From an uncultured Bacteroidales bacterium (GTDB taxonomy: Bacteria; Bacteroidota; Bacteroidia; Bacteroidales; Bacteroidaceae): a stretch of DNA of 64,000 bases. Shown here piece after piece: positions 1-64,000 of the stretch. The stretch is from assembly GCA_902779165.1 (NCBI GenBank), contig CACZAN010000033.1, positions 23,310 through 87,309 of the forward strand, read 5' to 3'. Each line of letters starts with the position of its first letter. Positions within the stretch are counted from its first letter, which is position 1. The position numbers were made by a program, and so were the translations under genes. The notes beneath the pieces were generated by a model. The model was given only the letters and a program-made list of their open reading frames with translations, did not search any database and was not told the origin of the DNA.

Positions 1-1
1 T

Positions 2-1426
2 TTGAGCTACACCGGTACCCTCTCAAACAGCATCAATACCAAGGAAAACAAGCTCTTCCACTCCAATCTCATCAAGGACTGGCGAAATGGCATGCGGCAT
101 TCAGTGCCTGTCAGTGCCTCGTTCTCGCTGCTGAACTATATTAATGTGACGCCCTCTTTCAACTTTCAGGACCGCATGTATACCTACAAGGTGAACCGCT
201 CGTGGGACCAGGATCAGCAGGCGGAGTTACGCGATACCACCTACGGATTCTACAACGTTTATGACTACAACCTCAGTGTCTCGGCCAGCACCAAATTGTA
301 CGGTACTTATACGCCTCTTATCGGAAAGAAAATCATGGCGATTCGTCATGTGCTGACACCTACCGTTAGCTTCTCCTACGCTCCGGACTTCGGCGCTGCA
401 CGCTACGGCTACTGGGACACCTACACGAAGACGGACAAGGACGGCAACGTTTCGACCGTCACCTACTCGCCCTACCAGGGGGCTTTGTATGGAGTGCCCG
501 GACAAGGTCAGACGGGAAACATCTCGGTGGATATCGGCAATAACATTGAGATGAAGGTACGTACCAGCAACGACTCCCTGAAGAAAATAAGTATTATTGA
601 TGAACTGGGAGCTTCGATGTCGTATAATATGGCAGCCAAGACCCGACCCTGGAGTGACCTGAGTACCCGCTTGCGCGTGAAACTCGGAAAGAACAAGACC
701 TACTCTTTCAATGCCCAGTGGGCTACGTATGCTTATGAGATTGATGAGAACGGACGTGTATATGTAGGTGATCGCACGGAATATAGCTACGGTCGCTTCG
801 GCCGTTTCCAGGGAATGAGTCATAACTTCTCTTATACTTTCAACAATCAGACTTTCAAGAAGTGGTTCGGAAAGGGGGATAAGAAGGACAAAGACAAGGA
901 CAAAGACAAGGATGACGACGAGGCAGAAAACGAAGAAGACGATGAAGCAATCAATAACGACACCAATCTCGATCCGGACCTGAACAGGGGACGAGGAGGC
1001 GAGCGGCGTGAAGAAAGCGGACTCGATGAAGACGGCTACCTGAAGTTCTCGTTGCCGTGGTCCTTCTCTGTCTCTTATGGCGTCTCGATACGTGAGAACA
1101 CCGCCGGAACCTTCAACACCAAACGAATGCGCTATCCCTACAAGCTCACTCACACCCTGAACTTCTCGGGTAACCTGCAGATTGCTGAAGGATGGAATAT
1201 TTCCTGGTCTTCGGGCTATGACTTCAACTATAAGAAACTCTCGATGACGACAGCTTCGCTCTCTCGCGACCTCCACTGCTTCAATATGTCGTGTAGCGTG
1301 GTGCTCACACCTTACACCTCATTCAACTTCACCTTCGTCTGCAACGCTTCTACGTTAGCTGACGTCCTGAAGTGGCGCAAGCAGAGCAGTTATAGCAATC
1401 AACTACAGTGGTATGACGACAATTAA
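2..1426 (+). CDS. C-terminal part of a large outer-membrane beta-barrel protein (Bacteroidota LptD_2-like family); 5' end lies outside the window
   Basis: The ORF is open at the window start and has a beta-strand-rich composition. It contains an internal K/D/E low-complexity insert, KDKDKDKDKDDDEAENEEDDEA. Confidence 0.55.
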   Translation: MSYTGTLSNSINTKENKLFHSNLIKDWRNGMRHSVPVSASFSLLNYINVTPSFNFQDRMYTYKVNRSWDQDQQAELRDTTYGFYNVYDYNLSVSASTKLYGTYTPLIGKKIMAIRHVLTPTVSFSYAPDFGAARYGYWDTYTKTDKDGNVSTVTYSPYQGALYGVPGQGQTGNISVDIGNNIEMKVRTSNDSLKKISIIDELGASMSYNMAAKTRPWSDLSTRLRVKLGKNKTYSFNAQWATYAYEIDENGRVYVGDRTEYSYGRFGRFQGMSHNFSYTFNNQTFKKWFGKGDKKDKDKDKDKDDDEAENEEDDEAINNDTNLDPDLNRGRGGERREESGLDEDGYLKFSLPWSFSVSYGVSIRENTAGTFNTKRMRYPYKLTHTLNFSGNLQIAEGWNISWSSGYDFNYKKLSMTTASLSRDLHCFNMSCSVVLTPYTSFNFTFVCNASTLADVLKWRKQSSYSNQLQWYDDN

Positions 1427-1439
1427 TCAACATACAGAC

Positions 1440-2132
1440 ATGAAGAAATCAACAATTTTTATCGCCCTCGCTGGACTCCTGTTCATCGCTTGTGGCAAAG
1501 GGCAAGAGTTCCACTACACAGAGATTATTCATCCTTCGTCCAACACGCGTAGTATTGTCCTCTGGGCAGACCAGACCCGCGACAGTCTCGTTTTCGCCTC
1601 TTCCGATTCCTGGACGCTCACTTCGAGTGATCCCTCCTGGTGCTCTTTCGATCAGGAAGACGCTAAGTTCGAGAACAAGTATAACAATGCGATGATTACC
1701 CAGAAAATATTACTCACCTTCACTCCCAATACCACGGGGAAACTGCGCAGTGCTGTGTTGCGAATTGATGGAGGCGAGTCCGCGAATGCGGCCTATTATG
1801 CTCAAGTGCCCTATCTGGGAGTCACACATCCTTCGCGCCTGGTGTCTATGGACCTGCGCACTGACAGCTTAGTGACGCTGACGGCTCCCGCCTCGGCAGA
1901 ACTGGACAGCGTGGAGTTTGAGGTCTTTAGCAATTGGACGCTTACGGCTGTCGACGGCTCTTGGGTGACACCTCAGAAGACGTCGGGCAAAGCTGGCGTT
2001 TATAAAGTGTTCCTCGACCTCAAGCAGAACACGGTTTCTCAGGAACGTCGTGATACGTTGTTGCTGACATCCAACGGTATCACGGATTCCATTCCCGTTC
2101 TTCAGCAGAAGTTCATCATTGTTAGTGAATAA
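1440..2132 (+). CDS. Lipoprotein with BACON-like domains
   Basis: I trimmed the start to the ATG at 1440. The lipobox signal is MKKSTIFIALAGLLFIAC. Two W..T..D.SW segments resemble BACON domains. Confidence 0.6.
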   Translation: MKKSTIFIALAGLLFIACGKGQEFHYTEIIHPSSNTRSIVLWADQTRDSLVFASSDSWTLTSSDPSWCSFDQEDAKFENKYNNAMITQKILLTFTPNTTGKLRSAVLRIDGGESANAAYYAQVPYLGVTHPSRLVSMDLRTDSLVTLTAPASAELDSVEFEVFSNWTLTAVDGSWVTPQKTSGKAGVYKVFLDLKQNTVSQERRDTLLLTSNGITDSIPVLQQKFIIVSE

Positions 2133-2159
2133 CCTCTCAATAGTTTCAGCTTCACCGAC

Positions 2160-3521
2160 ATGAAGGAAATCCTCTACCATTTGGGCATCGAAGCACTGAA
2201 TGCGATGCAACAGGAGACGATTGCCGCTTATCGTCGCAACCTTCAGCTCGTACTGTTGTCGCCTACGGGCAGCGGCAAGACACTGGCTTACCTGCTTCCG
2301 CTGGCCGAGGAACTGCATGCGATTGCTCCTGAGAACTCTCTCGGAGGTCATGCGAAGGAGACGCTCAACCTTACTCCCTGGCCACGGGCACTCGTCCTCG
2401 TCCCTTCGCGAGAGTTGGCTGCACAGACGGTGGATGTCATCAAGGCGATGAAATGTGGGCTGCGGGCTGTGGCCTGCTATGGCGGAAGGGCAGCGATGGA
2501 TGAACATCGGGTGTTGCGCGAAGTGCAGCCTCACATCGTCGTCGCCACCCCTGGTCGTGCGGCAGACCACCTGCGCAAACAGAATATTGACGGCTCGGCA
2601 GTCGGCATACTCATCATTGATGAATTCGACAAGAGCCTGGAACTGGGCTTTCAGGCAGAGATGGAAGAAGTCATCAAGATGTTGCCTCATGTGAGTCGGA
2701 GGTTCCTCCTTTCTGCCACCGATAACGAGCAGATTCCGGCGTTCGTCGGTGCAGCCTTCGAGAAACTGGACTTCACCGACCAGCCACTTGACGGCACTGC
2801 GCAGAACGACAAGCTGACCGTCCATCTCGTTCGTTCACCCGAGAAGGATAAACTGCAGACCCTTCGCGAACTGCTCTGTCGCCTGGGTGCGGAATCCTCT
2901 ATGGTCTTCGTGAACTATCGCGAGAGTGTGGAGCGTGTGGCACACTTCTTGAAAAAAGAAGGATTCAGCATCAGCGCCTTCCACGGAGGCATGGAACAAC
3001 GCGACCGCGAGCGGGCACTCTACCGCTTTGCCGGAGGTTCTGCCCTGACACTCATCTCTACAGATCTGGCGGCACGTGGCCTGGATATCGACGATGTGCG
3101 CCATATCATTCATTACCATTTGCCCTTGAATGCCGATGCATTCACGCATCGCAACGGGCGCACAGCCCGATGGGACAGGGAAGGGGACGCTTGGGTGATA
3201 TTAGGACCGGAAGAAAATATTGCGCAGCTTGTTCCCTCCATTCCTGAAGAGATGCCCGAAGGGCGGGACGGGGCAGTTCCTCTCCCTCTTTGGACCACCC
3301 TCTATATCGGCAAAGGTAAGAAGGATAAGGTGAACAAGGTGGATATTGTTGGTTTCCTATCGAAGGTGGGTGGATTGCAGCGCGAGGAACTGGGACGTAT
3401 CGATGTGGGTGACCACTGGGCCTATGCGGCAGTGGCCCGACAGAAGGCAGATGACGTTCTCCTTCGCGTGCGCGGACAAAAGATAAAAGGTGTCAGAACG
3501 CTTATTGAAAAAGCTCGCTGA
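2160..3521 (+). CDS. DEAD/DEAH-box RNA helicase with DbpA-type C-terminal RNA-binding domain
   Basis: Motifs present: SPTGSGKT (I), IIDEFD (II), SAT (III), HRNGRTAR (VI), and a C-terminal LYIGKGKKDKV...DIVGF DbpA-like tail. Confidence 0.85.
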   Translation: MKEILYHLGIEALNAMQQETIAAYRRNLQLVLLSPTGSGKTLAYLLPLAEELHAIAPENSLGGHAKETLNLTPWPRALVLVPSRELAAQTVDVIKAMKCGLRAVACYGGRAAMDEHRVLREVQPHIVVATPGRAADHLRKQNIDGSAVGILIIDEFDKSLELGFQAEMEEVIKMLPHVSRRFLLSATDNEQIPAFVGAAFEKLDFTDQPLDGTAQNDKLTVHLVRSPEKDKLQTLRELLCRLGAESSMVFVNYRESVERVAHFLKKEGFSISAFHGGMEQRDRERALYRFAGGSALTLISTDLAARGLDIDDVRHIIHYHLPLNADAFTHRNGRTARWDREGDAWVILGPEENIAQLVPSIPEEMPEGRDGAVPLPLWTTLYIGKGKKDKVNKVDIVGFLSKVGGLQREELGRIDVGDHWAYAAVARQKADDVLLRVRGQKIKGVRTLIEKAR

Positions 3522-3689
3522 CCCCCTATTTTGCTTAGTGGACTGTGCAAACGCCCTCAAACTTGCTGGAAAGCAAGGCCAAAGGGAGAGAAAAATGACA
3601 GATAATTTGGCCGTATGCCGAAAAAGCCGTAACTTCGCGGCACAAAAGTATAAAATTCATAAACTTCAAAACTCATAAACACACAGATT

Positions 3690-4757
3690 ATGAAAAAGTA
3701 CAATTTCAATGCTGGTCCCTCCAAGCTTCCCCGTGAGGTGATGGAGGCTACTGCTGCTGCCTGCCTTGACTTCGAGGGCAGTGGTCTTTCTCTGATGGAA
3801 ATGAGCCATCGTGCCAAGAACTTCCAGCCCGTCGTTGACGAGGCAGTAGCTCTCTTCAAGGAACTTCTCGACATCCCCGAAGGTTATAGCGTCATCTTCC
3901 TTGGCGGAGGTGCCAGCCTGCAGTTCTGCATGGTGCCCTTCAACCTCCTTGAGAAAAAAGCAGCCTACCTGAATACGGGTGTGTGGGCTACCAAGGCTGA
4001 GAAGGAGGCAAAGCTCTTTGGTGAGGTCGTTGAGGTAGCTTCGAGCAAGGACAGGAACTTTACTTATATTCCTAAGGACTTTACGATTCCCGCAGATGCA
4101 GATTACTTCCACATAACGACGAACAACACCATCTACGGAACTGAGATTTTGAAGGATTTCGACAGCCCTGTTCCCATGGTTGCCGACATGAGTTCTGATA
4201 TCTTCAGCCGTCCCATTGATGTCAGCAAGTACGGCCTGATTTATGGCGGTGCCCAGAAGAACCTCTCCATGGCTGGTGTCACTTTCGTCATCATCAAGGA
4301 AGACCTGCTGGGCAAGGTGAGCCGTCCCATTCCCACAATGCTCAACTATCAGACGCACGTCAGCAAAGGCAGCATGTTCAACACGCCTCCGACGGTTCCC
4401 ATCTATTGCGCTCTTCAGAACCTCAAGTGGATTAAGAAGCAGGGTGGTGTAGAGGCCATGGAGAAGATGGCTATCCAGCGTGCAGAAATTGTTTATGGCG
4501 AGATCGACCGCAACAAGCTCTTCGTCGGCACTGCTGAGGAGGACAGCCGTTCCCGTATGAATATCACCTTCGTTCTCAAACCCGAGTACCAGGAACTGCA
4601 GGATGAGTTCATGGCTTTTGCTACCAGCAAGGGCATGGTCGGTGTGAAGGGTCATCGTGATGTCGGCGGTTTCCGCGCCAGCTGCTACAATGCAATGGAT
4701 CTCGAGGGCGTGAATGCACTCGTAGCTTGCATGCAAGAATTTGAAAAAATGCATTAA
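3690..4757 (+). CDS. serC: Phosphoserine aminotransferase
   Basis: Full-length class V aminotransferase with a typical SerC N-terminus ([14 protein letters not shown]). It is adjacent to serA. Confidence 0.9.
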
Positions 4758-4759
4758 TT

Positions 4760-5680
4760 ATGGCTAAAGTACTTATTGCAACAGAAAAGCCTTTCTCCGG
4801 CGTGGCCGTGAAGGGCATCAAGGAAGTGTTCGATGCAGCCGGCTATGAAGTGGTTCTGCTCGAGAAATATACAGAGAAGGCACAGCTGCTGGACGCTGTC
4901 AAGGACGTGGACGCCATGATCATCCGTTCCGACAAGGTTGATGCCGAAGTGCTGGACGCTGCCAAGCAGTTGAAGATTGTGGTCCGTGCCGGTGCTGGCT
5001 ACGACAACATCGACCTCGAAGCCGCTACGGCTCATAAGGTGGTGGCCATGAACACCCCGGGCCAGAACGCTAACAGCGTGGCAGAACTCGTGTTCGGACT
5101 GCTGGTATATGCCAAGCGTAACTTCTTCAACGGCACCAGCGGCACAGAACTGAAAGCCAAGCGTCTGGGTATCCTTGCTTTTGGTGCAGTGGGACGCAAT
5201 GTGGCACGTATTGCCAAGGGCTTTGATATGGACGTGGCTGCTTACGATGCTTACTGCCCTGCAGAAGTCATCGAGGCTGCTGGCGTGAAAGCCGTAGGGT
5301 CTGCCGCAGAGCTCTTCGAGCAGAGCGACATTGTCAGCCTGCATATTCCTGCTACCGCTGAAACCAAGCAGAGCATCAATCGCGAACTCGTCTCGAAGCT
5401 GCCGAAGGGTGGCATCCTCGTGAATACCGCTCGCAAGGAAGTCATTAATGAGCCTGAACTGCTGGCATTATTAGCAGAGCGCGAGGACTTGAAGTATGTC
5501 ACCGACATCAAACCCGATGCAGATGCAGACTTTGCCAAATTCGAAGGACGCTACTTTGCAACACCGAAGAAGATGGGCGCTCAGACCGCTGAGGCCAACA
5601 TCAACGCTGGCATCGCCGCCGCCCACCAGATTGTCGGCTTCCTCGAAGAGGGAATCACCAAGTTCCAAGTAAACAAGTAA
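4760..5680 (+). CDS. serA: D-3-phosphoglycerate dehydrogenase (short 2-hydroxyacid dehydrogenase form)
   Basis: NAD-binding GFGAVGRNVA motif and D-isomer 2-hydroxyacid dehydrogenase fold. It starts 3 nt after serC. Confidence 0.8.
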   Translation: MAKVLIATEKPFSGVAVKGIKEVFDAAGYEVVLLEKYTEKAQLLDAVKDVDAMIIRSDKVDAEVLDAAKQLKIVVRAGAGYDNIDLEAATAHKVVAMNTPGQNANSVAELVFGLLVYAKRNFFNGTSGTELKAKRLGILAFGAVGRNVARIAKGFDMDVAAYDAYCPAEVIEAAGVKAVGSAAELFEQSDIVSLHIPATAETKQSINRELVSKLPKGGILVNTARKEVINEPELLALLAEREDLKYVTDIKPDADADFAKFEGRYFATPKKMGAQTAEANINAGIAAAHQIVGFLEEGITKFQVNK

Positions 5681-5684
5681 GCAG

Positions 5685-6932
5685 ATGGCAACAATAAAAC
5701 CTTTCAAGGGCTTGCGTCCACCAAAAGACCTGGTCGAACAAGTGGAGAGCCGCCCCTACGACGTCCTCGAAAGTGAGGAGGCTCGCGCTGAGGCTGGTGA
5801 TAACGAGAAATCGCTGTATCACATCATCAAGCCTGAAATCAACTTCCCCGTCGGCACCAGCGAGTACGACCCACGCGTCTATGAGGAGGCTGCCCGTCAG
5901 TTCCAGATGTTCCAGGATAAGGGCTGGCTCGTGCAGGATAAGGAAGAACATTACTACATCTACGCCCAGACGATGAACGGTAAGACGCAGTATGGTCTTG
6001 TTATCGGAGCATACGTCGAAGACTACATGAACGGCGTCATTAAGAAGCACGAACTCACGCGCCGCGATAAGGAAGAGGACCGAATGAAGCACGTCCGCGT
6101 GAACAATGCCAACATGGAGCCCGTCTTCTTTGCCTACCCCGACAATGCAGTCCTCGATGCTCTGCTGAAGCGCTATGCCGCCACAGAGCCGGAGTATGAC
6201 TTTATTGCACCCATCGATGGCTTCGGCCATAAGTTCTGGATTGTCAGCGACCCCGCAGACATTGCCACCATCACAGAGGAATTCCGCAAGATGCCGTCGC
6301 TCTATATCGCTGACGGTCACCATCGTTCTGCAGCTGCTGCCCTCGTGGGTGCAGAGAAAGCCAAGCAGAATCCCAATCACCGCGGCGACGAGGAGTACAA
6401 CTACTTCATGGCTGTCGCTTTCCAGGCTTCTCAACTCACAATCCTCGACTACAACCGTGTGCTGAAGGATCTCAACGGCCTCACCTCTGAGCAGTTCCTC
6501 GATGCCATTCGCAAGAACTTCACCGTAGAAGACAAGGGAACGGAGATCTACAAGCCCGCAAAGCTCCATGAGTTCTCCCTTTACCTCGACGGCCACTGGT
6601 TCTCACTCGTAGCCAAGGATGGCACTTATGACAACAACGATCCCATCGGCGTGCTCGACGTGGACATCTCCAGCCGCCTCATCCTCGAAGAGATCCTGCA
6701 GCTGGGCGACCTCCGCAGCAGCAACCGCATCGACTTTGTTGGCGGCCTGCGCGGCTTGGCTGAGCTCAAGCGTCGTGTGGACAGTGGAGAAATGCGTGCC
6801 GCCCTCGCCCTCTATCCTGTCTCGATGCAGCAGATCATGGATATCGCCGATAGCGGCAAGATCATGCCTCCAAAGGCCACTTGGTTCGAGCCCAAACTCC
6901 GCAGCGGCCTGGTAGTGCATAAACTGAGTTAA
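5685..6932 (+). CDS. DUF1015 domain-containing protein
   Basis: The N-terminus MATIKPFKGLRPP...RPYDV is typical of DUF1015. The gene follows serC-serA, as is common in Bacteroidota. Confidence 0.75.
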   Translation: MATIKPFKGLRPPKDLVEQVESRPYDVLESEEARAEAGDNEKSLYHIIKPEINFPVGTSEYDPRVYEEAARQFQMFQDKGWLVQDKEEHYYIYAQTMNGKTQYGLVIGAYVEDYMNGVIKKHELTRRDKEEDRMKHVRVNNANMEPVFFAYPDNAVLDALLKRYAATEPEYDFIAPIDGFGHKFWIVSDPADIATITEEFRKMPSLYIADGHHRSAAAALVGAEKAKQNPNHRGDEEYNYFMAVAFQASQLTILDYNRVLKDLNGLTSEQFLDAIRKNFTVEDKGTEIYKPAKLHEFSLYLDGHWFSLVAKDGTYDNNDPIGVLDVDISSRLILEEILQLGDLRSSNRIDFVGGLRGLAELKRRVDSGEMRAALALYPVSMQQIMDIADSGKIMPPKATWFEPKLRSGLVVHKLS

Positions 6933-6934
6933 CG

Positions 6935-7088
6935 GACCCACCCCCTGCCCTCCCTGTAGGGAGGGAGCAATTACCTTTCAAGACTGGTCTTTATTTATTA
7001 AGAAGTCGTTATTGATAACTTAAATGAATGATAGCAATCTTTCAAAAGTAACCGCTCCCTCCCTAACAGGGAGGGCGGGGGGTGAGTC
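6935..7088. mobile_element. GC-hairpin MITE-like element, copy E1 (arms 6935-6968 and 7054-7088)
   Basis: The arms gacccaccccctgccctccctGTAGggagggagc and gctccctccctAACAgggagggcggggggtgagtc are inverted. The centre is AT-rich and contains the ATG at 7024. Confidence 0.8.
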
Positions 7089-7680
7089 TTTTGATTCCTA
7101 CCTTACCATCACCTCCCCTTCCTCGGGGCAATATACGGAGAAGCGAAGCAAGTTCCTTGCCTTCGCTTTTCCGGTTTCTAACGTTGAGGAGATAAAAAGC
7201 ATCCTTGAGGAATACCAGAAGAAATACTACGATGCCCGCCACGTTTGCTACGCCTATATGCTTGGCCATCAGCGCCTCACCTTCCGAGCCAATGACAACG
7301 GAGAGCCCAGCGGAACTGCTGGGAAGCCCATCCTCGGACAAATCAACAGCAACGAACTGACCGACATCCTCATCCTTGTTGTCCGCTATTTCGGCGGAGT
7401 CAAACTCGGCACCAGCGGACTCATCCAAGCCTACAAAGCTGCAGCCGCAGAAGCCATCGCTGCCTCCACAATCATCGAGAAGACGGTTGATGAGCAAATC
7501 ACCATTGCCTTCGAATACCCCCTGATGAACCAAGTCATGCGTGTCGTGAAGGAGGAGTCACCCTCCATCCTCTCTCAATCCTTCGATGGCGACTGCCTCA
7601 TGACCCTCTCCATTCGCGCCGGTCTCATGCCCCGCCTTCGTCAGCGCTTAGAGAAAATCGACGGCCTCCGCATCCCATGA
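7024..7680 (+). CDS. yigZ: YigZ/IMPACT family protein (UPF0029); first ~22 codons are encoded by repeat element E1
   Basis: The core KRSKFLAFAFPV...YDARHVCYAY...DNGEPSGTAG matches the YigZ family. The only in-frame start upstream of the conserved core is the ATG at 7024, inside the repeat. Confidence 0.8.
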   Translation: MNDSNLSKVTAPSLTGRAGGESFDSYLTITSPSSGQYTEKRSKFLAFAFPVSNVEEIKSILEEYQKKYYDARHVCYAYMLGHQRLTFRANDNGEPSGTAGKPILGQINSNELTDILILVVRYFGGVKLGTSGLIQAYKAAAAEAIAASTIIEKTVDEQITIAFEYPLMNQVMRVVKEESPSILSQSFDGDCLMTLSIRAGLMPRLRQRLEKIDGLRIP

Positions 7681-7849
7681 TAGAAGCGCGAAATGTGAGT
7701 GCACTGACTTCGTAAAAACGGAGAATTTTTTCAAAAACACTACACACTACACAAACCGAAACTGGTGCTATTATCGATGATCTAGCAGGAAAAAATAAGG
7801 GAAATGACAAATAATCGGCGATTTTCTTGGTTGTTATCATGATATTGCG

Positions 7850-7857
7850 TATTTTTG
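7850..7857 (+). promoter_or_regulatory. Bacteroidota -7 box (TAnnTTTG) upstream of abiEi
   Basis: tatttttg lies 54 nt upstream of the ATG at 7911. Confidence 0.45.
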
Positions 7858-7910
7858 CAGTCGGAAAGCAAATATAAACAAAAATAGTTTATTTTTAGCA
7901 GTCGATTGTT

Positions 7911-8723
7911 ATGCAGGCGGACAGTTTACAGCATTGGGTTGACCAGCAGATGATACGCGGAAAGTACATCTTTACGAAGGGAGATGTGCTGGCACAAGGA
8001 CTGTCGCTGACAGAGGAAAGTCTGAGGACGGCGTTGTCGAGATTGGTCAAGAAGGGGATGATTGTCTCTCCCTGGCAGAATTTCTATGTGACGGTGCCTA
8101 CGGAGTATCGGTTGAAGGGCGAGATACCGCCATCCTTCTATATCGACAGGCTAATGAAGCATCTGGGCAGGGATTATTACGTGTCTCTGCTGTCGGCTGC
8201 TGCGCTGAATGGTGCTGGGCATCAGCGGGCGATGGTGTTTCAGGTAACTGTCAATGGTGCGCCCATCCGTTCTGGAGTCAAGAATGGTGTAAGGCTTGAT
8301 TTCACACTTCGCAATCCACTCCCGATGGCTTCCGTGAAGCAGGTGAAGACCCAGATGGGATTCATGAATGTTTCATCACCAGAGCTGACAGCACTCGACC
8401 TGGTGTTTAATGAGGAGAAGGTGGGGGGGCTAAGCCGTGTGGCAGAGGTATTGATAGAACTGGCAGAGAACATGCATTTCGATGAATCCAGCGCAGACCT
8501 TCTCGCTTTCTTCAATGCACCTGTTATTCAGCGTTTGGGCTATCTGCTTGATTTGATTGAAGAACATGAGTTAGCCGACCGTCTGTTGATGCTGGCACAA
8601 AAGCAGGGAAAGCTGTTTAGAAAAATCCGTCTGAAGCAGTCGAAGTCCCAAACAGACGAGATGGCGATTGACGGCAGATGGAAGGTGGTTATCAATCAAG
8701 AAATAGAGACTGACGAAATATGA
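7911..8723 (+). CDS. abiEi: AbiEi-family antitoxin / transcriptional regulator (type IV TA system)
   Basis: N-terminal wHTH, a YYVSLLSAAALNGAGHQ segment and a C-terminal RWKVVINQEIETDEI tail are typical of Bacteroidales AbiEi. A 4-nt overlap links it to the abiEii remnant. Confidence 0.75.
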   Translation: MQADSLQHWVDQQMIRGKYIFTKGDVLAQGLSLTEESLRTALSRLVKKGMIVSPWQNFYVTVPTEYRLKGEIPPSFYIDRLMKHLGRDYYVSLLSAAALNGAGHQRAMVFQVTVNGAPIRSGVKNGVRLDFTLRNPLPMASVKQVKTQMGFMNVSSPELTALDLVFNEEKVGGLSRVAEVLIELAENMHFDESSADLLAFFNAPVIQRLGYLLDLIEEHELADRLLMLAQKQGKLFRKIRLKQSKSQTDEMAIDGRWKVVINQEIETDEI

Positions 8724-8914
8724 TACCAGAATTCTTTATCCAAGAATGGAAGGAGAAGGCTCCTTGGACTGAACCTTATATGGTGGAGCAGGATCTTATT
8801 ATCTGCCGCGCTCTGATAAGCATCTTCAGCGATGAACGTACAGTTAGTTCGTTCGGACGTATATACGTGAGGACCGAGACGTATATACGTAAAGGCGAAG
8901 ATGTATATATGTAA
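8720..8914 (+). pseudogene. abiEii: Truncated AbiEii nucleotidyltransferase toxin (only ~39 N-terminal codons are homologous)
   Basis: MIPEFFIQEWKEKAPWTEPYMVEQDLIICRALISIFSDE matches the AbiEii N-terminus. The reading frame then runs into the GTATATACG tandem array and stops before the NTase motif. Confidence 0.75.
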
Positions 8915-9014
8915 AGGGCGAAATGTATATACGTAAAGAACGTTACGTCCTCTCGTGGAAGATGTAACGGATTATCGTGGAGGACGTAACGGATTATTGC
9001 GGAGGACGTGACGG
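8855..9014 (+). repeat. Iteron-like array of ~22 bp units (GTATATACG-type units, then ACGGATTAT..GGAGGACGT-type units)
   Basis: There are four gtatatacg-containing units and then three taacggattatcgtggaggacg-like units. The array is homologous in inverted orientation to 29359-29548. Confidence 0.8.
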
Positions 9015-9020
9015 TCGTTC

Positions 9021-10202
9021 CTACAGCACTCCTTTGCTGGATGGGAGCTGCATGTGGTGGATGTCGCGACGGACTGCCATGCGGATAGCGCGGGCAAGGG
9101 CTTTGAAGATACCTTCGATCTTGTGGTGTTCGTTCTGTCCTTCGGCTTTGATGTTGAGGTTCATGCGAGCTGAGTCGCTGAGGCTCTTGAAGAAATGGAG
9201 GAACATCTCGGTGGGCATCTCGCCTACGCGTTCGCGGTAGAAGTCGGCTTGCCATACGAGCCAGGGGCGCCCTCCGAAGTCGAGGGCTACGGCGCAGAGG
9301 CAATCGTCCATCGGGAGGGTGTATTCAGCCGTGAGGTTGCTGGAGGAGAGGCTCTCGGCGGTGGAGGTTTCGGAGCTGAAACCATAACGTTCTATGCCGC
9401 GCTTGTCGCCAAGAGCTTTGAGGAGTGCTTCGCCGAGGGCGAGGGCGGTGTCTTCGATGGTGTGGTGCTCATCCACATGGAGATCGCCTTTTACTTGGAT
9501 GTCGAGGTCGATGCTGCCGTGCTTGGCAATTTGTTCGAGCATGTGGTCGAAGAATCCGAGGCCAGTGGAGATGTGGCTTTTGCCTGTGCCGTCGAGGTTC
9601 AGGCTGATAGCGATATCTGTTTCTTTTGTGGTGCGGGTGACGTCGGCGCGGCGGGGGCCTGCGTAAATGATTTCAACGGCTTTCTCCCAAGTGTAGCCTT
9701 CTCCGAGGATGACAGCCTGGCAGCCGAGGTTGGCGGCCAGCTGTGCATCGCTCTCGCGGTCGCCGATGACAAAGCTGTTCGCGAGGTCGAAGGAGCCGTC
9801 CAGGTAGGCGGTGAGCATGGCGGTGCCAGGCTTACGTGTGGGGAGGTTGTCCTCTGGGAAGCTGCGGTCGATGAGGATATCGTCGAAGGTGACGCCTTCT
9901 CCCTCAAGGATTTCCAGCATCAGGTTCTGTGTGGGCCAGAAGTCCTCCTCTGGATAGCTGGGTGTGCCGAGCCCGTCCTGATTCGAAACCATTACGAATC
10001 GGAAGTCGGTGTGTTGGCGCAGGAAGCGCAGGGCACTGATGGCTCCTGGTACGAAGTGGAACTTCTCGAAGGAATCGATCTGCTCGTCGGCCGGTTCCTG
10101 CAGGATTGTGCCATCGCGGTCGATGAATAAAAGACCCACCCCCGTACCCCTCCCGTCAGTGAGGGAGGCGGGCATGCGCATAGATTCTTTATCTTTAGTC
10201 AT
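9021..10202 (-). CDS. hisB: Bifunctional histidinol-phosphatase / imidazoleglycerol-phosphate dehydratase
   Basis: HAD motif FIDRDGT at the N-terminus and an IGPD domain at the C-terminus. The start is uncertain: either the ATG at 10202 or a GTG inside repeat arm E2. Confidence 0.9.
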
Positions 10203-10283
10203 AACAGGAGAAAAACTAATTGAAAAAAGGAGTCAAAAGGACAGGAACTCCCCTCCCTGACGGGAGGTGTTAAGGGGTGGGTC
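10134..10283. mobile_element. GC-hairpin MITE-like element, copy E2 (arms 10134-10173 and 10248-10283)
   Basis: Same architecture as E1. It spans the hisC stop (10270) and the hisB start (10202). Confidence 0.75.
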
Positions 10284-11316
10284 TGTACTGCCTCAACGCC
10301 CCCAACAGCGCGTTGTTTTCCTGCGGAGTGCCGATGGTGATACGCAGGCAGTTTCCACAAAGCTGTACGCGGTTGCGGTTGCGCACCACGATACCTCTGT
10401 CGATGAGGTAGTTATAGATGCTGTTGGCATCGCTCATGCGAGCGAGGAAGAAGTTGGCATCCGTGGGATAGACGGCCTTGCAGATGGGCAGTTCGGCAAC
10501 GGCGGGCAACAGTTGGAAGCGCTCTTTTAGCAGGGTGGCTTTCCAGAGGTCGATGTGTTGCAGGTCGTCGAGTACGGTGAGTGCCTGTTGCTGGGTGAGT
10601 TGGTTGACGTTATAGGGGTACTTCACCTTATTGAACAGCGCGATGATCTCTTCAGAGGCGAATGCCATACCCAGTCGGATGGCGGCAGATGCCCAAAGCT
10701 TAGAGAAGGTGTTCAGTACGATGAGGTTGGGGAAACGGTCGAGGTCAAGGCGGAAAGGTCGCTGGCTGGAGAAGTCTGAATAGGCTTCGTCGATGACGAC
10801 GATGCCCTGGAATTCAGTGAGTATCCGTTCCATCGCGTTGCGGTCGAGAGCGTTGCCCGTAGGATTGTTGGGCGAGCAGAGCCAGATGACCTTTGTGTGC
10901 TCGTCGGCAGCAGCCAGCAGGCGTTCGGCATCGAGGGTGAAGTCATCGTTGAGTGTCACGGGGCGATACTCGACATCGTTGATATCTGCGCAGACGCCGT
11001 ACATTCCATAGGTGGGTGCCATAGCTACCACGTTGTCCTGTCGCGGTTCGCAGAAGATGCGATAGATGAGATCGATGGCCTCGTCGGATCCATTGCCGAG
11101 GAAGATGCGTGAGGCAGGCACCCCCTTGATGGGTGCCAACTTGGCTTTCAGCTTTTCCTGTAGCGGGTCGGGATAACGGTTCAGCGGGTTGTTATAGGGG
11201 TTCTCGTTGGCATCGAGGAAGACACTGGCCGCACGCCCTTTGAATTCATCGCGGGCGCAAGAATACGGTGTGAGGTTCCAGATGTTCGTTCTTGTCAGTT
11301 CTTGTAGCGATTTCAT
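10270..11316 (-). CDS. hisC: Histidinol-phosphate aminotransferase
   Basis: Class II aminotransferase in the hisD-hisC-hisB context. The last codons (RPTP-stop) lie in repeat arm E2. Confidence 0.9.
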
Positions 11317-12593
11317 AGGCTTTGGAGTCTGAGTGTCATTGCATTTTTGTGGGCATCCAGCTGTTCTGCCGCAGCCATCAGTTCCACCGCCCGTCCGATG
11401 CTTTGCAGTCCTTCGGGTGTAATCTTCTGATAGGTGATTTTGCGGCAGAAGGCATCGAGGTTCACGCCGCTATAGGCTGTGGCATAGCCGTTTGTGGGCA
11501 AGGTGTGGTTGGTTCCAGAGGCGTAGTCGCCGGCGCTCTCTGGTGTGAGGTGTCCGATGAAGACGCTACCTGCGTTGACCACTTTCGCAGCCAGTGCTTC
11601 GGCATCTGCGGTTTCGATGATGAGATGCTCTGGGGCATAGCGGTTGGAGAGGGCGAGTGCCTCGGCGGATGAGCCAACGAGGACCAGGCGGGAGTTGGCG
11701 AGGGAGGCTGCTGCAATCTCCTTGCGCGGCAGGGCTGCCAGCTGCTTGTTGACTTCTGCCTCGACAGCAGCAATCATGCTCTCTGATGTGGTTACTAACA
11801 GTACCTGCGAGTCCATTCCATGCTCTGCTTGAGAGAGCAGGTCGGCAGCGACAAAGGCTGGATTCGCTGTCTCGTCGGCAATCACTTCCACTTCGCTGGG
11901 ACCTGCAGGCATATCAATGGCAACGTCGGCCAACGACACTAACTGCTTGGCACACTGCACGTACTGATTGCCTGGGCCGAAGATCTTGAAGACCTTGGGT
12001 ACACTTTCTGTGCCATAGGCCAATGCGCCGATTGCTTGGACACCACCGGCCTTGAAGACCTTGCTGACGCCTGCAATGCGTGCTGCCATGAGGATCGCGG
12101 GGTGTACGCTGCCGTCCTTCTGCGGAGGAGTGCAGAGTACGATCTCGCTGCATCCGGCGATGCGGGCGGGGGTAGCTAACATGAGAACGGTGGAAAACAG
12201 GGGGGCCGTGCCACCGGGGATATAGAGTCCAACTCGTTCAATGGGCACGCTCTTCTGCCAGCAGCGTACACCCGGTGATGTCTCCACGTCGATGCCGCTG
12301 TAGCGCTGTGCCTCGTGGAAACGGGCGATGTTGTCGTGAGCCAGCTGGAGGGCGGCTTTCAGTTCTGCACTCACCAGTTCCTCGGCGGCAGCGAATTCTT
12401 CGTCCGTGACGGCCAGTGCCTTCAGCTCCACCTTGTCGAACAGCCGTTCATAGTCGAGTACGGCAGCATCGCCCTCGCTCTTGATACGAGCGAGTACGGC
12501 AGACACGGTGGCTGTCAGGTCTTTGGCGTCTTTGGTCGGGCGGGTGATGATTTCCCGCACCTGCTCCTCTGTTGGAAATCTATATATCTTCAT
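11313..12593 (-). CDS. hisD: Histidinol dehydrogenase
   Basis: Full-length HisD with a 4-nt overlap with hisC. Confidence 0.9.
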
Positions 12594-12596
12594 AGA

Positions 12597-12640
12597 TTGA
12601 TTTCACAATTTTACGATTTCACTATTTCACGATTTACCAC
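12597..12640. repeat. AT-rich 7-8 bp microsatellite (ATTTCAC/TTTACGA-type) immediately upstream of the hisD start
   Basis: The sequence is gatttcacaattttacgatttcactatttcacgatttacc. Confidence 0.7.
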
Positions 12641-12747
12641 TCGTCAACTTGTTAACTCGTCTACTTGTCAACTTGTCTACTTGTCTACTTGTCTACTTGT
12701 CTACTTGTCAACTTGTCTACTTGTCAACTTGTCAACTTGTCAACTTA
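12641..12747. repeat. Octanucleotide microsatellite (TTGTCAAC/TTGTCTAC, about 13-14 units) filling the hisG-hisD spacer
   Basis: It is directly visible as tcgtcaac ttgttaac tcgtctac ttgtcaac ttgtctac x4 ttgtcaac ttgtctac ttgtcaac x3. Confidence 0.9.
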
Positions 12748-13599
12748 TCAAAGAATCATCTTCTCAATAGGAATCACCAGGATACCTTGAGCTCCCAGTG
12801 CCTTCAGCTGCGAGATGACTTCCCAGAAACGTTTTTCGTCAATGACGGTGTGCACAGAGTTCCATCCAGGCGTGGCCAGTGGCATAACGGTGGGGCTCTT
12901 GGCTCCAGGCAGTACGGCGATCACGTCTTCCAGCCGTTCGCTGGGCACATTCATCAGTACATACTTCTTGTCTTCGGCAGCCTTCACGGCTTCGATGCGG
13001 AACAGCAGGTCATCGAGGATGGCTCGCTTTTCTGTGTCCATATTCTTGTTGGCGATGAGCAGTGCTTCGCTCTTCATCACCACTTCCACTTCGCGCAGGT
13101 TGTTGCTCACCAGCGTGCTGCCAGAAGAGACGATATCGAAGATAGCATCGGCAAGTCCGATTCCCGGACTTATTTCTACAGAACCCGTAATCACGTGGAT
13201 CTCAGCGTGGACACCTTTCTCTTCCAGGTAAGAGCGCAGGATGCCAGGATAGCTCGTGGCAATCTTTTTGCCCTCGAACCATTCCACGCCCGGATAATCG
13301 ATGCCTTTGGGAATTGCCAGCGAGAGACGGCATTTACTGAATCCCAATTTGCGAACAATATCTGCTTCTTCGTTGCGCTCGACAAACTCGTTCTCACCCA
13401 CGATACCGAGGTCTGCCACTCCAGTGGCCACACTCTGTGGGATGTCGTCGTCGCGCAGGTAAAGAACTTCAATGGGAAAATTCGAGGATTCAACAAGCAA
13501 GGTGCGCTTGCTCGAAGGGATTTTGATGCCCGCCTCGGCGAGCAGGGTCATCGTGTCTTCATACAGACGACCTTTGGATTGAACGGCGATGCGTATCAT
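12748..13599 (-). CDS. hisG: ATP phosphoribosyltransferase (long form)
   Basis: I trimmed the start to MIRIAVQSKGRL (ATG at 13599). A C-terminal regulatory domain is present. Confidence 0.85.
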   Translation of the reverse strand: MIRIAVQSKGRLYEDTMTLLAEAGIKIPSSKRTLLVESSNFPIEVLYLRDDDIPQSVATGVADLGIVGENEFVERNEEADIVRKLGFSKCRLSLAIPKGIDYPGVEWFEGKKIATSYPGILRSYLEEKGVHAEIHVITGSVEISPGIGLADAIFDIVSSGSTLVSNNLREVEVVMKSEALLIANKNMDTEKRAILDDLLFRIEAVKAAEDKKYVLMNVPSERLEDVIAVLPGAKSPTVMPLATPGWNSVHTVIDEKRFWEVISQLKALGAQGILVIPIEKMIL

Positions 13600-13631
13600 T
13601 ACTGTTTTATTCTTACGTGTTTGGCGCAATG

Positions 13632-13661
13632 GTTCCCGTAGACAGTGGAGCCTACGGGAAC
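13632..13661 (-). promoter_or_regulatory. 10-bp stem hairpin in the prs-hisG spacer (attenuator or terminator candidate)
   Basis: gttcccgtag (10-nt loop) ctacgggaac. There is no U-tract. Confidence 0.3.
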
Positions 13662-13677
13662 ACGATGGATGCTATGA

Positions 13678-14607
13678 TTAGATGAGATATTGGCTGCTGA
13701 TGCTTTCGTTCTGTTCCACACGGCGGATGGTCTCTGCGATGAGGTCGGCGATGGAGATTTGCTTGACCTTGGCGCAGCGATTGCTGTAGGGAATGCTGTC
13801 GGTGAACACCATTTCTTCAAGTTGGCTTGCCTGCACACGCTCGCTGGCGGGACCAGACATGACGCAGTGGCTGGCGATAGCGCGAACGCTGCGAGCACCG
13901 TTCTCAATCATGAGGTCTGCTGCTTTGGTGATGGTGCCTGCGGTGTCCACGATATCATCGATGAGCACGACGTCGGCATTCTTTACGTCGCCAATAATCT
14001 GCATCGTTGCGACCTCGTTGGGACGGCGGCGCGTCTTGTTGCAAAGCACGAGCGGACAACCGAGGAACTTTGAGTAGGCGCTGGCACGCTTGGAACCACC
14101 GACATCTGGAGTGGCAATGACCAAGTTGGGCAATTTCAGGCTCTGGATGTAGGGGAGCATGACGCTGGAGGCGTAGAGGTGGTCTACGGGAACATCGAAG
14201 AAGCCCTGTTCCTGGTCGGCGTGGAGGTCCATGGTGATGACGCGCGTGATGCCTGCAACGGAGAGCATGTCGGCTACGAGTTTGGCACCAATAGCCACAC
14301 GCGGCTTGTCCTTACGGTCCTGACGCGCCCATCCGAAATAAGGAATGACGGCATTGATTGTCCGGGCCGATGCCCGCTTGGCTGCATCAATCATCAGGAG
14401 TAGCTCCATGAGATTATCGCTCTTTGGGAAGGTGCTCTGCACGAGGAATACGTCGCGACCGCGGATGGATTCTTCATAGCTGACGGTGAATTCTCCGTCG
14501 GCAAAGTGTGTGACATTGATGTTACCCATCTCGATTCCGAGGCTGGTACAGATTTTCTCTGTCAGATAACGGGTGGCAGTGCCCGAGAAGACGAGGAAGT
14601 TGCTCAT
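13678..14607 (-). CDS. prs: Ribose-phosphate pyrophosphokinase
   Basis: PRPP synthetase motifs are present: DLHADQEQGFF and the PRPP-binding loop VLIDDIVDTAGT. Confidence 0.9.
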   Translation of the reverse strand: MSNFLVFSGTATRYLTEKICTSLGIEMGNINVTHFADGEFTVSYEESIRGRDVFLVQSTFPKSDNLMELLLMIDAAKRASARTINAVIPYFGWARQDRKDKPRVAIGAKLVADMLSVAGITRVITMDLHADQEQGFFDVPVDHLYASSVMLPYIQSLKLPNLVIATPDVGGSKRASAYSKFLGCPLVLCNKTRRRPNEVATMQIIGDVKNADVVLIDDIVDTAGTITKAADLMIENGARSVRAIASHCVMSGPASERVQASQLEEMVFTDSIPYSNRCAKVKQISIADLIAETIRRVEQNESISSQYLI

Positions 14608-14644
14608 GTTTGACGCGGCTTTGCCGCAGTTAAGTGGTTATTGT

Positions 14645-15253
14645 TTAACCCGCAGCTTTGCGCAGCTTGCGGAAATGGGTGATGATGTCTTTGAAGTCGA
14701 GACCTGAATGAATGTTGAATCGCGTCCAGAGGTCGCCGAGAACGACAGCGCCGCCAAAGCCGTAGTCGGCCAGTTGCGGCAATGTCTCTGCGCTGATGCC
14801 TCCTGCGGCCATCACCTTACGGTCGATGAGTCCGGCGCGCGTGGCGTCGTAGAGCTCCTGGTGGGTGTAGGCGGCGTGGCGCTCAGGGTAGGTGATGCTG
14901 TCGAAAACGGGAGAGAGGAACACGTAGTCCATTCCTTCGCGTTGGGTGCGCAGTTCTTCGATGCTATGGAGCGAACGGCTGATCTGTCCGCGATAGTTCT
15001 TGGGTGGTTCCGGATTCTTGGCTGTTAGGTGAATGCCTCTTAGCTGAAATTCCTCTTTCAAGTAAAAATGTTGGTGAACGATAATTTGGTTGTGCCATTC
15101 GTCGGGCAACAGGGTCAGCAGACGTTCACTGTAAATGGGTTCGCTGTCGGGCTTGCGCAGGTGCAGCAAGTCCAGGCCTTCTTCGAACAGGGCCTTTATG
15201 ATTTTATCTTCTTCTACGAAGAAGTCGGATGTGGACAGAAGGATGAGTTTCAT
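14645..15253 (-). CDS. Thiamine-phosphate synthase-like (TMP-TENI family) protein
   Basis: I trimmed the start to MKLILLSTSDFF. TIM-barrel TMP-TENI signatures are present (HLRKP..., AAGGIS). Confidence 0.6.
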   Translation of the reverse strand: MKLILLSTSDFFVEEDKIIKALFEEGLDLLHLRKPDSEPIYSERLLTLLPDEWHNQIIVHQHFYLKEEFQLRGIHLTAKNPEPPKNYRGQISRSLHSIEELRTQREGMDYVFLSPVFDSITYPERHAAYTHQELYDATRAGLIDRKVMAAGGISAETLPQLADYGFGGAVVLGDLWTRFNIHSGLDFKDIITHFRKLRKAAG

Positions 15254-15347
15254 GACTCGTTTGCTTTTCTCGTGGGCAAAGGTAAGACATTTTTTTTGAA
15301 TGAAAAAGGAAAGTGCCAAATAATCGCACTTTCCTCCTTCGTTAAGC

Positions 15348-18300
15348 TCATTTCTTCTTTAACATCAACTCAACAGCGCGTTCCAGTTGTACGTCGCGGC
15401 CGTGTAAAAGATCGCCTGGCTGGCTGATGATGAGGTGGTCGGGTTCGAGTTGCTGGTTTTCAAGGTACTTGCCCCGACGGTCTCTCATTCCCACCTGTGG
15501 GATACCGAAAACGATGTCATCGATGGTCTCCCACCATACGGCGGTCATGGTTCCCGGCACCGGCGCTCCGATGAGTTCGCCGATGCCTAATTCCTTGTAG
15601 AGCCAGGGCGTTCCGTGGGCGTTGGAGTAATCGTCTTCACAGACAAGCATACACGAAGGCTTGGTCCAGCGATTATAGGGGTCATCGCCGATATATTGTC
15701 CGCGTGGAGTGAATTGTGCCACTGCCACACCGGAGAGTAGTTCGCAGACGTCGTTGTGCAACCATCCACCTCCGTTGTGGCGCACATCCACAATCACTGC
15801 ATCGCGCGTTCGGTTCTTGTCAGACAGCAACTTACGATAGAGTTCATGGAAACTTGCGGTGTTCATACTTTCAATATGAACATAGGCGAGTTTGCCTTTC
15901 GAGAGGCTGTCAACAATATGTTCATTGCGCTCTACCCAGCGGCGGTATAGCCCTTCTGTATAGTTGGATTGCAGACGGACTGTGTAGTCCTTTGCTGTGC
16001 CTTTGGAATCCTTGATAGTCAGGCGAGTATAGCGGCCGCTCTTCCCACTGAGCAGGGGATAATAATCTTCGCCGGCCTTGATGGCTTGTCCATCGATGTG
16101 GGTGATGATACTTCCAGCGCCGACTCCCTGCTGGCGGGTAAGAGGACTGCCGGGGATGAGTTCCATAATGCGTAGCCCGTCGCCGTTATACGTGTCGTCG
16201 AGGAAGGCTCCGAGGTCGGCGGTTGTCAGTGTGTTGCCGGTTCCGTTGCTTGGGCGGTAGCGACATCCTGTGTGCGAGACATTAAGTTCGCCCAGCATCT
16301 CTGAACAGAGTTCTGCGAAGTCGCGTGTATTTCCCACATATTGCAGTTGACGGCTGTAGCGCTCGTGCAGCATCTCCCAGTCTGCACCGTTCATGTCCGG
16401 GTCGTAGAGTTTCTCGTGGGTTTGGTGCCAGATGTGTTCGAAGGTCTGCTTGCGCCAGCCGGCAGGGTAGTCGTTGTGGAAGGCTTCGAACTCCACGTCG
16501 GAGATCTTACCGTCTTCTATTTCAAGTTTTTTGATGCGGCCTCCAGAAGCGTAGTAGGCGATCTTTCCATCCCCTGTGAGGTCGAAGACGGAGAAACTGA
16601 CACCTTGCGCCTTGATGCTGGTGCTTCCTTTTTCGAGGTCGCGTTCCCAGAGGGCTGGGCCGTTGGGATAGTTGGTGGCGACATAGTAGAGTTTGGTGCC
16701 TTCTTTGTTGAGCACAGCATCGCCGATATTACCGCTGTTGGAGGTGAGGCCCACGGTTCGGAGGTCCAGGTCGCGAAGGTCGAGGACGGGGTTGGCGGCT
16801 TTGATGCTGTCTTCCTTGGCCTGCTGCTCCTCGCGTTCCTTTTTGGCCTTCTCGTCGTCCTTATCTTTTTTATCTTTCTTGTCTTTCTTCTCCTTCTCCT
16901 CTTTCTCCTTCTTTTCCTTGTCCTTACGTTCCTTCTCGGCTTCGTCGAAACGTTCGCGCTCTTCCTTGTTCATATTAAAGCGTTCGTAGGCGTCGGAGTT
17001 GAGGAAGGTGATGTAGATGTCATCCTCAGACCCCCACGAGCCGTGGCTACGCATTCCGGCGCGGTCGCTCTGGAAGATGATGGCTTTTCCGCCAAGGACC
17101 CAACGGGGATTGCTCTCTGAATAACCGGAGTTCGTGAGGTTGACAATTTCTCCTTTTCCGTCGGCTGGAATCAGTGCGATGTCAGTGAGGTTCCAACCGC
17201 CCGTTCCAAGGTATTCGCTGAGCAGGTATTTGGAGTTCGGGCTCCACGCAAAGGACTGATCTCCATCGCTGTAGGAGTACTGAAAGCGCCCCGGCATGAC
17301 TGTCGTAATCGCCTTCGTATTGGCGTCGAGCACACAGAGTTCCTGTCTTCCGCGCAGGAAGGCAATTTTCTTGCCGTCAGGGGAGTATTCAGGCTCGAAG
17401 CATGTCTGGTCTTCGGGTGTGAGGCGTTCTTCCTCTGTCAGTTCGGTGGCGTAGGTGAAGAGTTTTTCGTCTTTCTGTTTGATGCTTACGCGGTAGAGGG
17501 CCCATCTGCCATTGCGTTCGCTGTCATAGACCAGGCTCCTGCCGTCTTCGCTGAAAGTGACATGTCGTTCGCGAGTGGGGGAGTCGGTGATGCGGACGGT
17601 CGTCTTATAGTCCAGTGATGTGACATAGACGTCGCCTCCCAGAATGAATGCGATTTCCTTTCCCTTGGGCGAGTGGGCTACCTGTGTGGCTCCGCCCGTG
17701 AAGACAAAGTGCAGGGCTTCTTTCTCGTTGGTGTCTGCCGTGATTCTGATGTTCACCTTTTTGGGCGACGAGCCGGCCTTCATCGTGTAGAGTTCACCAT
17801 CCCACGAGAAGCAGAGCGTGCCATCCTGCGATGCGGTGAGGTAGCGGACGGGCATTTCGGTGAAACTCGTCAGGCGCTGTGCCTTGCCGCCGCCATTCAG
17901 TTTCTGGCTCCAGACGTTGAACGTACCATTAGCTTCAGACAACCAGTAGAGTGTTTGGCTCTGAGCGACATAGACGGGACAGCGATCTTCAGATGCTGTC
18001 TGTGTGAGCTGCTGGTATTCCGCGAAATTGGCGGGACGGCCAGCCTTACGGTCTGCCGTCTGATGACGCGCGAAACTTACTTGCCATAGGTCACGGGCAA
18101 TGCTACTGGTGTGGTGCTTGCGCAGAGGGTCTTCGTATCCCTTGACAGCATCATAGATGAGTGAACCGCCGGGACCCACGGTCACGTTTCCTACCGTAAG
18201 GTCCGAGAATCGTTCGGGTCTTGCTCCCGCGCGCGTGCGCACTTTATAAATATGTGTATAGGTGTTGGATGGATATTGCATATCTTCCACTGTGGGCAAG

Positions 18301-18707
18301 CCAGTAGAAGTGAACAATAGCTCGTCGTCGGAGAGGAAGACCAGGGGCGTCTCGGCTGAAGAACGGGTCGTCAGGCGGGTCACGTCGTCACCCTCTGCGG
18401 TCATCAAGTAAATATCCAGGCTTCCCTCGCGTTCGCTGGCGAAGGCGATGTGCTTTCCTGAAGGTGACCAGACGGGCAGTCCGTCCCAGGCGGCGTTGCT
18501 CGTCAGCTGACGAGCCTGCCCGCCTGAAGCAGATACGGTAAAGAGGTCGCCCTTATAGGCGAAACAGATGGTTAGGCCATCGGGTGAGATGGCGGCGGAG
18601 CGCAGCCAGAGGGGAGACTCTCCCCCCGCCCTCCCTTGTAGGGAGGGAGCGATTACTAATACACTTGTAATAGCTATTTTAAGCAAAAAATGTTGAATTG
18701 CTTTCAT
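15348..18707 (-). CDS. Tricorn-like S41 family peptidase (TolB-type beta-propellers + PDZ + S41 domain)
   Basis: WSPSGKHIAFAS propeller repeats, a PDZ segment and VVDVRHNGGGW (S41) are present. The signal peptide and the PSLQGRAGGES segment are encoded inside repeat element E3. There is an internal K/E/D low-complexity insert. Confidence 0.85.
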   Translation of the reverse strand: MKAIQHFLLKIAITSVLVIAPSLQGRAGGESPLWLRSAAISPDGLTICFAYKGDLFTVSASGGQARQLTSNAAWDGLPVWSPSGKHIAFASEREGSLDIYLMTAEGDDVTRLTTRSSAETPLVFLSDDELLFTSTGLPTVEDMQYPSNTYTHIYKVRTRAGARPERFSDLTVGNVTVGPGGSLIYDAVKGYEDPLRKHHTSSIARDLWQVSFARHQTADRKAGRPANFAEYQQLTQTASEDRCPVYVAQSQTLYWLSEANGTFNVWSQKLNGGGKAQRLTSFTEMPVRYLTASQDGTLCFSWDGELYTMKAGSSPKKVNIRITADTNEKEALHFVFTGGATQVAHSPKGKEIAFILGGDVYVTSLDYKTTVRITDSPTRERHVTFSEDGRSLVYDSERNGRWALYRVSIKQKDEKLFTYATELTEEERLTPEDQTCFEPEYSPDGKKIAFLRGRQELCVLDANTKAITTVMPGRFQYSYSDGDQSFAWSPNSKYLLSEYLGTGGWNLTDIALIPADGKGEIVNLTNSGYSESNPRWVLGGKAIIFQSDRAGMRSHGSWGSEDDIYITFLNSDAYERFNMNKEERERFDEAEKERKDKEKKEKEEKEKKDKKDKKDKDDEKAKKEREEQQAKEDSIKAANPVLDLRDLDLRTVGLTSNSGNIGDAVLNKEGTKLYYVATNYPNGPALWERDLEKGSTSIKAQGVSFSVFDLTGDGKIAYYASGGRIKKLEIEDGKISDVEFEAFHNDYPAGWRKQTFEHIWHQTHEKLYDPDMNGADWEMLHERYSRQLQYVGNTRDFAELCSEMLGELNVSHTGCRYRPSNGTGNTLTTADLGAFLDDTYNGDGLRIMELIPGSPLTRQQGVGAGSIITHIDGQAIKAGEDYYPLLSGKSGRYTRLTIKDSKGTAKDYTVRLQSNYTEGLYRRWVERNEHIVDSLSKGKLAYVHIESMNTASFHELYRKLLSDKNRTRDAVIVDVRHNGGGWLHNDVCELLSGVAVAQFTPRGQYIGDDPYNRWTKPSCMLVCEDDYSNAHGTPWLYKELGIGELIGAPVPGTMTAVWWETIDDIVFGIPQVGMRDRRGKYLENQQLEPDHLIISQPGDLLHGRDVQLERAVELMLKKK

Positions 18708-18774
18708 ATAGAAAAATGCTTTGAACTTGTTTGGTAACCACTCCCTCCCTTACAGGGAGGGCGGGGGATGGGTC
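18616..18774. mobile_element. GC-hairpin MITE-like element, copy E3 (arms 18616-18650 and 18740-18774)
   Basis: Same architecture as E1. The centre holds the start and signal peptide of the S41 peptidase gene. Confidence 0.75.
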
Positions 18775-18789
18775 TTTTTTTCTGCCTTA

Positions 18790-21720
18790 TTAATATCCAA
18801 AGATTTCTTCGAGGCTGACGCGACGGACGGGACCTACTTGCAGCAGAGCGGGCAGGTCGAGTTCCTTCTCGTTGCCGAGAATCATGTAGCGACGAGGCTT
18901 GCGGGCCATGCGTTCGTTAGCGAAGCGGACGACGTCGTCGAGTGTGATATTCGGCAGCTCGTTGTAAATCTTCTCATTGAGGTCGTAGTCGATGCCTTTG
19001 TCCTGGGCAGCCATCCAGGCGTTGAGGACGGCAAAGCGGGTAGTGCGCTGAGCGGCCAGCTGCTTGGTCAGGCTCTGCTTGGCAATCTCAAAGGCACTCT
19101 GGCTCTGGGGCAGGGTGTCGAGGATTTCATTGAACGTGTGGATGCAGTCCATCATCTTGTCGTTCTGCGAGATGATGAAGATGTAGCTCGTCTCGGGGTG
19201 ACCCTTGCGATCGGGAGCCTGGTTGTAGTAGGCGCTTGCGCTGTAGGCCAGTCCCCGGCTCTCGCGCAGTTCCTGGAATACGATACCATTCATGCCGGAA
19301 CCGAAGTATTCGTTGAAGAGTGCAGCCACGGGAGTAGCTTCGGGCTTCCACATATAGTCATCGTTATGGAAAGCCATCATATAGATGTTCTTTGCGTCAT
19401 AGGGAGCCAGCAGGATCTCCGTCTCGGGCGTCAGTTCCTCTTTGTAGTCCTCGAAGGTGAGAGGTGCCTTCAGTTCAGCGGGCAGCTGGTGTTCGTGTGT
19501 CAGCAGTTGAGCGATGTCGCCTAACGAACGGGGACCGTAGTAGAGCACCGTATGTTCGTAGCTGGTCAGGTTATGCAGAATGTCTACGAGTTCCTGCGGG
19601 TCGGTCTGAGCAAGCAGGGCTGCGGTCATGATGTCACGCTGGGGGTTGCGAGGACCAAAGAATCCGAATGCATAGAGGCGCTGGAAGCACTGTTGCTGTT
19701 CCAGCTTGGCATCGAATTGTGCCTTGGCCTGGTTGGCAACGTAGGCTGCATAGGCGGCACTGTCCACCTGAACGTTCTTCAACACATTCTCCAGCAGAGC
19801 CAGAGCCTCGGGCATATTCTCATCAAGACCGGAGAGGGTGATGGTGGTCTGATAGCTACCCGGGTGTACGTTGAAGGAACAAGCCAAGCCGTAGAACTTC
19901 TGCTGAATCTGTTCTGCAGACAGCGTGTCGGTGCCAAGCAGTTCGAGGTAGTCGCTGGCTGCGTCCAAACGCTTGTCGGCAGCAGTTCCGAAAGGCAGAC
20001 GGAATACGAGGTAGAAGATGCCGTTTTCTGTATTCTGCTTATAGATCAGCGGCAGCTTGTGCTCGGGAGCATCGTCGGTCTTAGACGTCCAGTTGCCTAC
20101 AACCAGGTCGTTCTTGAAGTCCACGAAGCGGGGCTGGATGGGCTCGACCTCGGTGTCCTGAATCTCCTTGACGAAGGCACTCATCTTGTCGCGGTTGGCA
20201 GGAATGGCGGTGATTTCGGGCTTCTCGATCTTCTTGATGTTCGGATCTTCGGCCTGGCGCTTGAAGACGGTGACGTAGTTGTTGTTGAAGAAGCGCTGAG
20301 CGAAGGCTACGATATCATCTTTAGTCAGTGCCGCAATGCGGTCGATACGAGCCACAGCGTCTTTCCATTCAATGCCATTGATAAATGCATTCTGGAACAT
20401 ACTGGTGCGGGCATTGTTGTGCTCCAGCGAGCGCATCTCTCTCAACTTCAAATTGTTGATGATGGCGTGCAGAAGTTCATCGGGGAAATTACCGCTTTTC
20501 AGCTTTTCGACTTCAGCGAGCATCAGTTCGCGAGCTTCTTCCAACGTCTGTCCAGGACGTGGCGAGCCTCCTATGACAAAGATTCCGTAATCTGCCAGCG
20601 GTTCGTAACTGGCCGTAGCTCCTAACATGCTCATCTTTTGATTGATATCGAGGTCGATGAGTCCGGCACGGCCGTTGCTCAGTACTTCGCTGATGAGCGA
20701 CAGCGTGTCGCAGGAACGCTCCTTGGCACTGGGAGCCTGCCAACCCAGATAGAGATTTTCGGCTTCGAGACCTAACACCGTGGTGTCCACGGGTGCTGTC
20801 AGGGCAGCCACCGGCTCGTATTCAGGCCGCTTGCAGTCGGGGTTCGGCTGCCATTCGCCAAAGTACTTCTCGATGATGGCGATCGTCTTGTCGGGGTCGA
20901 GGTCGCCGGACAGGCAAATTGCCACATTATTCGGGCAATAGTAGTTCTTGAAGTAGTTCTTGATGTTGGTGATCGAGGGATTCTTCAGGTGCTCCTGCGT
21001 ACCAATAGTGGTCTGTGTGCCGTAGGGGTGAGTGGGGTAGAGCTTCTTGAGCAGGGCGTTGACCATCTTCTCTCCGTCCTCACTGAGGTAGAGGTTGTAC
21101 TCTTCATATACGGCCTCCAACTCGGTGTGGAATCCGCGGATGACCATGTGCTGGAAGCGGTCGGCCTGGATGCGTGCCCAGTTCTCCACTTCGTTGGATG
21201 GGATGTTCTCTTCGTAGCAGGTGACATCGTAACTGGTGAAGGCGTTTGTGCCGTCGGAGCCGATGAGCGCCATCAGCTTATCATACTCATTGGGAATATT
21301 GTACTGGGCGGCGAGCTGGCTGACGCTGTCGATTTCGTGGTAAGCCTGTCTGCGTTCTTCGGGATCCGTGAGGAGACGATAGGCTTCGTAGCGCTGCTCT
21401 ATCTCATCGAGCAGAGGAGCCTCGGCCGTAGAGTCGCTGGTGCCGAACTGCTTGGTGCCCTTGAACATCAGGTGCTCGAGGTAGTGAGCCAGACCGGTGG
21501 TCTCGGCGGGGTCGTTACGTGAACCAGTGCGCACGGCGATGTTTGCCTGAATGCGAGGTTCGTCCTTGTTGACGGAAAGATAGACTTTCAGTCCGTTCTT
21601 CAATGTGTAGATGCGGGTCTGCATCGGGTCGCCCTTCACCGATTCGTACTTCTGCTTGTTGCAGCTGGTGAGGGTAAGCATGATGGCCACAGCGGCCAAC
21701 AAAATGGCTTTGATTTTCAT
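18790..21720 (-). CDS. M16 (insulinase/pitrilysin) family zinc peptidase, lipoprotein
   Basis: HxxEH motif HYLEHLMFKGT and lipobox LTLTSC. Its 976 aa form a two-module M16 architecture. Confidence 0.85.
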   Translation of the reverse strand: MKIKAILLAAVAIMLTLTSCNKQKYESVKGDPMQTRIYTLKNGLKVYLSVNKDEPRIQANIAVRTGSRNDPAETTGLAHYLEHLMFKGTKQFGTSDSTAEAPLLDEIEQRYEAYRLLTDPEERRQAYHEIDSVSQLAAQYNIPNEYDKLMALIGSDGTNAFTSYDVTCYEENIPSNEVENWARIQADRFQHMVIRGFHTELEAVYEEYNLYLSEDGEKMVNALLKKLYPTHPYGTQTTIGTQEHLKNPSITNIKNYFKNYYCPNNVAICLSGDLDPDKTIAIIEKYFGEWQPNPDCKRPEYEPVAALTAPVDTTVLGLEAENLYLGWQAPSAKERSCDTLSLISEVLSNGRAGLIDLDINQKMSMLGATASYEPLADYGIFVIGGSPRPGQTLEEARELMLAEVEKLKSGNFPDELLHAIINNLKLREMRSLEHNNARTSMFQNAFINGIEWKDAVARIDRIAALTKDDIVAFAQRFFNNNYVTVFKRQAEDPNIKKIEKPEITAIPANRDKMSAFVKEIQDTEVEPIQPRFVDFKNDLVVGNWTSKTDDAPEHKLPLIYKQNTENGIFYLVFRLPFGTAADKRLDAASDYLELLGTDTLSAEQIQQKFYGLACSFNVHPGSYQTTITLSGLDENMPEALALLENVLKNVQVDSAAYAAYVANQAKAQFDAKLEQQQCFQRLYAFGFFGPRNPQRDIMTAALLAQTDPQELVDILHNLTSYEHTVLYYGPRSLGDIAQLLTHEHQLPAELKAPLTFEDYKEELTPETEILLAPYDAKNIYMMAFHNDDYMWKPEATPVAALFNEYFGSGMNGIVFQELRESRGLAYSASAYYNQAPDRKGHPETSYIFIISQNDKMMDCIHTFNEILDTLPQSQSAFEIAKQSLTKQLAAQRTTRFAVLNAWMAAQDKGIDYDLNEKIYNELPNITLDDVVRFANERMARKPRRYMILGNEKELDLPALLQVGPVRRVSLEEIFGY

Positions 21721-21760
21721 TTTTGCTTGAATAATTAATTGAGGTTTATAGTTTTATTGG

Positions 21761-22567
21761 TTACGATTCCTGTATTAGCCAGTCGTCAATCAGTTGGCGG
21801 GCAATGGATGCTTTTCCGGGTATTGCCGGCATATTGTCTCTGGTGAACCAGCCGCCGTTGGAGAGTTCGCTGCGCTGGAGGCTGATTTCGCCGGATGCGT
21901 AGTCGGCGGTGAATCCCACCATCAGTCCGCAGGGGTAGGGCCAGGGCTGGGAGCCGAAGTAGCGTATGTTCCTGATTTCGAGGGACGTCTCTTCGCGCAC
22001 TTCGCGGCGCACGGCGTCTTCCAGCGTCTCGCCCGTCTCTACGAATCCGGCCACGAGGCCGTAGTAGGGGCGGCGGAAATTATTGGCGTGAACGAGGAGC
22101 ACTTCCTCGGCAGGCTTACCGTTGAGGTTGCTTTGGCGGGTGATACGAACGATGACGGCGGTAGCGAGCTGTGGCCACAGTTCCTTGCCGCACTCGGTGC
22201 AGCGTTTGCTGATTTCCGTCTCGAACTTCATGGGTGCTCCGCAGCAACCGCAGTACTTGGTGTTCTGGTCCCAGTAGATGAGTTCCTGTGCCTTGCCGGC
22301 GAGGTTATATTCCTCTGTGGAAAGGACGTCGAAGCTGGCGCGGAGGTTCATCATCTCCAGTCCTTCGTTATTAGCGACCGGACGATCGAGACGTACCACA
22401 TTCATTGACGCGGCCCCACCCGTCAAGGAGGGAAACTGGAGAGTGGTCACCTTGTTCCATGGCTGCAACTCCACAGGCGGTTCGTCACCTACGGGAAGAG
22501 AGAGGGTCGAGCCCTCTCTCCGTAGTAAGATGTCGCCTGCGCAGAGGCAACTCCATAAAGTCTTCAT
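21761..22567 (-). CDS. nudC: NAD(+) diphosphatase (NADH pyrophosphatase), Nudix family
   Basis: Zinc ribbon CGCCGAPMKF...CTECGKE and Nudix box GFVETGETLEDAVRREVREETSL. Confidence 0.8.
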   Translation of the reverse strand: MKTLWSCLCAGDILLRREGSTLSLPVGDEPPVELQPWNKVTTLQFPSLTGGAASMNVVRLDRPVANNEGLEMMNLRASFDVLSTEEYNLAGKAQELIYWDQNTKYCGCCGAPMKFETEISKRCTECGKELWPQLATAVIVRITRQSNLNGKPAEEVLLVHANNFRRPYYGLVAGFVETGETLEDAVRREVREETSLEIRNIRYFGSQPWPYPCGLMVGFTADYASGEISLQRSELSNGGWFTRDNMPAIPGKASIARQLIDDWLIQES

Positions 22568-24312
22568 TAAATTCCTAAATCTTTGCAGATAGCCTTCACC
22601 TTTTCCATAGCCTCAGCTGTAGCGCTGGTGTAGCACTTCGGACATTCCATGGTGGCTGGTGCCTCGATGTAGAATTTAATCTTCGGCTCGGTGCCGCTGG
22701 GGCGCACACTGACTTTCGTACCGTCTTCGGTGAACCACTGCAGCACGTTGCTGGTCGCAGGCATGTCGAGTTTCACGGACTGGCCTTCGCTGTCTGTTGC
22801 GGTGAGAGCCTGATAGTCCTTGATACAGATGACCTTGCTGCCGCCGAGGGTCTTGGGAGCCTTGGCACCGCGGAAGTCCACCATCATCTGCTTGATCTCG
22901 TCGGCACCGCTCTTGCCCGGGCGCACGACGTTGACCGTATGGTTCAGGGTGAAGCCGTATTCGAGATAGATGTCCATGAGGAGGTCATACAGTGTCTTGC
23001 CGTTGTCCTTGGCCCAGGCTGCGATTTCGCAGATGAGGCAGATGGAGGCAGGGCTGTCCTTGTCGCGTACTTTGTCGAACGGCAGGAAACCGAAGCTTTC
23101 TTCGCCGCCGCCAATGTACTTCTTGATGCCTTCGTTTTCGCGGATGAGGGCTGCAATCCATTTGAAGCCGGTGTAGCAGTCCATCATCTCCACGCCGTTC
23201 TTCTCGGCAATCTTCTTAATCAGCTCGGTGGTCACGATGGTCTTCACCAGGAACTCGTTGCCTTTCAGCTGGCCGAGTTTCTTCTTATTGGCGATGATGT
23301 ACCAGGCAAACATCATGCAGGTCTGGTTTCCATTGAGGATTTCCCATTCGCCCTGTGGGTTGCGGCAGACGATAGCGAGGCGGTCTGCGTCGGGGTCAGA
23401 AGCAATGACGAGGTCGGCGTTCAGCTTTGTGCCGAGCTTCATTCCTAATGTCATGGCCTCGGAGTTCTCGGGATTCGGGCTTACGACCGTGGGGAAATTT
23501 CCGTCGATGACCATCTGCTCTGTCACCACATGGATGTTCTGGAATCCCCAGCTGCGCAGTGCTTCGGGAATGATGACGCGGCCGGTTCCGTGCAGCGGAG
23601 TATAGACGATGTTCAGGTCCTTCTGGCGGTTGATGACCTCTTGGTCAACCATGGCTTCCTTCACGGCCTGCAGGTAATCCCAGTCCATTTCGCCGCCGAT
23701 GATCTCGATGAGGTCGGGGTTGCCCTGGAACTTCACGTCTTCTATCTTCACCTTGTTCACCTCGTCGATGATACCCGTGTCGTGGGGTGCCAGCACCTGT
23801 GCGCCGTCTTCCCAGTAGGCCTTGTAGCCATTGTACTCTTTCGGGTTGTGGGAGGCGGTGACGTTCACGCCGGCCTGAGCTCCGAGCTGCCGGATGGCGA
23901 AGGAGATTTCGGGCGTGGGACGCAGGCTCTCGAAGAGATAGACCTTGATGCCGTTGGCCGAGAAGATGTTTGCCACGGTCTCGGCGTATTCGCGGCCGTG
24001 GTTGCGGCAGTCGTGACCAACGACCACGCTGAGGTCCTTGCGGCCTGAGAAGGCCTTGAGGATATAGTTGGCGAAGCCTTGTGTGGCTGCGCCTACGATG
24101 TAGCGATTCATGCGGTTGGTGCCTGCGCCCATGATACCACGCAGGCCGCCGGTGCCGAATTCCAGTGTCTGATAGAATGCGTCCACAAGGGCGGTCTTGT
24201 CGTCGGATTCCAACATGGCACGGATTTCGTCCTTTGTCTCGTTGTCATAAACGGGGGAGGCAAGCCACTCTTGGGCCTTGGCCTCGCAACTCTTAATCAG
24301 TTCGTTGTCCAT
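22567..24312 (-). CDS. Phospho-sugar mutase (phosphoglucomutase/phosphomannomutase family)
   Basis: Active-site TASHNP, a Mg-binding DPDADR motif and the four-domain length (581 aa). Confidence 0.85.
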   Translation of the reverse strand: MDNELIKSCEAKAQEWLASPVYDNETKDEIRAMLESDDKTALVDAFYQTLEFGTGGLRGIMGAGTNRMNRYIVGAATQGFANYILKAFSGRKDLSVVVGHDCRNHGREYAETVANIFSANGIKVYLFESLRPTPEISFAIRQLGAQAGVNVTASHNPKEYNGYKAYWEDGAQVLAPHDTGIIDEVNKVKIEDVKFQGNPDLIEIIGGEMDWDYLQAVKEAMVDQEVINRQKDLNIVYTPLHGTGRVIIPEALRSWGFQNIHVVTEQMVIDGNFPTVVSPNPENSEAMTLGMKLGTKLNADLVIASDPDADRLAIVCRNPQGEWEILNGNQTCMMFAWYIIANKKKLGQLKGNEFLVKTIVTTELIKKIAEKNGVEMMDCYTGFKWIAALIRENEGIKKYIGGGEESFGFLPFDKVRDKDSPASICLICEIAAWAKDNGKTLYDLLMDIYLEYGFTLNHTVNVVRPGKSGADEIKQMMVDFRGAKAPKTLGGSKVICIKDYQALTATDSEGQSVKLDMPATSNVLQWFTEDGTKVSVRPSGTEPKIKFYIEAPATMECPKCYTSATAEAMEKVKAICKDLGI

Positions 24313-24348
24313 TGTAGTTAGGTTTTATTTGAGGATAATAATGATTGT

Positions 24349-25242
24349 TTAGTATTTGATGTGCAGTTCACGCAGGATGGCAGAAATCTGTTCCATCGTG
24401 GTGAGTCGGGTGGGCACCAGAGGCAGGCGCAGCTGGTTTTCGATCATTCCCATAGCATGCAGCATTGCCTTCACGCCCGCGGGGTTGCCGTCGACGAAAA
24501 GCAGTTTGAACAGCTCTGCGAACTTGTGGTGGATGTGGAGTGCCGAGGCGTAGTCGCCGCGCAGTGCCAGACGCACCATTCGCGAGAACTCGCGGGGCAG
24601 GGCATTGCCGATGACGCTGATGACGCCCACGGCGCCGAGGGTGATCAGCGGGAAGGTGATGCCGTCGTCACCGCTGATGACATCGAAGCCTTCGGGCTTG
24701 TTCTTGATGATGTCATCCATCTGGGTGATATTGCCGCTGGCCTCTTTGATGGCAACGATGTTCTCGAAGTCGCGAGCCAGCCGCAGGGTGGTCTCGGCAG
24801 TCATGTTCACGCCCGTGCGCCCGGGTACATTATATAATACTACGGGTACTGGTGAAGCCTCTGCGATAGCGCGGAAGTGCTGGTAGAGTCCTTCCTGCGA
24901 GGGCTTGTTGTACATCGGGCAGACGCTGAGGACGCCATCGATTCCCGTCCAGTCTGTTTCCTGCAGTTCCTGCACGACCGCTGCCGTGCAGTTTCCTCCG
25001 CATCCCATGAGGAGCGGAACGCGTCCTGCCACCCGTTCCACGAGCAGTGCTTTCAGCCAGCGCTTCTCGTCGCGGGTGAGGGTAGGGGTCTCGGCCGTGG
25101 TGCCCATGATGCATAGGAAATCGGCTCCCGACGTGATTTGGTATTCCACCAGTCGGATCAGAGCGTCGGTGTCAATAGAGCCGTCAGCCTTAAAAGGCGT
25201 GATGAGAGCGATACCGAGGCCGCGGAATTTATTTTGTGCCAT
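24349..25242 (-). CDS. dapA: 4-hydroxy-tetrahydrodipicolinate synthase
   Basis: Typical DapA N-terminus FRGLGIALITPF and a full-length 297 aa. Confidence 0.9.
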   Translation of the reverse strand: MAQNKFRGLGIALITPFKADGSIDTDALIRLVEYQITSGADFLCIMGTTAETPTLTRDEKRWLKALLVERVAGRVPLLMGCGGNCTAAVVQELQETDWTGIDGVLSVCPMYNKPSQEGLYQHFRAIAEASPVPVVLYNVPGRTGVNMTAETTLRLARDFENIVAIKEASGNITQMDDIIKNKPEGFDVISGDDGITFPLITLGAVGVISVIGNALPREFSRMVRLALRGDYASALHIHHKFAELFKLLFVDGNPAGVKAMLHAMGMIENQLRLPLVPTRLTTMEQISAILRELHIKY

Positions 25243-25260
25243 GTATGATTTTTGGAGTGC

Positions 25261-25731
25261 TTAATTCTTTTTGAAGTAATAGACAAACGTCGAGACGCCT
25301 TCGAGGGCGGTCTTGCCCGTTTCCTTGATTTCAATCTTGAAGCGCATGCTCATGCGGATAGCGCCGCGCAGGTTGGCCAGCGCTTCGAGGTGTGTATTGA
25401 GTCGGACGCTCTGACCGGAGAGCACGGGCTGGCCGAACTTCATCTTGTCCATTCCGTAGTTCACCAGGCGTTCGAGGTTGTTGACTTGGATGATCTGGTC
25501 CCACAGGTAGGGCAGCAGCGAGAGGGTCAGGTAGCCGTGGGCGATGGTTTGTCCGAAGGGACTTTCCTGACGACAACGCTCCTCGTCGACGTGAATCCAC
25601 TGGTGGTCGAGGGTGGCATCCGCGAAAAGGTTGATACGTTCCTGATCTACCAACAGGTATTCTGATGTTCCTATTTCTTTTCCGAGGTATTTTTCGAAGT
25701 CCTCGTAGCAGTTAATGATGACTTTATCCAT
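25261..25731 (-). CDS. MaoC-family (R)-hydratase/dehydratase
   Basis: I trimmed the start to MDKVIINCYEDF. Hot-dog fold with a DxxxxH-type motif region (DHQWIHVD). Confidence 0.7.
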   Translation of the reverse strand: MDKVIINCYEDFEKYLGKEIGTSEYLLVDQERINLFADATLDHQWIHVDEERCRQESPFGQTIAHGYLTLSLLPYLWDQIIQVNNLERLVNYGMDKMKFGQPVLSGQSVRLNTHLEALANLRGAIRMSMRFKIEIKETGKTALEGVSTFVYYFKKN

Positions 25732-25846
25732 AATATAAAAGTGCTCGTTGTAGGTTTCAGTGTGCAAAGGTACGCTTTTTTGCTCGAAAAAGCAGAAAGT
25801 TTATCGCTTTTTTACACGAAAACTTGCTTATGCGCGCTATTTCATC

Positions 25847-25854
25847 TAATTTTG
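25847..25854 (+). promoter_or_regulatory. -7 box upstream of kdsA
   Basis: taattttg lies 28 nt upstream of the ATG at 25882. Confidence 0.5.
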
Positions 25855-25881
25855 CACGCCAAAACAATAAAATCCTTCCCA

Positions 25882-26637
25882 ATGAAGCCACTTTTCATAG
25901 CAGGACCGTGTGTCATCGAGAGTGCCGAGGTGCTCGATAGCGTTGCCTCGGAACTTGTCCGTCTCCAGCGGAAGTATGACCTCGATATTTACTTCAAGGC
26001 CTCCTTCGACAAGGCCAACCGCACCAGCCTCTCGTCGTTCCGTGGTCCGGGTCTTGAGCGCGGACTGCAGATGCTGTCTGATGTCCGTTCAAAATACGGG
26101 CTCCGGCTGCTGACGGATATCCATGAGAGTTCCCAGGCTGCTGCCGTCGGCGAGGTGGTGGATGTCCTCCAGATTCCGGCCTTCCTCTGCCGGCAGACCG
26201 ACCTGCTGGTGGCTGCGGCAAAGACGGGCAAGGTGGTGAACATCAAGAAAGCCCAGTTCCTTTCGGGTCAGGATATGCAGTTCCCTGTGGAGAAGTGCCG
26301 CGAGAGCGGAGCCGTCGACGTGTGGCTGACGGAGCGTGGCAACACCTTCGGCTACAACAACCTTGTCGTGGACTTCCGCAATATTCCTGAGATGTTGCGT
26401 TGGACGCCGCGTGTCATCATGGACTGCACCCACTCGGTGCAGCGTCCCGGTGCCGCAGGTGGAAAGACGGGCGGCAACCGGGAATTCGTGCCCTCGATGG
26501 CTTTGGCTGCCAAGGCCTTCGGTGCTACGGGTTATTTCTTCGAGACCCACCCCGACCCAGACCGCGCACTCAGCGACGGGCCTAATATGCTGCGGCTGGA
26601 AGATCTGGAAGGAGTTATTAAGAGCTTGATCGTTTAG
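25882..26637 (+). CDS. kdsA: 3-deoxy-8-phosphooctulonate (KDO-8-P) synthase
   Basis: I trimmed the start to MKPLFIAGPCVIES. A TAnnTTTG box lies 28 nt upstream. Confidence 0.9.
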   Translation: MKPLFIAGPCVIESAEVLDSVASELVRLQRKYDLDIYFKASFDKANRTSLSSFRGPGLERGLQMLSDVRSKYGLRLLTDIHESSQAAAVGEVVDVLQIPAFLCRQTDLLVAAAKTGKVVNIKKAQFLSGQDMQFPVEKCRESGAVDVWLTERGNTFGYNNLVVDFRNIPEMLRWTPRVIMDCTHSVQRPGAAGGKTGGNREFVPSMALAAKAFGATGYFFETHPDPDRALSDGPNMLRLEDLEGVIKSLIV

Positions 26638-26645
26638 CGAAAACT

Positions 26646-27605
26646 ATGGTTAATAACATAAATGTCAAAGGCGTAGCCGAACGCTGCCTGCGCGATGAGG
26701 CCGCCGCTATATTGAATATCATCCCCCAGTTGGACGAACAGCTGGATCGCGTCGTGGAGCTGCTGCTGCACTGCACCGGAAAAGTCATTATCACAGGCGT
26801 AGGAAAGAGTGGCCATGTGGGCGAGAAGATTGCCGCCACACTGGCCTCGACGGGAACCCCCGCCTTCTATATCAATCCGTTAGATGCGTTTCATGGTGAT
26901 CTGGGAATGATTACCCAGAACGATGTGGTTGTGGCGTTGTCGAATAGCGGACAGACCGAGGAACTGCTGCGAATAGTGCCTTTCCTGAAGGAACATAAGA
27001 TTCCGCTGGTGGGAATATCTGGCAACGCCGATTCCCTGCTGGCCCGTAATGCCGACCTACATATCCTGCTGCATGTGGCGGAGGAAGCTTGTCCGCTGAA
27101 TCTGGCGCCGACGAGTTCCACGACCGTACAGCTTGCCTTTGGCGACGCGCTGGCAATTGCGCTGATGGAAGTGCGTCATTTCCAGGCGCGTGACTTCGCT
27201 CAGTTCCACCCGGGAGGTTCGCTGGGTCGCCGGCTGCTCACGATTGCCAGTGACGTGATGCGGACCGAGAATCTGCCGCTGCTCTCGCCCTCGATGAGCC
27301 TCGCCGAGGCTGTAACCCTCGTCAGTAAGGGAAAGATGGGCATGGCAGTGGTCATGGAAGGCGACCGCGTGGCAGGAGTCATCACGGACGGCGACGTGCG
27401 CCGCACCATGCAGGCTCGCCGCGAGGATTTTTTCGACGTGACCGTCGGAGAAGTGATGACGCGCCAGCCAAAGAGCGTAGGTCCCGACACGAAGCTTCCG
27501 ATGGTGCAGCGCATGCTTCAGGAAAATAATATTCACGCTGTGCCTGTCGTCGACGCAGAGCACCATCTTCTCGGAATCGTAGATTCGCTAAGCTGCCTGT
27601 TGTGA
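26646..27605 (+). CDS. kdsD: Arabinose-5-phosphate isomerase (KpsF/GutQ family; SIS + tandem CBS)
   Basis: GVGKSGHVGEKIAATLASTG SIS motif and C-terminal CBS pair. It follows kdsA. Confidence 0.85.
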   Translation: MVNNINVKGVAERCLRDEAAAILNIIPQLDEQLDRVVELLLHCTGKVIITGVGKSGHVGEKIAATLASTGTPAFYINPLDAFHGDLGMITQNDVVVALSNSGQTEELLRIVPFLKEHKIPLVGISGNADSLLARNADLHILLHVAEEACPLNLAPTSSTTVQLAFGDALAIALMEVRHFQARDFAQFHPGGSLGRRLLTIASDVMRTENLPLLSPSMSLAEAVTLVSKGKMGMAVVMEGDRVAGVITDGDVRRTMQARREDFFDVTVGEVMTRQPKSVGPDTKLPMVQRMLQENNIHAVPVVDAEHHLLGIVDSLSCLL

Positions 27606-28930
27606 TGAGACGCCTGTTGCTGTTTGCCCTCATCTTATCGTCTGTGTTTCAGGCTCCTGCTCAGGAGCCCGACGGTGCTGTGCTGCCTTCCGACAGCCTC
27701 CTGCGCCGCAGCCTGCAGGAGCAGTTAGGCGTGGAGTTCACGGCAAACAACAGCGTGGTGCTGTTGCACACTGGTGCCCAAAAGTTCGATGCGCTGTTCT
27801 CGGCAATCCGTCAGGCGCGCCACTTCATTCATCTGGAATATTTCAACTTTCGCAACGATTCCATCGGAATGGCGCTGTTCGACTTGCTCGGGCTGAAAGC
27901 CAAGGAGGGAGTGGAAGTCCGCGCACTTTACGACAGCTTCGGTAACAGCAGCAACGACAGCCCCTTGAAGAACAAACACTTGCGGACCATCCGTCAAACG
28001 GGCGTACTGGTGGAGGAATACGATCCCATCAAGTTCCCGTGGGTCAATCACGCCTTTCACCGCGACCACCGCAAGATTGTGATCATAGACGGCGCCGTCT
28101 GTTACGCCGGTGGTATGAATGTGGCAGACTATTACATCCACGGCAAGCCTCAGTTCGGTGAGTGGCGGGATATGCACATGGAAATGACGGGCGATGTCGT
28201 GGCGCAGTATGAGGCCATATTTGCAAGGATGTGGTGGCAGCAGACGGGCGAAATCCTGCTCAACGAGATTTATGCGCCGCAGGCTGCCACGCCTTCGGAG
28301 TACAGTGCCAAGTTCCTTCCTGTAGTCCGTCCGGCTAATGATTTCCAGTTGCTTACAGACACCACCCCCTCAGCTGGAAAGAAACTTATTGGCGTGGTAG
28401 ACCGCAGACCTCATGAGGCATCGAAGTATATGAGGCAGGCTTACGTCGCTGCCATCGATGCCGCTCAGGACAGCATCCAGATTGTCAACCCCTATCCCAC
28501 GAATGTAAAGAGCGTCCGCAAAGCGCTGCGCAGGGCGCTGGAACGGGGCGTGAAGGTACAGATCATGGTTTCGGCGAAGAGCGATGTGCCCATTACTCCC
28601 GACGTGGTGGCATTGGAAATGAAGAAGTTGGCAAAGCGCGGAGCCGAAGTGCTCTATAACCAGACCGGCTTCCATCATTCCAAGGTGATGATGGTCGACG
28701 GGCGCTTCTGCACGATTGGCAGCACGAACCTCGACGGCCGCAGCTTCTTATGCGACTACGAAGTGAACAGCTTCATCCTCGACACCTGCACCACCCACCA
28801 GCTGCAGCAGCTCTTCGAGGCCGACCGCCGCCAGTGTACGCCGTTCCGTGCAGAGGATTACCGCAAGCTGTATAACTTCGGCCACCGCCTGACAGGACAT
28901 TTCTTCTCCCTCTTCCGCCGATTCTTCTGA
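27602..28930 (+). CDS. cls: Phospholipase D-family protein, cardiolipin synthase-like
   Basis: Two HKD motifs (HRKIVIIDG, HHSKVMMVDG) and an N-terminal signal/anchor. The last ~63 bp are duplicated at 29700-29762. Confidence 0.75.
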   Translation: MMRRLLLFALILSSVFQAPAQEPDGAVLPSDSLLRRSLQEQLGVEFTANNSVVLLHTGAQKFDALFSAIRQARHFIHLEYFNFRNDSIGMALFDLLGLKAKEGVEVRALYDSFGNSSNDSPLKNKHLRTIRQTGVLVEEYDPIKFPWVNHAFHRDHRKIVIIDGAVCYAGGMNVADYYIHGKPQFGEWRDMHMEMTGDVVAQYEAIFARMWWQQTGEILLNEIYAPQAATPSEYSAKFLPVVRPANDFQLLTDTTPSAGKKLIGVVDRRPHEASKYMRQAYVAAIDAAQDSIQIVNPYPTNVKSVRKALRRALERGVKVQIMVSAKSDVPITPDVVALEMKKLAKRGAEVLYNQTGFHHSKVMMVDGRFCTIGSTNLDGRSFLCDYEVNSFILDTCTTHQLQQLFEADRRQCTPFRAEDYRKLYNFGHRLTGHFFSLFRRFF

Positions 28931-28979
28931 CGCCCAACCCACCTCTTCTCCCAGTCTCATTCAACATAAAATAAAAACT

Positions 28980-29208
28980 TCAAGTTTCGCAAAGTGATGC
29001 CGTAGGCATCAGACAATGGTAGCCAGCCATTTCAATGGCTGGTAATGAGGATGTTGACGGATAGCGTGCCGTAGGTACGCGACAGGGATTACCAGCCATT
29101 GAAATGGCTGGCTACCATTGTCACGCCCCGCTGGGGCTTTGTATCACAGCTGGTTCTTCGAAGAGTCGAAGCGAACAAAGTTCGAGCGAGCATACTAGCA
29201 AAACTTGA
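28980..29208 (+). mobile_element. MITE-like nested-palindrome element, family 2, copy A (carries a ~35 bp internal insertion)
   Basis: Termini caagtttcg...cgaaacttg-like. Internal long stem gacaatggtagccagccatttcaatggctgg / ccagccattgaaatggctggctaccattgtc. Small palindromes gatgccgtaggcatc and gccccgctggggc. Confidence 0.8.
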
Positions 29209-29216
29209 ATAAAAAC

Positions 29217-29322
29217 TTTTTCTCAAAAATCCCCCGAATCCACCGATAATTCCCTCTGAAAACAGGTCTCAACAGACAAAACAAGGGCTTCAATCGGTGG
29301 ATTCGGGGGATTTTTGAGAAAA
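29217..29322. repeat. Perfect 30-bp inverted repeat with a 45-nt spacer
   Basis: ttttctcaaaaatcccccgaatccaccgat (29217-29247, endpoints hand-counted) pairs with atcggtggattcgggggatttttgagaaaa (29293-29322). Confidence 0.85.
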
Positions 29323-29358
29323 AATAATTAAATGAACACACCATAAATGCATTCGAAA

Positions 29359-29548
29359 CCCGTCACGTCTTCCGCTGTAATCCGTCACGTCCTCCGCTGT
29401 AATCCGTCACGTCTTCCGCTGTAATCCGTTACGTCTTCCGCTGTAATCCGTCACGCCTTCCGCAAAAGTACGTCACGGCCTCTGCCTATATACGTCCCGT
29501 CCCTCACGTCCATACGTCTCGTCCCTCACGTCTATATGTCTCCACGAG
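29359..29548 (-). repeat. Iteron-like ~22 bp array, inverted homologue of 8855-9014
   Basis: ccgtcacgtcttccgctgtaat occurs about five times, followed by acgtcccgtccctcacgtccat-type units. Confidence 0.8.
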
Positions 29549-29591
29549 TCTCACTAATGAGACAACCGCCTATAAGGGGATGAGTTGAACA

Positions 29592-29703
29592 AACTATACT
29601 TACTTCGACAAGTAACTATACTTCCACGCACGACCGAGTACTACTTCCACGCACGACCGAGTACTACTTCCCTGCACGACCGAGTACTACTTCCCCGTGC
29701 AGT
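29592..29703 (+). repeat. Tandem array of ~22-24 bp units (actacttccacgcacgaccgagt)
   Basis: There are about five units, three of them nearly perfect. The array abuts the duplicated cls 3' end. Confidence 0.8.
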
Positions 29704-29762
29704 ATAACCTCGGCCACCGCCAGACGGGACATTTCTTCTCCCTCTTCCGCCGGCTCTTCTGA
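29700..29762 (+). repeat. Displaced duplicate of the last ~63 bp of cls (compare 28868-28930), including the TGA stop
   Basis: By-eye alignment gives about 57 of 63 identical positions in direct orientation. Confidence 0.85.
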
Positions 29763-29923
29763 CAAATTCTGTGGCGTAGGGGGCATGTCAGCCAATAATC
29801 ATCTAATTATTTGAAACAGCTCGCCGACTTAGAGGGCGTGAGCCCCACCTCTTAGCCCCCTTTATATAGAGGGGGTCTTAGAGGGGGGCTGAGCCCGCTG
29901 ATATGACTAAGGGTGTAGGAAAA

Positions 29924-30000
29924 AAGATGCAGATATTATCGACATAAGATGCGAATCTTATTCCGAAAAGATCCTAATCCTATCGCCATAAGAACCTAAC
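29924..30000 (+). repeat. Degenerate ~22 bp tandem array (aagatgcNaatNttatc...)
   Basis: Three to four imperfect units run into MITE copy B. Confidence 0.5.
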
Positions 30001-30221
30001 TCAAGTTTCGATAGTATGCTAACCAGCTGTAATACAAAGCCCCAGCGGGGCGTGACAATGGTAGCCAGCCGTTTCAACGGCTGGTATATAGCGGCCAGGA
30101 AAAAGCGTGCCTTTAGGTATCGCGTACCTACGGCACGCTATACGTCAACATCCTCATTACCAGCCATTGAAATGGCTGGCTACCATTGTCTGATGCCTAC
30201 GGCATCACTTGCGAAACTTCA
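30001..30221 (-). mobile_element. MITE-like element, family 2, copy B (inverted relative to A, C and D)
   Basis: Reverse complement of the same consensus. It underlies the spurious ORF 30016..30387. Confidence 0.8.
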
Positions 30222-30335
30222 AAACCTAATCTTATTTGCAGCCCGAATAGGCGAAAATCGCCTGCAAAATTCACTTAGAGAGAGAATAATAACCACTTTT
30301 CTCCCTCTTTTTTTCTTCCTTTCGGAAAAAAGCAT

Positions 30336-30343
30336 TATCTTTG
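30336..30343 (+). promoter_or_regulatory. Candidate -7 box upstream of hsdM (long leader)
   Basis: tatctttg lies about 258 nt upstream of the ATG at 30601. Confidence 0.3.
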
Positions 30344-30600
30344 CAGCGAAATCATCGGTAGATGAACCTTCTGCCGCAATATCTTAACTGATATAACCAT
30401 AAATAAATATTTTAAAATCATCTCATTTAGGTTTTAATTTTTGGCTATCATCAACGCGCGAGCGCGAAGCCACTGTTTTAAATTCAAAATTTGTTCGGCA
30501 AGCCGTGCTCACGCTGCGATGAGCGTCACGAAACTCGGGATTTCGCACGGCTACAAAAGAATAGTTGAAGAAGTATATTGAGGAGAATTTCAAAAGAGAT

Positions 30601-32112
30601 ATGGCAAAAAAACAGACGAATACGACCTCAATAGGTTTTGAGGATGCGATATGGCGGGCAGCGGATAAGCTGCGCGGCAACCTGAATGCTTCGGAGTACG
30701 AAGGGGTGGTGCTGGGATTGATTTTCCTAAAGTACATCAGCGACAAGTTCGAGGCGAAGTACACGGAGTTGCTGCAGGAGCCCGATGCAGACGTAGAAGA
30801 CAAGGACGAGTACGAAGCCGACAACGTGTTCTTCGTTCCTCAAGACGCCCGCTGGCAGGTGATCAGCCTGGCGGCACACACGCCGCAAATCGGCAAGGTC
30901 ATCGACGATGCCTTGGAAGCCATAGAGCGGGAGAACCCGAAGCTGCGGGGTGTGCTCCCCTCTAATTATGCCCGCCCGGAATTGGATAAGCGGCGCTTGG
31001 GCGACGTGGTAGATCTCTTCACGAATATCCACATGCTGGCCTCCGGCGACGAACGGGACCTGCTGGGGCGCGTCTATGAATACTGCCTGCAGAAGTTCGC
31101 TTCGATGGAGGGCAAGAACGCCGGCGAATTCTACACCCCCAGCTGCATTGTCCGCACCATCGTAGAAATCCTGCAGCCCTACGAAGGCCGCGTCTATGAC
31201 CCCTGCTGCGGTTCGGGCGGTATGTTTGTGCAGAGCGCCAAGTTTATCTACAACCATCAGAAGGACATCAACAACATCAGCGTCTATGGTCAGGAGGCGA
31301 ACCCCTCGACGTGGAAGATGGCCCACATGAACGTTGCCATCCGAGGTCTGGAGGCCAACCTCGGCAAGTCGTATGCCGACACGTTCTTCAACGACCAGCA
31401 CCCCACGTTGAAGGCCGACTTCATCATGGCGAATCCGCCTTTCAACCTCAGCGACTGGGGCGCAGACAAACTGGAGAAAGACGTCCGTTGGAAGTTTGGT
31501 CTGCCGCCTGCCGGCAATGCGAACTTCGCCTGGATGCAGCACATGATTCACCACCTCTCGCCCACTGGCCGTATTGGCCTGGTATTAGCGAATGGTGCGC
31601 TCAGCTCTCAGACGGGCGGCGAGGGCGTGATCCGTCAGAAGATTGTGGAGGCCGACTTGGTGGAAGGTATCATCGCCTTGCCCTCGCAGCTGTTCTACAG
31701 CACGGGCATTCCCGTCTCTCTCTGGTTCCTCTCTCGCAACAAACAGCAGGCTGGCAAGACGCTGTTCATTGACGCTCGCAATATGGGAACAATGGTGACC
31801 CGCGCCGTGCGTGAGTTGATGGCGGAGGATATCCAGAAGATTGCCGAAACCTTCGACCAGTTCCGCAACGGCACCCTTGAAGATGAGAAAGGTTTCTGCG
31901 CCGTCCGTTCCCTCGAAGACATCGCCGCGCAAGATTTCATCCTCACTCCAGGCCGCTATGTAGGCATCGCCGAGCAGGAAGATGACGGCGAGCCCTTTGC
32001 CGAGAAGATGCAGCGCCTGACCTCAGAACTGAGTGGACTCTTTAAGGAGAGCCACCGACTGGAGGAGGAGATCAGGAAGCAACTCGGTAGCATAGGATTT
32101 GAAATCAAGTAA
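30601..32112 (+). CDS. hsdM: Type I restriction-modification system, DNA methyltransferase subunit M
   Basis: I trimmed the start to the ATG at 30601. HsdM N-terminal domain (FEDAIWRAADKLRG), AdoMet motif DPCCGSGG and catalytic NPPF. Confidence 0.9.
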   Translation: MAKKQTNTTSIGFEDAIWRAADKLRGNLNASEYEGVVLGLIFLKYISDKFEAKYTELLQEPDADVEDKDEYEADNVFFVPQDARWQVISLAAHTPQIGKVIDDALEAIERENPKLRGVLPSNYARPELDKRRLGDVVDLFTNIHMLASGDERDLLGRVYEYCLQKFASMEGKNAGEFYTPSCIVRTIVEILQPYEGRVYDPCCGSGGMFVQSAKFIYNHQKDINNISVYGQEANPSTWKMAHMNVAIRGLEANLGKSYADTFFNDQHPTLKADFIMANPPFNLSDWGADKLEKDVRWKFGLPPAGNANFAWMQHMIHHLSPTGRIGLVLANGALSSQTGGEGVIRQKIVEADLVEGIIALPSQLFYSTGIPVSLWFLSRNKQQAGKTLFIDARNMGTMVTRAVRELMAEDIQKIAETFDQFRNGTLEDEKGFCAVRSLEDIAAQDFILTPGRYVGIAEQEDDGEPFAEKMQRLTSELSGLFKESHRLEEEIRKQLGSIGFEIK

Positions 32113-32116
32113 GGTT

Positions 32117-32698
32117 ATGGAAGAGAACAAAAATACAACAATATTGGCTGAACAGCAGAATAAAGTACTGTTTCAGGATGTTTGTCTGATTATAGATCAA
32201 GCTCAAGCCTACGCTTACCGTTTGGTCAACGAAACGCTGATAAAGCGTAACTGGCTGCTGGGGATGCGCATTCAGCATGATGTACTGCAAGGACAGCGCG
32301 CAGAATATGGAGAACAGACCATTCGAAGATTAGCTGTTCAATTAATAGAAAAGTATGGTGATAGCTTTAGTCGGAGAAACCTGTATTACTATTTAGATTT
32401 CTACAAGTCATTCCCAAACTTTTTCCACGCAGTGAGCGGAAAATCTATTGAAAAACAAATTGTGAACACAGCGCGTTCACAATCTGGAGACAATCTAAAA
32501 AACATTTTGAACTCACTGCGTGCAAAATCTCCAATTAAACTTTCATGGACCCATTACCGTATTATTTTACAGGAGAATACGGAAAGAGGCAGAGTGTGGT
32601 ATGAGCAGGAGGCTGCGCGCGAAATGTGGAGTACACGTACTTTGCCGCTAAGTACCTTACATATATGCCTACAAAAGAGGAACTGCGTCGAGAGATAG
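32117..32698 (+). pseudogene. YhcG/DUF1016 PDDEXK-nuclease remnant (N-terminal domain only; nuclease core deleted, C-terminal tail in another frame)
   Basis: The DUF1016_N-like segment ends at ...YEQEAAREMWSTRTL. The typical tail YMPTKEELRREIEQQKEFF follows out of frame (about 32650-32741). Confidence 0.65.
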
Positions 32699-32784
32699 AA
32701 CAGCAGAAAGAATTCTTCCGTCTGCAACATAAGGAGGATTGACTTTGGAATAGTGGAAGGAATATAAACAGATTTTTCTCATTT

Positions 32785-33303
32785 ATGGAAGAGAACAAGA
32801 ATATAGAAAAAGTGGATGTGCTTTTTGAAAAAGTAGCAAAACTCATTGTTCAGTCCCGCCAAAGAGTGGCTTCTGCGATTAATCTGGCAGAGGTGTATAC
32901 CAAATACCGCATTGGACAATATATCGTGGAGTATGAGCAACGAGGTAATGTTCGAGCCGAATATGGTAAGCAAGTTCTAAGAGATTTGTCTGCAAGACTA
33001 ACACAACGATTTGGAGAGGGATGGTCTTATCCTTCAATGAAAAATATTAGGCAATTCTATCAGGTATATTCCGAAAAGCTAAACGGTGTTTATCCTATCG
33101 ATGATGAAAAGGCTAAACAGCGTTTAGCCAATTCTGATATTATAAGCATAACACAAAATGATGCGTTGGTGGAGTTGACTTTGCCAAAAGAAGCGAATAT
33201 CTATGCCACAGCCTATCAACTCTATTTGCCGGATAAAGCTTTGCTTCAGGCAAAAGTGAAAGAGTGGATTGAAGAGTTTAACGAAAAAGAACAGGAAGAA
33301 TGA
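32785..33303 (+). CDS. Second YhcG/DUF1016 derivative: N-terminal domain fused in frame to the family C-terminal tail, nuclease core missing
   Basis: N-terminal segment RVASAINLAEVYTKYRIGQYIVEYEQRGNVRAEYGKQVLRDLSARL is followed by ...YQLYLPDKALL. An ATGA overlap links it to hsdS. Confidence 0.6.
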   Translation: MEENKNIEKVDVLFEKVAKLIVQSRQRVASAINLAEVYTKYRIGQYIVEYEQRGNVRAEYGKQVLRDLSARLTQRFGEGWSYPSMKNIRQFYQVYSEKLNGVYPIDDEKAKQRLANSDIISITQNDALVELTLPKEANIYATAYQLYLPDKALLQAKVKEWIEEFNEKEQEE

Positions 33304-34463
33304 TGGAAGAGTGGAAGGAATATAAAATAAAGGATGCGACGTCTATTTTGGGTGACGGTATTCACGGAACCCCTAAATATGATGAAGGAGGCTCTGTGTA
33401 TTTCATTAATGGTAACAATCTTGAAAATGGAAAAATTGTTATTCGTGAAAACACAAGACGAGTATCTTTAGTAGAAGCATTAAAACATCAAAAACCACTT
33501 ACAGATAGGACTATCTTTGTATCCATCAATGGTACACTTGGTAATGTTGCCAGATACAATGGTGAGCCGTGTATACTAGGAAAGAGCGCTTGTTATTTCA
33601 ATGTAAAGGAAGAATTTGATGTAAACTTCATGTATTATGTTGTGGCGAATAGCAAATTCCGAAAGGAAATAGAAAGACTTGCTACAGGAACAACCATAAA
33701 AAATGTGTCGTTAGAAACAATGCGCAACTATACATTCTTCGCGCCCTCTTTGTTAGAACAGAAGAAAGTAGCTGCCATCCTCTCCTCCCTCGATGATAAA
33801 ATCGAGTTGAATCGTCGCATCAATGAGAATTTGGAGGCTCAAGCTCAGGCTTTGTTCAAGTCGTGGTTGTCCGGATGTCATTCAGAAGTAACGATTGGCG
33901 AATTATCCATGAATATAACAGACTATACAAAATGTGATCTGCCTAAGGTTGTACTTGTAAACAGCAGCGATGTTACAGAGGGGCATTTTGAACATCACAA
34001 TTATTCAGAAAACAAAAACCTCAAAGGACATTTCAAGAAAAGATTTCAAAAGGGATACATCTTGTATTCTCAGGTGCGTCCCAGAAATCGACATTGGGGT
34101 TATTGCAATTTTGATGCTGATGCTTATCTTGCTTCAACTCAGTTAATGGTTATCAGAAATCGTGCTGAATTAATATCAAGTATTTTACTTTATCAATATC
34201 TAATAGATGATGAAGTTTGGATGGATTTTACAAATAAGACAGAGACACGTTCAGGAACGTTTCCACAAGGTAACTATGAAGAAATAGCAGCTATAAAAGT
34301 TCGTTTCGGAACTGATATAGCTCAAATTACTAATGAATTGGAGAGTATGTATGCACTGATATACAATAATGAGCAAGAATCCCACCGTCTCGCGGCCCTT
34401 CGCGACACCCTTTTGCCTCGCTTGATGTCAGGTGAAATAAAAGTAGGTGATGTGACGTTATAA
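33300..34463 (+). CDS. hsdS: Type I R-M specificity subunit S (two target-recognition domains)
   Basis: Conserved central and C-terminal coiled regions (LEQKKVAAILSSLDDKIELNRRINENLEAQAQALFKSW; RLAALRDTLLPRLMSGEI). The gene is AT-rich relative to its flanks. Confidence 0.85.
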   Translation: MMEEWKEYKIKDATSILGDGIHGTPKYDEGGSVYFINGNNLENGKIVIRENTRRVSLVEALKHQKPLTDRTIFVSINGTLGNVARYNGEPCILGKSACYFNVKEEFDVNFMYYVVANSKFRKEIERLATGTTIKNVSLETMRNYTFFAPSLLEQKKVAAILSSLDDKIELNRRINENLEAQAQALFKSWLSGCHSEVTIGELSMNITDYTKCDLPKVVLVNSSDVTEGHFEHHNYSENKNLKGHFKKRFQKGYILYSQVRPRNRHWGYCNFDADAYLASTQLMVIRNRAELISSILLYQYLIDDEVWMDFTNKTETRSGTFPQGNYEEIAAIKVRFGTDIAQITNELESMYALIYNNEQESHRLAALRDTLLPRLMSGEIKVGDVTL

Positions 34464-34481
34464 TATAAAGGTGTATTTGGT

Positions 34482-35489
34482 ATGGCAGAGAAAGAGAATA
34501 AATTGATCTTGTATCAAGATGCTGAAGGACAAGTGAACGTGAATGTTCGCTTTGCCGATGAAGATGTGTGGCTGACACGCGAGCACCTTGCAGAGATTTA
34601 TGCGACCACCCCTCAGAATATCAGCCTTCACGTTGGCAACATTTATCAAGACAAGGAATTGGAGGAAGATGGAACTCGAAAGAAATTCTTTCTAGTTCGT
34701 CAAGAGGGTAAGCGGCAGGTGCAAAGAGAAATCGACCATTACAATTTGGACATGATTATCGCCTTGGGCTATCGCGTGCAGTCACCTATAGCTGTGCGTT
34801 TCCGTCGTTGGGCTACTCAGCGGCTGCACGAATACATCCAGAAGGGTTTCACGATGGACGACGAGCGTCTGAAGCAGGGCGGCAACCGCTATTTCAGGGA
34901 GTTGCTGCAGCGCATTCGCGACATCCGCAGCAGTGAACGCAATTTCTACCAGCAAGTGACGGATATCTATGCCACCAGCATTGACTATGACCCTCGTGCA
35001 CATATTACAAAGCTGTTCTTTGCCACCGTGCAGAACAAGATGCACTATGCCGTGCATGAGCATACCGCAGCAGAACTGATCTATGAGCGTGTGGACAACG
35101 AGAAGCCCTTCGTAGGGATGACCAACTTCAAAGGGAACTACGTAACACGCGATGACGTGAAAATTGCCAAGAACTACCTGACAGAAATAGAGCTGCAACG
35201 CTTGAACCTGCTCACTTCACAGTTCCTTGACTATGCTGAGTTTCAGGCTCTGGAACAAAACCCCATGAGGATGGCCGACTGGATTGCTGCGCTCGATGAT
35301 CAGATACTCCGTTTGCGCAAGAACATCCTCGAAGGCAGCGGCACCATCTCCCATCAAGAGGCTATTGAGAAGGCCGAACGGGAATTTGAAATCTACCGCG
35401 AGCGGGAGATGCGCCTGCTGGAAAGCGATTTCGACAGAGCCGTCAAGCGACTGCGAGATAAAGGCGAGGGACATGATGAAGATGCCTGA
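34482..35489 (+). CDS. rhuM: RhuM-family (virulence protein RhuM-like) protein
   Basis: Strong family resemblance along the full length (LILYQDAEGQVNVNVRF..., IIALGYRVQSPIAVRFRRWATQRL, SERNFYQQVTDIY). Confidence 0.8.
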   Translation: MAEKENKLILYQDAEGQVNVNVRFADEDVWLTREHLAEIYATTPQNISLHVGNIYQDKELEEDGTRKKFFLVRQEGKRQVQREIDHYNLDMIIALGYRVQSPIAVRFRRWATQRLHEYIQKGFTMDDERLKQGGNRYFRELLQRIRDIRSSERNFYQQVTDIYATSIDYDPRAHITKLFFATVQNKMHYAVHEHTAAELIYERVDNEKPFVGMTNFKGNYVTRDDVKIAKNYLTEIELQRLNLLTSQFLDYAEFQALEQNPMRMADWIAALDDQILRLRKNILEGSGTISHQEAIEKAEREFEIYREREMRLLESDFDRAVKRLRDKGEGHDEDA

Positions 35490-35532
35490 TGCCGGGTGAA
35501 CTGAAAGTAAATGAAGTTGAAAATATTGTGAT

Positions 35533-36705
35533 ATGAACGAAAAACAAACATATTTGGATTTCGACGAGTATATCCGTCAAGGAGAGCCTGCACAACAGGA
35601 AAAGGCAGGCTATTGGCAGACGGCTATTGGACTTCAGGCTGTAGATGGCTTGAAAGTGTCTGATTATCTGCAAGATACGGCCCGTAAGCACATTGAGGGT
35701 GACATTACCATCGACGAGGCTCGTGAACTGGTTAACCAGTATTATATCACCAAGACCGCCCACGATGCTCACGATGATGATAAGGAAGAAGCCGACCGTG
35801 TGTCGTCGAACATCGTCAAGGTGCTGTCCAGTCATACTTTCGACTTCACCACAGGCGGCTATCAGTCTGTACATCGACGTGTATTCGAGGGCGTGATGAA
35901 ACATGCGGGTGAATTCCGCACCTACGACATCACCAAGAAGGAGTGGGTGTTGGAGGGTGACACGGTACGCTATCTGAACTGGGAGGATCTGCGCCGCGCC
36001 ATCGACTACGATCTGGAGCAGGAGCGCAACTTCAGCTATAAAGGGCTGAGTAGTGACGAAATCGTTGTCCATGTTTCCAAATTCACATCTGGCCTTTGGC
36101 AGATACACGCCTTCGGCGAAGGCAATACACGCACAACAGCTGTCTTTGTGATTCTGTATCTGCGTTCTATTGGATTTGATGTGGAGAATGACCTATTTGC
36201 GAAGCACTCTTGGTATTTCCGAAATGCTTTGGTGAGAGCCAACTACAAGAATGTTCGTAATGGTATTGATTATACCCCAATCTATCTGGAACGTTTCTTT
36301 CGGAATCTTCTGCTGGGTGAACAATGGGATTTACGTAACCGCTACCTGCATATCCACCCGGCGGCGGAATGGTGTGAGCAACCGAATTTGATTTCAGGAC
36401 AGGCACCCGACAAGCAACCCGACAAGCAACCCGACAAGTCACATGACAAGTTCAGCACCAAAAGCCAATACATCAGACAATTGGTAATCATTCTCGGAGA
36501 CAAAGAAATGTCTGTAAGAGAAATGCTTAACGGATTAGGGTTGAAAGACCGAGAGAGTTTCATGGATGTTTACCTCAACCCTTCAATGAAGGGAAGATTT
36601 GTACGCCTTCTTTATCCGAACTCTCCTCGCCATCCCCGTCAAAAGTATCTCCTGACCGTTAAAGGTTTGGCACTGTATCATGAACTGAAAAAGGAACTAT
36701 CATGA
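35533..36705 (+). CDS. Fic/Fido-domain protein with a VbhA-like N-terminal segment and a C-terminal winged-helix; non-canonical Fic motif
   Basis: The Fic motif reads HAFGEGNTRTTA against the canonical HxFx(D/E)GNGRxxR. There is a PDKQPDKQPDKS repeat linker and a C-terminal wHTH (MSVREMLNGLGLKDRESFMDVYLNP...QKYLLT). The stop overlaps the hsdR ATG (ATGA). Confidence 0.8.
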   Translation: MNEKQTYLDFDEYIRQGEPAQQEKAGYWQTAIGLQAVDGLKVSDYLQDTARKHIEGDITIDEARELVNQYYITKTAHDAHDDDKEEADRVSSNIVKVLSSHTFDFTTGGYQSVHRRVFEGVMKHAGEFRTYDITKKEWVLEGDTVRYLNWEDLRRAIDYDLEQERNFSYKGLSSDEIVVHVSKFTSGLWQIHAFGEGNTRTTAVFVILYLRSIGFDVENDLFAKHSWYFRNALVRANYKNVRNGIDYTPIYLERFFRNLLLGEQWDLRNRYLHIHPAAEWCEQPNLISGQAPDKQPDKQPDKSHDKFSTKSQYIRQLVIILGDKEMSVREMLNGLGLKDRESFMDVYLNPSMKGRFVRLLYPNSPRHPRQKYLLTVKGLALYHELKKELS

Positions 36706-39700
36706 CCGACAACTTTACAGAGAACGACTACGAGCAGGCGTTGATAGCGCTGTTCCAGAAACTGGGCTACGACTACGAGTGCGGCTACGACGTGGAGCGT
36801 GACTTCCGTAGCCCTTACTAGGAGGACTTGAGGCTGGCGCTGCGCAAGCAGAACCCACGGCTCAGTGAAGGGGTGCTGCAAGAGGCTTTCCGACTGGTGA
36901 CACACATCCACGAAGGAACGCTGGAGCAGCGCAACGAGACGCTGACGGACTACCTGCAAAACGGCGTGGAGGTGAAGTACTCGGAGGACGGGCGCCCGAA
37001 GACGGCACTGGTGAAGCTGGCAGACTTCGACCATCCGCAAAGGAATGGCTTCAAGGTCTGCAACCAGTGGACGGTGGTAGAACACGAGAAGATCCGCTGC
37101 GACCTGGTGGTGTTCGTGAACGGCCTGCCGCTGGTGGTGGTTGAACTGAAATCGCCCACCCGTGAAGAGGCCACGGAAGAGGATGCCTACCTGCAAATCA
37201 AGCAGTATCAGCAGAAATGCCCCTCGCTGTTTGTCTATAATGCCTTCAGCGTGACAAGCGATATGCTGACCACCAGGGTGGGCACCATCACCTCGAAGTC
37301 CAACCGCTATATGGAATGGAAGAGCAAGGACGGGAGCGTGGAGACCCGTGAGATTGCCGACTACGAAACGCCCTTCCTGGGTATCTTCGAGAAAGCGCGG
37401 CTGATGGATATCCTGCAGAACTTCATCTGCTTTGACCACAAGGACGGGCGGACGGCGAAGATTATGGGAGCCTACCACCAGTACTTTGCCGTCGGGAAAG
37501 CGGTAGCAAAGACGCATACCGCCGTTGGTGGCAATGGAAAGATTGGTGTGTTCTGGCACACGCAAGGCTCAGGAAAGAGTCTCTCGATGGTGTTCTATGT
37601 CCACCGGCTGATACAGGAGTTCCCGCAATGCACCATCGTGGTGGTGACCGACCGCAACGACCTCGACCAGCAGCTGTATGAGCAGTTTGCAGGGTGCCAG
37701 CGGTTCCTGCGTCAGGAGCCGCAGCGCGTGGGCTTCGAGCTGAACGAGAAAGGCAAGCTGACGAAGACCGCAGGGCGCGAAGACCTGGTGCGGAAGCTGA
37801 AAGACCTGCAGACGGGCGGAATCATCTTCACCACCATACAAAAGTTCGAGGAGGGCACGGGTCTGCTTTCGGAAAGAGAGAACATCATCGTCATCACGGA
37901 CGAGGCCCACCGCTCGCAATACGGCGATGAGCACTGGGACGTGAAGGCAGAGAAGATGAAGAAGGGCTTTGCGCTGCTGATGCGCGAGGCACTGCCCCGC
38001 GCCTCGTTCATTGGTTTCACGGGAACGCCTATTTCCGACCGCGACCGCGACACACAGGAGGTCTTCGGGGACTATATCGACATCTATGACATGACGCAGG
38101 CCGTAGCGGACGGAGCCACGAAGCCTGTGTACTACGAGAGCCGAGTCGTCAAACTGAACCTGAACGAAGAGGCGCTGCGCAAGCTGGACGAGGAGTTCGA
38201 CCGACTGGCAGACGAGGGGGCTACGGAAGAGCAGATAGACAAAGCCCGCCGCGACAACAGCGGACTGAAAGAGATACTGTGCCACCCAGACACCATAGAC
38301 AGCCTGTGCCGCGACATCGTGGAGCACTACGAGCAAAACCGCCAGTACGAACTGACGGGCAAGGCGATGATCGTGGCCTACAACAAAGAGGCAGCCGTGA
38401 AGATCTACCGTAAGCTGCTGGAGCTGCGACCCGCGTGGCAGGAGAAGGTGCACGTGGTGGCGAGTGCCGCCAATACGGACAAGGAAGAGTGGCACGACGT
38501 GATCGACGCCCGGCGCAACAAGGAATATGCCGCCCTGTTCAAGGACGACAGCAGTCCCATGAAGATAGCCATCGTCGTGGATATGTGGCTGACGGGATTC
38601 GATGTGCCGTCGCTGGCTACGATGTATGTCTTCAAACCCATGAGAGACCACAACCTGATGCAGGCCATAGCGCGCGTGAACCGCGTGTTCCCGGAAAAGG
38701 AAGGCGGCCTGATAGTGGATTATGTGGGCATTGCACAGGCGTTGAAGAAAGCCATGCAGGACTACACCAGCCGCGACCGCCAACAGTTCGGCGACCCGGA
38801 TATCAGCAAGACGGCACTGGTGAAGTTCCAGGAGAAGCTGGAGATCTGCCGCGACCTGCTGCACGGCTTCGACTACGAAGGCTGGTACGAAGGCAGCGAC
38901 CCCGAAAGGAGCCAACTCATCAAGGGCGGTGTGAACTTCATGCTGGAGGCGCAGAAGCAGGAGCGCCGCAAGGACTTCATCAACGAAAGCCAGCTGCTGC
39001 ACAACGCCCAGACGCTGTGTAAGTCGCTGATTCCGCAGCGCGTGAAACAGGAAGTGGCTTTCATTGATGCCGTGAGGGTGATGCTGCAAAGGCTTTCGAC
39101 TACAGGAACGGCAATCACCAAGCACGACATCAATGAGCGCATCTCGCACCTGCTGGAACAGAGCATACAGAGTCAGGGCGTGGAAGTACTGACACCCAAT
39201 ATTGAATTCTCGCTGTTCAGCGAAAGCTTCCTGGCCGAGCTGAAGAAGATGAAGGAGAGGAACCTGGCAGTGAAGATATTGGAAAACCTGCTGAGGAACC
39301 GCATCCGAAACTACGAGCGCACCAACATCGTGCAGAGCCTGAAGTTCAGCAAGATGATGAACGACGCCCTGTCGAACTACCTGAAAGGGTTGCTGACCAA
39401 CGAAGAAGTGATTGCCGAACTCCTGAAGATGGCAGCGGAAATCAAGGAGAGCGAAGCTGAGGCCGACGCACTGGGGTTGACTACGGAAGAGAAAGCCTTC
39501 TACGATGCGCTCAGCTCGCCCGAAGGCGTCAGGGACGCTTATACAAACGATGAGTTCCTGGCGCTGACGAAGGAACTGACGGAACAGCTGCGCCGCAACC
39601 GCACCATAGACTGGAACCACAAGGACTCTGCCCGCGCAAAGATGCGAGTGATGGTGAAGCGGCTGCTGAAGAAATACCACTACCCGCCCGAAGGGCAGGA

Positions 39701-39878
39701 ACAGGCGCTGAGGACGGTGATGGAGCAGTGCAACCGCTGGGCTGACGACGAGGAGAATCTGGAAACGCCCGTAGTTCCTCTGCATTCGATTCGCTACGAT
39801 GATTATTCGGTCGAAGAAGATGGCGGCTACCTGATGGCGGCAGAGAAGGAGGATGATTACGGTCCGTACGATGAATAG
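36702..39878 (+). pseudogene. hsdR: Type I R-M restriction subunit R with an in-frame TAG at codon 40 (36819-36821)
   Basis: MTDNFTENDYEQALIALFQKLGYDYECGYDVERDFRSPY-stop-EDLRLALRKQNP continues in the same frame. The downstream nuclease motif (DLVVFVNGLPLVVVELK) and SF2 helicase motifs (HTQGSGKS, TDEAHRSQ) are intact. Confidence 0.85.
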
Positions 39879-39989
39879 GAAGCAACCAAACTCTTGTTGA
39901 TAAGCGCTTTACTCAAAAGTTGGACAGTTATGCGATTCAATTGAAAAACTCTCCGAAAGCACGTGCTTTCTGTGCCGCAGCAAAAAAAA

Positions 39990-40063
39990 CTTATTTAGTG
40001 GTGACGGCGTCAGTCATGATTGCCAGTTCCTCTTTGGAGAAGTGGGAGGCGAGGAGGGAGCGG
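39990..40063 (-). repeat. Displaced duplicate of the last ~74 bp of the TPR gene (compare 40553-40626), including the stop
   Basis: By-eye alignment gives about 72 of 74 identical positions in direct orientation. The copy reads ...SLLASHFSKEELAIMTDAVTTK-stop. Confidence 0.85.
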
Positions 40064-40075
40064 AATGGAGAAAAA

Positions 40076-40189
40076 TTAGTTATAGGTATTATCCTTGCTT
40101 ATCTGCTCTAAAAATTCGACTATCGTCAAGACATTCAACCTCGGCCATTCAATCTCCTTGAGAATACTGAAATGGGAGTCGTTTGTCAC
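40076..40189 (-). pseudogene. C-terminal remnant of a PIN-domain (VapC-like) toxin
   Basis: The frame reads VTNDSHFSILKEIEWPRLNVLTIVEFLEQI, which resembles the (I/L)VTxDxHF...I.T..EFL end of PIN_3 toxins. No N-terminal part is present. Confidence 0.45.
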
Positions 40190-40397
40190 AATAAGGGGTA
40201 CGCATATGTTCTGCACCCCATTGATTGATTGTATCCTCGTTTATCTCACCCTTTTCCCAAAGATCATCTATGGCTTTCTGGGCTTTCTGGGCAAAATACT
40301 GAGCGATATAATCCCGGAACTCTAACAGTTCCGCTTCGGTTCTAATAGCGTTCACAGCGTTCAGCACTTCCAATTGGGCTAATTGATGATATGACAT
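40149..40397 (-). CDS. Small antitoxin-like protein (82 aa), C-terminus altered by the deletion that removed most of the downstream PIN gene
   Basis: Helical 82-aa ORF with a ...WGAEHMRTPY end, then an aberrant tail. A TAcTTTTG promoter box lies 29 nt upstream. Confidence 0.5.
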   Translation of the reverse strand: MSYHQLAQLEVLNAVNAIRTEAELLEFRDYIAQYFAQKAQKAIDDLWEKGEINEDTINQWGAEHMRTPYCDKRLPFQYSQGD

Positions 40398-40425
40398 ATT
40401 GGCTATATTTGATTGGACTTCGGTG

Positions 40426-40433
40426 CAAAAGTA
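40426..40433 (-). promoter_or_regulatory. -7 box upstream of the small antitoxin-like gene
   Basis: The reverse complement reads tacttttg, 29 nt upstream of the start at 40397. Confidence 0.45.
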
Positions 40434-40553
40434 GGAATAAGTCGTGAACTAACAAAGAAAAACCAGTAAAAAGTTCATATTGAAGGTCTGGAATGTGCAA
40501 AAACGCCCTCATTTCGTCCGTGAAAGCGAAGAAATGAATACGTCTTTTTGTTC

Positions 40554-42854
40554 TTACTTAGTGGTGACGGCGTCAGTCATGATTGCCAGTTCCTCTGTGG
40601 AGAAGTGGGAGGCGAGGAGGGAGCGGGCGTCCTCGTTGAAGGCTTCGCCCCAATGACGGAATTGCTGGCGCTGGGCTTTCTTGGCGCGGTTGAAGCAGGT
40701 GAAGGACTTGCGGTAAGCTTCCACGGCCTCAGCGGTGCGGCCTTGCAGCCAGAGGGCGTGGCCGAGGTTGATATAATCTTCCCAGAGTGGCTTCTTGGCC
40801 TTCTGGATGATGGCCTGATAGTATTGTGCGGCACGCTCGTACTTGCCCTGATGCAGCGAGCACCATCCTATACCGCGCTGACTGACAGCGAGGTGCATTC
40901 CCATGAATTCCAGCTTGAAGAAGCGTTGCACGGCCTCGTCCCAGCGGCGTAGCTGGATGAATCCTCGTCCTATTTCCTCGGTGAGGTCGGCATCTTTGCC
41001 CTCGCGCCGCTCGTCCTCGTGGAGGAGGAGGGGAATGGCGCTATCCCAGTCGGACAGGGCTTCGAAACAGCGTGCCATGTCGAGTTGCAGGTCGTCGTTG
41101 TCGTTGATAAGCAGGCTCTGCTGGATATCGCTGATGGCACTGCGCCATTGTTGCTGTTGCATGAAGGCGTGGGCACGTAGTTCCAGCGCTTTGGCTGTGG
41201 TGCCGTGGTGCTCCATGAAGTAGTTGAGGAGCACGATTGCGTGTTGGCTGTCGCCGAGCATCAAATAGGCATAGATGCTGTCTTCGATGTCGCTGAGGTT
41301 GCTGTACTGTCCCTCGAAGTACGGCAGCAATGGTAGGATGATATCGTCGGTTGCCGCGAAGGTGAAGTCGTATTCGCCGTGGCAGAGGTTGCCGTAGAAG
41401 AATCGGTAGCAGACCTGACAGAAATTCGTGAAGGGATTGAGGGAGTAGTCGTTTTCGTCAATTTCATCGAAGGGGTTGGAGACGCCTTCCTCTTCTGCCA
41501 TCTGGTTGAATTGCTCGTCCAGTCGGTCGCTGATGGACTTGCGACCGCCTCGCCGCAAAAGACTCATCATTCCCGCGTAGGAGTAGCGGTCGCAGTCGCA
41601 GAAGCGGCTGTGGTTCATGATATTAACGGTCATGGCATCGAGTTTTCCGTTGGCGAGGTGCAGCCCTTTCTTGGCGAAAGGCTCTTCCATACTGAAGGGA
41701 TAGAACCAGTGTGCGGTATGCTTGAAGAAATCCGAGCGTTTCATGGCGATGAGGTTGATGTGGTTTACGTCCATTCCCATCTGTCGCATCGTATCTACGG
41801 ATCGGGCGTAGTTTGCCATTTTGTTGAAGAATGACTTTTCGCCCTTCAACTCTATTCTCGTCACCTTGGTTTCGAAGATATCCTCCATGTCCTGAGTCCA
41901 CTCGTCTGTTTTTTCCTCTTCTTCGCCAGGGTTGAGGCGGGGCTGTTGCTTTTCGATGAGTTCCTTGATGATTGGCAGGAGGTCGTCGATGCGTTTGCCG
42001 ACTCGATCTGTCAGCGACTGACACACAAAGGCTTGCAATAGGTCTGGCAGGTGGGGCTTGAGGACTTTCGCATGAAAGAACGTGCGCAGTCCTTCGTCGA
42101 GTTTCGGGAAGAAGGGGAAGAAGGCGCGGTTGTGCTGATAGACGAGCGTCAGTGCTACGGCTACGCGCCCCATCAGATCTTGTGCCTCTTTCTCGGCGCG
42201 CTGCCGCTCGCCTTCGTCCTCGATAAGATCTGCGTTCTGCAAATCTTTCATTGCCAGCTGCCCGAGTTCCAGCAGCAGTTGTATCTTGTTCTCGGAGAAG
42301 CAGTCGATGCCACTCATCATCAGTCCGCCCACCATCACGCAGCGGGAGAAATGGTCCTGTTGTCGCAGGTGGTAGGCCAGAAGTTCCCGGTGCTCCTCGT
42401 TGATGGGGGCAATCCAAAACAGGACAAAGGCCGCATCGACGGCGAGGTGGTAGGGCTGGTTGCCGACTTTACTGTGTGAGGCGTGGATAAGTTGGTTGTC
42501 GAGTGCTACGACGCCGTAGTCTTTCATCTCGGCGCTCATGCGGCCGAAGAAAGTGCTGTCGTGCTCGAGTTCCCACTGATAGCGTACCTTCTGCAACAGT
42601 TCTATCGTGCGGCGGAAGAGGTCTTGGAAGCTTTCGGAGATAGCGGCGTCGAATCCGTTGGCTGTGAAGGGACGGAGTATGGCGCTGTAGTCTTCGCGCA
42701 GTTTCGTGAAGTCTTCGTGGCACAAGTCTGCGTCGGAATTGTCGCGGCTGATGGCCTCGGTGAGCGATATAGCGTCTGTGAGTCGGCGCTCGGCAATCGC
42801 TTCGACGGTTTCGGTATATAGCTTATCGAATGCTTTCAAGTCCATGGATTTCAA
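40554..42854 (-). CDS. Large tetratricopeptide-repeat protein (766 aa), function unknown
   Basis: The C-terminal third has TPR-like repeats (ALELRAHAFMQQQQW..., YYQAIIQKAKKPLWEDYINLGHALWLQGRTAEAVEAY). It overlaps the upstream gene by 32 nt. Confidence 0.7.
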   Translation of the reverse strand: MKSMDLKAFDKLYTETVEAIAERRLTDAISLTEAISRDNSDADLCHEDFTKLREDYSAILRPFTANGFDAAISESFQDLFRRTIELLQKVRYQWELEHDSTFFGRMSAEMKDYGVVALDNQLIHASHSKVGNQPYHLAVDAAFVLFWIAPINEEHRELLAYHLRQQDHFSRCVMVGGLMMSGIDCFSENKIQLLLELGQLAMKDLQNADLIEDEGERQRAEKEAQDLMGRVAVALTLVYQHNRAFFPFFPKLDEGLRTFFHAKVLKPHLPDLLQAFVCQSLTDRVGKRIDDLLPIIKELIEKQQPRLNPGEEEEKTDEWTQDMEDIFETKVTRIELKGEKSFFNKMANYARSVDTMRQMGMDVNHINLIAMKRSDFFKHTAHWFYPFSMEEPFAKKGLHLANGKLDAMTVNIMNHSRFCDCDRYSYAGMMSLLRRGGRKSISDRLDEQFNQMAEEEGVSNPFDEIDENDYSLNPFTNFCQVCYRFFYGNLCHGEYDFTFAATDDIILPLLPYFEGQYSNLSDIEDSIYAYLMLGDSQHAIVLLNYFMEHHGTTAKALELRAHAFMQQQQWRSAISDIQQSLLINDNDDLQLDMARCFEALSDWDSAIPLLLHEDERREGKDADLTEEIGRGFIQLRRWDEAVQRFFKLEFMGMHLAVSQRGIGWCSLHQGKYERAAQYYQAIIQKAKKPLWEDYINLGHALWLQGRTAEAVEAYRKSFTCFNRAKKAQRQQFRHWGEAFNEDARSLLASHFSTEELAIMTDAVTTK

Positions 42855-43857
42855 GTATTAGCGTATCAGTGTTGTAGCGGTTGTCTGCCTTGCCTCGGGA
42901 TCGCAGCCAGCGCAGTGCTGCATTGGCATCGCTTTGTGCCGGTCGGTAGAGTGGTGTAAAAGGTGGCAGCAGACGTACGATGGTGTCGCAGAGGGAGTCG
43001 GGTGTCAGGCAGAGCTCTTTCAGCAGTTGCGGCAGGCTGTCGCGTAATCCGTGGGGTTGGTTGGCGAGTTCCACCGCTTCGTGGTATCCTTGAAAGAGCA
43101 GTTGCAGCTGGCGGACTCGGCTGGAGTCGCGTGCCACACTGGTTGGTACGAGATAGGCGCCGAGTTGTGGCTCGAGTCCTCGGGTCGAAAAGTTGCGTAC
43201 GTTGCCGAGCAGACGGGCTTCGAGCGCGTAGGGTTCAGGCAGGAAGGCGGCATCCATAGTGCCGTTGCAGATCATATCTGTTCGGATGCGGACATCATTG
43301 ATTTGTGGTCGGAAGATGTCGGCCTGTTCCATTCGTGCCGAGTCCATCAGGCGGTCGCTCCAAAAGTCCGTGATGCTGTGTCGGGCTACGGCAACCATGC
43401 GTTCCTTCAGTTGTCCCAGAGCGCGCACACGTCCTCTTCGGGCTGTGATGAGTTGCAACTCGACGGGGGCAGTGGCCACGGCTCGCAGGTCGAACGTGTC
43501 GGTCTGCTGAATCATGATAGCCCTTGCTAAGTCGCTGTATACCAGTTCTGCACGCCGACGTAAGAGGGCGGTGTCGGTGTCGAGCTGCGCCTGCAGAGTC
43601 AGAATGCGCAGGTCGAGGCCGAGGCGCTCGTAGATTCCGGCGCGCTGGGCGAGGTAGAAGGGCAGGCAGTCGCTGACGGGCATCAGTGCCACGTGCAATG
43701 CTGCGGAGTCTCGCTTTGCCTCGTCGTCGGGGTCAACGGCGGTCGAGGAGTTGCATGAGACGAGGAAAAGCAAGCATAGAAAAAGGAAGAAGACCCACCC
43801 CTCACCCTCCCTGTGAGGGAGGGAGTGGTCACTTTTGGGGCTTGAAAATCTTTCCAT
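42823..43857 (-). CDS. NMT1/THI5-like ABC-type substrate-binding lipoprotein
   Basis: Lipobox FLVSC and an ALHVALMPVSDCLPFYLAQRAGIYERLGLDL periplasmic-binding fold. The start codon and n-region are encoded by repeat element E4. Confidence 0.6.
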   Translation of the reverse strand: MERFSSPKSDHSLPHREGEGWVFFLFLCLLFLVSCNSSTAVDPDDEAKRDSAALHVALMPVSDCLPFYLAQRAGIYERLGLDLRILTLQAQLDTDTALLRRRAELVYSDLARAIMIQQTDTFDLRAVATAPVELQLITARRGRVRALGQLKERMVAVARHSITDFWSDRLMDSARMEQADIFRPQINDVRIRTDMICNGTMDAAFLPEPYALEARLLGNVRNFSTRGLEPQLGAYLVPTSVARDSSRVRQLQLLFQGYHEAVELANQPHGLRDSLPQLLKELCLTPDSLCDTIVRLLPPFTPLYRPAQSDANAALRWLRSRGKADNRYNTDTLILEIHGLESIR

Positions 43858-43960
43858 ATAAATGGGGTTATATTCAATTCTTGAATGGTAATAACCCCCT
43901 CCCTCACAGGGAGGGCGGGGGGTAGGTCTTTCCCTCCCAAGGGAGGGTGGGGGGTGGGTC
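43792..43960. mobile_element. GC-hairpin MITE-like element, copy E4 (arms 43792-43826 and 43895-43928) plus an extra tandem arm at 43931-43960
   Basis: Same architecture as E1. The centre holds the ATG at 43857 of the substrate-binding lipoprotein gene. Confidence 0.75.
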
Positions 43961-43993
43961 TGGGTGATTGTGGATTCTACTATTTCTTTGGGT

Positions 43994-45262
43994 TTAGCCC
44001 TTGATAGCAGCTACGCCGGGGAGTACCTTGCCTTCGATGGCCTCGAGGAGAGCGCCGCCGCCGGTGCTTATGTAGCTGACCTGATCTTCAAGGCCAAACT
44101 TGTGTACGCAAGCGATGCTGTCGCCGCCGCCGATGAGGGAGAATGCACCCTCGGCAGTAGCCTTAGCCACAGCCTCACCTACAGCGCGGGAACCTGCGCA
44201 GAAGTCATCGCACTCGAAGCAGCCGGCAGGACCGTTCCAAAGAATGGTCTTGGCGCCTTCGATGGCCTTGGCGAACTTAGCCTGGCTCTTGGGACCAACG
44301 TCGAGGCCGTCCCAGCCAGCTTCGATGGCGTTGGAGGGGAAGGTCTTGATTTCTGCACCGGGCTTGACGCTGAAGGTGCCGAAGTCATAACCTGTGCAGC
44401 ATACGCTGTCCTCAGCGAGCACGAGTTCTACGCCGTTCTTCTTTGCCATCTCTTCTACGCCGAGAGCAACATCCAGCTTGTCGAGCTCAACGATGGAGTT
44501 ACCGATTTCGCCGCCGTGTGCCTTCATGAAGGTGTAGGTCATGCCACCGCAGAGGATGAGTTTGTCGACCTTACCCAGCAGGTTCTCGATGATTCCAATC
44601 TTGGTGCTGACCTTGGATCCGCCCATAATGGCAACGAAGGGGCGCTTGATGTTGCTCAGGACGTTGTCAACAGCCGTCACTTCCTTCTCCATGAGGAGGC
44701 CGAGCATCTTGCTGTCGGCATCGAAGTAGTCAGCGATGACGGCGGTGCTGGCGTGGCGGCGGTGAGCCGTACCGAAAGCGTCCATCACATAGCAGTCAGC
44801 ATAGCTGGCCAGGGTCTTTGCGAACTCCTTCTGGCTTTCCTTCATAGCCTTCTTGGCAGCCTCGTATGCGGGATCTTCCTTGTCGATACCTACGGGTTTG
44901 CCTTCCTCTTCAGGGTAGTAGCGGAGGTTCTCAAGCAGCAGCACCTCGCCAGCCTTCAGGGCAGCAGCCTGGTCGGCAGCCTTGGCACAGTCGGGAGCGA
45001 ACTTCACCTCAACACCGAGAGCAGCACTCACGGCGGGAACGATCTGCTGGAGGCTGAGCTTCGGGTTCACCTTGCCTTTGGGTTTGCCCATGTGGCTCAT
45101 GATGATGAGAGCGCCGCCGTCGCCGAGGATCTTCTTCAGGGTGGGCAGAGCACCGCGGATTCGGGTGTCGTCGGTGATGTTTCCGTTTCCGTCGAGGGGC
45201 ACGTTGAAGTCAACGCGAACGATGGCTTTCTTGCCAGCGAATTTGTAATCGTGAATAGTCAT
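43994..45262 (-). CDS. pgk: Phosphoglycerate kinase
   Basis: [15 protein letters not shown]-terminus, full-length 422 aa, and a TAATTTTG box upstream. Confidence 0.95.
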
Positions 45263-45325
45263 TGTTGTTTTTGTTTAATGATGAATATTGAATGATGATT
45301 GTTGTGAGTTGTCTGAAATCGGGTG

Positions 45326-45333
45326 CAAAATTA
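45326..45333 (-). promoter_or_regulatory. -7 box upstream of pgk
   Basis: The reverse complement reads taattttg, 64 nt upstream of the start at 45262. Confidence 0.5.
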
Positions 45334-45361
45334 CACTTTTCTGCTGAGTTAAGCAAAGAAA

Positions 45362-46003
45362 TTAAGACTTTTTATTAAAGAACACGCACACACGTTGCAA
45401 TCCGCAGCCCATGCAGTCGGGTTTCAGCGCTTTGCAGATATATCTTCCGTGCAATATCAGCCAATGGTGCGCCCGCGGAATGACCTCCTCGGGAAAGTTC
45501 CTGACGAGTTCCTGTTCCACGGCCAGCGGCGTCTTCGCTTTCTCTGGAACGAGTCCGAGGCGGTGGCTGACGCGGAAGACGTGGGTGTCAACAGCCATCC
45601 GGGCTTTGCCAAAGGCAACGCTCATCACCACGTTGGCTGTCTTGCGCCCCACTCCCGGCAGGGATGTCAGCTCTTCCAGGGTGGAGGGAACCTCCCCGCC
45701 GAAACGTTCCTGCAGCTGGCGCGCGGCTTCCAGCAGGTGGCGCGCCTTGGAATTCGGGTAGCTGACGCTCTTGATGTACTCCAGCAACTGTTCTTCCGTG
45801 GCGGCAGCCATTGCGGCGGGGGTGGGGAAGGCCTGAAAAAGGGCGGGGGTAACGAGGTTCACGCGTTTGTCGGTGCATTGTGCGCTGAGCATCACGGCCA
45901 CCAGCAGCTGAAAGTCCGAATCGAAGTGGAGTTCGGTTTCTGCGAGCGGCATTGCTTGTTCGAAATAAGCGATAACGGCAGCGTAACGTTCCTTTTTGGT
46001 CAT
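45362..46003 (-). CDS. nth: Endonuclease III
   Basis: I trimmed the start to MTKKERYAAV. HhH-GPD motif LPGVGRKTANVV and a C-terminal 4Fe-4S Cys cluster. Confidence 0.9.
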   Translation of the reverse strand: MTKKERYAAVIAYFEQAMPLAETELHFDSDFQLLVAVMLSAQCTDKRVNLVTPALFQAFPTPAAMAAATEEQLLEYIKSVSYPNSKARHLLEAARQLQERFGGEVPSTLEELTSLPGVGRKTANVVMSVAFGKARMAVDTHVFRVSHRLGLVPEKAKTPLAVEQELVRNFPEEVIPRAHHWLILHGRYICKALKPDCMGCGLQRVCVFFNKKS

Positions 46004-46023
46004 GATTTCTTGCTTTTTCGGTG

Positions 46024-46031
46024 CAAAATTA
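46024..46031 (-). promoter_or_regulatory. -7 box upstream of nth
   Basis: The reverse complement reads taattttg, 21 nt upstream of the start at 46003. Confidence 0.5.
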
Positions 46032-46095
46032 TCGTATTTCCCCGACCTCGGCAAAATATTTGGGTAGAAAGTGCCGTAAATCGGGGAACAAAGCG

Positions 46096-46103
46096 TAATT
46101 TTG
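46096..46103 (+). promoter_or_regulatory. -7 box upstream of the OMP gene at 46125
   Basis: taattttg lies 22 nt upstream of the ATG. Confidence 0.5.
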
Positions 46104-46124
46104 CACCGAAAATCACTTTAGAAT

Positions 46125-47345
46125 ATGCTTAAACGTACTTTCTTCCTCCTTCTCGTGTCCTTCTGTTGCATCACCACGGAGGCTCAAGACTTGGCATACC
46201 GGATGGCTGCGAGCAATCCTCATCTCAGCTACGATAATACGCGTACCCTCGGGTTTGAACTGGACAACATCTCGTTCTTCAAGGACAATGAATTCGAGGG
46301 CGAACAGGCCCACGGCTACTCGTTGCCGGGACTCTGGCTGCAGCCGAAGCTGAACTACCAGCCGCTGGATGCTATCCGCCTCGAACTGGGACTCCACGCC
46401 CTCATCTTCAGCGGGGCGAACAAGTACCCTTGCTACGTCTATCATGACATCGGACGTTGGAAGGGAAATCAATATCAGAGCGGTGCGCATCTGTTGCCGT
46501 TTTTCAGGGCACAGGCGCAACTGAAACGGGTGACCTTCGTGCTCGGGAACCTCTATGGAGGCGCCAACCATCGTGTGATGGAACCGCTGATGAATCCTGA
46601 GGTAAACCTGACGCAAGACCCGGAAATGGGGTTCCAGCTGTTGGTGGAATTACCGCGCTGGCGACTGGATGCATGGCTGAACTGGCAGAGCTACATTTTC
46701 AAGGAAGATACCCATCAGGAAGCTTTCACCGTTGGTTTAAACCAAAGGGTAGAACTCTCTGGGAATGACAAGTCTATAAAATGGTATATACCTATTGACA
46801 TTCTTGTCCAGCACCGCGGTGGTGAGCAGGATACGACCTCAATGGGAGTACAGACGATTACCAACGGCGGAGTGGGAATCGGAATGCAGTGGGCTCCTCG
46901 CAGCCGTGTGCTTCGTCGTCTGACGGCAGAGGCAGCTGTCCTCGGGTGCTGGCAGCAGAGCGGTAAGTTGTGGCCTTTTGATATCGGTGTCGGAGGCAGT
47001 GTCTCAGTGTCCGCAGAATTCGCATACGATTTTCGCGCCTTTGCCAGCTTCTTTGCGGCCCGCGATTTCGTGTCGCTCTATGGTGCACCGTTTTATACCA
47101 CGCTCTCCCAGAAGGAATCTGGAGCACGTTTCTCTTACTTGCTGACACCGCATGTTGGGGCGGAATGGCATCATACTTTTGCCCGCGATTATACCCTCGG
47201 AGCGAAGATCGATTACTACCCTTTGGCAGCGGGACAACTGACGCATATCACAGGGGCCAAAGACCCTGCGGCCTTCAGCAATAACTTTTCTTTCGGGATC
47301 TATATGCGTTGTAATCCCCGTTTCCTCTTGAAACGGTTTAAATAA
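46125..47345 (+). CDS. Hypothetical outer-membrane beta-barrel protein
   Basis: Signal peptide MLKRTFFLLLVSFCCITTEAQ, alternating beta-strand pattern and a terminal aromatic-rich end. Confidence 0.55.
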   Translation: MLKRTFFLLLVSFCCITTEAQDLAYRMAASNPHLSYDNTRTLGFELDNISFFKDNEFEGEQAHGYSLPGLWLQPKLNYQPLDAIRLELGLHALIFSGANKYPCYVYHDIGRWKGNQYQSGAHLLPFFRAQAQLKRVTFVLGNLYGGANHRVMEPLMNPEVNLTQDPEMGFQLLVELPRWRLDAWLNWQSYIFKEDTHQEAFTVGLNQRVELSGNDKSIKWYIPIDILVQHRGGEQDTTSMGVQTITNGGVGIGMQWAPRSRVLRRLTAEAAVLGCWQQSGKLWPFDIGVGGSVSVSAEFAYDFRAFASFFAARDFVSLYGAPFYTTLSQKESGARFSYLLTPHVGAEWHHTFARDYTLGAKIDYYPLAAGQLTHITGAKDPAAFSNNFSFGIYMRCNPRFLLKRFK

Positions 47346-48366
47346 AGTTGACTTCCGGCTGAATGTCAATCTGAAAGCGCTCGCGGACAGAGGTCTGAAT
47401 GGTTCGGCAGAGTTGTGCGATTTCCTCGCCGGTAGCTCCTCCGAGGTTCACGAGTACCAGTGCCTGTTTCTCATAGACTCCGGCTCTTCCCAGTGCTTTG
47501 CCTTTCCACCCACATTGTTCTATCAGCCACCCGGCGGGAACCTTTACATGTAGAGCATCTACTTCATAATGAGGCACTTCGGGGAACTCCCGTGCGATGC
47601 GATTGTATTCGTTTCGCAGCACAATGGGGTTGGTGAAGAAACTGCCGGCGTTTCCCAGCACCTTCGGGTCGGGCAGCTTACCCTCGCGAATTCCAATAAT
47701 GGTGGCGCGCAGCAGGGCGGCATCGAGTTGGTTGGGTTCTATTCCGTTCTTCGACAGCGCCAGTCGCAGTCCGCCGTATTCGAGGTTCGGTTCGAAGTCG
47801 CGGCTGAGGCAGAAACGGACGTGGGTGACGGCGTAGCGGCCACGCAAGCGGGTCTTGAAGATACTGTGGCGGTAGGCGTACAGACATTCGTAGTTGGTGA
47901 ATTGTCGCGGTGTTCCTGTTTGAAGGTCAATGGTTTCTACGAGTGAGATAACATCCTTTGCCTCTGCACCGTAGGCCCCTATATTCTGCACGGCGCTGGC
48001 TCCCACTTCTCCGGGAATCAGCGAGAGGTTTTCGAGTCCGTACCAGCCGTGACGAACGGCGTAGTCTACGAAATCGTCCCACACGACAGCGGCTCCCACG
48101 CGCACTTCCACTTTCCTGTCGGCGTCTGAAAGCAGTTCAATACCTTTGATGCGGCTGTGGAGTATCGTGCCTTCGAAATCCTTTGTAAACAGCAAGTTGG
48201 AACCTCCTCCGATGTGGAGTAGGGGAGTGTGGTCCATTTGTTCGTTGCGCTGTCGGATGAACGCCTGCAGTTCCTCTGCGGAATCGTATTCCACGAGGCA
48301 ACGGGCGCGGGCTGCAATGCCGAAAGTGTTGTGCCCAAGGAGAGAGCAGTGTTCGGATATTATCAT
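47338..48366 (-). CDS. murB: UDP-N-acetylenolpyruvoylglucosamine reductase
   Basis: FAD-binding N-terminal domain (LLHIGGGSNLLF) and the MurB C-terminal domain. Confidence 0.9.
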   Translation of the reverse strand: MIISEHCSLLGHNTFGIAARARCLVEYDSAEELQAFIRQRNEQMDHTPLLHIGGGSNLLFTKDFEGTILHSRIKGIELLSDADRKVEVRVGAAVVWDDFVDYAVRHGWYGLENLSLIPGEVGASAVQNIGAYGAEAKDVISLVETIDLQTGTPRQFTNYECLYAYRHSIFKTRLRGRYAVTHVRFCLSRDFEPNLEYGGLRLALSKNGIEPNQLDAALLRATIIGIREGKLPDPKVLGNAGSFFTNPIVLRNEYNRIAREFPEVPHYEVDALHVKVPAGWLIEQCGWKGKALGRAGVYEKQALVLVNLGGATGEEIAQLCRTIQTSVRERFQIDIQPEVNFI

Positions 48367-48381
48367 CTATTTTCTTGATTT

Positions 48382-49257
48382 TCAATTATCAAACTCCGTC
48401 AGGCGCCAGCGTCCGAGCGCGTCGCGCTGGAAGACGAAGAGGTTTTGCATACTGTCTCTGAAGCCTCTCATCTGGAGGACGACGCGGTTGGGGTTGTTGT
48501 AAAGCTGGCCGTAGTTGATGTTCACAAGTACGGCTTGTGGTATCTCGGGTGCAAATTCGAACCACTGATCCACGTCGATGGTTCCCCTCACGACATCTTC
48601 CTCCGAATCCTCGCTGGAAATAGTGAACAGCAAGGGGTTCTGTACGTGGCGGCGCTGACAGGTGCTGTCGGTGGCGAAGGTGCGGTAGAAGTCTAAGAAT
48701 TCATGGAGGGGATAGTCGTCGAACGATACGGCGCGCTTGGCAGCAAGCATCCACGGAGACGTCTTGCTATCGCGCTTGAATTCAAATGCTTCCACTACGC
48801 GGCTGTGGAGGTAAATGTGCTCCACGCGGGCCTTCAGCAGTGCTGTGTCGTTGGCCAGAGCCATTTGTGGGCGGCTGTTCCAAAGCACGGTGCAGAAGTC
48901 CTGCCCCAAGGTCATTGACCGATAGGACCATTCGCTCTGCTGGATTTCATAGTGTTTGCCGTTGAGTTCTTCCACGGGTAGCGGAAACTGTATGCGGCGT
49001 CGCTGCACGCGGTTGCTGTTGTCGAAGAGGAAGAGGAAGTCATCAAAGACTTGGTCGACCGAGTCGGGCAGGGGTGCGTCTTTATAAGCCTCGTCGAGCA
49101 GCAACGTGTCTGCCTCATAGAGGAAAGAGTCGGCCTGCTCCTCATCGGGGTCGGCCTGCTGGAGATCGAATGATTCTTTTGAATCATGATTGTGATGGAG
49201 GCAGGCAACGATGAGAAGGCATCCCATTAGAGTCCAAAAGACCCGTTTTCCTTTCAT
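48382..49257 (-). CDS. Hypothetical lipoprotein
   Basis: I trimmed the start to MKGKRVFWTLMGCLLIVAC (lipobox). A TAATTTTG box lies upstream. Confidence 0.55.
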   Translation of the reverse strand: MKGKRVFWTLMGCLLIVACLHHNHDSKESFDLQQADPDEEQADSFLYEADTLLLDEAYKDAPLPDSVDQVFDDFLFLFDNSNRVQRRRIQFPLPVEELNGKHYEIQQSEWSYRSMTLGQDFCTVLWNSRPQMALANDTALLKARVEHIYLHSRVVEAFEFKRDSKTSPWMLAAKRAVSFDDYPLHEFLDFYRTFATDSTCQRRHVQNPLLFTISSEDSEEDVVRGTIDVDQWFEFAPEIPQAVLVNINYGQLYNNPNRVVLQMRGFRDSMQNLFVFQRDALGRWRLTEFDN

Positions 49258-49296
49258 TTTTCGAGTACTTTTTCTTTCCTTTTTGATAAAATCATG

Positions 49297-49304
49297 CAAA
49301 ATTA
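49297..49304 (-). promoter_or_regulatory. -7 box upstream of the lipoprotein gene (start 49257)
   Basis: The reverse complement reads taattttg. Confidence 0.45.
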
Positions 49305-49348
49305 CGCTTTTCTTTCCAAACATCGTGCATTTTTCGGCAGAAAAGTGT

Positions 49349-49356
49349 TACCTTTG
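49349..49356 (+). promoter_or_regulatory. -7 box upstream of pheS
   Basis: tacctttg lies 39 nt upstream of the ATG at 49395. Confidence 0.5.
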
Positions 49357-49394
49357 CGCAGTTTTTGAAGAAAAATCAATAGAAAATAAGAAAT

Positions 49395-50414
49395 ATGCTC
49401 GAAAAAATCAAGCAATTGCTCGAAGAAGTGAACGCTCTGGCAGCGGTCACCCCCGAGGAGGCAGAAGCCTTACGAATCAAGTACCTCAGCAAGAAAGGCG
49501 AGGTCAGCAAGCTGATGGAAGATTTCCGCAGCGTGCCGGCTGAAATGAAGAAGGAAGTCGGCATGAGAATCAATGAACTGAAGGCGCGTGCCACCGAACG
49601 CATCAACGAACTGAAGGCTGCTGCCGCAGCGCAGGAGACCGTGGCCGACGATGTGGACCTCACGCGCACTCCTTATCCTATACCTCTCGGAACGCGTCAT
49701 CCGCTGACGATCGTGAAGAATGAAATCGTGGATATTTTCTCGCGCTTGGGCTTCACCCTGGCCGAGGGTCCCGAGGTGGAGGATGACTGGCACGTCTACA
49801 GTTCCATGAACTTCGCCGACGACCACCCCGCTCGCGACATGCAGGACACATTCTTCGTGGAGGCTCACCCCGATATCATCCTCCGCTCCCACACCTCGTC
49901 TGTTCAAGCCCGCGTCATGGAGCGCACCCAGCCCCCTATCCGCGTTATCTGTCCGGGCCGCGTCTACCGCAACGAGGCCGTCAGTGCCCGTGCTCACTGC
50001 TTCTTCCATCAGGTGGAAGGATTGTATATTGATAAGAATGTCAGCTTCAAGGATTTGAAGCAGGTATTGCTGCTCTTTGCTCAGGAGATGTTTGGTCCCG
50101 AGACGAAGATTCGCCTGCGTCCCAGCTACTTCCCGTTCACCGAACCGTCGGCCGAAATGGATGTCAGCTGCACCATTTGCGGTGGCAAGGGCTGTTCGAT
50201 GTGTAAGGGCTCCGGCTGGCTCGAAATCCTCGGATGCGGCATGGTGGATCCCGCAGTGCTCGAAGCAAATGGTATTGATAGCACGCAGTACACGGGCTAT
50301 GCATTCGGAATGGGAATTGAGCGCATTGCGAACCTGAAATATCAGGTGAAGGACCTGCGCCTGTTCTCGGAGAACGACGTTCGTTTCCTCGAAGAGTTCA
50401 CGGCAGCCAATTAA
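49395..50414 (+). CDS. pheS: Phenylalanine--tRNA ligase alpha subunit
   Basis: Class II aaRS motifs (FFHQVEG, GFAFGMGIERI) and a full-length 339 aa. Confidence 0.95.
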   Translation: MLEKIKQLLEEVNALAAVTPEEAEALRIKYLSKKGEVSKLMEDFRSVPAEMKKEVGMRINELKARATERINELKAAAAAQETVADDVDLTRTPYPIPLGTRHPLTIVKNEIVDIFSRLGFTLAEGPEVEDDWHVYSSMNFADDHPARDMQDTFFVEAHPDIILRSHTSSVQARVMERTQPPIRVICPGRVYRNEAVSARAHCFFHQVEGLYIDKNVSFKDLKQVLLLFAQEMFGPETKIRLRPSYFPFTEPSAEMDVSCTICGGKGCSMCKGSGWLEILGCGMVDPAVLEANGIDSTQYTGYAFGMGIERIANLKYQVKDLRLFSENDVRFLEEFTAAN

Positions 50415-50415
50415 A

Positions 50416-50561
50416 GACCCACCCCCCGCCCTCCCTTTAGGGAGGGAGTTATTACATTTCAAGAATTGTTAGTTTTTCTGCAGATAATCTATTAAATGGA
50501 AAAAAGAACTCCCTGCGAAAGTGAACAGTGCCTCCCTACAGAGGAGGGAGGGGGGAGGATC
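50416..50561. mobile_element. GC-hairpin MITE-like element, copy E5 (arm 50416-50448 and a degenerate arm 50530-50561)
   Basis: Same architecture as E1. The centre holds the ATG at 50496 of the ABC ATPase gene. Confidence 0.7.
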
Positions 50562-51197
50562 TTTTTCTCTCATGCCACCCTCACCTTAGGCGATCGCACG
50601 CTGTTCCGCCACCTTGACCTCACGGTAGGGCAGGGGCAGTTAATAGGTCTCTCCGGCGAAAGCGGTTGTGGAAAGACGTCGCTGCTCAGAGCTGTGCTTG
50701 GCTTTGTGCCGCTGACCTCCGGCAGCGTTGAGGTTTGTGGGTTGCCGCTGGACGCGCATCACGTTGATGCCATCCGTCGGCAAACCGCCTACGTGCCCCA
50801 GGAGCTGCAACCCCTGGCGGAAAAGGGCGAGGATTTGATTCATCTCACACATCATCTGGAACATAATCGCACTGCCGCCCAGGCAGAGCGGGCAGAGTGC
50901 TTGGCGCAGATCATGAAAACGCTGGGCCTTGATGCCTCGTTGCTGCAGCTGGCAGCCCCCAAACTCTCGGGCGGTCAGCGACAGCGACTGCTGCTGGCTG
51001 CTGCACTGGCTTTGCAGAAGCCGCTACTGCTGCTCGACGAACCCTCGTCGGCTCTCGACGAAGACAGCACGCAGCGAGTGGGACTCGCTCTGCTGCGGGC
51101 CTGCCACGAGGAAGGCGGTGCCGCCCTCATCGTCAGCCACGACCCGGTGCTGCTCGCCGTTTGTGATCAGGTGATAGATTTAAATAGGTACGCTTAG
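50496..51197 (+). CDS. ABC transporter ATP-binding protein (YbbL/FetA-like); N-terminal ~22 codons come from repeat element E5
   Basis: Walker A GESGCGKTS, signature LSGGQRQR and Walker B LLLLDEP. There is no alternative in-frame start between the repeat and Walker A. Confidence 0.8.
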   Translation: MEKRTPCESEQCLPTEEGGGRIFFSHATLTLGDRTLFRHLDLTVGQGQLIGLSGESGCGKTSLLRAVLGFVPLTSGSVEVCGLPLDAHHVDAIRRQTAYVPQELQPLAEKGEDLIHLTHHLEHNRTAAQAERAECLAQIMKTLGLDASLLQLAAPKLSGGQRQRLLLAAALALQKPLLLLDEPSSALDEDSTQRVGLALLRACHEEGGAALIVSHDPVLLAVCDQVIDLNRYA

Positions 51198-51275
51198 GTA
51201 CGCCTGGGTAAGCCTCGGAAAACCTGAAATATCTTCGGAGATTATAGGAAAACTTAGGTAAAAATTTTCAACTCG

Positions 51276-52202
51276 ATGAAACTCGCTCTCATTCAGCAAC
51301 CCTGCACGCCCTCCGTTGAGGATAATCGCCTGCGTCTGGCGGCGGCTATTGCCGACGTGGCGGATCGCGGCGCACAGCTCGTCGTCCTTCAGGAGTTGCA
51401 CAATACGCCCTATTTCTGCCAGACGGAGTCGGTGGATAACTTTGACCTCGCCGAACCCATTCCCGGGCCCTCGACCGAGTACTTCGGTGCGCTGGCCCGC
51501 AAGCATGAGTTGGTGATTGTCACCTCGCTCTTCGAGCGCCGTGCTGCAGGGTTGTACCACAATACGGCCGTAGTGCTGGAGCGCGACGGCAGCATTGCCG
51601 GCATCCATCGGAAGATGCATATTCCCGATGACCCCGCGTACTACGAGAAGTTCTACTTCACTCCTGGCGACCTCGGTTTCCGTCCCATCGAGACCTCGGT
51701 AGGTAAGCTGGGCGTGCAGGTCTGTTGGGACCAGTGGTACCCCGAGGGCGCCCGACTGATGGCGCTGGCGGGAGCCGAAATCCTCATTTATCCCACGGCA
51801 ATCGGCTATGAGAGCAGCGACACGCCTGAGGAGCAGGCACGTCAGCGACAGGCGTGGCAGTTGGTGCAACGCGGTCACGCGGTGGCAAACGGTCTGCCCG
51901 TGGTGGCCGTGAACCGTGTGGGTCACGAACCCGACCCGAGCGGACAAACCAATGGTATTCAGTTCTGGGGAAGCAGCTTTGTCGCTGGCCCGCAGGGCGA
52001 ATTGCTGGCCGAAGCCTCGCAGACGGCAGCCGATAACCTGCTTGTGGATATCGACTTCAAGCGCTCGGAGCAGGTGCGCCGCTGGTGGCCCTTCCTTCGC
52101 GACCGCCGCATTGAAGAATACGGAGACTTGCTGCTGCGGTATCGCGAGAAGCCCACCCCCGACCCCTCCCCGGGGAGGGGAGTTGGGAGGTTTAAAGGTT
52201 GA
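51276..52202 (+). CDS. aguB: N-carbamoylputrescine amidase (carbon-nitrogen hydrolase family)
   Basis: Nitrilase-superfamily E-K-C context (VLQELH..., VCWDQWYPE). The last ~17 codons (PTPDPSPGRGVGRFKG) run into a GC-hairpin repeat. Confidence 0.85.
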   Translation: MKLALIQQPCTPSVEDNRLRLAAAIADVADRGAQLVVLQELHNTPYFCQTESVDNFDLAEPIPGPSTEYFGALARKHELVIVTSLFERRAAGLYHNTAVVLERDGSIAGIHRKMHIPDDPAYYEKFYFTPGDLGFRPIETSVGKLGVQVCWDQWYPEGARLMALAGAEILIYPTAIGYESSDTPEEQARQRQAWQLVQRGHAVANGLPVVAVNRVGHEPDPSGQTNGIQFWGSSFVAGPQGELLAEASQTAADNLLVDIDFKRSEQVRRWWPFLRDRRIEEYGDLLLRYREKPTPDPSPGRGVGRFKG

Positions 52203-52251
52203 ATTCGCCCATTAACCCCATTTGCCCCATTAGACCCATTTGCCCCATTAA
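52151..52251 (+). repeat. Composite intergenic element: variant GC hairpin (cccctccCCGGggagggg) followed by a 5-unit CCCCATTAN 9-mer array
   Basis: gcccacccccgacccctccccggggaggggagttgggaggtttaaaggttgaa is followed by gcccattaa ccccatttg ccccattag acccatttg ccccattaa. It is homologous to 54319-54410. Confidence 0.8.
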
Positions 52252-52263
52252 TAAAAAAATCCC

Positions 52264-53478
52264 GTGGCACTTCATTATACCCCCAATACTTCTACCATCA
52301 GCGACCTCACGCTGCACCTTGATCTCCCCTCCTTGCCGAAGGAGGAGCAGACGGAGTTGCGCGGTACGTTCTTGCCCGCCGAGTGGTATCCTCAAAGTGG
52401 CGTGCAGCTCACTTGGCCCCACGCAAATACCGACTGGGCAGAACTCCTTCCGGAAGTGGACGATTGTTTTGTTCGCATAGCACTCGAAGTGCTGGCCCAC
52501 GAGGAGAAACTGCTGATAGTGACGCCGGAACCCGACCGCATCCAGCGCCTGCTGCACGAGCGGATTCCCTCGCGTCTGCTGCCGCAAGTGCGTTATTTCG
52601 AATGTCCTACGAATGACACTTGGGCGCGCGACCATGCTTTCCTGACGTTGATTACGGAGGAGGGCCCGCGGCTGCTGGACTTCCAATTCAACGGCTGGGG
52701 CAACAAGTTTCCTGCGGAGCTGGATAATCAGATTTGCAGGAGAATGGTGGATGAGGCTAATGAGGCCAATGAGGCCGATGGGGCAAATGGGACTAATGGG
52801 GCCAATGAGGTTATTGGGGCTGATGGGGCGTTGCTGAGGGGTGTTTATGAGCCGCACCTCGACTTCGTCCTCGAAGGCGGAAGCATAGAGAGCGACGGCC
52901 GCGGCACGCTGATGACTACCAGCGAGTGCCTGTTGTCGGCCCAGCGCAACCCTTCGCTCAACCAGCAGGAGATAGAACGTCGCCTGCTGCACTTCTTCCA
53001 CGCTCAGCGCGTACTGTGGGTGGACCACGGCTACCTCGCAGGCGACGACACCGACAGTCACATCGACACCCTCGCCCGCTTCTGTCCGAACGATACGATT
53101 GTTTACGTGCAATGTACCGACCCCGCTGACGAACACTACGAGGAACTTCGCGCCATGGAAGAGCAATTGAAGACCTTCTGTGTGATGGGCAATGCTGTCG
53201 GCGAGGGCTACCGCCTGATTCCGCTGCCACTGCCGGCGCCCATCTATGACCCGGAGGACGGCCACCGCCTGCCCGCCACCTACGCCAATTTTCTCATCCT
53301 CAACCGCGCTGTACTGCTGCCCACCTACGGACAACCCGAGCTCGACGAACTCGCCCGCCGTCAGTTGCAGAAGGCTTTCCCGCGCTATGATGTGGTGCCC
53401 GTCGACTGCCGCATACTGATTCGTCAGCACGGTTCCCTGCACTGCTCCACGATGCAATATCCTGCCGGCGTTCTTTAA
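52264..53478 (+). CDS. aguA: Agmatine deiminase with an in-frame 9-bp repeat insertion
   Basis: WPH..TDW, LEGGSIESDGRGTLMTTSECLL, HIDTLARF and a GSLHCSTMQ catalytic Cys. The GTG start is uncertain. The insert EANEANEADGANGTNGANEVIGADGA lies at 52753-52830. Confidence 0.85.
   Translation: MALHYTPNTSTISDLTLHLDLPSLPKEEQTELRGTFLPAEWYPQSGVQLTWPHANTDWAELLPEVDDCFVRIALEVLAHEEKLLIVTPEPDRIQRLLHERIPSRLLPQVRYFECPTNDTWARDHAFLTLITEEGPRLLDFQFNGWGNKFPAELDNQICRRMVDEANEANEADGANGTNGANEVIGADGALLRGVYEPHLDFVLEGGSIESDGRGTLMTTSECLLSAQRNPSLNQQEIERRLLHFFHAQRVLWVDHGYLAGDDTDSHIDTLARFCPNDTIVYVQCTDPADEHYEELRAMEEQLKTFCVMGNAVGEGYRLIPLPLPAPIYDPEDGHRLPATYANFLILNRAVLLPTYGQPELDELARRQLQKAFPRYDVVPVDCRILIRQHGSLHCSTMQYPAGVL
52753..52830 (+). 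repeat. In-frame 9-bp tandem array (about 8.5 units) inside aguA, inverted relative to the 52207-52251 array
   Basis: The units are gaggctaat gaggccaat gaggccgat ggggcaaat gggactaat ggggccaat gaggttatt ggggctgat. They start on a codon boundary, since (52753-52264) is divisible by 3. Confidence 0.85.
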
Positions 53479-53542
53479 ACTTCTTAAACCATTAAACCTC
53501 TTCAACCATTAATCCTCTTAAACTGCGGCAACGCCGCGTCCC

Positions 53543-54316
53543 ATGGATATATCACTCACCTCTTTGGCCGTAGGCCTCCTGCTGTTGCTGATTCCGCTGT
53601 TTTTCCTTTGGAAACTGCGGACGGGATTGGTACGCGCCACGCTGGTGGCCGCGGCTCGTATGATTCTGCAGCTGTTCCTCATCAGCATTTATCTCCGCTA
53701 CCTCTTCGAATGGGATTTGCCGTGGCTGAATACGCTGTGGGTGATTATCATGGCGCTCATCGCCACGCACACGACCGGTCAGCGTACGGGCCTGCGCAGC
53801 TCCGTGGTGGCGGTGCCGTCGTTTGTGGGTTTCCTGATTTCGGCGTTGGTGGTGGGATTCTTCTTCCTCTGCTTCGTACTTCGGCTCGACAACCCGTTTG
53901 CCGCCCGCTATTTCATTCCGATAATGGGAATCCTGATGGGAAATATGTTGGGTGTGAATGTGTTGACACTGAGTACGTTCTACAGCGGAATTCGTCGCGA
54001 ACAGGCTACGTATTACTACCTCCTCGGCAATGGCGCCACCCGTTTCGAGGCGTGGCTGCCTTTCATGCGAGAGGCCGTCATCAAGAGCTTCACCCCCTGT
54101 ATTGCAAATATGGCGGTTATGGGGATTGTGGCCCTGCCAGGAACGATGATTGGACAGATTCTTGGTGGCTCGTCGCCAGACGTGGCGGTGAAATACCAGA
54201 TGATGATTGTCGTCATCACGATGGCTTCTTCTATGCTCTCCCTGATCCTCAGCCTTTGGCTGTCTACCCGCCGTGCTTTCGATGCGTTTGGTAGGCTGGG
54301 AGAGGTGGAAAAGTGA
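53543..54316 (+). CDS. UPF0014/FetB-like ABC transporter permease
   Basis: Polytopic membrane protein of about 257 aa resembling YbbM/FetB. It is the likely partner of the ATPase at 50496. Confidence 0.6.
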   Translation: MDISLTSLAVGLLLLLIPLFFLWKLRTGLVRATLVAAARMILQLFLISIYLRYLFEWDLPWLNTLWVIIMALIATHTTGQRTGLRSSVVAVPSFVGFLISALVVGFFFLCFVLRLDNPFAARYFIPIMGILMGNMLGVNVLTLSTFYSGIRREQATYYYLLGNGATRFEAWLPFMREAVIKSFTPCIANMAVMGIVALPGTMIGQILGGSSPDVAVKYQMMIVVITMASSMLSLILSLWLSTRRAFDAFGRLGEVEK

Positions 54317-54318
54317 GA

Positions 54319-54410
54319 GCCCACCCCCGCCCCCTCCCGGGGAGGGGAGTTGAAAGATTGAAATAGCCCATTAGACCCATAAAGCCCATTAACCCCATTA
54401 ACCCCATTAA
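54319..54410 (+). repeat. Second copy of the composite GC-hairpin + 9-mer array element
   Basis: gcccacccccgccccctcccggggaggggagttgaaagattgaaata is followed by five 9-mer units. It sits between the permease stop and the PPIase start. Confidence 0.8.
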
Positions 54411-54422
54411 AAATAAATAACT

Positions 54423-55172
54423 ATGCCCCTCCGTCCCGCCTGTCGCTGTATTTCAGCGACTTCCCTCTTCCTCCTCTGCGCCCTCTTTATGGTGAGCCTC
54501 CTCCTCCCAGCCTCCTCCCTCTCTGCCAAACCCAAGAAGAAGCCGGCGGTGGTGCGGTTGGAGACCACGGCGGGAGTGATTCGGGTGGAGCTCAGCGACG
54601 AGACCCCGAAACATCGCGATAACTTCCTGAAGATTGCCCGGGACGGCGTACTGGACAGCACCCTCTTCCACCGAGTGATCAAGGACTTCATGATTCAGGG
54701 CGGCGACCCCGACAGCAAGGTGCATCAGGCTCCCGACGGAATGCTCGTATCGCCGCCGCGAAATAAGCCCTTGGGCGAAGGCGACCTCGGCTACACCCTT
54801 CCGCCGGAGTTCGATCTGCCGTGGCTGTTCCACGAAAGGGGAGCGCTGGCAGCGGCTCGCGAAGGGGACGACGTGAACCCTGAGCAGCGCAGCAGTTCCA
54901 CGCAGTTCTACATTGTCTACGGACGCTCGTGGGGCGAGAACTCGCTCGGCAAGGTGCGGGCGCAACTGGCTGAGAATGACATCGAAATGACGTATGATAT
55001 GTGGCAGACGTACCTCACGAAGGGTGGCGCACCGCACCTCGACGGCACCTACACGGTTTTCGGTCACGTCATCGATGGAATGAAAGTCGTGAAAGCCATT
55101 CAGGCCGTGGCCACAGACAGCCTCGATCGTCCGGTGGAGGATGTCATCCTGTTGCGCGCGGTGGTGGAGTGA
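54423..55172 (+). CDS. Cyclophilin-type peptidyl-prolyl cis-trans isomerase, secreted
   Basis: Signal peptide and the FHRVIKDFMIQGGDP motif. Confidence 0.85.
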   Translation: MPLRPACRCISATSLFLLCALFMVSLLLPASSLSAKPKKKPAVVRLETTAGVIRVELSDETPKHRDNFLKIARDGVLDSTLFHRVIKDFMIQGGDPDSKVHQAPDGMLVSPPRNKPLGEGDLGYTLPPEFDLPWLFHERGALAAAREGDDVNPEQRSSSTQFYIVYGRSWGENSLGKVRAQLAENDIEMTYDMWQTYLTKGGAPHLDGTYTVFGHVIDGMKVVKAIQAVATDSLDRPVEDVILLRAVVE

Positions 55173-55221
55173 ACTATTGAAAGATAATGCACTTTGTGGC
55201 GTAAATAATAAGGTATATAGT

Positions 55222-56004
55222 ATGTTTGAACAGGAAATAGAACGATACGAACGTGTCCGAAAAGACTACGAAGCACGTATCAAGGCGAAAATGTCACCCA
55301 CTGATTACATGGACTGGCATGAGGTGCTGTTCTCCACTCATTCTTGTGGAATAGAAGGCAATTCTTTCACCGTAGATGATACGCGTATTCTCAAGGAACA
55401 GGGGCTGGCAATGGTCCCTGTGGGCCACTCGTTGTTGGAGTGTACCGAGATGTCAGACCATTTCCGTGCCTTCCGTTATGTGACGACTCACCTTGATGCT
55501 CCTTTCGATGAGCATTTGCTTCGCGAGACAAACCGCTTGGTGACTGAGAATACGCTCTCTTACCGTGCACCTGGTGCCGTTCCCGGAGAATATACGAAGG
55601 AAGATATGGTGGCTGGAGATACGATCTTCGGCGATCACGAGCAGTTGGTTGCCCGGGTTCCTTCGTTGATGGCCTCTACTGCTGAGGCTCTCACTCAGGA
55701 TATTCATCCGATGATTATTGCCGCCCGTTTCCATGGATTCTTCGAATACCTGCATCCTTTCCGCGACGGCAACGGTCGCACAGGGCGCCTGATGAGCAAC
55801 TGGATTCTGTTGCGCGCTGGTCACCCTCTGGTAATTATCAATGTGAAAGACCGTGCTGCATACATCAATGCTCTCCGCCAGATTCGAGGCGAGGGCACAG
55901 ACGAATTCCTCATCTCCTTCTTCTTCCAAACTGCTATTAGCCGAATGGAGGAAGAACTTGCCCAAAAACGCAACAACACCAACCTCGGACTTTTCCTGTT
56001 CTGA
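55222..56004 (+). CDS. Fic-family AMPylase-type protein with an intramolecular inhibitory helix
   Basis: I trimmed the start to MFEQEIERYE. Canonical HPFRDGNGRTGR motif, plus an N-terminal SCGIEGN that matches the (S/T)xxxE(G/N) inhibitory motif. Confidence 0.8.
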   Translation: MFEQEIERYERVRKDYEARIKAKMSPTDYMDWHEVLFSTHSCGIEGNSFTVDDTRILKEQGLAMVPVGHSLLECTEMSDHFRAFRYVTTHLDAPFDEHLLRETNRLVTENTLSYRAPGAVPGEYTKEDMVAGDTIFGDHEQLVARVPSLMASTAEALTQDIHPMIIAARFHGFFEYLHPFRDGNGRTGRLMSNWILLRAGHPLVIINVKDRAAYINALRQIRGEGTDEFLISFFFQTAISRMEEELAQKRNNTNLGLFLF

Positions 56005-56034
56005 AGTTTATTGGAGAACCAAGTGGCTAATATG

Positions 56035-56073
56035 TTTACGCCCGCCCTCTGACTGCTGATGGGCGGGCGTAAA
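56035..56073. terminator. GC-rich hairpin between the convergent Fic gene and the CTD-remnant/OMP genes (candidate bidirectional terminator)
   Basis: tttacgcccgccc (13-nt loop) gggcgggcgtaaa forms a 13-bp stem. There is no clear U-tract. Confidence 0.45.
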
Positions 56074-56099
56074 TGTGAATAAAGGATTTCGATTGGAAT

Positions 56100-56246
56100 C
56101 TACTTCACAATAACTTTTCTTGTCGTACCGTTGCTCATTCGTATGAGGTTGAGACCACGAATAGGTTTTGAGATGCGCCTCCGCGTTGAATATTTGATAG
56201 CTGCCAGTTTCGAGCTTACGAAGAATATTAATTGGGTTATCTGCAT
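56100..56246 (-). pseudogene. Orphan remnant of a T9SS C-terminal sorting domain
   Basis: The frame ends ...RRRISKPIRGLNLIRMSNGTTRKVIVK-stop, the typical Prevotella por-secretion CTD ending. No upstream protein body is present, because the neighbouring gene stops at 56280. Confidence 0.5.
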
Positions 56247-56279
56247 TCAGGTTTTCAGCGTTTTTCGCTTCGCAAGGAT

Positions 56280-57374
56280 TCAGAAGCGGACGCAGAAGTT
56301 GAATTGCATGTCTGCTTCCTGATTGCGGATTTGCAGGTTGAGGTCATTGCTGTAGGCGTAGTGGCGGTAGTTCGCCAGGAAGGAGACGATGAAGCGGTTG
56401 AAGCTGTAGTTGACGGCAAAGCGGGCGAAGGCATTGACTCGGAAGCGGGCACTGCCGTTGTCGGCAGCGTTGTAGAAGGCATTCCATTGTTCTTCCGTAA
56501 GTCCCGAGGCGGCCTTGGCGGCAGCCTTCGCTTCTTCGTTCTGTTCTCTGGAGGTGAAGAACGTGCTGCTGTGGCCCACGCGGTGCTTCAAGTGATTGTA
56601 GATGGAGAACATAGGCACCACGGAGGCGTGGAACACCAGCCGCCCCTGTAGGAACGAAAGGTTGTAGGCGTAGCCCAAGCCGAGGGAGACCTGGTTGGTG
56701 CGGAAACTGTCGTAATTGGCGGGAAAGAGGTCTTTCAGGTTGTAGCTGCTGTGGTAGTAGTTGAGGTAGATGAGCGGGCTGCCGGCAGAGCGGCGCTGCA
56801 CCATGTCGGCGTAGAGCCCTGCAGAGAGCGAGAACTTTTTGTGCATCAGTACATAATATCCTTCGATGAAGAAGATATTGATGTTGTTTTTGTCGTTGTT
56901 GAGCGATAGGTCGCCGAGGTTGCAGTTGCCGTCCATCTGGCGCAGGTGCTTATATCGGAAGCGCGCTCCCCAGATACTTCCGTTCTTTGCGAGCCCCAAG
57001 CTGTAGCGGTAGTTGTTGTAGATTGGAATCGGCAGTTCCAGGGCGAGGCCTTTCCAGTCGAGTCCCAGCTCAATCTCGCCCTGCCAGGTGTAGGCGTTGA
57101 GCCTGTAGTGGTCCTTGTCTTTGATTCCGGGTAAGATGGTGGAGGCGTCTTCCATGAAGAACGGCATATTCATCTGGTAGCCTTGCCAGTAGGTGTAGGA
57201 ACCGATGTACACCTGATGGTTGAGTTTTGGCAGTTGCACGTAGTTTGTGTCGATTCCCATCAACTGGCTTCGTAACAGCCAGTTGTCGAATTTCTTCCAC
57301 GCGCGTGCAATTCCACTTTCGGCAGCCACCGACAGGGGCACCAACAGACATAGTATGATGAATAGTTTCTTCAA
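56280..57374 (-). CDS. Hypothetical outer-membrane beta-barrel protein (possibly DUF4421-like)
   Basis: Signal peptide MKKLFIILCLLVPLSVAA, beta-barrel-like pattern and a C-terminal ...FCVRF. Confidence 0.5.
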   Translation of the reverse strand: MKKLFIILCLLVPLSVAAESGIARAWKKFDNWLLRSQLMGIDTNYVQLPKLNHQVYIGSYTYWQGYQMNMPFFMEDASTILPGIKDKDHYRLNAYTWQGEIELGLDWKGLALELPIPIYNNYRYSLGLAKNGSIWGARFRYKHLRQMDGNCNLGDLSLNNDKNNINIFFIEGYYVLMHKKFSLSAGLYADMVQRRSAGSPLIYLNYYHSSYNLKDLFPANYDSFRTNQVSLGLGYAYNLSFLQGRLVFHASVVPMFSIYNHLKHRVGHSSTFFTSREQNEEAKAAAKAASGLTEEQWNAFYNAADNGSARFRVNAFARFAVNYSFNRFIVSFLANYRHYAYSNDLNLQIRNQEADMQFNFCVRF

Positions 57375-57397
57375 TGTGCGATGAACTGCTTTCTCAA

Positions 57398-58474
57398 TTA
57401 CTGCTTCAGGTTTGAGAAAATCTTATCGTGGCCGGCAGAGTCGCAAATGAAGTACACTTGCAACTCAGGATGGCGCCCGAGCACTTCGCGCGCACCATCC
57501 AAGCCGAGCACCATGAAACTGGTGGCGAAGGCGTCTGCTTCGGCACAGGTGGGCGCGAGCACGGTGGCCGAAAGGATGTTGTGCTGAATGGGATAACCCG
57601 TAGCCGGGTTGATGGTGTGAGCGACGCGCCGCCCATCGTCCGTCACGTAGAAGTTGCGGTAGTTGCCGCTGGTGGCGAGGGCTCCCTCGCTGAGGGTCAG
57701 CACGGTGTCGAGTGCAGTGCTCTGGCTGGTGGGGTCGTCGGTGGGACGGCTGACGCCCACGTGCCATTTTTGTCCCTGCGGGTTCTCGCCGCTGACGACG
57801 ACTTCTCCGCCGATCTCTACCATATAATTAAGGATTCCGCGCGCGCGCAGGAAGCGTGCCACCTGATCAACTCCGAAGCCTTTGGCCACGGCGCCGCAGT
57901 CGAGGACGGTGCGCGGGTCGTCGCGCACGAGGCGGTCGTCGTCCGTGAGGCTGACGTGGTGGAAGCCTACGAACTGCCGCAGCGAATCGACGGTGGCACT
58001 GTCGGGCAGTGCGCCGTTCTTATATCCGAAGCCCCAAGCGTTCACCAGCGGTGCCACGGTGATGTCGAAGGCTCCTCCAGTGGCCTCGCTGACCTGTTGC
58101 GAGAGGCGGAAGACCTCGCGGAAGAGCTGGTCGGTGCTGTCGGTAGCGCCGCTGTTCAGCCGGCGCAGGGTGCTTTGTGGGTTGAACATCGAGAGGCTCT
58201 CGTCGACCTTCTGCAGCTCGGCGCGCAGCGAGTCGTGGAGGTCTTCTGGCGACTGGTAGGTGAAGTGGTAGAAGGTGCCGAATACGGCGCCCTCGTTCTT
58301 CTGGTAGGGCGCGGGGTTGTTGTGGCGGGTGACGACGAGGTAGCTGCCAATGACCAGGAAGGCGAGGACGGGCAGATGCCAGCGGCGCCACTGCGAACGC
58401 GGAGCCTGATCCTTCGGCGACAGCGGCTGAAAGTCGGCGTCCACTTTTTCTATGGGGTTAAGAGGGTCGTTCAA
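57398..58474 (-). CDS. apbE: FAD:protein FMN transferase
   Basis: ApbE family along its full length (GGAFDITVAPL, LATSGNYRNF). The TTG start at 58474 lies in a microsatellite and is uncertain. Confidence 0.8.
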   Translation of the reverse strand: MNDPLNPIEKVDADFQPLSPKDQAPRSQWRRWHLPVLAFLVIGSYLVVTRHNNPAPYQKNEGAVFGTFYHFTYQSPEDLHDSLRAELQKVDESLSMFNPQSTLRRLNSGATDSTDQLFREVFRLSQQVSEATGGAFDITVAPLVNAWGFGYKNGALPDSATVDSLRQFVGFHHVSLTDDDRLVRDDPRTVLDCGAVAKGFGVDQVARFLRARGILNYMVEIGGEVVVSGENPQGQKWHVGVSRPTDDPTSQSTALDTVLTLSEGALATSGNYRNFYVTDDGRRVAHTINPATGYPIQHNILSATVLAPTCAEADAFATSFMVLGLDGAREVLGRHPELQVYFICDSAGHDKIFSNLKQ

Positions 58475-58475
58475 T

Positions 58476-58512
58476 TTTACGATTTTACGATTATACGATT
58501 TATGATTTCGAA
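58476..58512. repeat. AT-rich 7-8 bp microsatellite (TTTTACGA-type) between the OMP stop and the apbE start
   Basis: The sequence is attttacgattttacgattatacgatttatgatttcgaa. Confidence 0.7.
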
Positions 58513-59385
58513 TTATATATCAAACATGAGTTTGAATGTTCCGCCCCAGCCAAGGCCGTCGGGTCGTTTACCAATTCCAGGAATATACCATGGTTCGCCG
58601 ACCTCGTTGGCATTCTGCTTGATGAGGAGCTTGAAGCGGATATCCCACCCCAGTCGGATGATGCTCCACAGGCGGGTCTCCATTCCCAATACGATTTCCG
58701 CCCAGTGTGCGCTGCCGTTAAGTCCTTCGAGATTAAAGTCTTGCGTCATCTTCCATATAGGGTCTTTGATTGGGGTGGGAGAGGTGAGGTCGTATTTGTA
58801 GGCCGAGAATCCATAGCGCAGTCCGACGAAGATGCGGTTGCCGTCGGGGTGCTTGGCGCCTCGGATATTATAGTCGCAGCCGATGCGGAAATATGGTGCC
58901 CTGACTCGGAAGCGGTTGTCGAGGTCGCTTCCTTCGTGGTCTGCCTCGCCCAGTCCGAGTTCGAAGACGGGGAAGATCTGCTCAAGGATATTCGCGCGCG
59001 CCAGCACCTCCATCTGCGACCAGTCGGAGCCGGCGACTTTCTGTATGAGTCCTACGAGATCCACGCCAACTCCGAATCCATTGATAAAGTGCACCTTGCG
59101 TTTCTCCTTCTTGCCGAGTGCGGTGGCGAGAGCGTCTGTGGCGTCGGCAATGGAGGCACTGTCGACCACGATGACGGTGGTGTCGGTTGTGGCCACGTCG
59201 AGGGGCTGGGCTTCGAGGGGCTGGGCTTCGAGGGGGGCTTCGAGGGGCAGGGCGGATTCGGCGGCAAAACCGCCGAACACACTGCCGGCCGCGAGCGAGG
59301 CAGGCAGCAGCGCCAGCACGACGGCCGTCAGCAGCCAGTTACTCACCCGTGCGGAAATATATCTGGAAATTCTCGAGGCCATCAT
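58513..59385 (-). CDS. Hypothetical outer-membrane beta-barrel protein (possibly DUF6048-like) with an in-frame 15-bp tandem repeat
   Basis: Signal sequence and a C-terminal ...GGTFKLMFDI. The LEAPLEAQPLEAQPL repeat is encoded at about 59198-59252. Confidence 0.5.
   Translation of the reverse strand: MMASRISRYISARVSNWLLTAVVLALLPASLAAGSVFGGFAAESALPLEAPLEAQPLEAQPLDVATTDTTVIVVDSASIADATDALATALGKKEKRKVHFINGFGVGVDLVGLIQKVAGSDWSQMEVLARANILEQIFPVFELGLGEADHEGSDLDNRFRVRAPYFRIGCDYNIRGAKHPDGNRIFVGLRYGFSAYKYDLTSPTPIKDPIWKMTQDFNLEGLNGSAHWAEIVLGMETRLWSIIRLGWDIRFKLLIKQNANEVGEPWYIPGIGKRPDGLGWGGTFKLMFDI
59198..59252. repeat. In-frame 15-bp tandem repeat in the OMP gene
   Basis: tcgaggggctgggct occurs twice and is followed by two degenerate units. 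Confidence 0.75.
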
Positions 59386-59902
59386 AATTGATATCGGGGT
59401 TGGTGACGAGGACGGTGTCTATGAGGTTGTGGCTGGAGCGCAAAGCGGTCACTTCGTGCCACATGTGAACGGGGCACGAGGGGTCGTCCCAGTGGTGCCG
59501 GTTGCGCTTGGTGATCCAAATGGTGTCGCGTGCCGTACGGCTGAGGGTGTCGGTGAACGCGAGTTCTATGGCGTCTTCGTCGAGGTAGAAACTGACGGGC
59601 AGCTTCATGTCGCTTTTGTTGGTTTGGCGGTTGAGGATCACGCTGTCAGCGCCCAGCAGGGTCACTGTCAGTGTGTCGCCGATGCCAATCGCGGTGCCCG
59701 TCACGAGTTCACCCTTGCTGTCGTAACTTGCGGCGTAGAATCCATATTTACTCTCCACCGTGTTGTTCAGCGGGCAGGTGACGCTTTCGCAAGAAAGGAA
59801 GAATATTGAAAATTGAAATATTGAAATATTGAAAATTAAGAGATAGAAAATTGAAAATTTGTGAGCTGCGCGTAGCAACTTGGCGTAAATAGTTGTCCTC
59901 AT
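59339..59902 (-). CDS. Hypothetical lipoprotein (possibly DUF6452-like); signal-peptide h-region encoded by a heptamer microsatellite
   Basis: FSIFYLLIFNISIFQFSIFFLSC (lipobox) is translated from the (TTGAAAA/TATTGAA)n array. It overlaps the downstream OMP gene by 47 nt. Confidence 0.55.
   Translation of the reverse strand: MRTTIYAKLLRAAHKFSIFYLLIFNISIFQFSIFFLSCESVTCPLNNTVESKYGFYAASYDSKGELVTGTAIGIGDTLTVTLLGADSVILNRQTNKSDMKLPVSFYLDEDAIELAFTDTLSRTARDTIWITKRNRHHWDDPSCPVHMWHEVTALRSSHNLIDTVLVTNPDINYDGLENFQIYFRTGE
59803..59862. repeat. Heptamer/octamer array (TTGAAAA / TATTGAAA), left arm flanking the four-helix-bundle gene
   Basis: The sequence is aatattgaaaattgaaatattgaaatattgaaaattaag...gaaaattgaaaatttg. 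Coordinates are +/-1. Confidence 0.8.
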
Positions 59903-59905
59903 AGC

Positions 59906-60280
59906 TTATTCCTCCATATGATTGTCATCGGCGTTTTTACAACTTTTGATAATATTTGTTAGGACAGCCGTAATGTATTTGTTGTCTGACACTAAAGAAT
60001 CATATGACTCTTGATTCAGATAGTCTGTAAGGAACAGTAATTCAAGCCAATAGTCTGTCTCATCCGATTCCTTGAGGGCAATATTCAATTTATTGATGAA
60101 ATCCGCTTTGCTTTGGGCATTACGGCTTTCACGAACGTTAGCCCCTATACTCGTTCCACTTTTCAGTATTTGCCGTGATAACACAAATTCATGATGTTTA
60201 TCTTGCAAAAACTGCGAGAGGCGAACGATGCGGACTGCAAACGTTTTGCTTAAATCATGTATGAGGTTATTGTTTTTCAA
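59906..60280 (-). CDS. Four-helix-bundle protein (23S rRNA intervening-sequence protein family)
   Basis: A 124-aa helical protein with the family hallmarks ...ILKSGTSIGANVRES...DFINKLNIALKESDETDYWLELL. It uses a TTG start. Confidence 0.8.
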   Translation of the reverse strand: MKNNNLIHDLSKTFAVRIVRLSQFLQDKHHEFVLSRQILKSGTSIGANVRESRNAQSKADFINKLNIALKESDETDYWLELLFLTDYLNQESYDSLVSDNKYITAVLTNIIKSCKNADDNHMEE

Positions 60281-60284
60281 TTCC

Positions 60285-60328
60285 TATTTTTCAATTTTCA
60301 ATTTTCAATATTTCAATTTTCAATTTTA
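60285..60328. repeat. Heptamer array (TTTTCAA), right arm, inverted relative to 59803-59862
   Basis: The sequence is tatttttcaattttcaattttcaatatttcaattttcaatttta. It fills the GT2 to four-helix-bundle spacer. Confidence 0.8.
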
Positions 60329-61402
60329 TATCTCTTTCTTTATTTGATACTCATTCCTCTGGTTCGAATTGCGACTTATAAGATCTCCCACGAAGCCGGC
60401 GAGGAAGAACTGGGTGCCCAGCAACATCATCGTAAGGGAGATATAGAAGTAGGGCGAATCGGTGACCAGACGTTGTGGAATGCCGCGCGAGAGGGCGTAG
60501 AGTTTGGTGGCTCCCACCACGATAGCGGCGATGAGACCCAGCAGGAACATCAGCGTGCCGCCCAGACCGAAGACGTGCATCGGTTTCTGTCCGAAACGCG
60601 AGAGGAACCACAGTGTCATCAGGTCGAGGTAGCCGTTGACGAAGCGGTCGAGGCCGAACTTCGTCGTGCCGTACTTGCGGGCCTGGTGGTGCACCACCTT
60701 CTCTCCGATTTTCGTGAATCCGGCGTTCTTCGCCAGGTAGGGGATATAGCGGTGCATTTCGCCGTAGACCTCGATGTTCTTCACCACGTCGCGGCGGTAG
60801 GCCTTTAGTCCGCAGTTGAAGTCATGGAGGTTATGTATTCCGCTGACCTTGCGGGCGGTGGCGTTGAAGAGTTTGGTGGGCAGTGTCTTCGATAGCGGGT
60901 CGTAGCGCTTCTGTTTCCAACCGCTAACGAGATCATAGCCGTCTTCCACAATCATCCGGCGCAGTTCGGGAATCTCGTCGGGCGAGTCCTGTAGGTCGGC
61001 ATCCATGGTGATGACCACGTCGCCTTGGGCGCGCTTGAAACCGCAGTAGAGGGCGGGGCTCTTGCCGTAGTTGCGGCGGAAGCAGATGCCCTTCACCTCG
61101 GGGTTGCTGGCGGCCAGTTCTTCGATGACCTGCCAGGAGCGGTCGGTGCTGCCGTCGTTGACGAAGATGATTTCATAGGTAAAGCCGTGCTCCGTCATCA
61201 CGCGCTTGATCCACGCGTGCAGTTCCGGCAGCGATTCGTCCTCGTTGAAGAGGGGCACGACCACCGAAATGTCGAGGGAAGAAGAGCCTTCCCCCGCATT
61301 GAGGGCAGACCCACCCCCCGCATTGAGGGCAGACCCACCCCCCGCCCTCCCTGTAAGGGAGGGAGCGGTATCTTGTACTGTTTGAGTTTCAAATAGGTCC
61401 AT
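60326..61402 (-). CDS. Family 2 glycosyltransferase (polyprenyl-phosphate sugar transferase, GtrB/DPM1-like) with a repeat-derived N-terminal extension
   Basis: VVVPLFNEDESL, DADLQD and two C-terminal TM helices. The first ~45 codons (..APSLTGRAGGGSALNAGGGSALNAGEGSS) derive from a GC-hairpin arm plus a 24-bp tandem duplication. Confidence 0.85.
   Translation of the reverse strand: MDLFETQTVQDTAPSLTGRAGGGSALNAGGGSALNAGEGSSSLDISVVVPLFNEDESLPELHAWIKRVMTEHGFTYEIIFVNDGSTDRSWQVIEELAASNPEVKGICFRRNYGKSPALYCGFKRAQGDVVITMDADLQDSPDEIPELRRMIVEDGYDLVSGWKQKRYDPLSKTLPTKLFNATARKVSGIHNLHDFNCGLKAYRRDVVKNIEVYGEMHRYIPYLAKNAGFTKIGEKVVHHQARKYGTTKFGLDRFVNGYLDLMTLWFLSRFGQKPMHVFGLGGTLMFLLGLIAAIVVGATKLYALSRGIPQRLVTDSPYFYISLTMMLLGTQFFLAGFVGDLISRNSNQRNEYQIKKEI
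61291..61368. repeat. Solo GC-hairpin arm preceded by a perfect 24-bp tandem duplication, inside the GT2 coding region
   Basis: cccccgcattgagggcagacccac occurs twice (61291-61338), followed by cccccgccctccctgtaagggagggagcgg. Confidence 0.8.
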
Positions 61403-61467
61403 ATATTTCGGATTTATGAATTTTCAATTTTTAATTATCAATGGGGCTAATGGGGCATTTATTTTTT

Positions 61468-61650
61468 GAAGTTTCGCAAGTGATGCCGTAGGCATCTGAC
61501 AATGGTAGCCAGCCATTTCAATGGCTGGTAATGAGGATGTTGACGGATAGCGTGCCGTAGGTACTACCAGCCGTTGAAACGGCTGGCTACCATTGTCACG
61601 CCCCGCTGGGGCTTTGTATTACAGCTTGTTAGCATACTATCGAAACTTGA
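61468..61650 (+). mobile_element. MITE-like element, family 2, copy C
   Basis: Same consensus as copy A. It lies immediately left of the DUF4199-like gene. Confidence 0.8.
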
Positions 61651-61665
61651 GTTTTTTTATTTTTT

Positions 61666-62250
61666 TTAATTTTTTAATTGTCCCCCTTCCCTCTCTCTTC
61701 CCATCAGGGCCGTGGGCACTGCGCAGATGGTGGCGAGGAGGACGTTCCAGAAGAGGAACTGCATAGCGAGGAGGGAGGGTGGGGTGGAGGAGAAGGCGGC
61801 CAAGGCCTCGTTGGCTACCGCCAGCGAATCCTGGCCCCGCAGCATCTTAGAAAGCAAATCCTGCACTTCGGGCTGCTGCAGCAGGTCGGTGTAGACGCGC
61901 ACGACATACCCCTCGTCGAAGTAGGCGAAATAGACGTACTGCGCTGCCGTGCAGATCAGTGCGGCCGCGAGAAACATCAAATATGCCATGTTCCAGGCGC
62001 GGCGCAGGGGCAGCGGACCTATGTTATCGCGGAAGCCGCGCAGCAGCCGGATACCTAAGGGCAGCGAGCAGAATCCTGCCAGCAGGCCCAGATTGCCTGC
62101 CAGCGGAGAGCGCAAGCCGTAGATCGTCAGTCCGAAACTGAGCACCCACAGCAGTCCCACCCAAAGGCCGTAGTAGCCTGCGTAGGCCCGCGTTTGCTGC
62201 GCCGGAGTCGCCTCACGTTGCGGAGTGGAATTTTTGTCGTAATCTGCCAT
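61666..62250 (-). CDS. DUF4199-like small membrane protein
   Basis: Four predicted TM segments in 194 aa. It is flanked on both sides by copies of the 190-bp MITE-like element. Confidence 0.5.
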   Translation of the reverse strand: MADYDKNSTPQREATPAQQTRAYAGYYGLWVGLLWVLSFGLTIYGLRSPLAGNLGLLAGFCSLPLGIRLLRGFRDNIGPLPLRRAWNMAYLMFLAAALICTAAQYVYFAYFDEGYVVRVYTDLLQQPEVQDLLSKMLRGQDSLAVANEALAAFSSTPPSLLAMQFLFWNVLLATICAVPTALMGREREGGQLKN

Positions 62251-62359
62251 ATATAATTTTGCCGTAATCTGTTAAATGTGACTTTGTCGTACTGCGCCAA
62301 ATGCAACTTGGTCATCATGCGTCAAATGTAACTTTGCCGTACTGTGCCAAATAATTAAT

Positions 62360-62549
62360 TCAAGTTTCGCTTGTGATGCCGTAGGCATCAGACAATGGTA
62401 GCCAGCCATTTCAATGGCTGGTAATGAGGATGTTGAAGGATAGCGTGCCGTAGGTACGCGACAGGGATTTGATTAAAATGGCTGGCTACCCTTGTCACGC
62501 CCCGCTGGGGCTTTGTATTACAACTTGTTAGCATACTTGCAAAACTTGA
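62360..62549 (+). mobile_element. MITE-like element, family 2, copy D
   Basis: Same consensus as copy A. It lies immediately right of the DUF4199-like gene and underlies the spurious ORF 62388..62837. Confidence 0.8.
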
Positions 62550-62702
62550 GTAATTAAAGGTTCGGGCGCGAACATATATTATTATTTGCGCACGCGCCCT
62601 CGCGCGAATCGGCCGCAAAGGTACTGCTTTTTCGCTGAACAGCCAAGGAAAACGCCCAAAACTTACGGTCGTCCCCGCCGCAACGACTCTTTTTTCCCTC
62701 CG

Positions 62703-62803
62703 CGACGTCCTTTCGTGGTGCGAAAGATGCATTGATGTGAGCGACGAGGTATATAGTTGTCCCGGCAGAAATGTCCTTTCGTTCTTGGCGAGAAGTATAT
62801 ACG
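62703..62803 (+). repeat. Third, diverged patch of the iteron-like sequence family
   Basis: acgtcctttcgtggtgcgaaagatg, gagcgacgaggtatatag and gcgagaagtatatacg resemble units of the 8855-9014 array. Confidence 0.45.
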
Positions 62804-62841
62804 AAAAAATCACGATAAAAATGAGACTTTTTTTCAAAGAA

Positions 62842-62882
62842 TATATATTATATATTTAATTTAATTAAATATATAATATATA
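62842..62882. repeat. Perfect 41-bp A/T-only palindrome (20-bp arms, 1-nt centre)
   Basis: I checked tatatattatatatttaatt-t-aattaaatatataatatata pairwise base by base. Confidence 0.9.
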
Positions 62883-62969
62883 ATTTATGGAAATTATTTT
62901 TTTCATATGTTTTTCCACGAAAAAACATTCAAAAAGCCAAAAAGACTTGTGGGTTCCAAAAATTTTTTG

Positions 62970-62977
62970 TACCTTTG
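62970..62977 (+). promoter_or_regulatory. -7 box upstream of the partial ORF at 63100
   Basis: tacctttg lies in an A-rich region 123 nt upstream of the ATG. Confidence 0.4.
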
Positions 62978-63099
62978 CACCGAAAAAGTAACGAATAACC
63001 CTAAAAACCCATCAAAAATGACCAAAAACAAGCAAAAAAACAACATCTAACCAATTAAGAACCAATTAAAAAGGCGAAAGCCGATAAGAAAAATAAAAT

Positions 63100-64000
63100 A
63101 TGCTAACTAAACTCATCATTAAGAACCGGCGCATAGCGCCCGAAGTGCTGCAGCAGCCCGCCGCCTGCCAGCTGCTGCTCTACGCCTTCCAGTTCGCGGA
63201 TCAGGACGGACTGCTCGTACTGAACCTCGCTACGGTCTGCCAGCTGCTGAACATCAGTTACAGCCAGGGGCAGAAGGCAGTCGCGTTCCTCGTTGAACGT
63301 GGCATTTTCGGCAAAATGAGCGGCAGAAAGAAGGAAAATGCAAAGGACTGTGACGTAGAAAGTTACGAGGCAAAGGCAGGCGAAAATACAGAAGTAGTGG
63401 GCGAAAATCGGGAAACTAACCCCGAAGTCATTGCTCCCACTTTCGAGCCCGAAACGGCCGAAGAAGAGAACGAAAAGGAAAGAGAAAGCACTCTTCCCCC
63501 TGCACCCCTAACTCTTAAAGAGAAAGAAAAAGAAAGAGAAGAATTCCAAACTAACTGTCAAAATCGAAAGAAGGAGGAAATGCTTCATCTTGAACCTCTT
63601 ATGCCTCCTGCGGCCTCCAATGAGGCCGAGGAGGGCGCGACCACCGAAGTGGGCGGGGCTGAAACAGAAGTGGAGGCCGCGCGCGAGGTGAGACTGCTTG
63701 ATGTGGCCGAGGCCATTACGACTGCTGAGGCAGTGGTGGTGGACGAGACGCTGGAGCAGTGTACCGACACGGCGGCGCTGGACCGTGAACTCGAAGCCCT
63801 GAGCCACAACCAGGTCTTCCTCAACGCTTTCGCCAATCAGGAGAATCTTACTACCCAGCAGGTCTTCGAGGCGCTGCAGCGGTTCCGTCAGGAGTGTATC
63901 CTCCAGAACAAGCTGCACCACAAGAGCAGGAAGGACCTTCAGGCCCACTTCCTCTGCTGGTATCGAATCACCGTAAAAATCAAGAGCCATGATCAGAGAA
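63100..64000 (+). CDS. Partial ORF (at least 300 codons, open to the window end; not in the supplied ORF track): hypothetical protein with an N-terminal wHTH-like segment and an acidic low-complexity middle
   Basis: My hand translation from the ATG at 63100 found no stop: MLTKLIIKNRRIAPEVLQQPAACQLLLYAFQFADQDGLLVLNLATVCQLLNISYSQGQKAVAFLVERGIF... and ...KDLQAHFLCWYRI. A TAccTTTG box lies at 62970. Confidence 0.5.
   Translation, partial: MLTKLIIKNRRIAPEVLQQPAACQLLLYAFQFADQDGLLVLNLATVCQLLNISYSQGQKAVAFLVERGIFGKMSGRKKENAKDCDVESYEAKAGENTEVVGENRETNPEVIAPTFEPETAEEENEKERESTLPPAPLTLKEKEKEREEFQTNCQNRKKEEMLHLEPLMPPAASNEAEEGATTEVGGAETEVEAAREVRLLDVAEAITTAEAVVVDETLEQCTDTAALDRELEALSHNQVFLNAFANQENLTTQQVFEALQRFRQECILQNKLHHKSRKDLQAHFLCWYRITVKIKSHDQR

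Follow-up and report, generated by a model that had tools for sequence, protein, structure and literature searches.

Hairpin-armed repeats in Bacteroidales as likely start-donating, translated miniatures of a DUF559-encoding selfish element

Among the closest described systems is the Neisseria REP2 repeat, which was summarised together with the Borrelia plasmid IR repeats by Delihas 2011 (PMC3184786). Like the repeats described here, REP2 is a dispersed repeat with internal stem-loops. It is found directly 5' of numerous genes, and its own ATG is joined to the ORF that follows; in addition, the repeat forms part of the 5' UTR (Delihas 2011, PMC3184786). However, REP2 lacks the long terminal inverted repeats of the present family and comes with a sigma-70 promoter and a Shine-Dalgarno site. 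Intragenic copies of it have not been reported, and PMC3184786 names neither a parent element nor an associated gene. In our repeats, the ATG is inferred to have arisen where it overlapped the stop codon of a DUF559 gene, and the hairpin arm itself would be translated. The host phylum, Bacteroidota, largely does without Shine-Dalgarno-dependent initiation, and no Shine-Dalgarno motif was seen in the repeats. A second partial precedent are the Rickettsia palindromic elements (RPEs), selfish palindromic repeats that are likewise kept in frame in coding genes and add short peptides at permissive sites. Phylum and composition differ, the sequences are taken to be unrelated, and the likeness is one of analogy only. 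To our knowledge, RPEs neither systematically supply start codons nor derive from a nuclease-encoding parent, whereas the present repeats are most often N-terminal with their own ATG, which is their commonest single context.

Other systems share the architecture rather than the coding behaviour. REP/REPIN-RAYT systems also consist of short GC-rich hairpins, single or as inverted doublets, that flank one small presumed-mobiliser gene and whose sequence co-varies with the enzyme lineage. However, the gene flanked here encodes a DUF559 (PF04480) Vsr-like nuclease and not an HUH/Y1 (IS200/IS605-like) transposase, each arm carries a terminal segment repeating the 5' half of its own stem, and the arms usually lie in an open frame (57/60 gene-head arms, many intragenic), whereas REPs are extragenic. 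Correia elements, the Neisseria MITEs, match in size (~100-150 bp), in their terminal inverted repeats, in being co-transcribed with their neighbours and in a full transcript that forms a long duplex, but they insert at TA with duplication, their promoters point outward, and they are not translated. Homing endonuclease genes of the free-standing kind, among them the Vsr-like I-Bth0305I family, share a small Vsr/DUF559-clade nuclease gene wedged between or into intact host genes, without bounding inverted hairpin arms or abundant miniature derivatives. The family fits the general description of a MITE in being short, in having terminal inverted repeats but no transposase ORF, and in its many dispersed contexts (34 host-gene clusters). 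It departs from it in that no target-site duplication surrounds the full copies E1-E5. Longer relatives with the same ends do exist and encode DUF559, which is not an established transposase. The Prevotella repeat family was undescribed in the literature searched. New here are the in-frame intragenic copies, the DUF559 parent, the origin of the ATG in an ATGA overlap and the co-varying arms.

The window, i.e. the whole 64-kb stretch of DNA that was analysed, holds eight copies or arms of the repeat, which are summarised in Table 1. The arms follow the design GAC(C/T)C(A/T)CCCCC-NN-CCCTCCCT-(2-4 nt loop)-AGGGAGGGAG, the second of the two lying in inverted orientation. The terminal inverted arms span 32-45 nt, and E1-E5, with lengths of 137-159 bp, contain no ORF of their own except the outward leader. 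A chance origin of the repeats is excluded, because the hairpin core CCTCCC-N2-8-GGGAGG was found 12 times in the window (0.02 expected) and the terminal 11-mer likewise 12 times (0.91 expected). No known RNA family was detected in the window by an Rfam scan at the gathering threshold, and GACCCACCCCG at 26544 was rejected as a copy, being a chance match within a gene. In E1-E5, the distance of the ATG to the gene-proximal end is 65, 70, 92, 66 and 66 nt, respectively, and the ATG is in frame with the downstream ORF in every case. The copies differ in detail: E3 contains 27 additional nt between ATG and arm, coding for a hydrophobic, signal-peptide-like stretch, and the right (B) arm of E5 is degenerate.

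Table 1. Repeat copies, single arms and their parts in the 64-kb window
Feature	Coordinates	Strand	Start codon	Context
E1, full non-autonomous element	6935..7088	+	7024-7026	Between DUF1015 gene (stop 6930-6932; gap to E1 2 nt) and yigZ
E1, upstream (A) arm	~6935-6968			
E1, gene-proximal (B) arm	~7055-7088			
E2, divergent sub-type	10133..10283	-	10200-10202	hisC-hisB junction; hisC stop (10270-10272) within E2 upstream arm
E3, full element	18616..18774	-	18705-18707	5' of S41/tricorn-like peptidase
E4, full element	43792..43928	-	43855-43857	5' of substrate-binding lipoprotein gene
Solo arm (hairpin + terminus)	43929..43960	-		Immediately upstream of E4
E5, full element	50416..50561	+	50496-50498	Between pheS (stop 50412-50414; gap to E5 1 nt) and ABC ATPase gene
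Variant solo arm, CCCACCCCC-GA-CCCCTCCCC-GGGGAGGGG	52150..52185	+		In-frame final ~17 codons (C-terminus) of ORF 51276..52202
E6, half element (B end + ATG)	61308..61402	-	61400-61402	Fused to GT2 glycosyltransferase
E6 terminus, 24-nt in-frame tandem duplication	61308-61331			

A preliminary description, made without database searches, had already listed five copies, and their coordinates held with the sole correction that E2 starts at 10133 and not at 10134. The common architecture and the length range that it gave held as well, with E2 as a divergent sub-type and E5 with one degenerate arm. It had placed the ATG 65-92 nt from one end, and 65-69 nt in four of the copies; the range held, the value measured for E2 being 70 nt. 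The claim that the ATG reads in frame into yigZ, hisB and the S41 peptidase, lipoprotein and ABC ATPase genes was confirmed for all five. Non-homologous centres had been named as a refutation; the centres are homologous near both ends only, and the middle is variable. The half element, the solo arm and the variant solo arm had been missed, as had the DUF559-encoding parent, the ATGA stop/start origin of the ATG and the Neisseria REP2 precedent.

With regards to the start codons, the next in-frame ATG, GTG or TTG after the element ATG is codon 79 in yigZ (Pfam UPF0029 domain at residues 40-145) and codon 101 in the S41 peptidase. In the ABC ATPase the next in-frame start is codon 67, which is preceded by Walker A (ABC_tran at 38-184). 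In these three genes, the next start thus falls inside or beyond the conserved domain, which supports the element ATG as the start. In the lipoprotein gene, the next in-frame start is a TTG at codon 29, within the hydrophobic core and 6 residues ahead of the lipobox Cys, and the E4 leader would take the place of the n-region of the signal peptide. Two genes are less clear-cut. The Pfam GT2 domain of the glycosyltransferase fused to E6 begins at residue 46, and a GTG at codon 47 could still serve as an alternative start, while hisB has a second in-frame start, a GTG inside the gene-proximal terminus and hence within the arm itself, which might be used instead of the element ATG. Judged by domain boundaries and ortholog N-termini, the true starts of the host genes probably lie inside the element; this is inferred from sequence alone, and no transcript, ribosome-profiling or proteomic data are at hand.

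The comparison with orthologs shows where the native genes begin. YigZ proteins without the element, which are 95-98% identical, begin MPIDSYLTI or MGLDSYLTI, and those with the element read MNDSNxSKVTAPSLTGRAGGES-xDSYLTI. In an alignment of the empty or remnant yigZ sites L120 and L121, the remnants TAA-GTGGGTC-TTGAT and ATG-GGTGGTTC-TGAC were seen to retain terminus-coded residues. For the ABC ATPase, orthologs begin MLTLHSATLAFGDR vs MVNHSNSNSDHSLPHREGGGRV..., with Walker A displaced by 20-34 residues; native orthologs start MLTLHSA.. and have Walker A at residue 33. In both families, the near-identical element-free orthologs start 1-4 codons from the junction. The native junctions themselves are TAA-GTG (yigZ) and TGA-T-ATG (ABC ATPase), i.e. 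0-1 nt from upstream stop to downstream start, and therefore leave no space for an untranslated insertion. At the remaining loci, the hisC-hisB junction in L121 holds a related element, the orthologous lipoprotein loci L011 and L077 also bear one, and S41 peptidase orthologs have a native signal peptide at the position of the E3-coded leader; P0247 shares the arm peptide.

The family was then considered as a whole in a census of 83 Bacteroidales loci obtained from a genome scan. These loci were picked by the arm pattern, and many come from related MAGs; the count in species-representative genomes (more than 119 loci) is a lower bound. Among genes beginning beside an arm, 57 of 60 are open through it, and their frames relative to the terminus are distributed 43/9/8 (chi-square p = 2e-9). 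The element ATG shares the frame of the host gene in 30 of 36 cases, for which the null expectation is one third. On the other side, the stop codon of the upstream gene is mostly found 1-9 nt ahead of the opposite terminus, most often at 2 nt. The polarity is fixed: B-type ends face gene heads 14:3 and A-type ends face gene tails 21:8 (Fisher p = 6e-4). The 38 ORFs opened by an element ATG are spread over 34 different host-gene clusters, including trpS, gltB, ispD and many lipoproteins, although some of the long ones are probably spurious antisense ORFs. In trpS, the HIGH motif of TrpRS comes ahead of any alternative start.

Full elements and single arms were also found in frame within genes, where Pfam domains flank the inserted sequence on either side. 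Such copies lie between the exonuclease domains of PolA and between domains of a GH2 beta-galactosidase, and further ones were found in TamB, in an OMP (twice) and in a GT1.

These data bear directly on the central claim of the preliminary description, that the element ATG is the functional start and that element-coded peptides are appended to the host proteins. It is supported by every computational test available, in the absence of expression data. The absence of other starts in yigZ, the ABC ATPase and the lipoprotein was confirmed, bearing in mind the lipoprotein TTG in the hydrophobic core, and the observation that all copies point into the gene held and extends to the whole family. Within the arm-selected census loci, frame and orientation relative to gene 5' ends favour the claim, and so does the comparison with orthologous loci lacking the insertion. 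The analogy to RPEs was a fitting one, given that these arms are found in frame within genes as well.

The origin of the ATG was traced to longer relatives. Units of 0.5-0.6 kb with the same arms around a DUF559 ORF were found in L044, L098, L113 and L006, and with a pseudogene in L064. Overall, a DUF559 gene lies exactly between or beside arms, in constant geometry, in five independent Bacteroidales loci and one Desulfoarculaceae locus; there is none within the 64-kb window. The parent ORF of ~120 aa matches Pfam PF04480 with E = 5e-33 (113.8 bits vs a cut-off of 20.6) and PDB 3hrl with E = 4e-16, with a weak match to 3r3p, and four catalytic-type residues (D57, E68, D70 and H74) do not vary among DUF559 relatives down to 46% identity. 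The ATG of the 150-bp repeat aligns with the ATG that overlaps the DUF559 stop (ATGA), and the B end of the repeat keeps the last ~30 nt of the DUF559 ORF together with this junction. The asymmetry of the repeat centre reflects its origin in the two ends, 5' and 3', of the DUF559 gene. Inverted arms of >=20 nt flank the gene in 28 of 39 metagenomic DUF559 relatives vs 0/78 shifted controls, and these arms retain the design with compensating, i.e. co-varying, sequence changes. Of 81 loci, 41 have an ATG on or close to the DUF559 stop codon from which a long host ORF begins, and the genes concerned are diverse housekeeping genes, e.g. fmt, sufD, mnmA, leuC, argH and argC. The association of DUF559 with the arms is thus shown, and the ~150-bp repeats are likely internally deleted, non-autonomous derivatives of the DUF559-bearing unit. 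That DUF559 moves the arms is inferred: it is not an established transposase, and the literature searched contained neither a demonstrated transposase activity of DUF559 nor a link to mobile repeats. A 120-aa PD-(D/E)XK protein is not known to act alone as a transposase. Carriage by phages was rejected, as IMG/VR contained only distant DUF559 genes (<=45% identity), none of them with flanking arms (0/66).

We therefore favor, as the likely reading and on inference from the sequence, that these are start-donating, translated miniature derivatives of a DUF559-encoding selfish element. The parent would be an element of ~0.5-0.6 kb in which two inverted C-rich hairpin arms enclose a gene for a ~120-aa DUF559 (Vsr-like, PD-(D/E)XK) nuclease, and internal deletion would yield the ~150-bp non-autonomous copies. 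The element lies in tight operon junctions or at extreme 5' gene ends, co-directional with the host genes; its A end sits against the stop codon of the gene before it, and its B end bears the ATG, which in the full element overlaps the DUF559 stop (ATGA). From this ATG, a stop-free frame runs through the B arm, typically coding ...APSLTGRAGGES, and on into the host gene. The host protein would then be made with a ~20-residue element-coded leader, for YigZ predicted to read MNDSNLSKVTAPSLTGRAGGES-FDSYLTI, and the displaced native start would decay. The same stop-free design may let whole elements and single arms persist inside genes, in linkers and at termini. A bolder reading, which we regard as no better than an open bet, is that DUF559, a widespread orphan domain of the Vsr-like nucleases, is the mobilising enzyme of a class of selfish elements that has so far gone unrecognised in Bacteroidota and has relatives elsewhere among the phyla. 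Its hairpin-armed units would be co-transcribed and translationally coupled (ATGA) to the downstream host gene and would spawn translated miniatures that rewrite N-termini, linkers and C-termini of housekeeping proteins, as a coding-sequence counterpart of REP/RAYT.

That ribosomes initiate at the element ATG is an inference only. The transcript of the whole repeat is predicted to fold as a single hairpin of -104 kcal/mol with the ATG region paired. The earlier suggestion that pairing of the arms presents an AU-rich start region as a loop therefore failed, as the predicted fold buries the ATG in the stem. The hairpin would hinder initiation unless its folding is avoided kinetically, ribosomes arriving from upstream melt it, or an internal promoter bypasses it. 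A -7-like box TAnnTTT(G/C) follows the A arm in many copies; its spacing to any -33 element is poor, and it is suggestive only. That the element serves mainly as an internal promoter, located at the A end, thus remains unproven, all the more as the full element leaves a mere ~25 nt between its arm and the ATG of DUF559. How insertion sites are chosen is likewise not shown. No direct repeats flank E1-E5 and none emerged from the comparisons with native and remnant junctions, so no target-site duplication was found, and a search for a target motif returned merely purine-rich 5' and pyrimidine-rich 3' flanks and the closeness to stop codons.

Of the alternatives, the one that survives best is that another enzyme, e.g. 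a conventional IS transposase with matching ends, moves the arms and DUF559 is a passenger or frequent neighbor; start donation would still stand. In its favor, neither a target-site duplication nor a cleavage site was identified, transposase activity of DUF559 is undemonstrated in the literature searched, and the distant DUF559 genes on viral contigs lack flanking arms. However, we consider it unlikely given the constant geometry of DUF559 and arms in two bacterial groups, the co-varying arms of the metagenomic relatives, the remainder of the DUF559 ORF and ATGA junction at the repeat B end, and the invariant catalytic-type residues.

Considerably weaker is the view that the repeats are untranslated REP- or MITE-like hairpins in the intergenic space that terminate transcription, stabilise mRNA or mark processing sites, with ORF continuity as an artefact and translation beginning downstream at rare or non-canonical codons. 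The arms are indeed stop-free in two of three frames, so that ORFs readily extend across them, the hairpins are very stable and some are followed by T runs, and gene callers always choose the longest ORF. However, UPF0029, Walker A and the TrpRS HIGH motif begin ahead of any alternative start, element-free orthologs start within 1-4 codons of the junction, the frame bias and the excess of in-frame ATGs are unexpected for untranslated DNA, and the copies within PolA, GH2 and TamB keep the frame. This view is very unlikely. Finally, the preliminary suggestion that the inverted arms are recombination sites of an ON/OFF switch flipping the ATG-bearing centre, to which the long near-perfect inverted repeats around an asymmetric, start-codon-bearing centre lend some appeal, can practically be dismissed, as the ATG end faces gene heads and the other end gene tails across many genomes, the asymmetry of the centre traces to the two ends of the DUF559 gene, the same polarity holds for half elements and solo arms, and no orientation variants were found among YigZ or ABC ATPase orthologs.

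If, as the start-donation reading holds, ribosomes do start in the repeats, dozens of housekeeping and secreted proteins per rumen Prevotella genome would carry repeat-coded leaders, and start-site annotation and signal-peptide prediction in these genomes would have to consider the repeat. Prevotella is a dominant group of the rumen microbiome. The repeat would represent a natural portable translation-initiation cassette for a phylum largely without Shine-Dalgarno-dependent initiation, and an example of selfish DNA that persists in a gene-dense genome by means of a stop-free sequence and its own start codon. The DUF559 link would give this large domain of unknown function a concrete role that can be tested, and the pairing of DUF559 with the arms hints at another partnership of the REP/RAYT kind, one that relies on a nuclease of a different fold.

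Two minor observations concern the edges of the family. Sphingomonad, planctomycete and cyanobacterial matches, in whose examined 8-kb blocks no DUF559 was present bar one Desulfoarculaceae locus, have their arms back to back and were set aside as a possibly different system. In-frame terminal duplications were considered as proof of translation and downgraded, as a recurrent 15-nt unit may be mechanistic and not a sign of frame selection; among the short terminal duplications, 13 of 19 are multiples of 3 (p = 0.002).

All five repeats that the preliminary description had placed in the window were found there, each with an AT-rich centre between two inverted arms of the form GAC(C/T)C(A/T)CCCCC-NN-CCCTCCCT-(2-4 nt)-AGGGAGGGAG. 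A chance origin is excluded: with 0.02 copies of the hairpin core and 0.91 of the terminal 11-mer expected, the window has 12 of each. A scan of the window against Rfam returned no family matching the repeats. All features with coordinates are collected in the table below, together with the next in-frame ATG, GTG or TTG counted from the element ATG.

Repeat copies, single arms and neighbouring motifs (window coordinates unless a locus is named)
Feature	Position	Gene	Next in-frame start	Remark
E1, full repeat	6935-7088	yigZ	codon 79	
E2, full repeat	10133-10283	hisB	codon 22, GTG, still within arm	divergent sub-type; upstream arm contains hisC stop codon
E3, full repeat	18616-18774	S41 peptidase	codon 101	
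E4, full repeat	43792-43928	lipoprotein	codon 29, TTG within hydrophobic core	
Solo arm	43929-43960			additional to the five copies
E5, full repeat	50416-50561	ABC ATPase	codon 67	right arm decayed
Variant solo arm	52150-52185	ORF 51276..52202		forms the C-terminus of this ORF
E6, half element	61308-61402	GT2 gene	codon 47, GTG	24-nt tandem duplication of own terminus
Tandem terminus repeat of E6	61308-61331			
Motif GCCCCATTAG	52224-52251, 52793-52802, 61447-61456			two tandem copies after ORF 51276..52202, one beside E6
34-nt inverted repeat (TGACAATGGTAGCCAGCCATTTCAATGGCTGGTA / its complement)	61497-61598			94% complementary, 34-nt spacer; just upstream of E6
Chimeric element	L285, 528-680	yigZ		another species
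AT-rich palindrome	L120, 2930-3000	DUF1015-yigZ junction		

The element ATG had been proposed as the sole usable start, and with regard to codon positions and Pfam bounds this held for yigZ (UPF0029, residues 40-145) and the ABC ATPase (ABC_tran, residues 38-184). Among canonical starts, only that of the element can yield an intact YigZ, ABC ATPase or S41 peptidase. For the GT2 gene (domain at residues 46-209), the choice of start is ambiguous.

Comparison with orthologs shows the same junctions with and without the element. YigZ relatives of 198 aa (95-98% identical) begin with MPIDSYLTI or MGLDSYLTI, while in dozens of others (78-99% identity) MNDSNxSKVTAPSLTGRAGGES precedes xDSYLTI. Further relatives carry another arm sub-type read in a different frame (MNQNQSTKDTTPLPKKEGQGGGS), a terminus duplicated in frame (..GRAGGES-PAGGES-SDSYL) or short remnants only (MGGSDTFLTI, MGESFDTFLTI). 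The junction DNA exists in several different states at the same site, including TAA-G-ATG-GGTGGTTC-TGAC in L286 and TAA-GTGGGTC-TTGAT in L121, where a GTG start now comes from a 7-nt remnant of the terminus. The L285 element is a chimera of arms from two hairpin sub-types, with TTG rather than ATG opening its leader, and its first base overlaps the TAG stop of the upstream gene. Separately, in the strain of L120, whose YigZ is 98% identical, an unrelated AT-rich palindrome of ~70 nt (AGTAGGTGATCAAAAT...ATTTGATTACCTACT) occupies the junction instead of the C-rich element, and small palindromic insertions appear to accumulate at this site.

Most ABC ATPase orthologs start with MLTLHSATLAFGDR and have Walker A at residue 33, and their native pheS-ABC junction is TGA-T-ATG; with the element, leaders such as MVNHSNSNSDHSLPHREGGGRV shift Walker A to residues 53-67. 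The S41 peptidase orthologs carry a native signal peptide (MKKTLLTFALAAACVAAKAVS-PLWLR), which, judging from the aligned N-termini of the window protein (MKAIQHFLLKIAITSVLVI-APSLQGRAGGES-PLWLR) and of protein P0247 (MIKHFLLLLMLT-APSLIGRAGGES-APLWLR), the element leader has apparently replaced. In this lineage a hydrophobic stretch, FLLKIAITSVLVI in E3 and HFLLLLMLT in P0247, has been added to the leader at the position of the orthologs' native signal peptide, which suggests remodelling of the leader into an export signal.

An arm-pattern scan of species-representative genomes gave at least 119 loci, 83 of which come from Bacteroidales MAGs of rumen, horse and human gut. The two element ends are unlike: inward from the A end, on the upstream side, the sequence runs ...GAGCGGTTACCTTTCAAGAAT, and the gene-proximal B end reads outward as A-rich-ATGAA..CAGTCAAATACATTCTGC-arm, with 59-74 nt from ATG to terminus. 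Among the 79 non-A ends carrying an ATG of this kind, 37 have an ORF that extends at least 100 codons past the terminus, compared to 1 of 17 A ends. According to a self-trained codon-usage classifier, the adjacent gene reads away from 60 arms and toward 58. Where it reads away, the arm is open in the gene's frame in 57 of the 60 cases, the frame distribution is 43/9/8 (p = 2e-9), and the element ATG lies in the coding frame in 30/36. Genes reading toward an arm mostly stop 1-9 nt outside the terminus, with a mode of exactly 2 nt that E1 shares. B ends meet gene heads at 14:3 and A ends gene tails at 21:8. The element occupies junctions with a native spacer of 0-1 nt, its A end abutting the upstream stop and its B end, free of stops, sharing the frame of the host gene. 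The insertions are flanked by purine-rich sequence 5' and pyrimidine-rich sequence 3', with no duplication found there.

The long ATG-ORFs, 38 in all, represent 34 host-gene clusters, of which a few are probably spurious antisense ORFs. In trpS, the leader runs directly into IILTGDRPTGPLHIGH, and any other start lies at least 55 codons further; gltB, ispD, pyrI and a HAD phosphatase are other hosts, and in many host lipoproteins the leader stands in place of the n-region. It should be considered that the loci were chosen by arm pattern, that many stem from related MAGs, that the classifier is approximate, and that all evidence is computational. Short terminal duplications are multiples of three in 13 of 19 cases (p = 0.002), and their recurring 15-nt unit might have a mechanistic origin. 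As a side observation, the final ~12 nt of the terminus (GGGGGGAGAGTC) are often tandem with a spacer of 3-12 nt, most commonly as a unit of 15 or 18 nt (L005, L047, L062, L073, L078, L079, L094 and the window), possibly a trace left by the insertion mechanism or by successive insertions beside an old terminus.

The origin of the ATG became apparent from longer elements, in which arm pairs 480-630 bp apart enclose an ORF of ~120 aa (L044, L098, L113, L006; a pseudogene in L064, and adjoining an arm in the Desulfoarculaceae contig L056). This ORF encodes a DUF559 protein (PF04480, 113.8 bits; PDB 3hrl, E = 4e-16) that also matches, weakly, the Vsr-like homing endonuclease I-Bth0305I; its residues D57, E68, D70 and H74 are invariant. 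The order is constant: A arm, ~25 nt, DUF559 ATG ... B arm, host gene, and the outward leader starts at an ATG overlapping the TGA stop of DUF559 (..TTTAAATGAATAC..). The miniature copies (MITEs) of the window align to both ends of this parent, retain ~30 nt from the 3' end of the DUF559 coding sequence, and share an ATG column that is invariant with the ATGA start. The element-borne ATG of the preliminary description is consequently the translationally coupled start at the DUF559 3' end; it is homologous family-wide and derived from the ATGA overlap.

A metagenome scan with the DUF559 alignment gave 521 relatives. For 39 of them the flanking sequence sufficed, and in 28 of these the ORF lies between inverted arms of at least 20 nt, compared to 0/78 shifted controls. 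The distance from arm to ORF is ~10-40 nt on the 5' side and ~25-50 nt on the 3' side. Their stems vary by lineage yet stay complementary (CTCCCCC/GGGGGAG, GCCCCC/GGGGGC, CCCCTCCCC/GGGGAGGGG and others). In every sub-family (L126-L205), the terminal segment of the arm duplicates, in direct orientation, the 5' half of that arm's stem (X-X-loop-X', e.g., GCCCCTCCCCC-TT-GCCCCTCCCCC-GAAG-GGAGGGG or GCCCCCCC-AA-GCCCCCCC-GAA-GGGGGGGG), so that the G-rich half could pair with either X copy. A long ORF begins at an ATG between -12 and +60 relative to the DUF559 stop at 41 of 81 loci; offsets -1 and -5 are the most common, and the fused genes are diverse housekeeping genes. Distant DUF559 genes on viral contigs showed no such arms.

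In the mechanism we propose, the full element would be transcribed together with the host operon and DUF559 translated. Ribosomes ending at its stop would reinitiate at the overlapping ATG and translate first the arm and then the host gene, which would make the insertion tolerable. In miniature copies the same ATG would have to initiate alone, and the native start would decay, being redundant or hairpin-occluded once the element is present. A difficulty, itself a model prediction, is that the full-length MITE transcript folds into a hairpin of -104 kcal/mol with the ATG region paired; when the A arm is absent from the transcript, only local hairpins are left in the predicted fold. Conceivable ways round, none of them tested, are that two local arm hairpins form co-transcriptionally, that ribosomes terminating 2 nt upstream melt the A arm, or that an internal promoter exists.

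Copies are also found inside genes, where a whole element reads DSPPALPVREGA...APSLTGRAGGES and a single arm PSLTGRAGGES. In DNA polymerase I an in-frame copy separates the 5'-3' exonuclease domain from the 3'-5' one, and in a GH2 beta-galactosidase Bgal_small_N from the F5/8-C domain; others lie in frame in TamB, a GT1 and, twice, one outer-membrane beta-barrel protein. These in-frame copies make the family the Bacteroidota counterpart of the Rickettsia palindromic elements, the precedent for repeats kept in frame. N-terminal insertion with its own ATG is one mode among others. A repeat donating a start codon has a precedent in Neisseria REP2 (Delihas 2011, PMC3184786). The closest organisational analogue is REP/RAYT, with an enzyme gene flanked by hairpins and many non-autonomous doublets; however, the enzyme fold differs, and the hairpins of the DUF559 element are translated. 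In the literature searched, which left most subscription journals outside its scope, there was no paper on this Prevotella repeat family and none tying DUF559 to mobile repeats. There is a substantial chance that the partnership of DUF559 with the arms represents a new class of element; a role of DUF559 in moving the arms has not been shown.

Some minor observations concern other repeats. The 34-nt inverted repeat near E6 has no sequence relationship with the C-rich arms; it may belong to another palindromic family. The recurrent motif GCCCCATTAG has 7 matches at up to one mismatch with 3.1 expected, which is of weak significance. Distant phyla also have arms that closely resemble these (ACCCACCCCC-N-CCCCTCCCT-loop-AGGGAGGGG-AG), namely in Sphingomonadaceae (L009, L010, L024, L030-L032, L036, L041, L048, L066, L074 and others) and in cyanobacterial, planctomycete and Chloroflexia MAGs (L012, L015, L059, L071, L076). 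With the exception of the Desulfoarculaceae locus, DUF559 was not found within the fetched blocks around distant-phylum arms. The sphingomonad arms often form back-to-back pairs with their termini facing each other, ~40 nt apart.

Follow-up and report, generated by a model that had tools for sequence, protein, structure and literature searches.

Phased 22-bp arrays beside hisB and cls

The window, i.e. the whole 64-kb stretch of DNA analysed here (G/C content 53.5%), contains two tandem arrays with phased 22-bp units, 8857-9014 and 29357-29548, both of them close to the 3' end of a housekeeping gene (Table 1). The first array begins 6 nt past the hisB stop codon (9021-9023) and thus abuts it, as had been described before; the second lies ~430 bp past the cls stop codon (at 28930), with a MITE copy and a long hairpin in between. 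TRF reports the 22-bp period in two blocks on the hisB side (8859-8938 and 8953-9014) and in two blocks on the cls side (29360-29463 and 29489-29542), and when the sequences are printed in a single 22-bp register these form one continuous phased array of ~8-9 units at each locus. The period of ~22 bp and the phasing at two helical turns given in the first-pass annotation are therefore borne out, and so is its claim that 8855-9014 and 29359-29548 are homologues in inverted orientation (70-73% identity, E~1e-25, no such match in shuffles): in the blastn self-comparison 8849-9014 aligns with 29547-29382 over 166 nt (70.5%, E=9e-26), and 8876-9014 matches 29404-29542 over 139 nt with 73% identity. 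A pattern describing the unit with up to 3 mismatches has 7 matches in the window, all of them inside the two arrays, and none in 100 shuffles.

Both unit types share the core AT-N-CGTC-N-CGTC, which covers 13 of the 22 positions in one register, and the order of the unit types is collinear between the two arrays. Read from hisB outward, the hisB-side array consists of ~3 units CCGT(C/T)ACGTCCTCC..ATAAT, one transitional unit and four units with ACGTATATACGT (on the plus strand, four units with ACGTATATACGT, one transitional unit and 2-3 units ACGGATTA..GGAGGACGT); the cls-side array consists of five units CCGTCACGTCTTCCGCTGTAAT, one transitional unit and then ~2.5 units ACGTCTCGTCCCTCACGTCCAT. 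The C/G ratio of the gene-sense strand is 2.1 at both arrays. Compared to shuffled sequence, the sense RNA of the cls side is less structured (z=+1.5), and the RNA of the hisB side is somewhat structured (z=-2.6) because of its ACGTATATACGT palindromes. The cls-side array is identical in contigs L011 and L012, the hisB-side array differs from that in L002 by one substitution, and the indel differences between the window and L011 are confined to MITEs.

Further arrays had been proposed downstream of the cls-side copy, and this holds for the 23-bp array at 29619-29694; the stretch at 29924-29993 is weak, its unit is unrelated and it has no similarity to the module described below, either by blastn or by nhmmer. 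A third patch, previously placed at 62703-62803, could be retained as a weak nhmmer homologue, which is recovered also with a model built solely from loci outside the window (E=1e-4); however, it is invisible to blastn in the self-comparison of the window, and it is not located at a gene 3' end, lying instead between divergent genes beside a MITE copy.

Table 1. Features in and around the arrays, with position in the window, strand and basis of the assignment
Feature	Position	Strand	Basis
AbiE cargo: abiEi (7911-8723) and first ~39 codons of abiEii (8720-8836)	7911-8836	+	Pfam AbiEi_1
Remnant of module spacer and of first 23-bp unit (CCGAACGAACTAACTGTACG)	8836-8856	-	multi-locus alignment, L002 sequence
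hisB-side phased 22-bp array	8857-9014	-	TRF, self-comparison, nhmmer E=9e-44
Functional cls 3' end, 65 bp including stop; repeated at 29699-29763	28867-28931	+	self-comparison
MITE copy between cls stop and module	28966-29155	.	self-comparison
Long hairpin element, ~38-nt arms, ahead of array	29208-29333	+	inverted repeat
cls-side phased 22-bp array	29357-29545	+	TRF, self-comparison, nhmmer E=2e-75
Palindrome GAGTCTCAC-TAA-TGAGAC between 22-bp and 23-bp arrays	29546-29563	+	sequence, multi-locus alignment
Conserved spacer (ACCGCC.ATA.GGGGATGAGTTGAACAAACTATAC) and one degenerate 23-bp unit	29564-29618	+	multi-locus alignment
23-bp array TACTTCCACGCACGACCGAGTAC, 3.3 copies	29619-29697	+	TRF
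Displaced, decaying copy of cls 3' end	29699-29763	+	self-comparison, translation vs orthologue C-termini
Weak 22-bp array, 71% matches, unrelated unit, adjoining MITE copy	29924-29993	+	TRF
Further MITE copies	29998-30235, 61459-61653, 62354-62551		self-comparison
Type I restriction-modification (R-M) cargo: hsdM, two DUF1016_N fragments, hsdS, RhuM, Fic, hsdR	30565-39878	+	Pfam
Displaced copy of TPR-gene 3' end, 74 bp, 97%	39990-40063	-	self-comparison
Third, strongly decayed homologue of the 22-bp array	62704-62807	-	nhmmer E=6e-6

A non-coding module at the head of variable islands

The arrays are the gene-proximal, fast-evolving part of a larger non-coding module, in which an occasional hairpin, the 22-bp array, a palindrome GAGTCTCAC-N2-4-GTGAGAC, a 23-bp array, a terminator and a Bacteroidetes-type promoter follow one another. 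We found this module 3' of four genes, namely hisB (in the window, L002, L001 and the sister-species contig L023), cls (in the window, L011 and L012), an ompA-like gene (L021) and alaS (L031), as well as on contig L020, which breaks inside the module. The evidence base is thus four flanking-gene loci on metagenome contigs: a scan of metagenomes with the 23-bp unit yielded two loci, L020 and L021, and the alaS locus was recovered via a homologue search with a spurious ORF overlapping the module tail. Homology is collinear across all copies (alignment and nhmmer model), all copies are intergenic and their arrays spacerless. Unit counts vary by copy, from 2.2 to ~9 in the 22-bp array and from 2.3 to 3.7 in the 23-bp array, the latter being the best-conserved repeat of the module across loci, and the palindrome form GAGTCTCAC-N2-GTGAGAC with 9-bp arms is kept in L021, L020, L001 and L031. 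The arrays are flanked by a hairpin on one side (window cls side and L021, with 80% identity between the two long hairpins, the latter following the ompA-like gene) and by the tail with terminator and promoter on the other (91-98% in L001, L023, L021, L020 and L031).

The module always stands ahead of variable cargo, i.e. genes for surface proteins, toxin-antitoxin pairs and defence genes, and this cargo differs from locus to locus (AbiE, type I R-M, MBG_2 proteins, BspA-type LRR proteins, YhcG/NOV_C/AbiH, MNT-HEPN). In L021, the stop codon of the ompA-like gene is followed by the long hairpin, the 22-bp array, the palindrome, the spacer, the 23-bp array, a hairpin with T-run and the promoter (TTTG ... 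TATCTTTG), and then by a ~400-nt leader and the gene of a 1265-aa BspA-type LRR protein. L020 has tail and promoter as in L021, followed by YhcG, NOV_C and AbiH genes, and in L031 (sister species) the module is found after alaS and before an MNT-HEPN pair and MBG proteins. In the alignment of the copies, cargo joins the module at four positions. On the hisB side of the window the junction is ahead of the 23-bp array and on the cls side immediately behind it; in L020 and L031 it is found past the -7 box, and in L001, L021 and L023 within the leader. The description of the arrays as lying beside 3' ends of housekeeping genes, at the gene-proximal edge of strain-variable accessory DNA, is confirmed, and homologous arrays indeed head other islands at other loci. 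Their common polarity relative to the adjoining gene, pointed out earlier for the two window arrays, is likewise seen in both window copies, L001, L023, L021 and L031; however, it carries little weight as evidence, since it is automatic for a head-to-cargo island between convergent genes. For polarity, only the AbiE allele with its reversed cargo is informative, and there the module is truncated.

At the hisB locus, hisB and yigZ are convergent, and two alleles are found between them among contigs of the same species. The HisB sequence matches, with 99% identity, a protein found on 24 contigs, mainly from cattle-rumen metagenomes, the more distant matches being Bacteroidales or Bacteroidaceae MAGs. 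In allele (a), hisB is followed by the array, an intact abiEii and abiEi (L002, L006, L009); in allele (b), by a different array copy and a 6-kb surface-protein island (L001 and at least six other contigs among the matches listed). Past the hisB stop codon, allele (b) contains decayed 22-bp units, two good units, two palindromes GTCTCAC-N2-GTGAGAC and the 23-bp array TACTTCCACGCACGACCAAGTAC, which is the order of elements found on the cls side of the window. In the sister species (hisB 89% identical at the amino acid level), the module at hisB stands ahead of an LRR protein (L023). The window represents allele (a) with a 682-bp deletion inside abiEii (the missing part being L002 11351-12033; AbiEii of L002 is intact, 267 aa), and its module is truncated where the abiEii cassette starts. 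The earlier statement that the array cuts off abiEii was not upheld, because in other strains hisB and the array occur together with an intact abiEii. An insertion of the array into abiEii was considered as well, and rejected in view of these intact neighbours and the mapped deletion.

The cls/TPR spacer is a true insertion hotspot, with 153 bp vs 11.6 kb between the two genes. In L026/L027 (sister species, cls 79% identical at the amino acid level) cls and the TPR gene are convergent and only 153 bp apart, and therefore window positions 28931-40553, up to the TPR gene (40554-42854, minus strand), represent an 11.6-kb island. The type I R-M system is absent at this empty site, and its 153-bp spacer is made up of 24-bp and 21-bp tandem repeats, which (in L026) have no significant similarity to the module. 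None of 43 contigs contains an empty site of the same species; L026/L027 belong to another species and lack the whole 11.6-kb island. Within the island, a displaced cls 3' end (65 bp, 91% identical, with the stop codon kept at the same position and more decayed than the working copy) lies directly 3' of the 23-bp array, and at the opposite island end this is mirrored by a displaced TPR-gene 3' end, 490 bp from the real one. As the displaced cls 3' end separates the arrays from the R-M genes, the R-M segment arrived separately; on this ground we discarded the possibility that the R-M island ends in the arrays. The simplest reading of the empty site and the nested duplications of gene 3' ends is a stepwise accretion by recombination, in which an R-M segment with short cls and TPR ends from a diverged donor would have recombined into the cls locus and landed between a pre-existing module beside cls and a small ORF beside the TPR gene.

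Rates of evolution and rival explanations

Comparing L001 with L023, we observed 74% identity for the 22-bp array (with 18 gap columns) and 67% for the palindromes, and 66-73% at the four-fold degenerate sites of hisB, hisC, hisD, hisG and prs; from the 23-bp array through the inverted-repeat element, terminator and promoter, the two contigs are 97-98.6% identical over ~446 nt. Between sister species, the evolution of the 22-bp array is thus close to neutral. At paralogous unlinked loci the arrays are 48-79% identical, compared to 80-98% for the tail. The 22-bp arrays are the least constrained part of the module, with the exception of the first three hisB-proximal units, which are identical at 55 of 62 positions between species (89%, P=2.5e-4 vs neutral 69%). 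This conservation hints at some constraint, and it speaks against the explanation we favour below. The tail of the module is either strongly constrained or was recently exchanged, the high-identity stretch starting at the palindrome, where the identity between L001 and L023 jumps from 67-74% to 98%. A crossover site, too, could account for such a step from diverged to near-identical sequence, which is again at odds with the favoured explanation.

With a probability of roughly 45%, the best explanation appears to be a dispersed non-coding repeat of modular build, of which the two arrays represent the fast-evolving part in paralogous copies; this would be a minisatellite-bearing intergenic repeat of the BrickBuilt type that heads accessory cassettes. 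Its occurrence is limited to a single lineage of uncultured rumen Bacteroidales, the source samples being the STEW19 rumen samples and JGI 3300038345. From the housekeeping-gene stop codon onward, the module in full consists of an optional terminator hairpin, 5-9 phased 22-bp units, all with the core AT-N-CGTC-N-CGTC, the palindrome with 9-bp arms, 2-4 units of the 23-bp repeat, a hairpin with T-run as terminator and a promoter (TTTG ... TAtcTTTG) reading into the strain-variable cargo. It would be copied, along with cargo or beside it, into the spacers that separate convergent core genes, its unit numbers may shift by slippage or unequal exchange, and terminator and promoter would insulate and express the cargo. 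The copies in the window would then be truncated heads whose own tails were replaced, on the hisB side by the AbiE pair and on the cls side by the recombined-in segment with cls/TPR 3' ends and the type I R-M system. This mode of spread is inferred, and the 22-bp units presumably have little or no sequence-specific function. As neither terminal inverted repeats nor target-site duplications are definable for the module, MITE-like transposition is unproven. The units within an array are heterogeneous and their order is kept between paralogues, unlike in a freshly homogenised minisatellite, which tells against a BrickBuilt-type repeat; they could be ordered binding sites.

The main rival, which comes close to the chief idea of the first-pass annotation, is a recombination site, with the palindrome as crossover, the 22- and 23-bp arrays as putative arm-type sites, a recombinase encoded elsewhere and the islands as CIME-type non-autonomous elements. 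We regard it as doubtful. The arrays do flank a conserved palindrome with 9-bp arms, their units recur in phase every two helical turns with one core in common, they are located at the edges of variable islands and at gene 3' ends, the cls-side module lies between the two copies of a 65-bp direct repeat of the cls 3' end, and the identity jump between L001 and L023 falls at the palindrome. However, our Pfam searches, which covered every island ORF and most of the large ORFs in the window, revealed no integrase, transposase, rep or par gene and no tyrosine or serine recombinase in the six islands or the 64-kb window, there is no partner site, i.e. no matching array, at the far end of any island, and a duplicated gene end was found at neither hisB nor the ompA-like gene (target-end direct repeats occur at cls, 65 bp and 91%, and at the TPR gene, 74 bp and 97%). 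Also, the cargo junctions, distributed over four module positions, have no fixed crossover point in common, the palindrome is missing from the hisB-side window copy, and the 22-bp array is near neutral between species. Overlap regions of tyrosine recombinases are 6-8 bp, for which the 2-4 bp palindrome spacer is too short. For these reasons the earlier interpretation of the arrays as recombinase arm or partition-protein binding sites is not supported; of the related integrative element thought to be inserted at two loci, the island edge at gene 3' ends remains, without any mobility gene. Searching for an intact element with these arrays was equally negative: exact two-unit and palindrome-plus-spacer patterns, the latter fitting all known copies, gave 0 matches in GTDB representatives, and none of the islands found contains an integrase. 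The window has no tRNA gene, so it does not contain a tRNA-targeted island.

Alternatively, the units might bind a transcription factor or a nucleoid protein, or act as a C-rich unstructured RNA tract, and thereby would insulate the island from the upstream gene or tune the downstream promoter. This regulatory or insulating array is unlikely in our view and ranks behind the recombination site. Its position is suggestive, always 5' of the terminator-promoter tail and in a single orientation, and the C/G ratio of 2.1, the weakly structured sense RNA of the cls side (z=+1.5) and the above-neutral conservation of the hisB-proximal units would agree with such a role, as would the promoter activity of BrickBuilt segments (PMC4596501). 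On the other hand, the distance between array and promoter varies from ~110 to ~350 bp between loci, because the inverted-repeat element intervenes in L001, L023 and L031; the window copies persist without tail or promoter; and the unit sequences, including the ACGTATATACGT palindrome, are not kept between copies. Moreover, a terminator hairpin is found ahead of the array at three loci, so that read-through transcription is not assured, and for the same reason a function in Rho utilisation or as a 3'-UTR is weakened. Rfam contains no matching family (window at gathering thresholds; L001, L020 and L021 at E<=1).

Less probable again is the idea that the module is the cis platform of an integron-like cassette capture, with the 22-bp array and the palindrome as candidate landing site, the recombinase encoded elsewhere, and terminator and promoter expressing the captured cassette; the cassettes captured immediately 3' of core genes would be defence systems, toxin-antitoxin pairs and variable surface proteins. 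It is very improbable that the arrays are iterons or centromere repeats of an integrated plasmid or phage-plasmid, i.e. a replication origin or partition site. Contiguous 22-bp direct repeats in 5-9 copies do resemble the R6K gamma origin, and the two-helical-turn phasing is real, but no rep or par gene was found near any copy, the window contains no DnaA-box-like site, the array is not A/T-rich (G/C content 0.45-0.52 vs 0.535 in the window) and at hisB the module is stably inherited by vertical descent in two species. In addition, blastn against 72,556 plasmids and 50,697 phages gave no match, and IMG/VR no real one; its single hit, L022, was rejected as a chance match within a phage coding region that lacks the array.

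Least credible of all is an inversion of the 20.3-kb block from hisB to cls mediated by the two arrays, which had been suggested by their inverted homology on either side of this block. All 12 junction-crossing contigs (L001-L010 across hisB, L011-L012 across cls) are in the reference arrangement, and the proposed synteny check for an inverted 9.0-29.3 kb segment returned the reference order in same-species contigs and, with the gene order of the window unchanged, in the sister species. No invertase gene was found, and with 70-73% identity and a longest common exact word of 16 bp the two arrays are a poor substrate for homologous recombination.

The present result is a well-documented, lineage-specific repeat family with a putative function. 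If the module does head cassettes, it would serve in rumen Bacteroidales as a simple marker, at the sequence level, of loci with strain-variable defence or surface-protein genes, i.e. of loci that, lacking an integrase, would be overlooked by island finders, and the BrickBuilt type of minisatellite would extend beyond Porphyromonas and be tied to a portable terminator-promoter unit. Should the arrays bind a trans-acting recombinase, they would be part of a new gene-capture route in a major gut phylum, and if the recombination-site explanation were true, of a system like an integron platform.

Comparison with known repeat systems

The R6K gamma origin has a classic iteron array of contiguous ~22-bp direct repeats. 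The module shares with such plasmid iterons the contiguous, in-phase direct repeats of ~22 bp in several copies; it differs in lacking a rep gene, a DnaA box, an A/T-rich region and any plasmid or phage homologue, and in being chromosomal and vertically inherited. With arm-type integrase sites and CIMEs it has in common repeats beside a palindromic core, an island boundary at a gene 3' end and, at cls, a direct repeat; in contrast to them, there is neither an integrase nor a second arm, the direct repeat occurs at one locus only and the junctions are variable. Pneumococcal BOX elements and enterobacterial BIMEs are modular intergenic repeats with a variable number of internal tandem subunits, non-coding and often located 3' of genes. 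The module resembles them in all of these respects; compared by description only, BOX elements and BIMEs differ in being based on RNA or DNA stem-loops, and they are not known to be linked to variable cargo or a promoter.

Integrase-free hotspots of defence islands between core genes are known from the E. coli pan-genome (PMC10121019). Like the islands headed by the module, they hold variable defence cargo between conserved core genes with no recognisable mobility gene; unlike these islands, they are not known to have a conserved repeat module, or a promoter heading the cargo, at one of their edges.

BrickBuilt of Porphyromonas gingivalis, described by Klein et al. 2015 as a minisatellite/MITE, has 23-nt units in tandem, without spacers, between a conserved leader and a conserved tail, and its 19 copies are always intergenic (PMC4596501). 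It is lineage-restricted, shows promoter activity, differs in unit number between copies, nests with MITEs and often adjoins T9SS cargo genes; each unit has a conserved and a variable half, and up to 22.8 units are found at 95% identity (PMC4596501). The module belongs to the same order, Bacteroidales, and likewise consists of spacerless tandem repeats (23 nt in BrickBuilt, 22 and 23 nt here), with units divided into a conserved and a variable half, conserved non-repetitive flanks and a promoter in the flank. Both are strictly intergenic, multi-copy and lineage-restricted, with varying unit number and common partial copies, and in both MITEs are nested or adjacent and genes for secreted surface proteins are frequent neighbours. 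The differences lie in the unit sequences, which are unrelated, in the arrays of the module being short (2-9 units), heterogeneous and ordered whereas those of BrickBuilt are homogeneous, in the presence of two different arrays separated by a palindrome, and in the consistent position of the module just past a stop codon, heading strain-variable cargo. No homology to the BrickBuilt unit AGACCATAGTATCCTCTCATATG was detected (the best cyclic match covers 9-11 of 22-23 positions, shuffle p>=0.36), and inspection of the aligned ends gave no sign of IS5-like terminal inverted repeats (GAGACCTTTGCA); the left end (AAACCCGTCAC) does not recur in inverted form at any of the right ends. TTTGCAAAAAG was seen as a terminus only in L001, L023 and L031, where it ends the separate inverted-repeat element. 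Taken together, the architecture is BrickBuilt-like but neither the unit sequence nor the IS5-like ends are matched, so that the module works like BrickBuilt without being a member of its family. BrickBuilt is its closest known analogue, in architecture only.

The conserved tail and an inverted-repeat element of the module

On the 3' side of its arrays, the module continues into a conserved tail, in which CTCTGATGCGAGATAG... is followed by a hairpin with a T-run and then by a Bacteroidetes-type promoter. Across unlinked loci the tail is 91-98% identical, and its conservation exceeds that of four-fold degenerate sites in the flanking genes. In three contigs (L001 and L023, the hisB locus of the same and of a sister species, and L021, an ompA-like gene locus) a leader of ~400 nt lies between the tail and BspA-LRR or MBG surface-protein genes. 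Rfam gave no match for the tail, which may represent either a hitherto unknown small RNA or a 5' UTR with a structured fold.

Within the module we also found an inverted-repeat element with the ends TTTGCAAAAAG and three subterminal AACACTCCG repeats in each arm. At hisB and at alaS, which are different loci, it occupies the same position within the module; it therefore spread as a component of this subfamily of the module.

Positions of the repeats, tails and island features
Feature	Contig	Positions
Conserved tail	L001	11601-12183
	L023	9690-10165
	L021	8440-8890 (minus)
	L031 (sister-species alaS)	7985-8130 (minus)
	L020 (breaks inside module)	6720-6850 (minus)
Inverted-repeat element, ~215 bp	L001	11386-11600
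	L023	9446-9660
	L031	8150-8345
MITE, ~200 bp, 4 copies	window	28966-29155, 29998-30235, 61459-61653, 62354-62551
G/C-rich palindromic elements	window	6941-7091, 18609-18779, 43785-43961, 50422-50564, 61325-61378
Intergenic arrays, period 21-24 bp	L026	4133-4240, 8877-8936
	L024	10917-10970
	L028	11168-11214
25-bp array, 4.8 copies, 69% matches	window	62233-62353
hisG-hisD spacer, 8-bp repeats, ~150 bp	window	12599-12770
TPR-gene 3'-end duplicates, 74 bp, 97% identical	window	39990-40063, 40553-40626
82-aa ORF	window	40149-40397
Tandem DUF1016_N-only ORFs, 199 and 172 aa	window	32099-33303
Their repeated 5' ends	window	32115-32150, 32783-32818

Dispersed repeats and short tandem arrays

The MITE has the sequence GACAATGGTAGCCAGCC.TTTCAA.GGCTGGTA..., and many short-read contigs of the window's species end inside it just 3' of cls. 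Comparing the window with L011, a same-species contig across cls, we found that the cls-MITE region differs only by indels within the MITE copies. The G/C-rich palindromic elements (CCCCCGCCCTCCCTGTAGGGAGGGAG...) form a family whose members occur in pairs at the 3' ends of genes and resemble dispersed repeats of the terminator type.

Arrays with a 21-24-bp period, built from unrelated units, occur in further intergenic spacers of related Bacteroidales, among them the 'empty' cls/TPR site (L026); ~22-bp minisatellites seem to be common in this lineage. The 25-bp array (unit TTTGTCGTAATCTGCCAAATATAAC) directly adjoins a MITE copy and lies upstream of the DUF4199 gene. The window's hisG-hisD spacer consists of (GACAAGT[TA]) ~14x and then (GTGAAAT[CA]) ~4x; in three other strains of the species (L001, L002, L003) it measures 30 bp and is unrelated to these repeats.

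Ends and cargo of the R-M island

The duplicated TPR 3' ends enclose a 490-bp segment, whose 82-aa ORF has no Pfam match. This duplication mirrors that of the cls 3' end and suggests that the R-M island came with short ends of its flanking genes. Within the type I R-M operon, the two DUF1016_N-only ORFs, with their repeated 5' ends, probably represent pieces of a YhcG-like nuclease gene; the island of L020 is headed by an intact YhcG.

What the first reader, a model, noticed from the sequence alone, without database searches (positions are those of the whole stretch)
30601..39878. Type I R-M operon with four extra genes wedged between its subunits, in a PrrC-like position
The gene order is hsdM, yhcG-remnant, yhcG-derivative, hsdS, rhuM, fic, hsdR, all on one strand. 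Gaps are tiny or overlapping: an ATGA overlap at yhcG2/hsdS and at fic/hsdR, 4 nt between hsdM and yhcG1, and 18 nt between hsdS and rhuM. In the E. coli prr locus the anticodon nuclease PrrC sits between hsdS and hsdR of EcoprrI. The R-M complex keeps it latent, and a phage anti-restriction peptide activates it. RhuM and the Fic protein occupy exactly that position here and appear translationally coupled to hsdR. I infer they could be R-M-guarded abortive-infection or retaliation effectors, not passengers. RhuM has no established biochemical function.
Basis: inference. Interest (0 to 1): 0.75.

Follow-up and report, generated by a model that had tools for sequence, protein, structure and literature searches.

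The report
Restriction operon carrying extra defence genes
A DNA-restriction gene cluster in an uncultured rumen or gut Bacteroidales bacterium carries extra, separately mobile anti-phage candidate genes between its own genes; this pattern is already catalogued, and in this strain the DNA-cutting subunit gene itself is broken.

Summary
Both 'yhcG' ORFs lack the nuclease domain.

The extra genes belong to families already listed as phage-defence candidates because they sit inside type I R-M operons:
- DUF1016 is PADLOC PDC-S02.
- RhuM is PDC-S05.
- This Fic is PDC-S72.

RhuM and Fic/Doc toxins in R-M operons beside PrrC were discussed in 2013. One RhuM-domain gene tested alone protected E. coli B against T7, T5 and T4.

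My censuses show the linkage is recurrent but optional:
- RhuM: 4 embedded and 9 flanking of 76 species loci; 57 had no type I gene within the fetched flanks (up to 10 kb).
- Fic: 9 embedded of 34 well-flanked loci.

Within this species the operon is a mosaic of four layouts, with Fic or a metallophosphoesterase in the same slot. RhuM and Fic each occur without the other, and both stay intact where hsdR is broken.

Best reading: they are independent second-line defence cassettes sharing an operon, not PrrC-like effectors guarded by the R-M complex. This is a new member of a known kind, of low to moderate interest.

The parts
30601..32112 (+). hsdM, type I methyltransferase subunit (503 aa), apparently intact. 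The NPPF and DPCCGSGG motifs are visible in the translation.
   Evidence: Pfam N6_Mtase 2.1e-108 and HsdM_N 1.7e-26. PADLOC MTase_I 2e-209. dN/dS 0.02-0.04 against sister haplotypes.
32117..32698 (+). DUF1016/YhcG N-terminal fragment (193 aa) without the PD-(D/E)xK nuclease domain. Probably a remnant of a PDC-S02 gene.
   Evidence: Pfam DUF1016_N 2.9e-28 only. PADLOC PDC-S02 hit covers profile positions 6-145 of 351. It is 33% identical to the N-terminal part (residues 1-147) of the full 356-aa YhcG in sister haplotypes, and tblastn finds no nuclease-domain remnant.
32785..33303 (+). Second DUF1016_N-only ORF (172 aa). It starts with the same MEENKN codons as the first ORF and overlaps hsdS by ATGA.
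   Evidence: Pfam DUF1016_N 6e-21. It matches the 171-position PADLOC PDC-S02 model PDLC04802 over nearly its whole length. Junction confirmed.
33300..34463 (+). hsdS, specificity subunit (387 aa) with low GC3 (0.33). This allele is only 29-31% identical to the hsdS of sister haplotypes, so it very probably specifies a different recognition sequence.
   Evidence: Pfam Methylase_S 8.8e-23. PADLOC Specificity_I, including a full-length match 2-382. Allele comparison. DNA homology to the other haplotypes resumes only at 34377.
34482..35489 (+). rhuM (335 aa), a PADLOC PDC-S05 defence candidate. It has an N-terminal winged-helix or Bro-N-like domain (about residues 1-100) and a conserved all-helical RhuM core.
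   Evidence: Pfam PF13310 3.5e-106. PDC-S05 1.4e-140. The exact protein was found on 19 contigs. There are 29 synonymous and 0 non-synonymous differences from the B-haplotype allele. AF2 model has pLDDT 61. Bro-N hit is weak, E 0.042.
35533..36705 (+). fic (390 aa), a PADLOC PDC-S72 defence candidate. It has a VbhA-like N-terminal segment, a Fic core with the family-invariant non-canonical motif HAFxEGNTRTTA, and a Fic-like_C winged helix.
   Evidence: Pfam Fic-like_C 3.2e-19, Fic 8.3e-8, VbhA 0.006. PDC-S72 5e-126. PDB matches VbhT 7e-5 and 4rgl 2e-9. Motif invariance shown.
36702..36821 (+). hsdR 5' fragment: 39 codons ending at a premature TAG created by a 3-nt deletion.
   Evidence: Called as a separate 39-aa gene in all A-type contigs.
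36828..39878 (+). Remainder of hsdR (1016 codons from TTG). The nuclease motif, helicase domains and C-terminal domain are intact, but the first 52 positions of the HSDR_N profile are missing.
   Evidence: Pfam HSDR_N (profile 53-197 of 198), SWI2_SNF2, ResIII, T1R_D3-like and T1RH-like_C. TIGR00348 1.7e-168. dN/dS 0.05-0.07 against intact alleles, so there is no sign yet of relaxed constraint.
40149..40397 (-). 82-aa ORF left after an approximately 310-bp deletion. The deletion removed most of a PIN-toxin gene that sister haplotypes carry with its small partner gene just downstream of hsdR.
   Evidence: Alignment breakpoints at window 40188-40193 against L002 15352/15662. Gene tables for haplotypes B and C show PIN (141 aa) plus a 76-aa gene.

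Best explanation
This is a chromosomal type I R-M operon of an uncultured rumen or gut Bacteroidales bacterium. Its PGK cluster-mates are labelled Bacteroidaceae MAGs. The operon acts as a small defence island.

Between the hsd genes sit separately mobile, self-sufficient defence-candidate genes:
- two nuclease-less remnants of a YhcG/DUF1016 gene (PDC-S02) between hsdM and hsdS;
- an intact RhuM (PDC-S05) and an intact non-canonical Fic (PDC-S72) between hsdS and hsdR.

Shown:
- the family assignments;
- the tight same-strand packing;
- the foreign codon composition of the inserts;
- the swapping of whole cassettes between haplotypes, with breakpoints in the conserved ends of hsdM, hsdS, rhuM and hsdR.

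Inferred:
- The genes are co-transcribed with the R-M genes and act as independent second-line defences.
- RhuM probably uses its variable N-terminal winged-helix domain to recognise a phage cue and its conserved helical core as the effector.
- Fic probably modifies a target protein once auto-inhibition is released.
- Embedding gives co-expression and co-transfer, not physical control by the R-M complex.

In this haplotype a 3-nt deletion puts a stop at hsdR codon 40. Restriction is probably lost or weakened, while methylation and the embedded genes are kept.
For: Families: Pfam and PADLOC hits.

Prior knowledge:
- PDCs were defined by embedding in BREX, DISARM and type I R-M loci.
- A RhuM family appears as FAM_00003 in that paper's supplement.
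- RhuM and Doc toxins in R-M neighbourhoods were described in 2013.
- A PDC-S05 gene alone lowered plating of T7 and T5 about 1000-fold and of T4 about 10-fold.

Independence from R-M:
- RhuM census of 76 species loci: 4 embedded, 9 within two genes of a type I gene, 6 with one elsewhere in the fetched flanks (up to 10 kb), 57 with none.
- The Pfam neighbour counts agree.
- Fic census: 9 embedded and 23 with none among 34 loci with at least 3 kb on both sides.
- Of four sampled Fic relatives, two are solitary and two lie just upstream of hsdR.
- RhuM relatives also occur in phages, satellites and plasmids.

Modularity within the species. There are four layouts:
- M-S-RhuM-metallophosphoesterase-R (14 of 22 PGK-anchored contigs);
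- M-YhcG-p141-S-RhuM-metallophosphoesterase-R;
- M-YhcG-p141-S-RhuM(509-bp deletion)-Fic-R;
- the window type, with hsdR broken (6 of 22).

Breakpoints are at window positions 32141, 34377, 35517 and 36729.

Selection: rhuM dS is 0.145 with essentially no amino-acid change between haplotypes.

No terminator-like site lies on the + strand in the intergenic gaps.
Against: - No expression, toxicity or phage data exist for this locus.
- The rhuM and fic dN/dS values are biased, because the compared contigs were retrieved by exact protein identity.
- RhuM has no solved homologue. The model is only moderate (pLDDT 61), and the best fold match (DdrC, E 3e-3, TM 0.2-0.3) is weak. The proposed sensor/effector split is therefore an inference.
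- The Fic motif lacks the second arginine, so its chemistry is uncertain.
- The tested PDC-S05 gene was a different family member.
- ATGA overlaps and the repeated placement of Fic right before hsdR would also fit functional coupling.
- My censuses used simple ORF calling and homology seeds, so they may under-count divergent type I genes.
Confidence: 0.65

Rival explanations
1. PrrC-like guard. RhuM and/or Fic are latent toxins bound and silenced by the type I R-M complex. They are released when a phage anti-restriction protein disables that complex.
For: - The slot is the same as prrC (between hsdS and hsdR), on the same strand, with tight or overlapping junctions.
- Fic relatives repeatedly sit directly upstream of hsdR (L100, L105, L115, L135, L164, L179, L183).
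- RhuM and Doc genes share neighbourhoods with PrrC in other genomes.
- HsdM and HsdS are intact here, so an M2S1 core could still act as the guard.
Against: - Neither protein has PrrC's ABC-ATPase or HEPN domains.
- Most relatives have no type I gene nearby, unlike PrrC.
- A RhuM gene alone defends in a heterologous host.
- hsdR carries a premature stop in this widespread haplotype while both putative toxins stay intact.
- RhuM alleles do not track hsdS alleles: the same RhuM335 is paired with two unrelated hsdS alleles (about 29% identical).
Confidence: 0.1
2. Selfish or decaying passengers. The inserts are toxin-like or addiction-type mobile genes that landed in a recombination-prone operon. 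They give the host no defence benefit and are on their way to loss.
For: - The DUF1016 copies here are truncated.
- rhuM has a 509-bp deletion in haplotype C.
- The neighbouring PIN toxin is deleted in this haplotype.
- hsdR itself is broken.
- The one PDC-S02 representative tested gave no protection against T4, T5 or T7.
- The inserts have foreign codon composition.
Against: - RhuM is intact in 20 of 22 PGK-anchored contigs, with only synonymous change between diverged haplotypes.
- The Fic protein is identical across haplotypes A and C.
- Both families are very large and highly conserved: each search returned the maximum of 8000 scored candidates, all below E 1e-5.
- A family member shows experimental defence.
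Confidence: 0.15
3. Regulatory accessories. RhuM (winged-helix or Bro-N-like DNA binder) and/or Fic control expression or activity of the R-M system itself. Examples would be a controller-protein-like function or restriction alleviation after a specificity change.
For: - The N-terminal domain resembles DNA-binding folds (Bro-N E 0.042, MarR E 0.016; top fold match is the DNA-binding protein DdrC).
- A Gordonia phage homologue is annotated as an HTH DNA-binding protein.
- This haplotype combines a novel hsdS with a broken hsdR.
Against: - All domain similarities are below threshold.
- Most relatives are nowhere near an R-M system.
- The conserved 230-residue C-terminal core is unexplained by a simple regulator.
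- Stand-alone defence has been reported.
Confidence: 0.05

Closest known systems
PADLOC phage-defence candidates PDC-S05 (RhuM), PDC-S72/PDC-S04 (Fic) and PDC-S02 (YhcG/DUF1016), from the 'guilt-by-embedding' study of Payne et al. 2024 (bioRxiv 10.1101/2024.01.29.577857)
   Same: The window proteins match these models strongly: PDC-S05 1.4e-140, PDC-S72 5e-126, PDC-S02 about 1e-35. They sit in exactly the context used to define the candidates, namely inside a type I R-M operon.
   Different: Three candidates are stacked in one operon. The PDC-S02 copies lack the nuclease domain. The host hsdR is interrupted. PDC-S72 has, as far as I found, no experimental test.
E. coli prr locus (EcoprrI hsdM-hsdS-prrC-hsdR), with the latent anticodon nuclease PrrC
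   Same: Extra gene(s) between hsdS and hsdR, on the same strand and tightly packed. Both are thought of as a back-up defence to restriction.
   Different: There is no ABC-ATPase or HEPN anticodon nuclease here. PrrC is almost exclusively R-M-embedded, whereas RhuM and this Fic mostly are not. No evidence exists for masking by the R-M complex, and hsdR is defective here.
R-M neighbourhoods with PrrC-like, Doc and RhuM-like toxins described by Anantharaman et al. 2013 (PMC3710099)
   Same: Same gene families in the same kind of operon. The same hypothesis was already stated there: RhuM as a toxin domain in a multilevel defence programme with R-M. RhuM N-domain-Fic fusions, which they noted, also appear here in L105 as PDC-S23.
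   Different: This locus has no PrrC-like gene. RhuM and Fic are separate genes. hhalign finds no relationship between the RhuM and Fic profiles (probability 0.2%).
VbhT/VbhA-type FicTA toxin-antitoxin modules (class I/II Fic proteins)
   Same: The Fic core aligns with VbhT (E 7e-5). The N-terminal 70 residues resemble the VbhA antitoxin (Pfam E 0.006), which suggests a built-in inhibitory segment.
   Different: The motif is HAFxEGNTRTTA, not HxFx(D/E)GNGRxxR. The inhibitory (S/T)xxxE(G/N) motif is replaced by LQAVDG. An extra Fic-like_C winged helix is present. No separate antitoxin gene is found.

Membership tests
Type I restriction-modification system | HsdM methyltransferase with HsdM_N and N6_Mtase domains | tested here: met
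   Pfam 1.7e-26 and 2.1e-108. PADLOC MTase_I 2e-209.
Type I restriction-modification system | HsdS specificity subunit with two target-recognition halves | tested here: met
   Methylase_S 8.8e-23. Full-length PADLOC Specificity_I match over residues 2-382.
Type I restriction-modification system | Complete HsdR open reading frame (nuclease + helicase + C-terminal domain) | tested here: not met
   All domains are present, but an in-frame TAG lies at 36819-36821, produced by a 3-nt deletion. Whether reinitiation at TTG 36828 yields an active protein cannot be told from sequence.
prr-type guarded effector (PrrC/RloC) | ABC-ATPase N-domain plus HEPN-type anticodon-nuclease C-domain | tested here: not met
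   No such Pfam or PADLOC hit for any of the four inserted ORFs.
prr-type guarded effector (PrrC/RloC) | Family found almost only inside type I R-M operons | tested here: not met
   RhuM: 4 embedded, 9 flanking and 57 with none, of 76 loci. Fic: 9 embedded and 23 with none, of 34 well-flanked loci. The PrrC benchmark comes from Payne et al..
prr-type guarded effector (PrrC/RloC) | Toxin kept latent by the R-M complex and activated by a phage anti-restriction factor | not testable with these tools
   Needs co-purification and toxicity or phage assays. Indirect evidence only: both genes are intact in a haplotype with a broken hsdR.
RhuM family (Pfam PF13310; PADLOC PDC-S05) | Full-length match to the family model | tested here: met
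   PF13310 3.5e-106 over residues 65-309. PDC-S05 1.4e-140 over residues 1-328.
RhuM family (Pfam PF13310; PADLOC PDC-S05) | Anti-phage activity | not testable with these tools
   Reported for one other family member expressed alone in E. coli B. Not tested for this gene.
Fic/Fido AMPylators | Catalytic motif HxFx(D/E)GNGRxxR | tested here: inconclusive
   The window has H192-A-F-G-E-G-N-T-R-T-T-A203. His, Phe, Glu, Gly, Asn and the first Arg are kept. Gly is replaced by Thr and the last Arg by Ala. This variant is invariant across 22 relatives.
Fic/Fido AMPylators | Inhibitory helix motif (S/T)xxxE(G/N) | tested here: not met
   The VbhA-like segment (Pfam E 0.006) reads LQAVDG at the aligned position. 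It is invariant in the family.
YhcG/DUF1016 PD-(D/E)xK nuclease (PADLOC PDC-S02) | N-terminal DUF1016_N domain | tested here: met
   2.9e-28 and 6e-21 for the two ORFs.
YhcG/DUF1016 PD-(D/E)xK nuclease (PADLOC PDC-S02) | C-terminal YhcG_C nuclease domain | tested here: not met
   Absent from both ORFs and from all frames of 32001-33400. Present in the 356-aa YhcG of haplotypes B and C.

The most novel reading that the evidence does not exclude
The operon is kept mainly as a scaffold for its embedded effectors. On this reading, RhuM and/or Fic are functionally tied to the HsdM/HsdS methyltransferase core and fire when phage anti-restriction proteins hit it. RhuM's swappable approximately 60-residue winged-helix cassette would act as a specificity module, much like the target-recognition domains of HsdS. 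The widespread hsdR-null haplotype with both effectors intact would then be a natural restriction-less, retaliation-only form of a type I system.
Probability: 0.1. Interest if true: 0.65.

Novelty: new member of a known kind. Interest (0 to 1): 0.3.

Why it matters
If the main reading is right, this locus is one more example of 'guilt by embedding', and it adds little that is new in principle.

Its practical value is that one uncultured species offers a natural allelic series at a single chromosomal site:
- hsdR intact or broken;
- RhuM intact or deleted;
- Fic or a metallophosphoesterase in the same slot;
- YhcG whole, decayed or absent;
- two RhuM alleles that differ only in a winged-helix cassette.

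That series would let someone test directly whether RhuM and this untested Fic subfamily (PDC-S72) defend on their own or depend on the R-M subunits. It would also show which part of RhuM senses infection. RhuM remains a very abundant protein family with no known biochemistry.

Tried and rejected
- **RhuM structure.** The first AF2 run on a shallow alignment failed (pLDDT 37). A second run on a broader alignment gave only pLDDT 61. The PDB fold search gave no convincing match: best was DdrC at E 3e-3 with TM 0.2-0.3. I use it only as a weak hint of a winged-helix plus helical-bundle layout.\n- **RhuM against PDB by sequence.** Nothing was found even with a 60-sequence profile.\n- **RhuM as a divergent Fic.** hhalign probability was 0.2%, so I rejected this. 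A local 35%-identical stretch (RhuM 121-199 against Fic 213-280) is not significant.\n- **An apparent 261-aa truncated RhuM in the commonest haplotype.** This was a gene-calling artefact; the DNA is identical to the intact 338-codon allele.\n- **Incompatibility between RhuM and an intact HsdR.** Rejected, because they co-occur in haplotypes H1 and B. The triple of RhuM + Fic + intact hsdR was not seen, but with four haplotypes this means little.\n- **RhuM and Fic as an obligate pair.** Rejected. Haplotype C keeps Fic with rhuM deleted, H1 and B keep RhuM without Fic, and only 1-2 of 80 Fic loci carry RhuM nearby.\n- **First iterative-HMM labelling run.** It timed out and was replaced by multi-seed phmmer and tblastn.\n- **Promoter and terminator scans.** Nothing beyond chance. 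The Bacteroidota-type promoter pattern has no match in or just upstream of the operon.\n- **TAG read as a sense codon.** Rejected. TAG also ends the first DUF1016 ORF and hsdR itself.

Full report
**Observation**

- hsdM 30601-32112
- two DUF1016_N ORFs, 32117-32698 and 32785-33303
- hsdS 33300-34463
- rhuM 34482-35489
- fic 35533-36705
- hsdR from 36702

Pfam and PADLOC confirm every assignment. The junction gaps are 4, 86, -4, 18, 43 and -4 nt, so the quoted ATGA overlaps and the 4-nt and 18-nt gaps are exact.

Two points change the picture.

First, hsdR is interrupted. Translation from ATG 36702 hits TAG at 36819-36821, which is codon 40. Intact alleles from other contigs read CCT TAC TAT GAG GAG GAC where the window reads CCT TAC TAG GAG GAC, a 3-nt deletion. 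Every contig of this haplotype that covers the site carries the lesion, and they come from several independent samples. It is therefore real. The downstream 1016-codon ORF keeps all HsdR domains but lacks the first 52 positions of the HSDR_N profile.

Second, both 'yhcG' ORFs have only the N-terminal DUF1016 domain. No trace of the nuclease domain is found in any frame.

Codon composition separates hsdM and hsdR (GC3 0.75-0.83) from the DUF1016 ORFs and hsdS (0.33-0.42), rhuM (0.60) and fic (0.52).

**Species-level context**

Exact-protein look-ups place this locus between a phospholipase-D-like gene and a TPR/PGK block in many animal-gut/rumen-type metagenome contigs. Cluster-mates of the PGK protein are labelled Bacteroidaceae MAGs.

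I also sampled the site by anchoring on PGK, which does not depend on the embedded genes. That returned 22 contigs. Together with the look-ups, four layouts appear:
- **H1**: hsdM-hsdS-RhuM338-metallophosphoesterase-hsdR (14 of 22).
- **B**: hsdM-YhcG356-p141-hsdS-RhuM335-metallophosphoesterase-hsdR, followed by a PIN toxin and partner gene (seen only in the RhuM look-up).
- **C**: as B, but rhuM has a 509-bp deletion and Fic replaces the metallophosphoesterase (2 of 22).
- **A**: the window type (6 of 22).

A '261-aa RhuM' called in H1 is only a gene-calling difference, because the DNA is identical to the intact allele.

DNA alignment puts the exchange points at window positions 32141, 34377, 35517 and 36729. 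These lie in the first codons of yhcG, the conserved 3' end of hsdS, just after rhuM, and in codon 10 of hsdR. Whole cassettes are therefore swapped by recombination between conserved flanks.

Other features of the haplotypes:
- Haplotype A has also lost most of the PIN toxin gene through an approximately 310-bp deletion.
- rhuM differs between A and B by 29 synonymous and no non-synonymous changes (dS 0.145). These contigs were retrieved by identical protein, which biases the result.
- hsdR of A shows no relaxed constraint yet (dN/dS 0.05-0.07).
- fic is nearly identical between A and C (dS 0.016) although the flanking genes differ about ten-fold more. This points to recent exchange.
- RhuM338 (H1) and RhuM335 (window) are identical except for residues 33-93. 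That is the helix-turn-helix and wing of the N-terminal domain, where identity falls to about one third.

**What is already known**

- PADLOC models PDC-S02, PDC-S05 and PDC-S72 hit the DUF1016 ORFs, RhuM and Fic.
- Payne et al. 2024 defined those candidates from genes embedded in BREX, DISARM and type I R-M loci. They single out PrrC as almost exclusively embedded. A RhuM family appears as FAM_00003 in their supplement.
- Anantharaman et al. 2013 described RhuM-like and Doc/Fic toxins in R-M operons with PrrC. They proposed RhuM as a toxin in a multilevel defence.
- A cold-seep study expressed one PDC-S05 (RhuM-domain) gene alone in E. coli B. Plating of T7 and T5 fell about 1000-fold and of T4 about 10-fold. 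Its PDC-S02 representative gave no protection.

**Census across taxa**

RhuM. A scan of one genome per species returned 80 RhuM loci (49-95% identity) from many phyla. In 76 of them a RhuM gene could be placed among its neighbours.
- Pfam on the two nearest ORFs each side found N6_Mtase in 3+3 proteins, HSDR_N in 3+2 and Methylase_S in 0+3, out of 137+132 proteins. The other neighbours were very mixed.
- Multi-seed homology labelling gave 4 embedded, 9 within two genes of a type I gene, 6 with one elsewhere in the fetched flanks (up to 10 kb) and 57 with none.
- Even relatives 85-95% identical are mostly outside type I operons.
- RhuM relatives also occur in phages, phage satellites and plasmids.

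Fic. A metagenome scan returned 80 loci at 57-75% identity.
- Among the 34 with at least 3 kb on both sides, 9 are embedded between type I genes, 1 has type I genes on one side only, 1 has them only on the other strand, and 23 have none.
- L179 reads hsdM-YhcG-hsdS-Fic-hsdR, and L123 reads hsdM-RhuM-...-Fic-hsdR.
- Of four closer relatives, two sit directly before hsdR and two are solitary.
- One of those operons (L105) also holds ThsB-like TIR genes and a RhuM-N-domain-Fic fusion, which is PDC-S23.

The exact hsdS-rhuM-fic-hsdR order was seen only in this species. Each gene's embedding recurs independently in other taxa but is optional.

**The proteins**

RhuM.
- It has no solved homologue by sequence, even with a 60-sequence profile.
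- hhalign finds no relationship to Fic.
- The better AF2 model (pLDDT 61, pTM 0.43) shows a beta-beta-alpha-alpha-beta-beta N-domain at pLDDT 70-85, followed by an all-helical body.
- The top fold match is the DNA-binding protein DdrC, but with low TM scores.
- Pfam gives sub-threshold Bro-N and MarR hits on the N-domain.
- Across 60 relatives the N-domain is the least conserved part (0.48-0.53) and residues 87-262 the most conserved (0.73-0.80).

Fic.
- Its core aligns with VbhT and its C-terminal domain with 4rgl.
- Its first 70 residues resemble the VbhA antitoxin.
- Its motif HAFxEGNTRTTA lacks the second arginine of the canonical Fic motif, and this variant is invariant across 22 relatives.

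**Interpretation**

The evidence fits an R-M operon used as a landing pad and shared expression unit for independent defence cassettes. It does not fit an obligate PrrC-style partnership, for four reasons:
- Both families are mostly found without type I genes.
- One RhuM gene works alone.
- RhuM and Fic each persist without the other.
- Both are intact where hsdR is broken.

A guard role for the HsdM/HsdS core remains possible but has no positive support; I put it at about 0.1.

Haplotype A combines a very different hsdS allele (29-31% identity) with a null hsdR. This could reflect selection against self-restriction after a specificity swap. That is inference only.

**Verdict**

The PrrC analogy is not supported. 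The locus is a new member of a known, already catalogued kind. Interest is low to moderate, mainly because the natural allelic series could be used to test RhuM and PDC-S72 function.

Noticed in passing
window 28867-30235: The 1.7-kb gap upstream of hsdM is highly structured. A 65-nt copy of the 3' end of the phospholipase-D-like gene (28867-28931) recurs at 29699-29763 (91%). Long inverted repeats at 28992-29082 / 30120-30210 (91 nt, 99%) and 29090-29155 / 30021-30086 (66 nt, 95%) bracket about 865 nt. That stretch holds a 22-nt tandem repeat (about 6 copies, 29335-29510) and a 23-nt repeat (3 copies, 29619-29697). It could be an integration scar, a MITE-like element or an invertible segment. 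All A-type contigs are colinear with the window, so no inversion was seen.
   Followed up: partly
window 40149-40397 (- strand), breakpoint about 40188-40193: An approximately 310-bp deletion relative to haplotypes B and C removes most of a PIN-domain toxin gene downstream of hsdR. It leaves an 82-aa ORF derived from the toxin's small partner gene.
   Followed up: partly
window 34578-34760 (RhuM residues 33-93) against L113 18849-19865 (- strand): Two RhuM alleles in the same species are identical except for a roughly 60-residue cassette covering the helix-turn-helix and wing of the N-terminal domain. Identity there is about one third. This looks like module swapping in a recognition domain.
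   Followed up: partly
L002 11063-11848; also L110, L113 and L114: In most haplotypes the slot occupied by fic in the window holds a 261-aa calcineurin-like metallophosphoesterase, 6 nt upstream of hsdR (Pfam Metallophos 2.3e-7). It has no PADLOC match. It may be an uncatalogued embedded defence candidate.
   Followed up: partly
L020 9629-9952, L031 9629-9952, L027 8312-8635: In three rumen Prevotellaceae/Prevotella MAGs a roughly 107-aa ORF lies directly upstream of rhuM. It resembles the VbhA-like N-terminal 70 residues of the window Fic (56-59% identity; Pfam VbhA E 0.003). The L027 copy has an internal stop. It could be a free-standing antitoxin-like partner or the remnant of a Fic gene.
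   Followed up: partly
L105/L106 938-11819 (Bacteroidaceae MAG GCA_017934435.1): Another type I operon is packed with embedded genes: hsdM, a RhuM-N-domain-Fic fusion (PDC-S23, 1.6e-137), hsdS, a ThsB-like TIR protein, a TPR protein, a second TIR protein (in L106), a PDC-S72 Fic, and hsdR.
   Followed up: partly
window 35533-36705 against flanks: fic differs between haplotypes A and C by only 4 synonymous sites (dS 0.016). hsdM and hsdR differ at dS 0.10-0.14. This suggests recent transfer of the fic segment between haplotypes.
   Followed up: no
window RhuM residues 121-199 and Fic residues 213-280: hhalign reports a local 35%-identical alignment with shared GF..DD, YFR..L.R, IDY.P, FF and H.H.AAE patterns. 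It is not significant (E 0.33, probability 0.2%).
   Followed up: no
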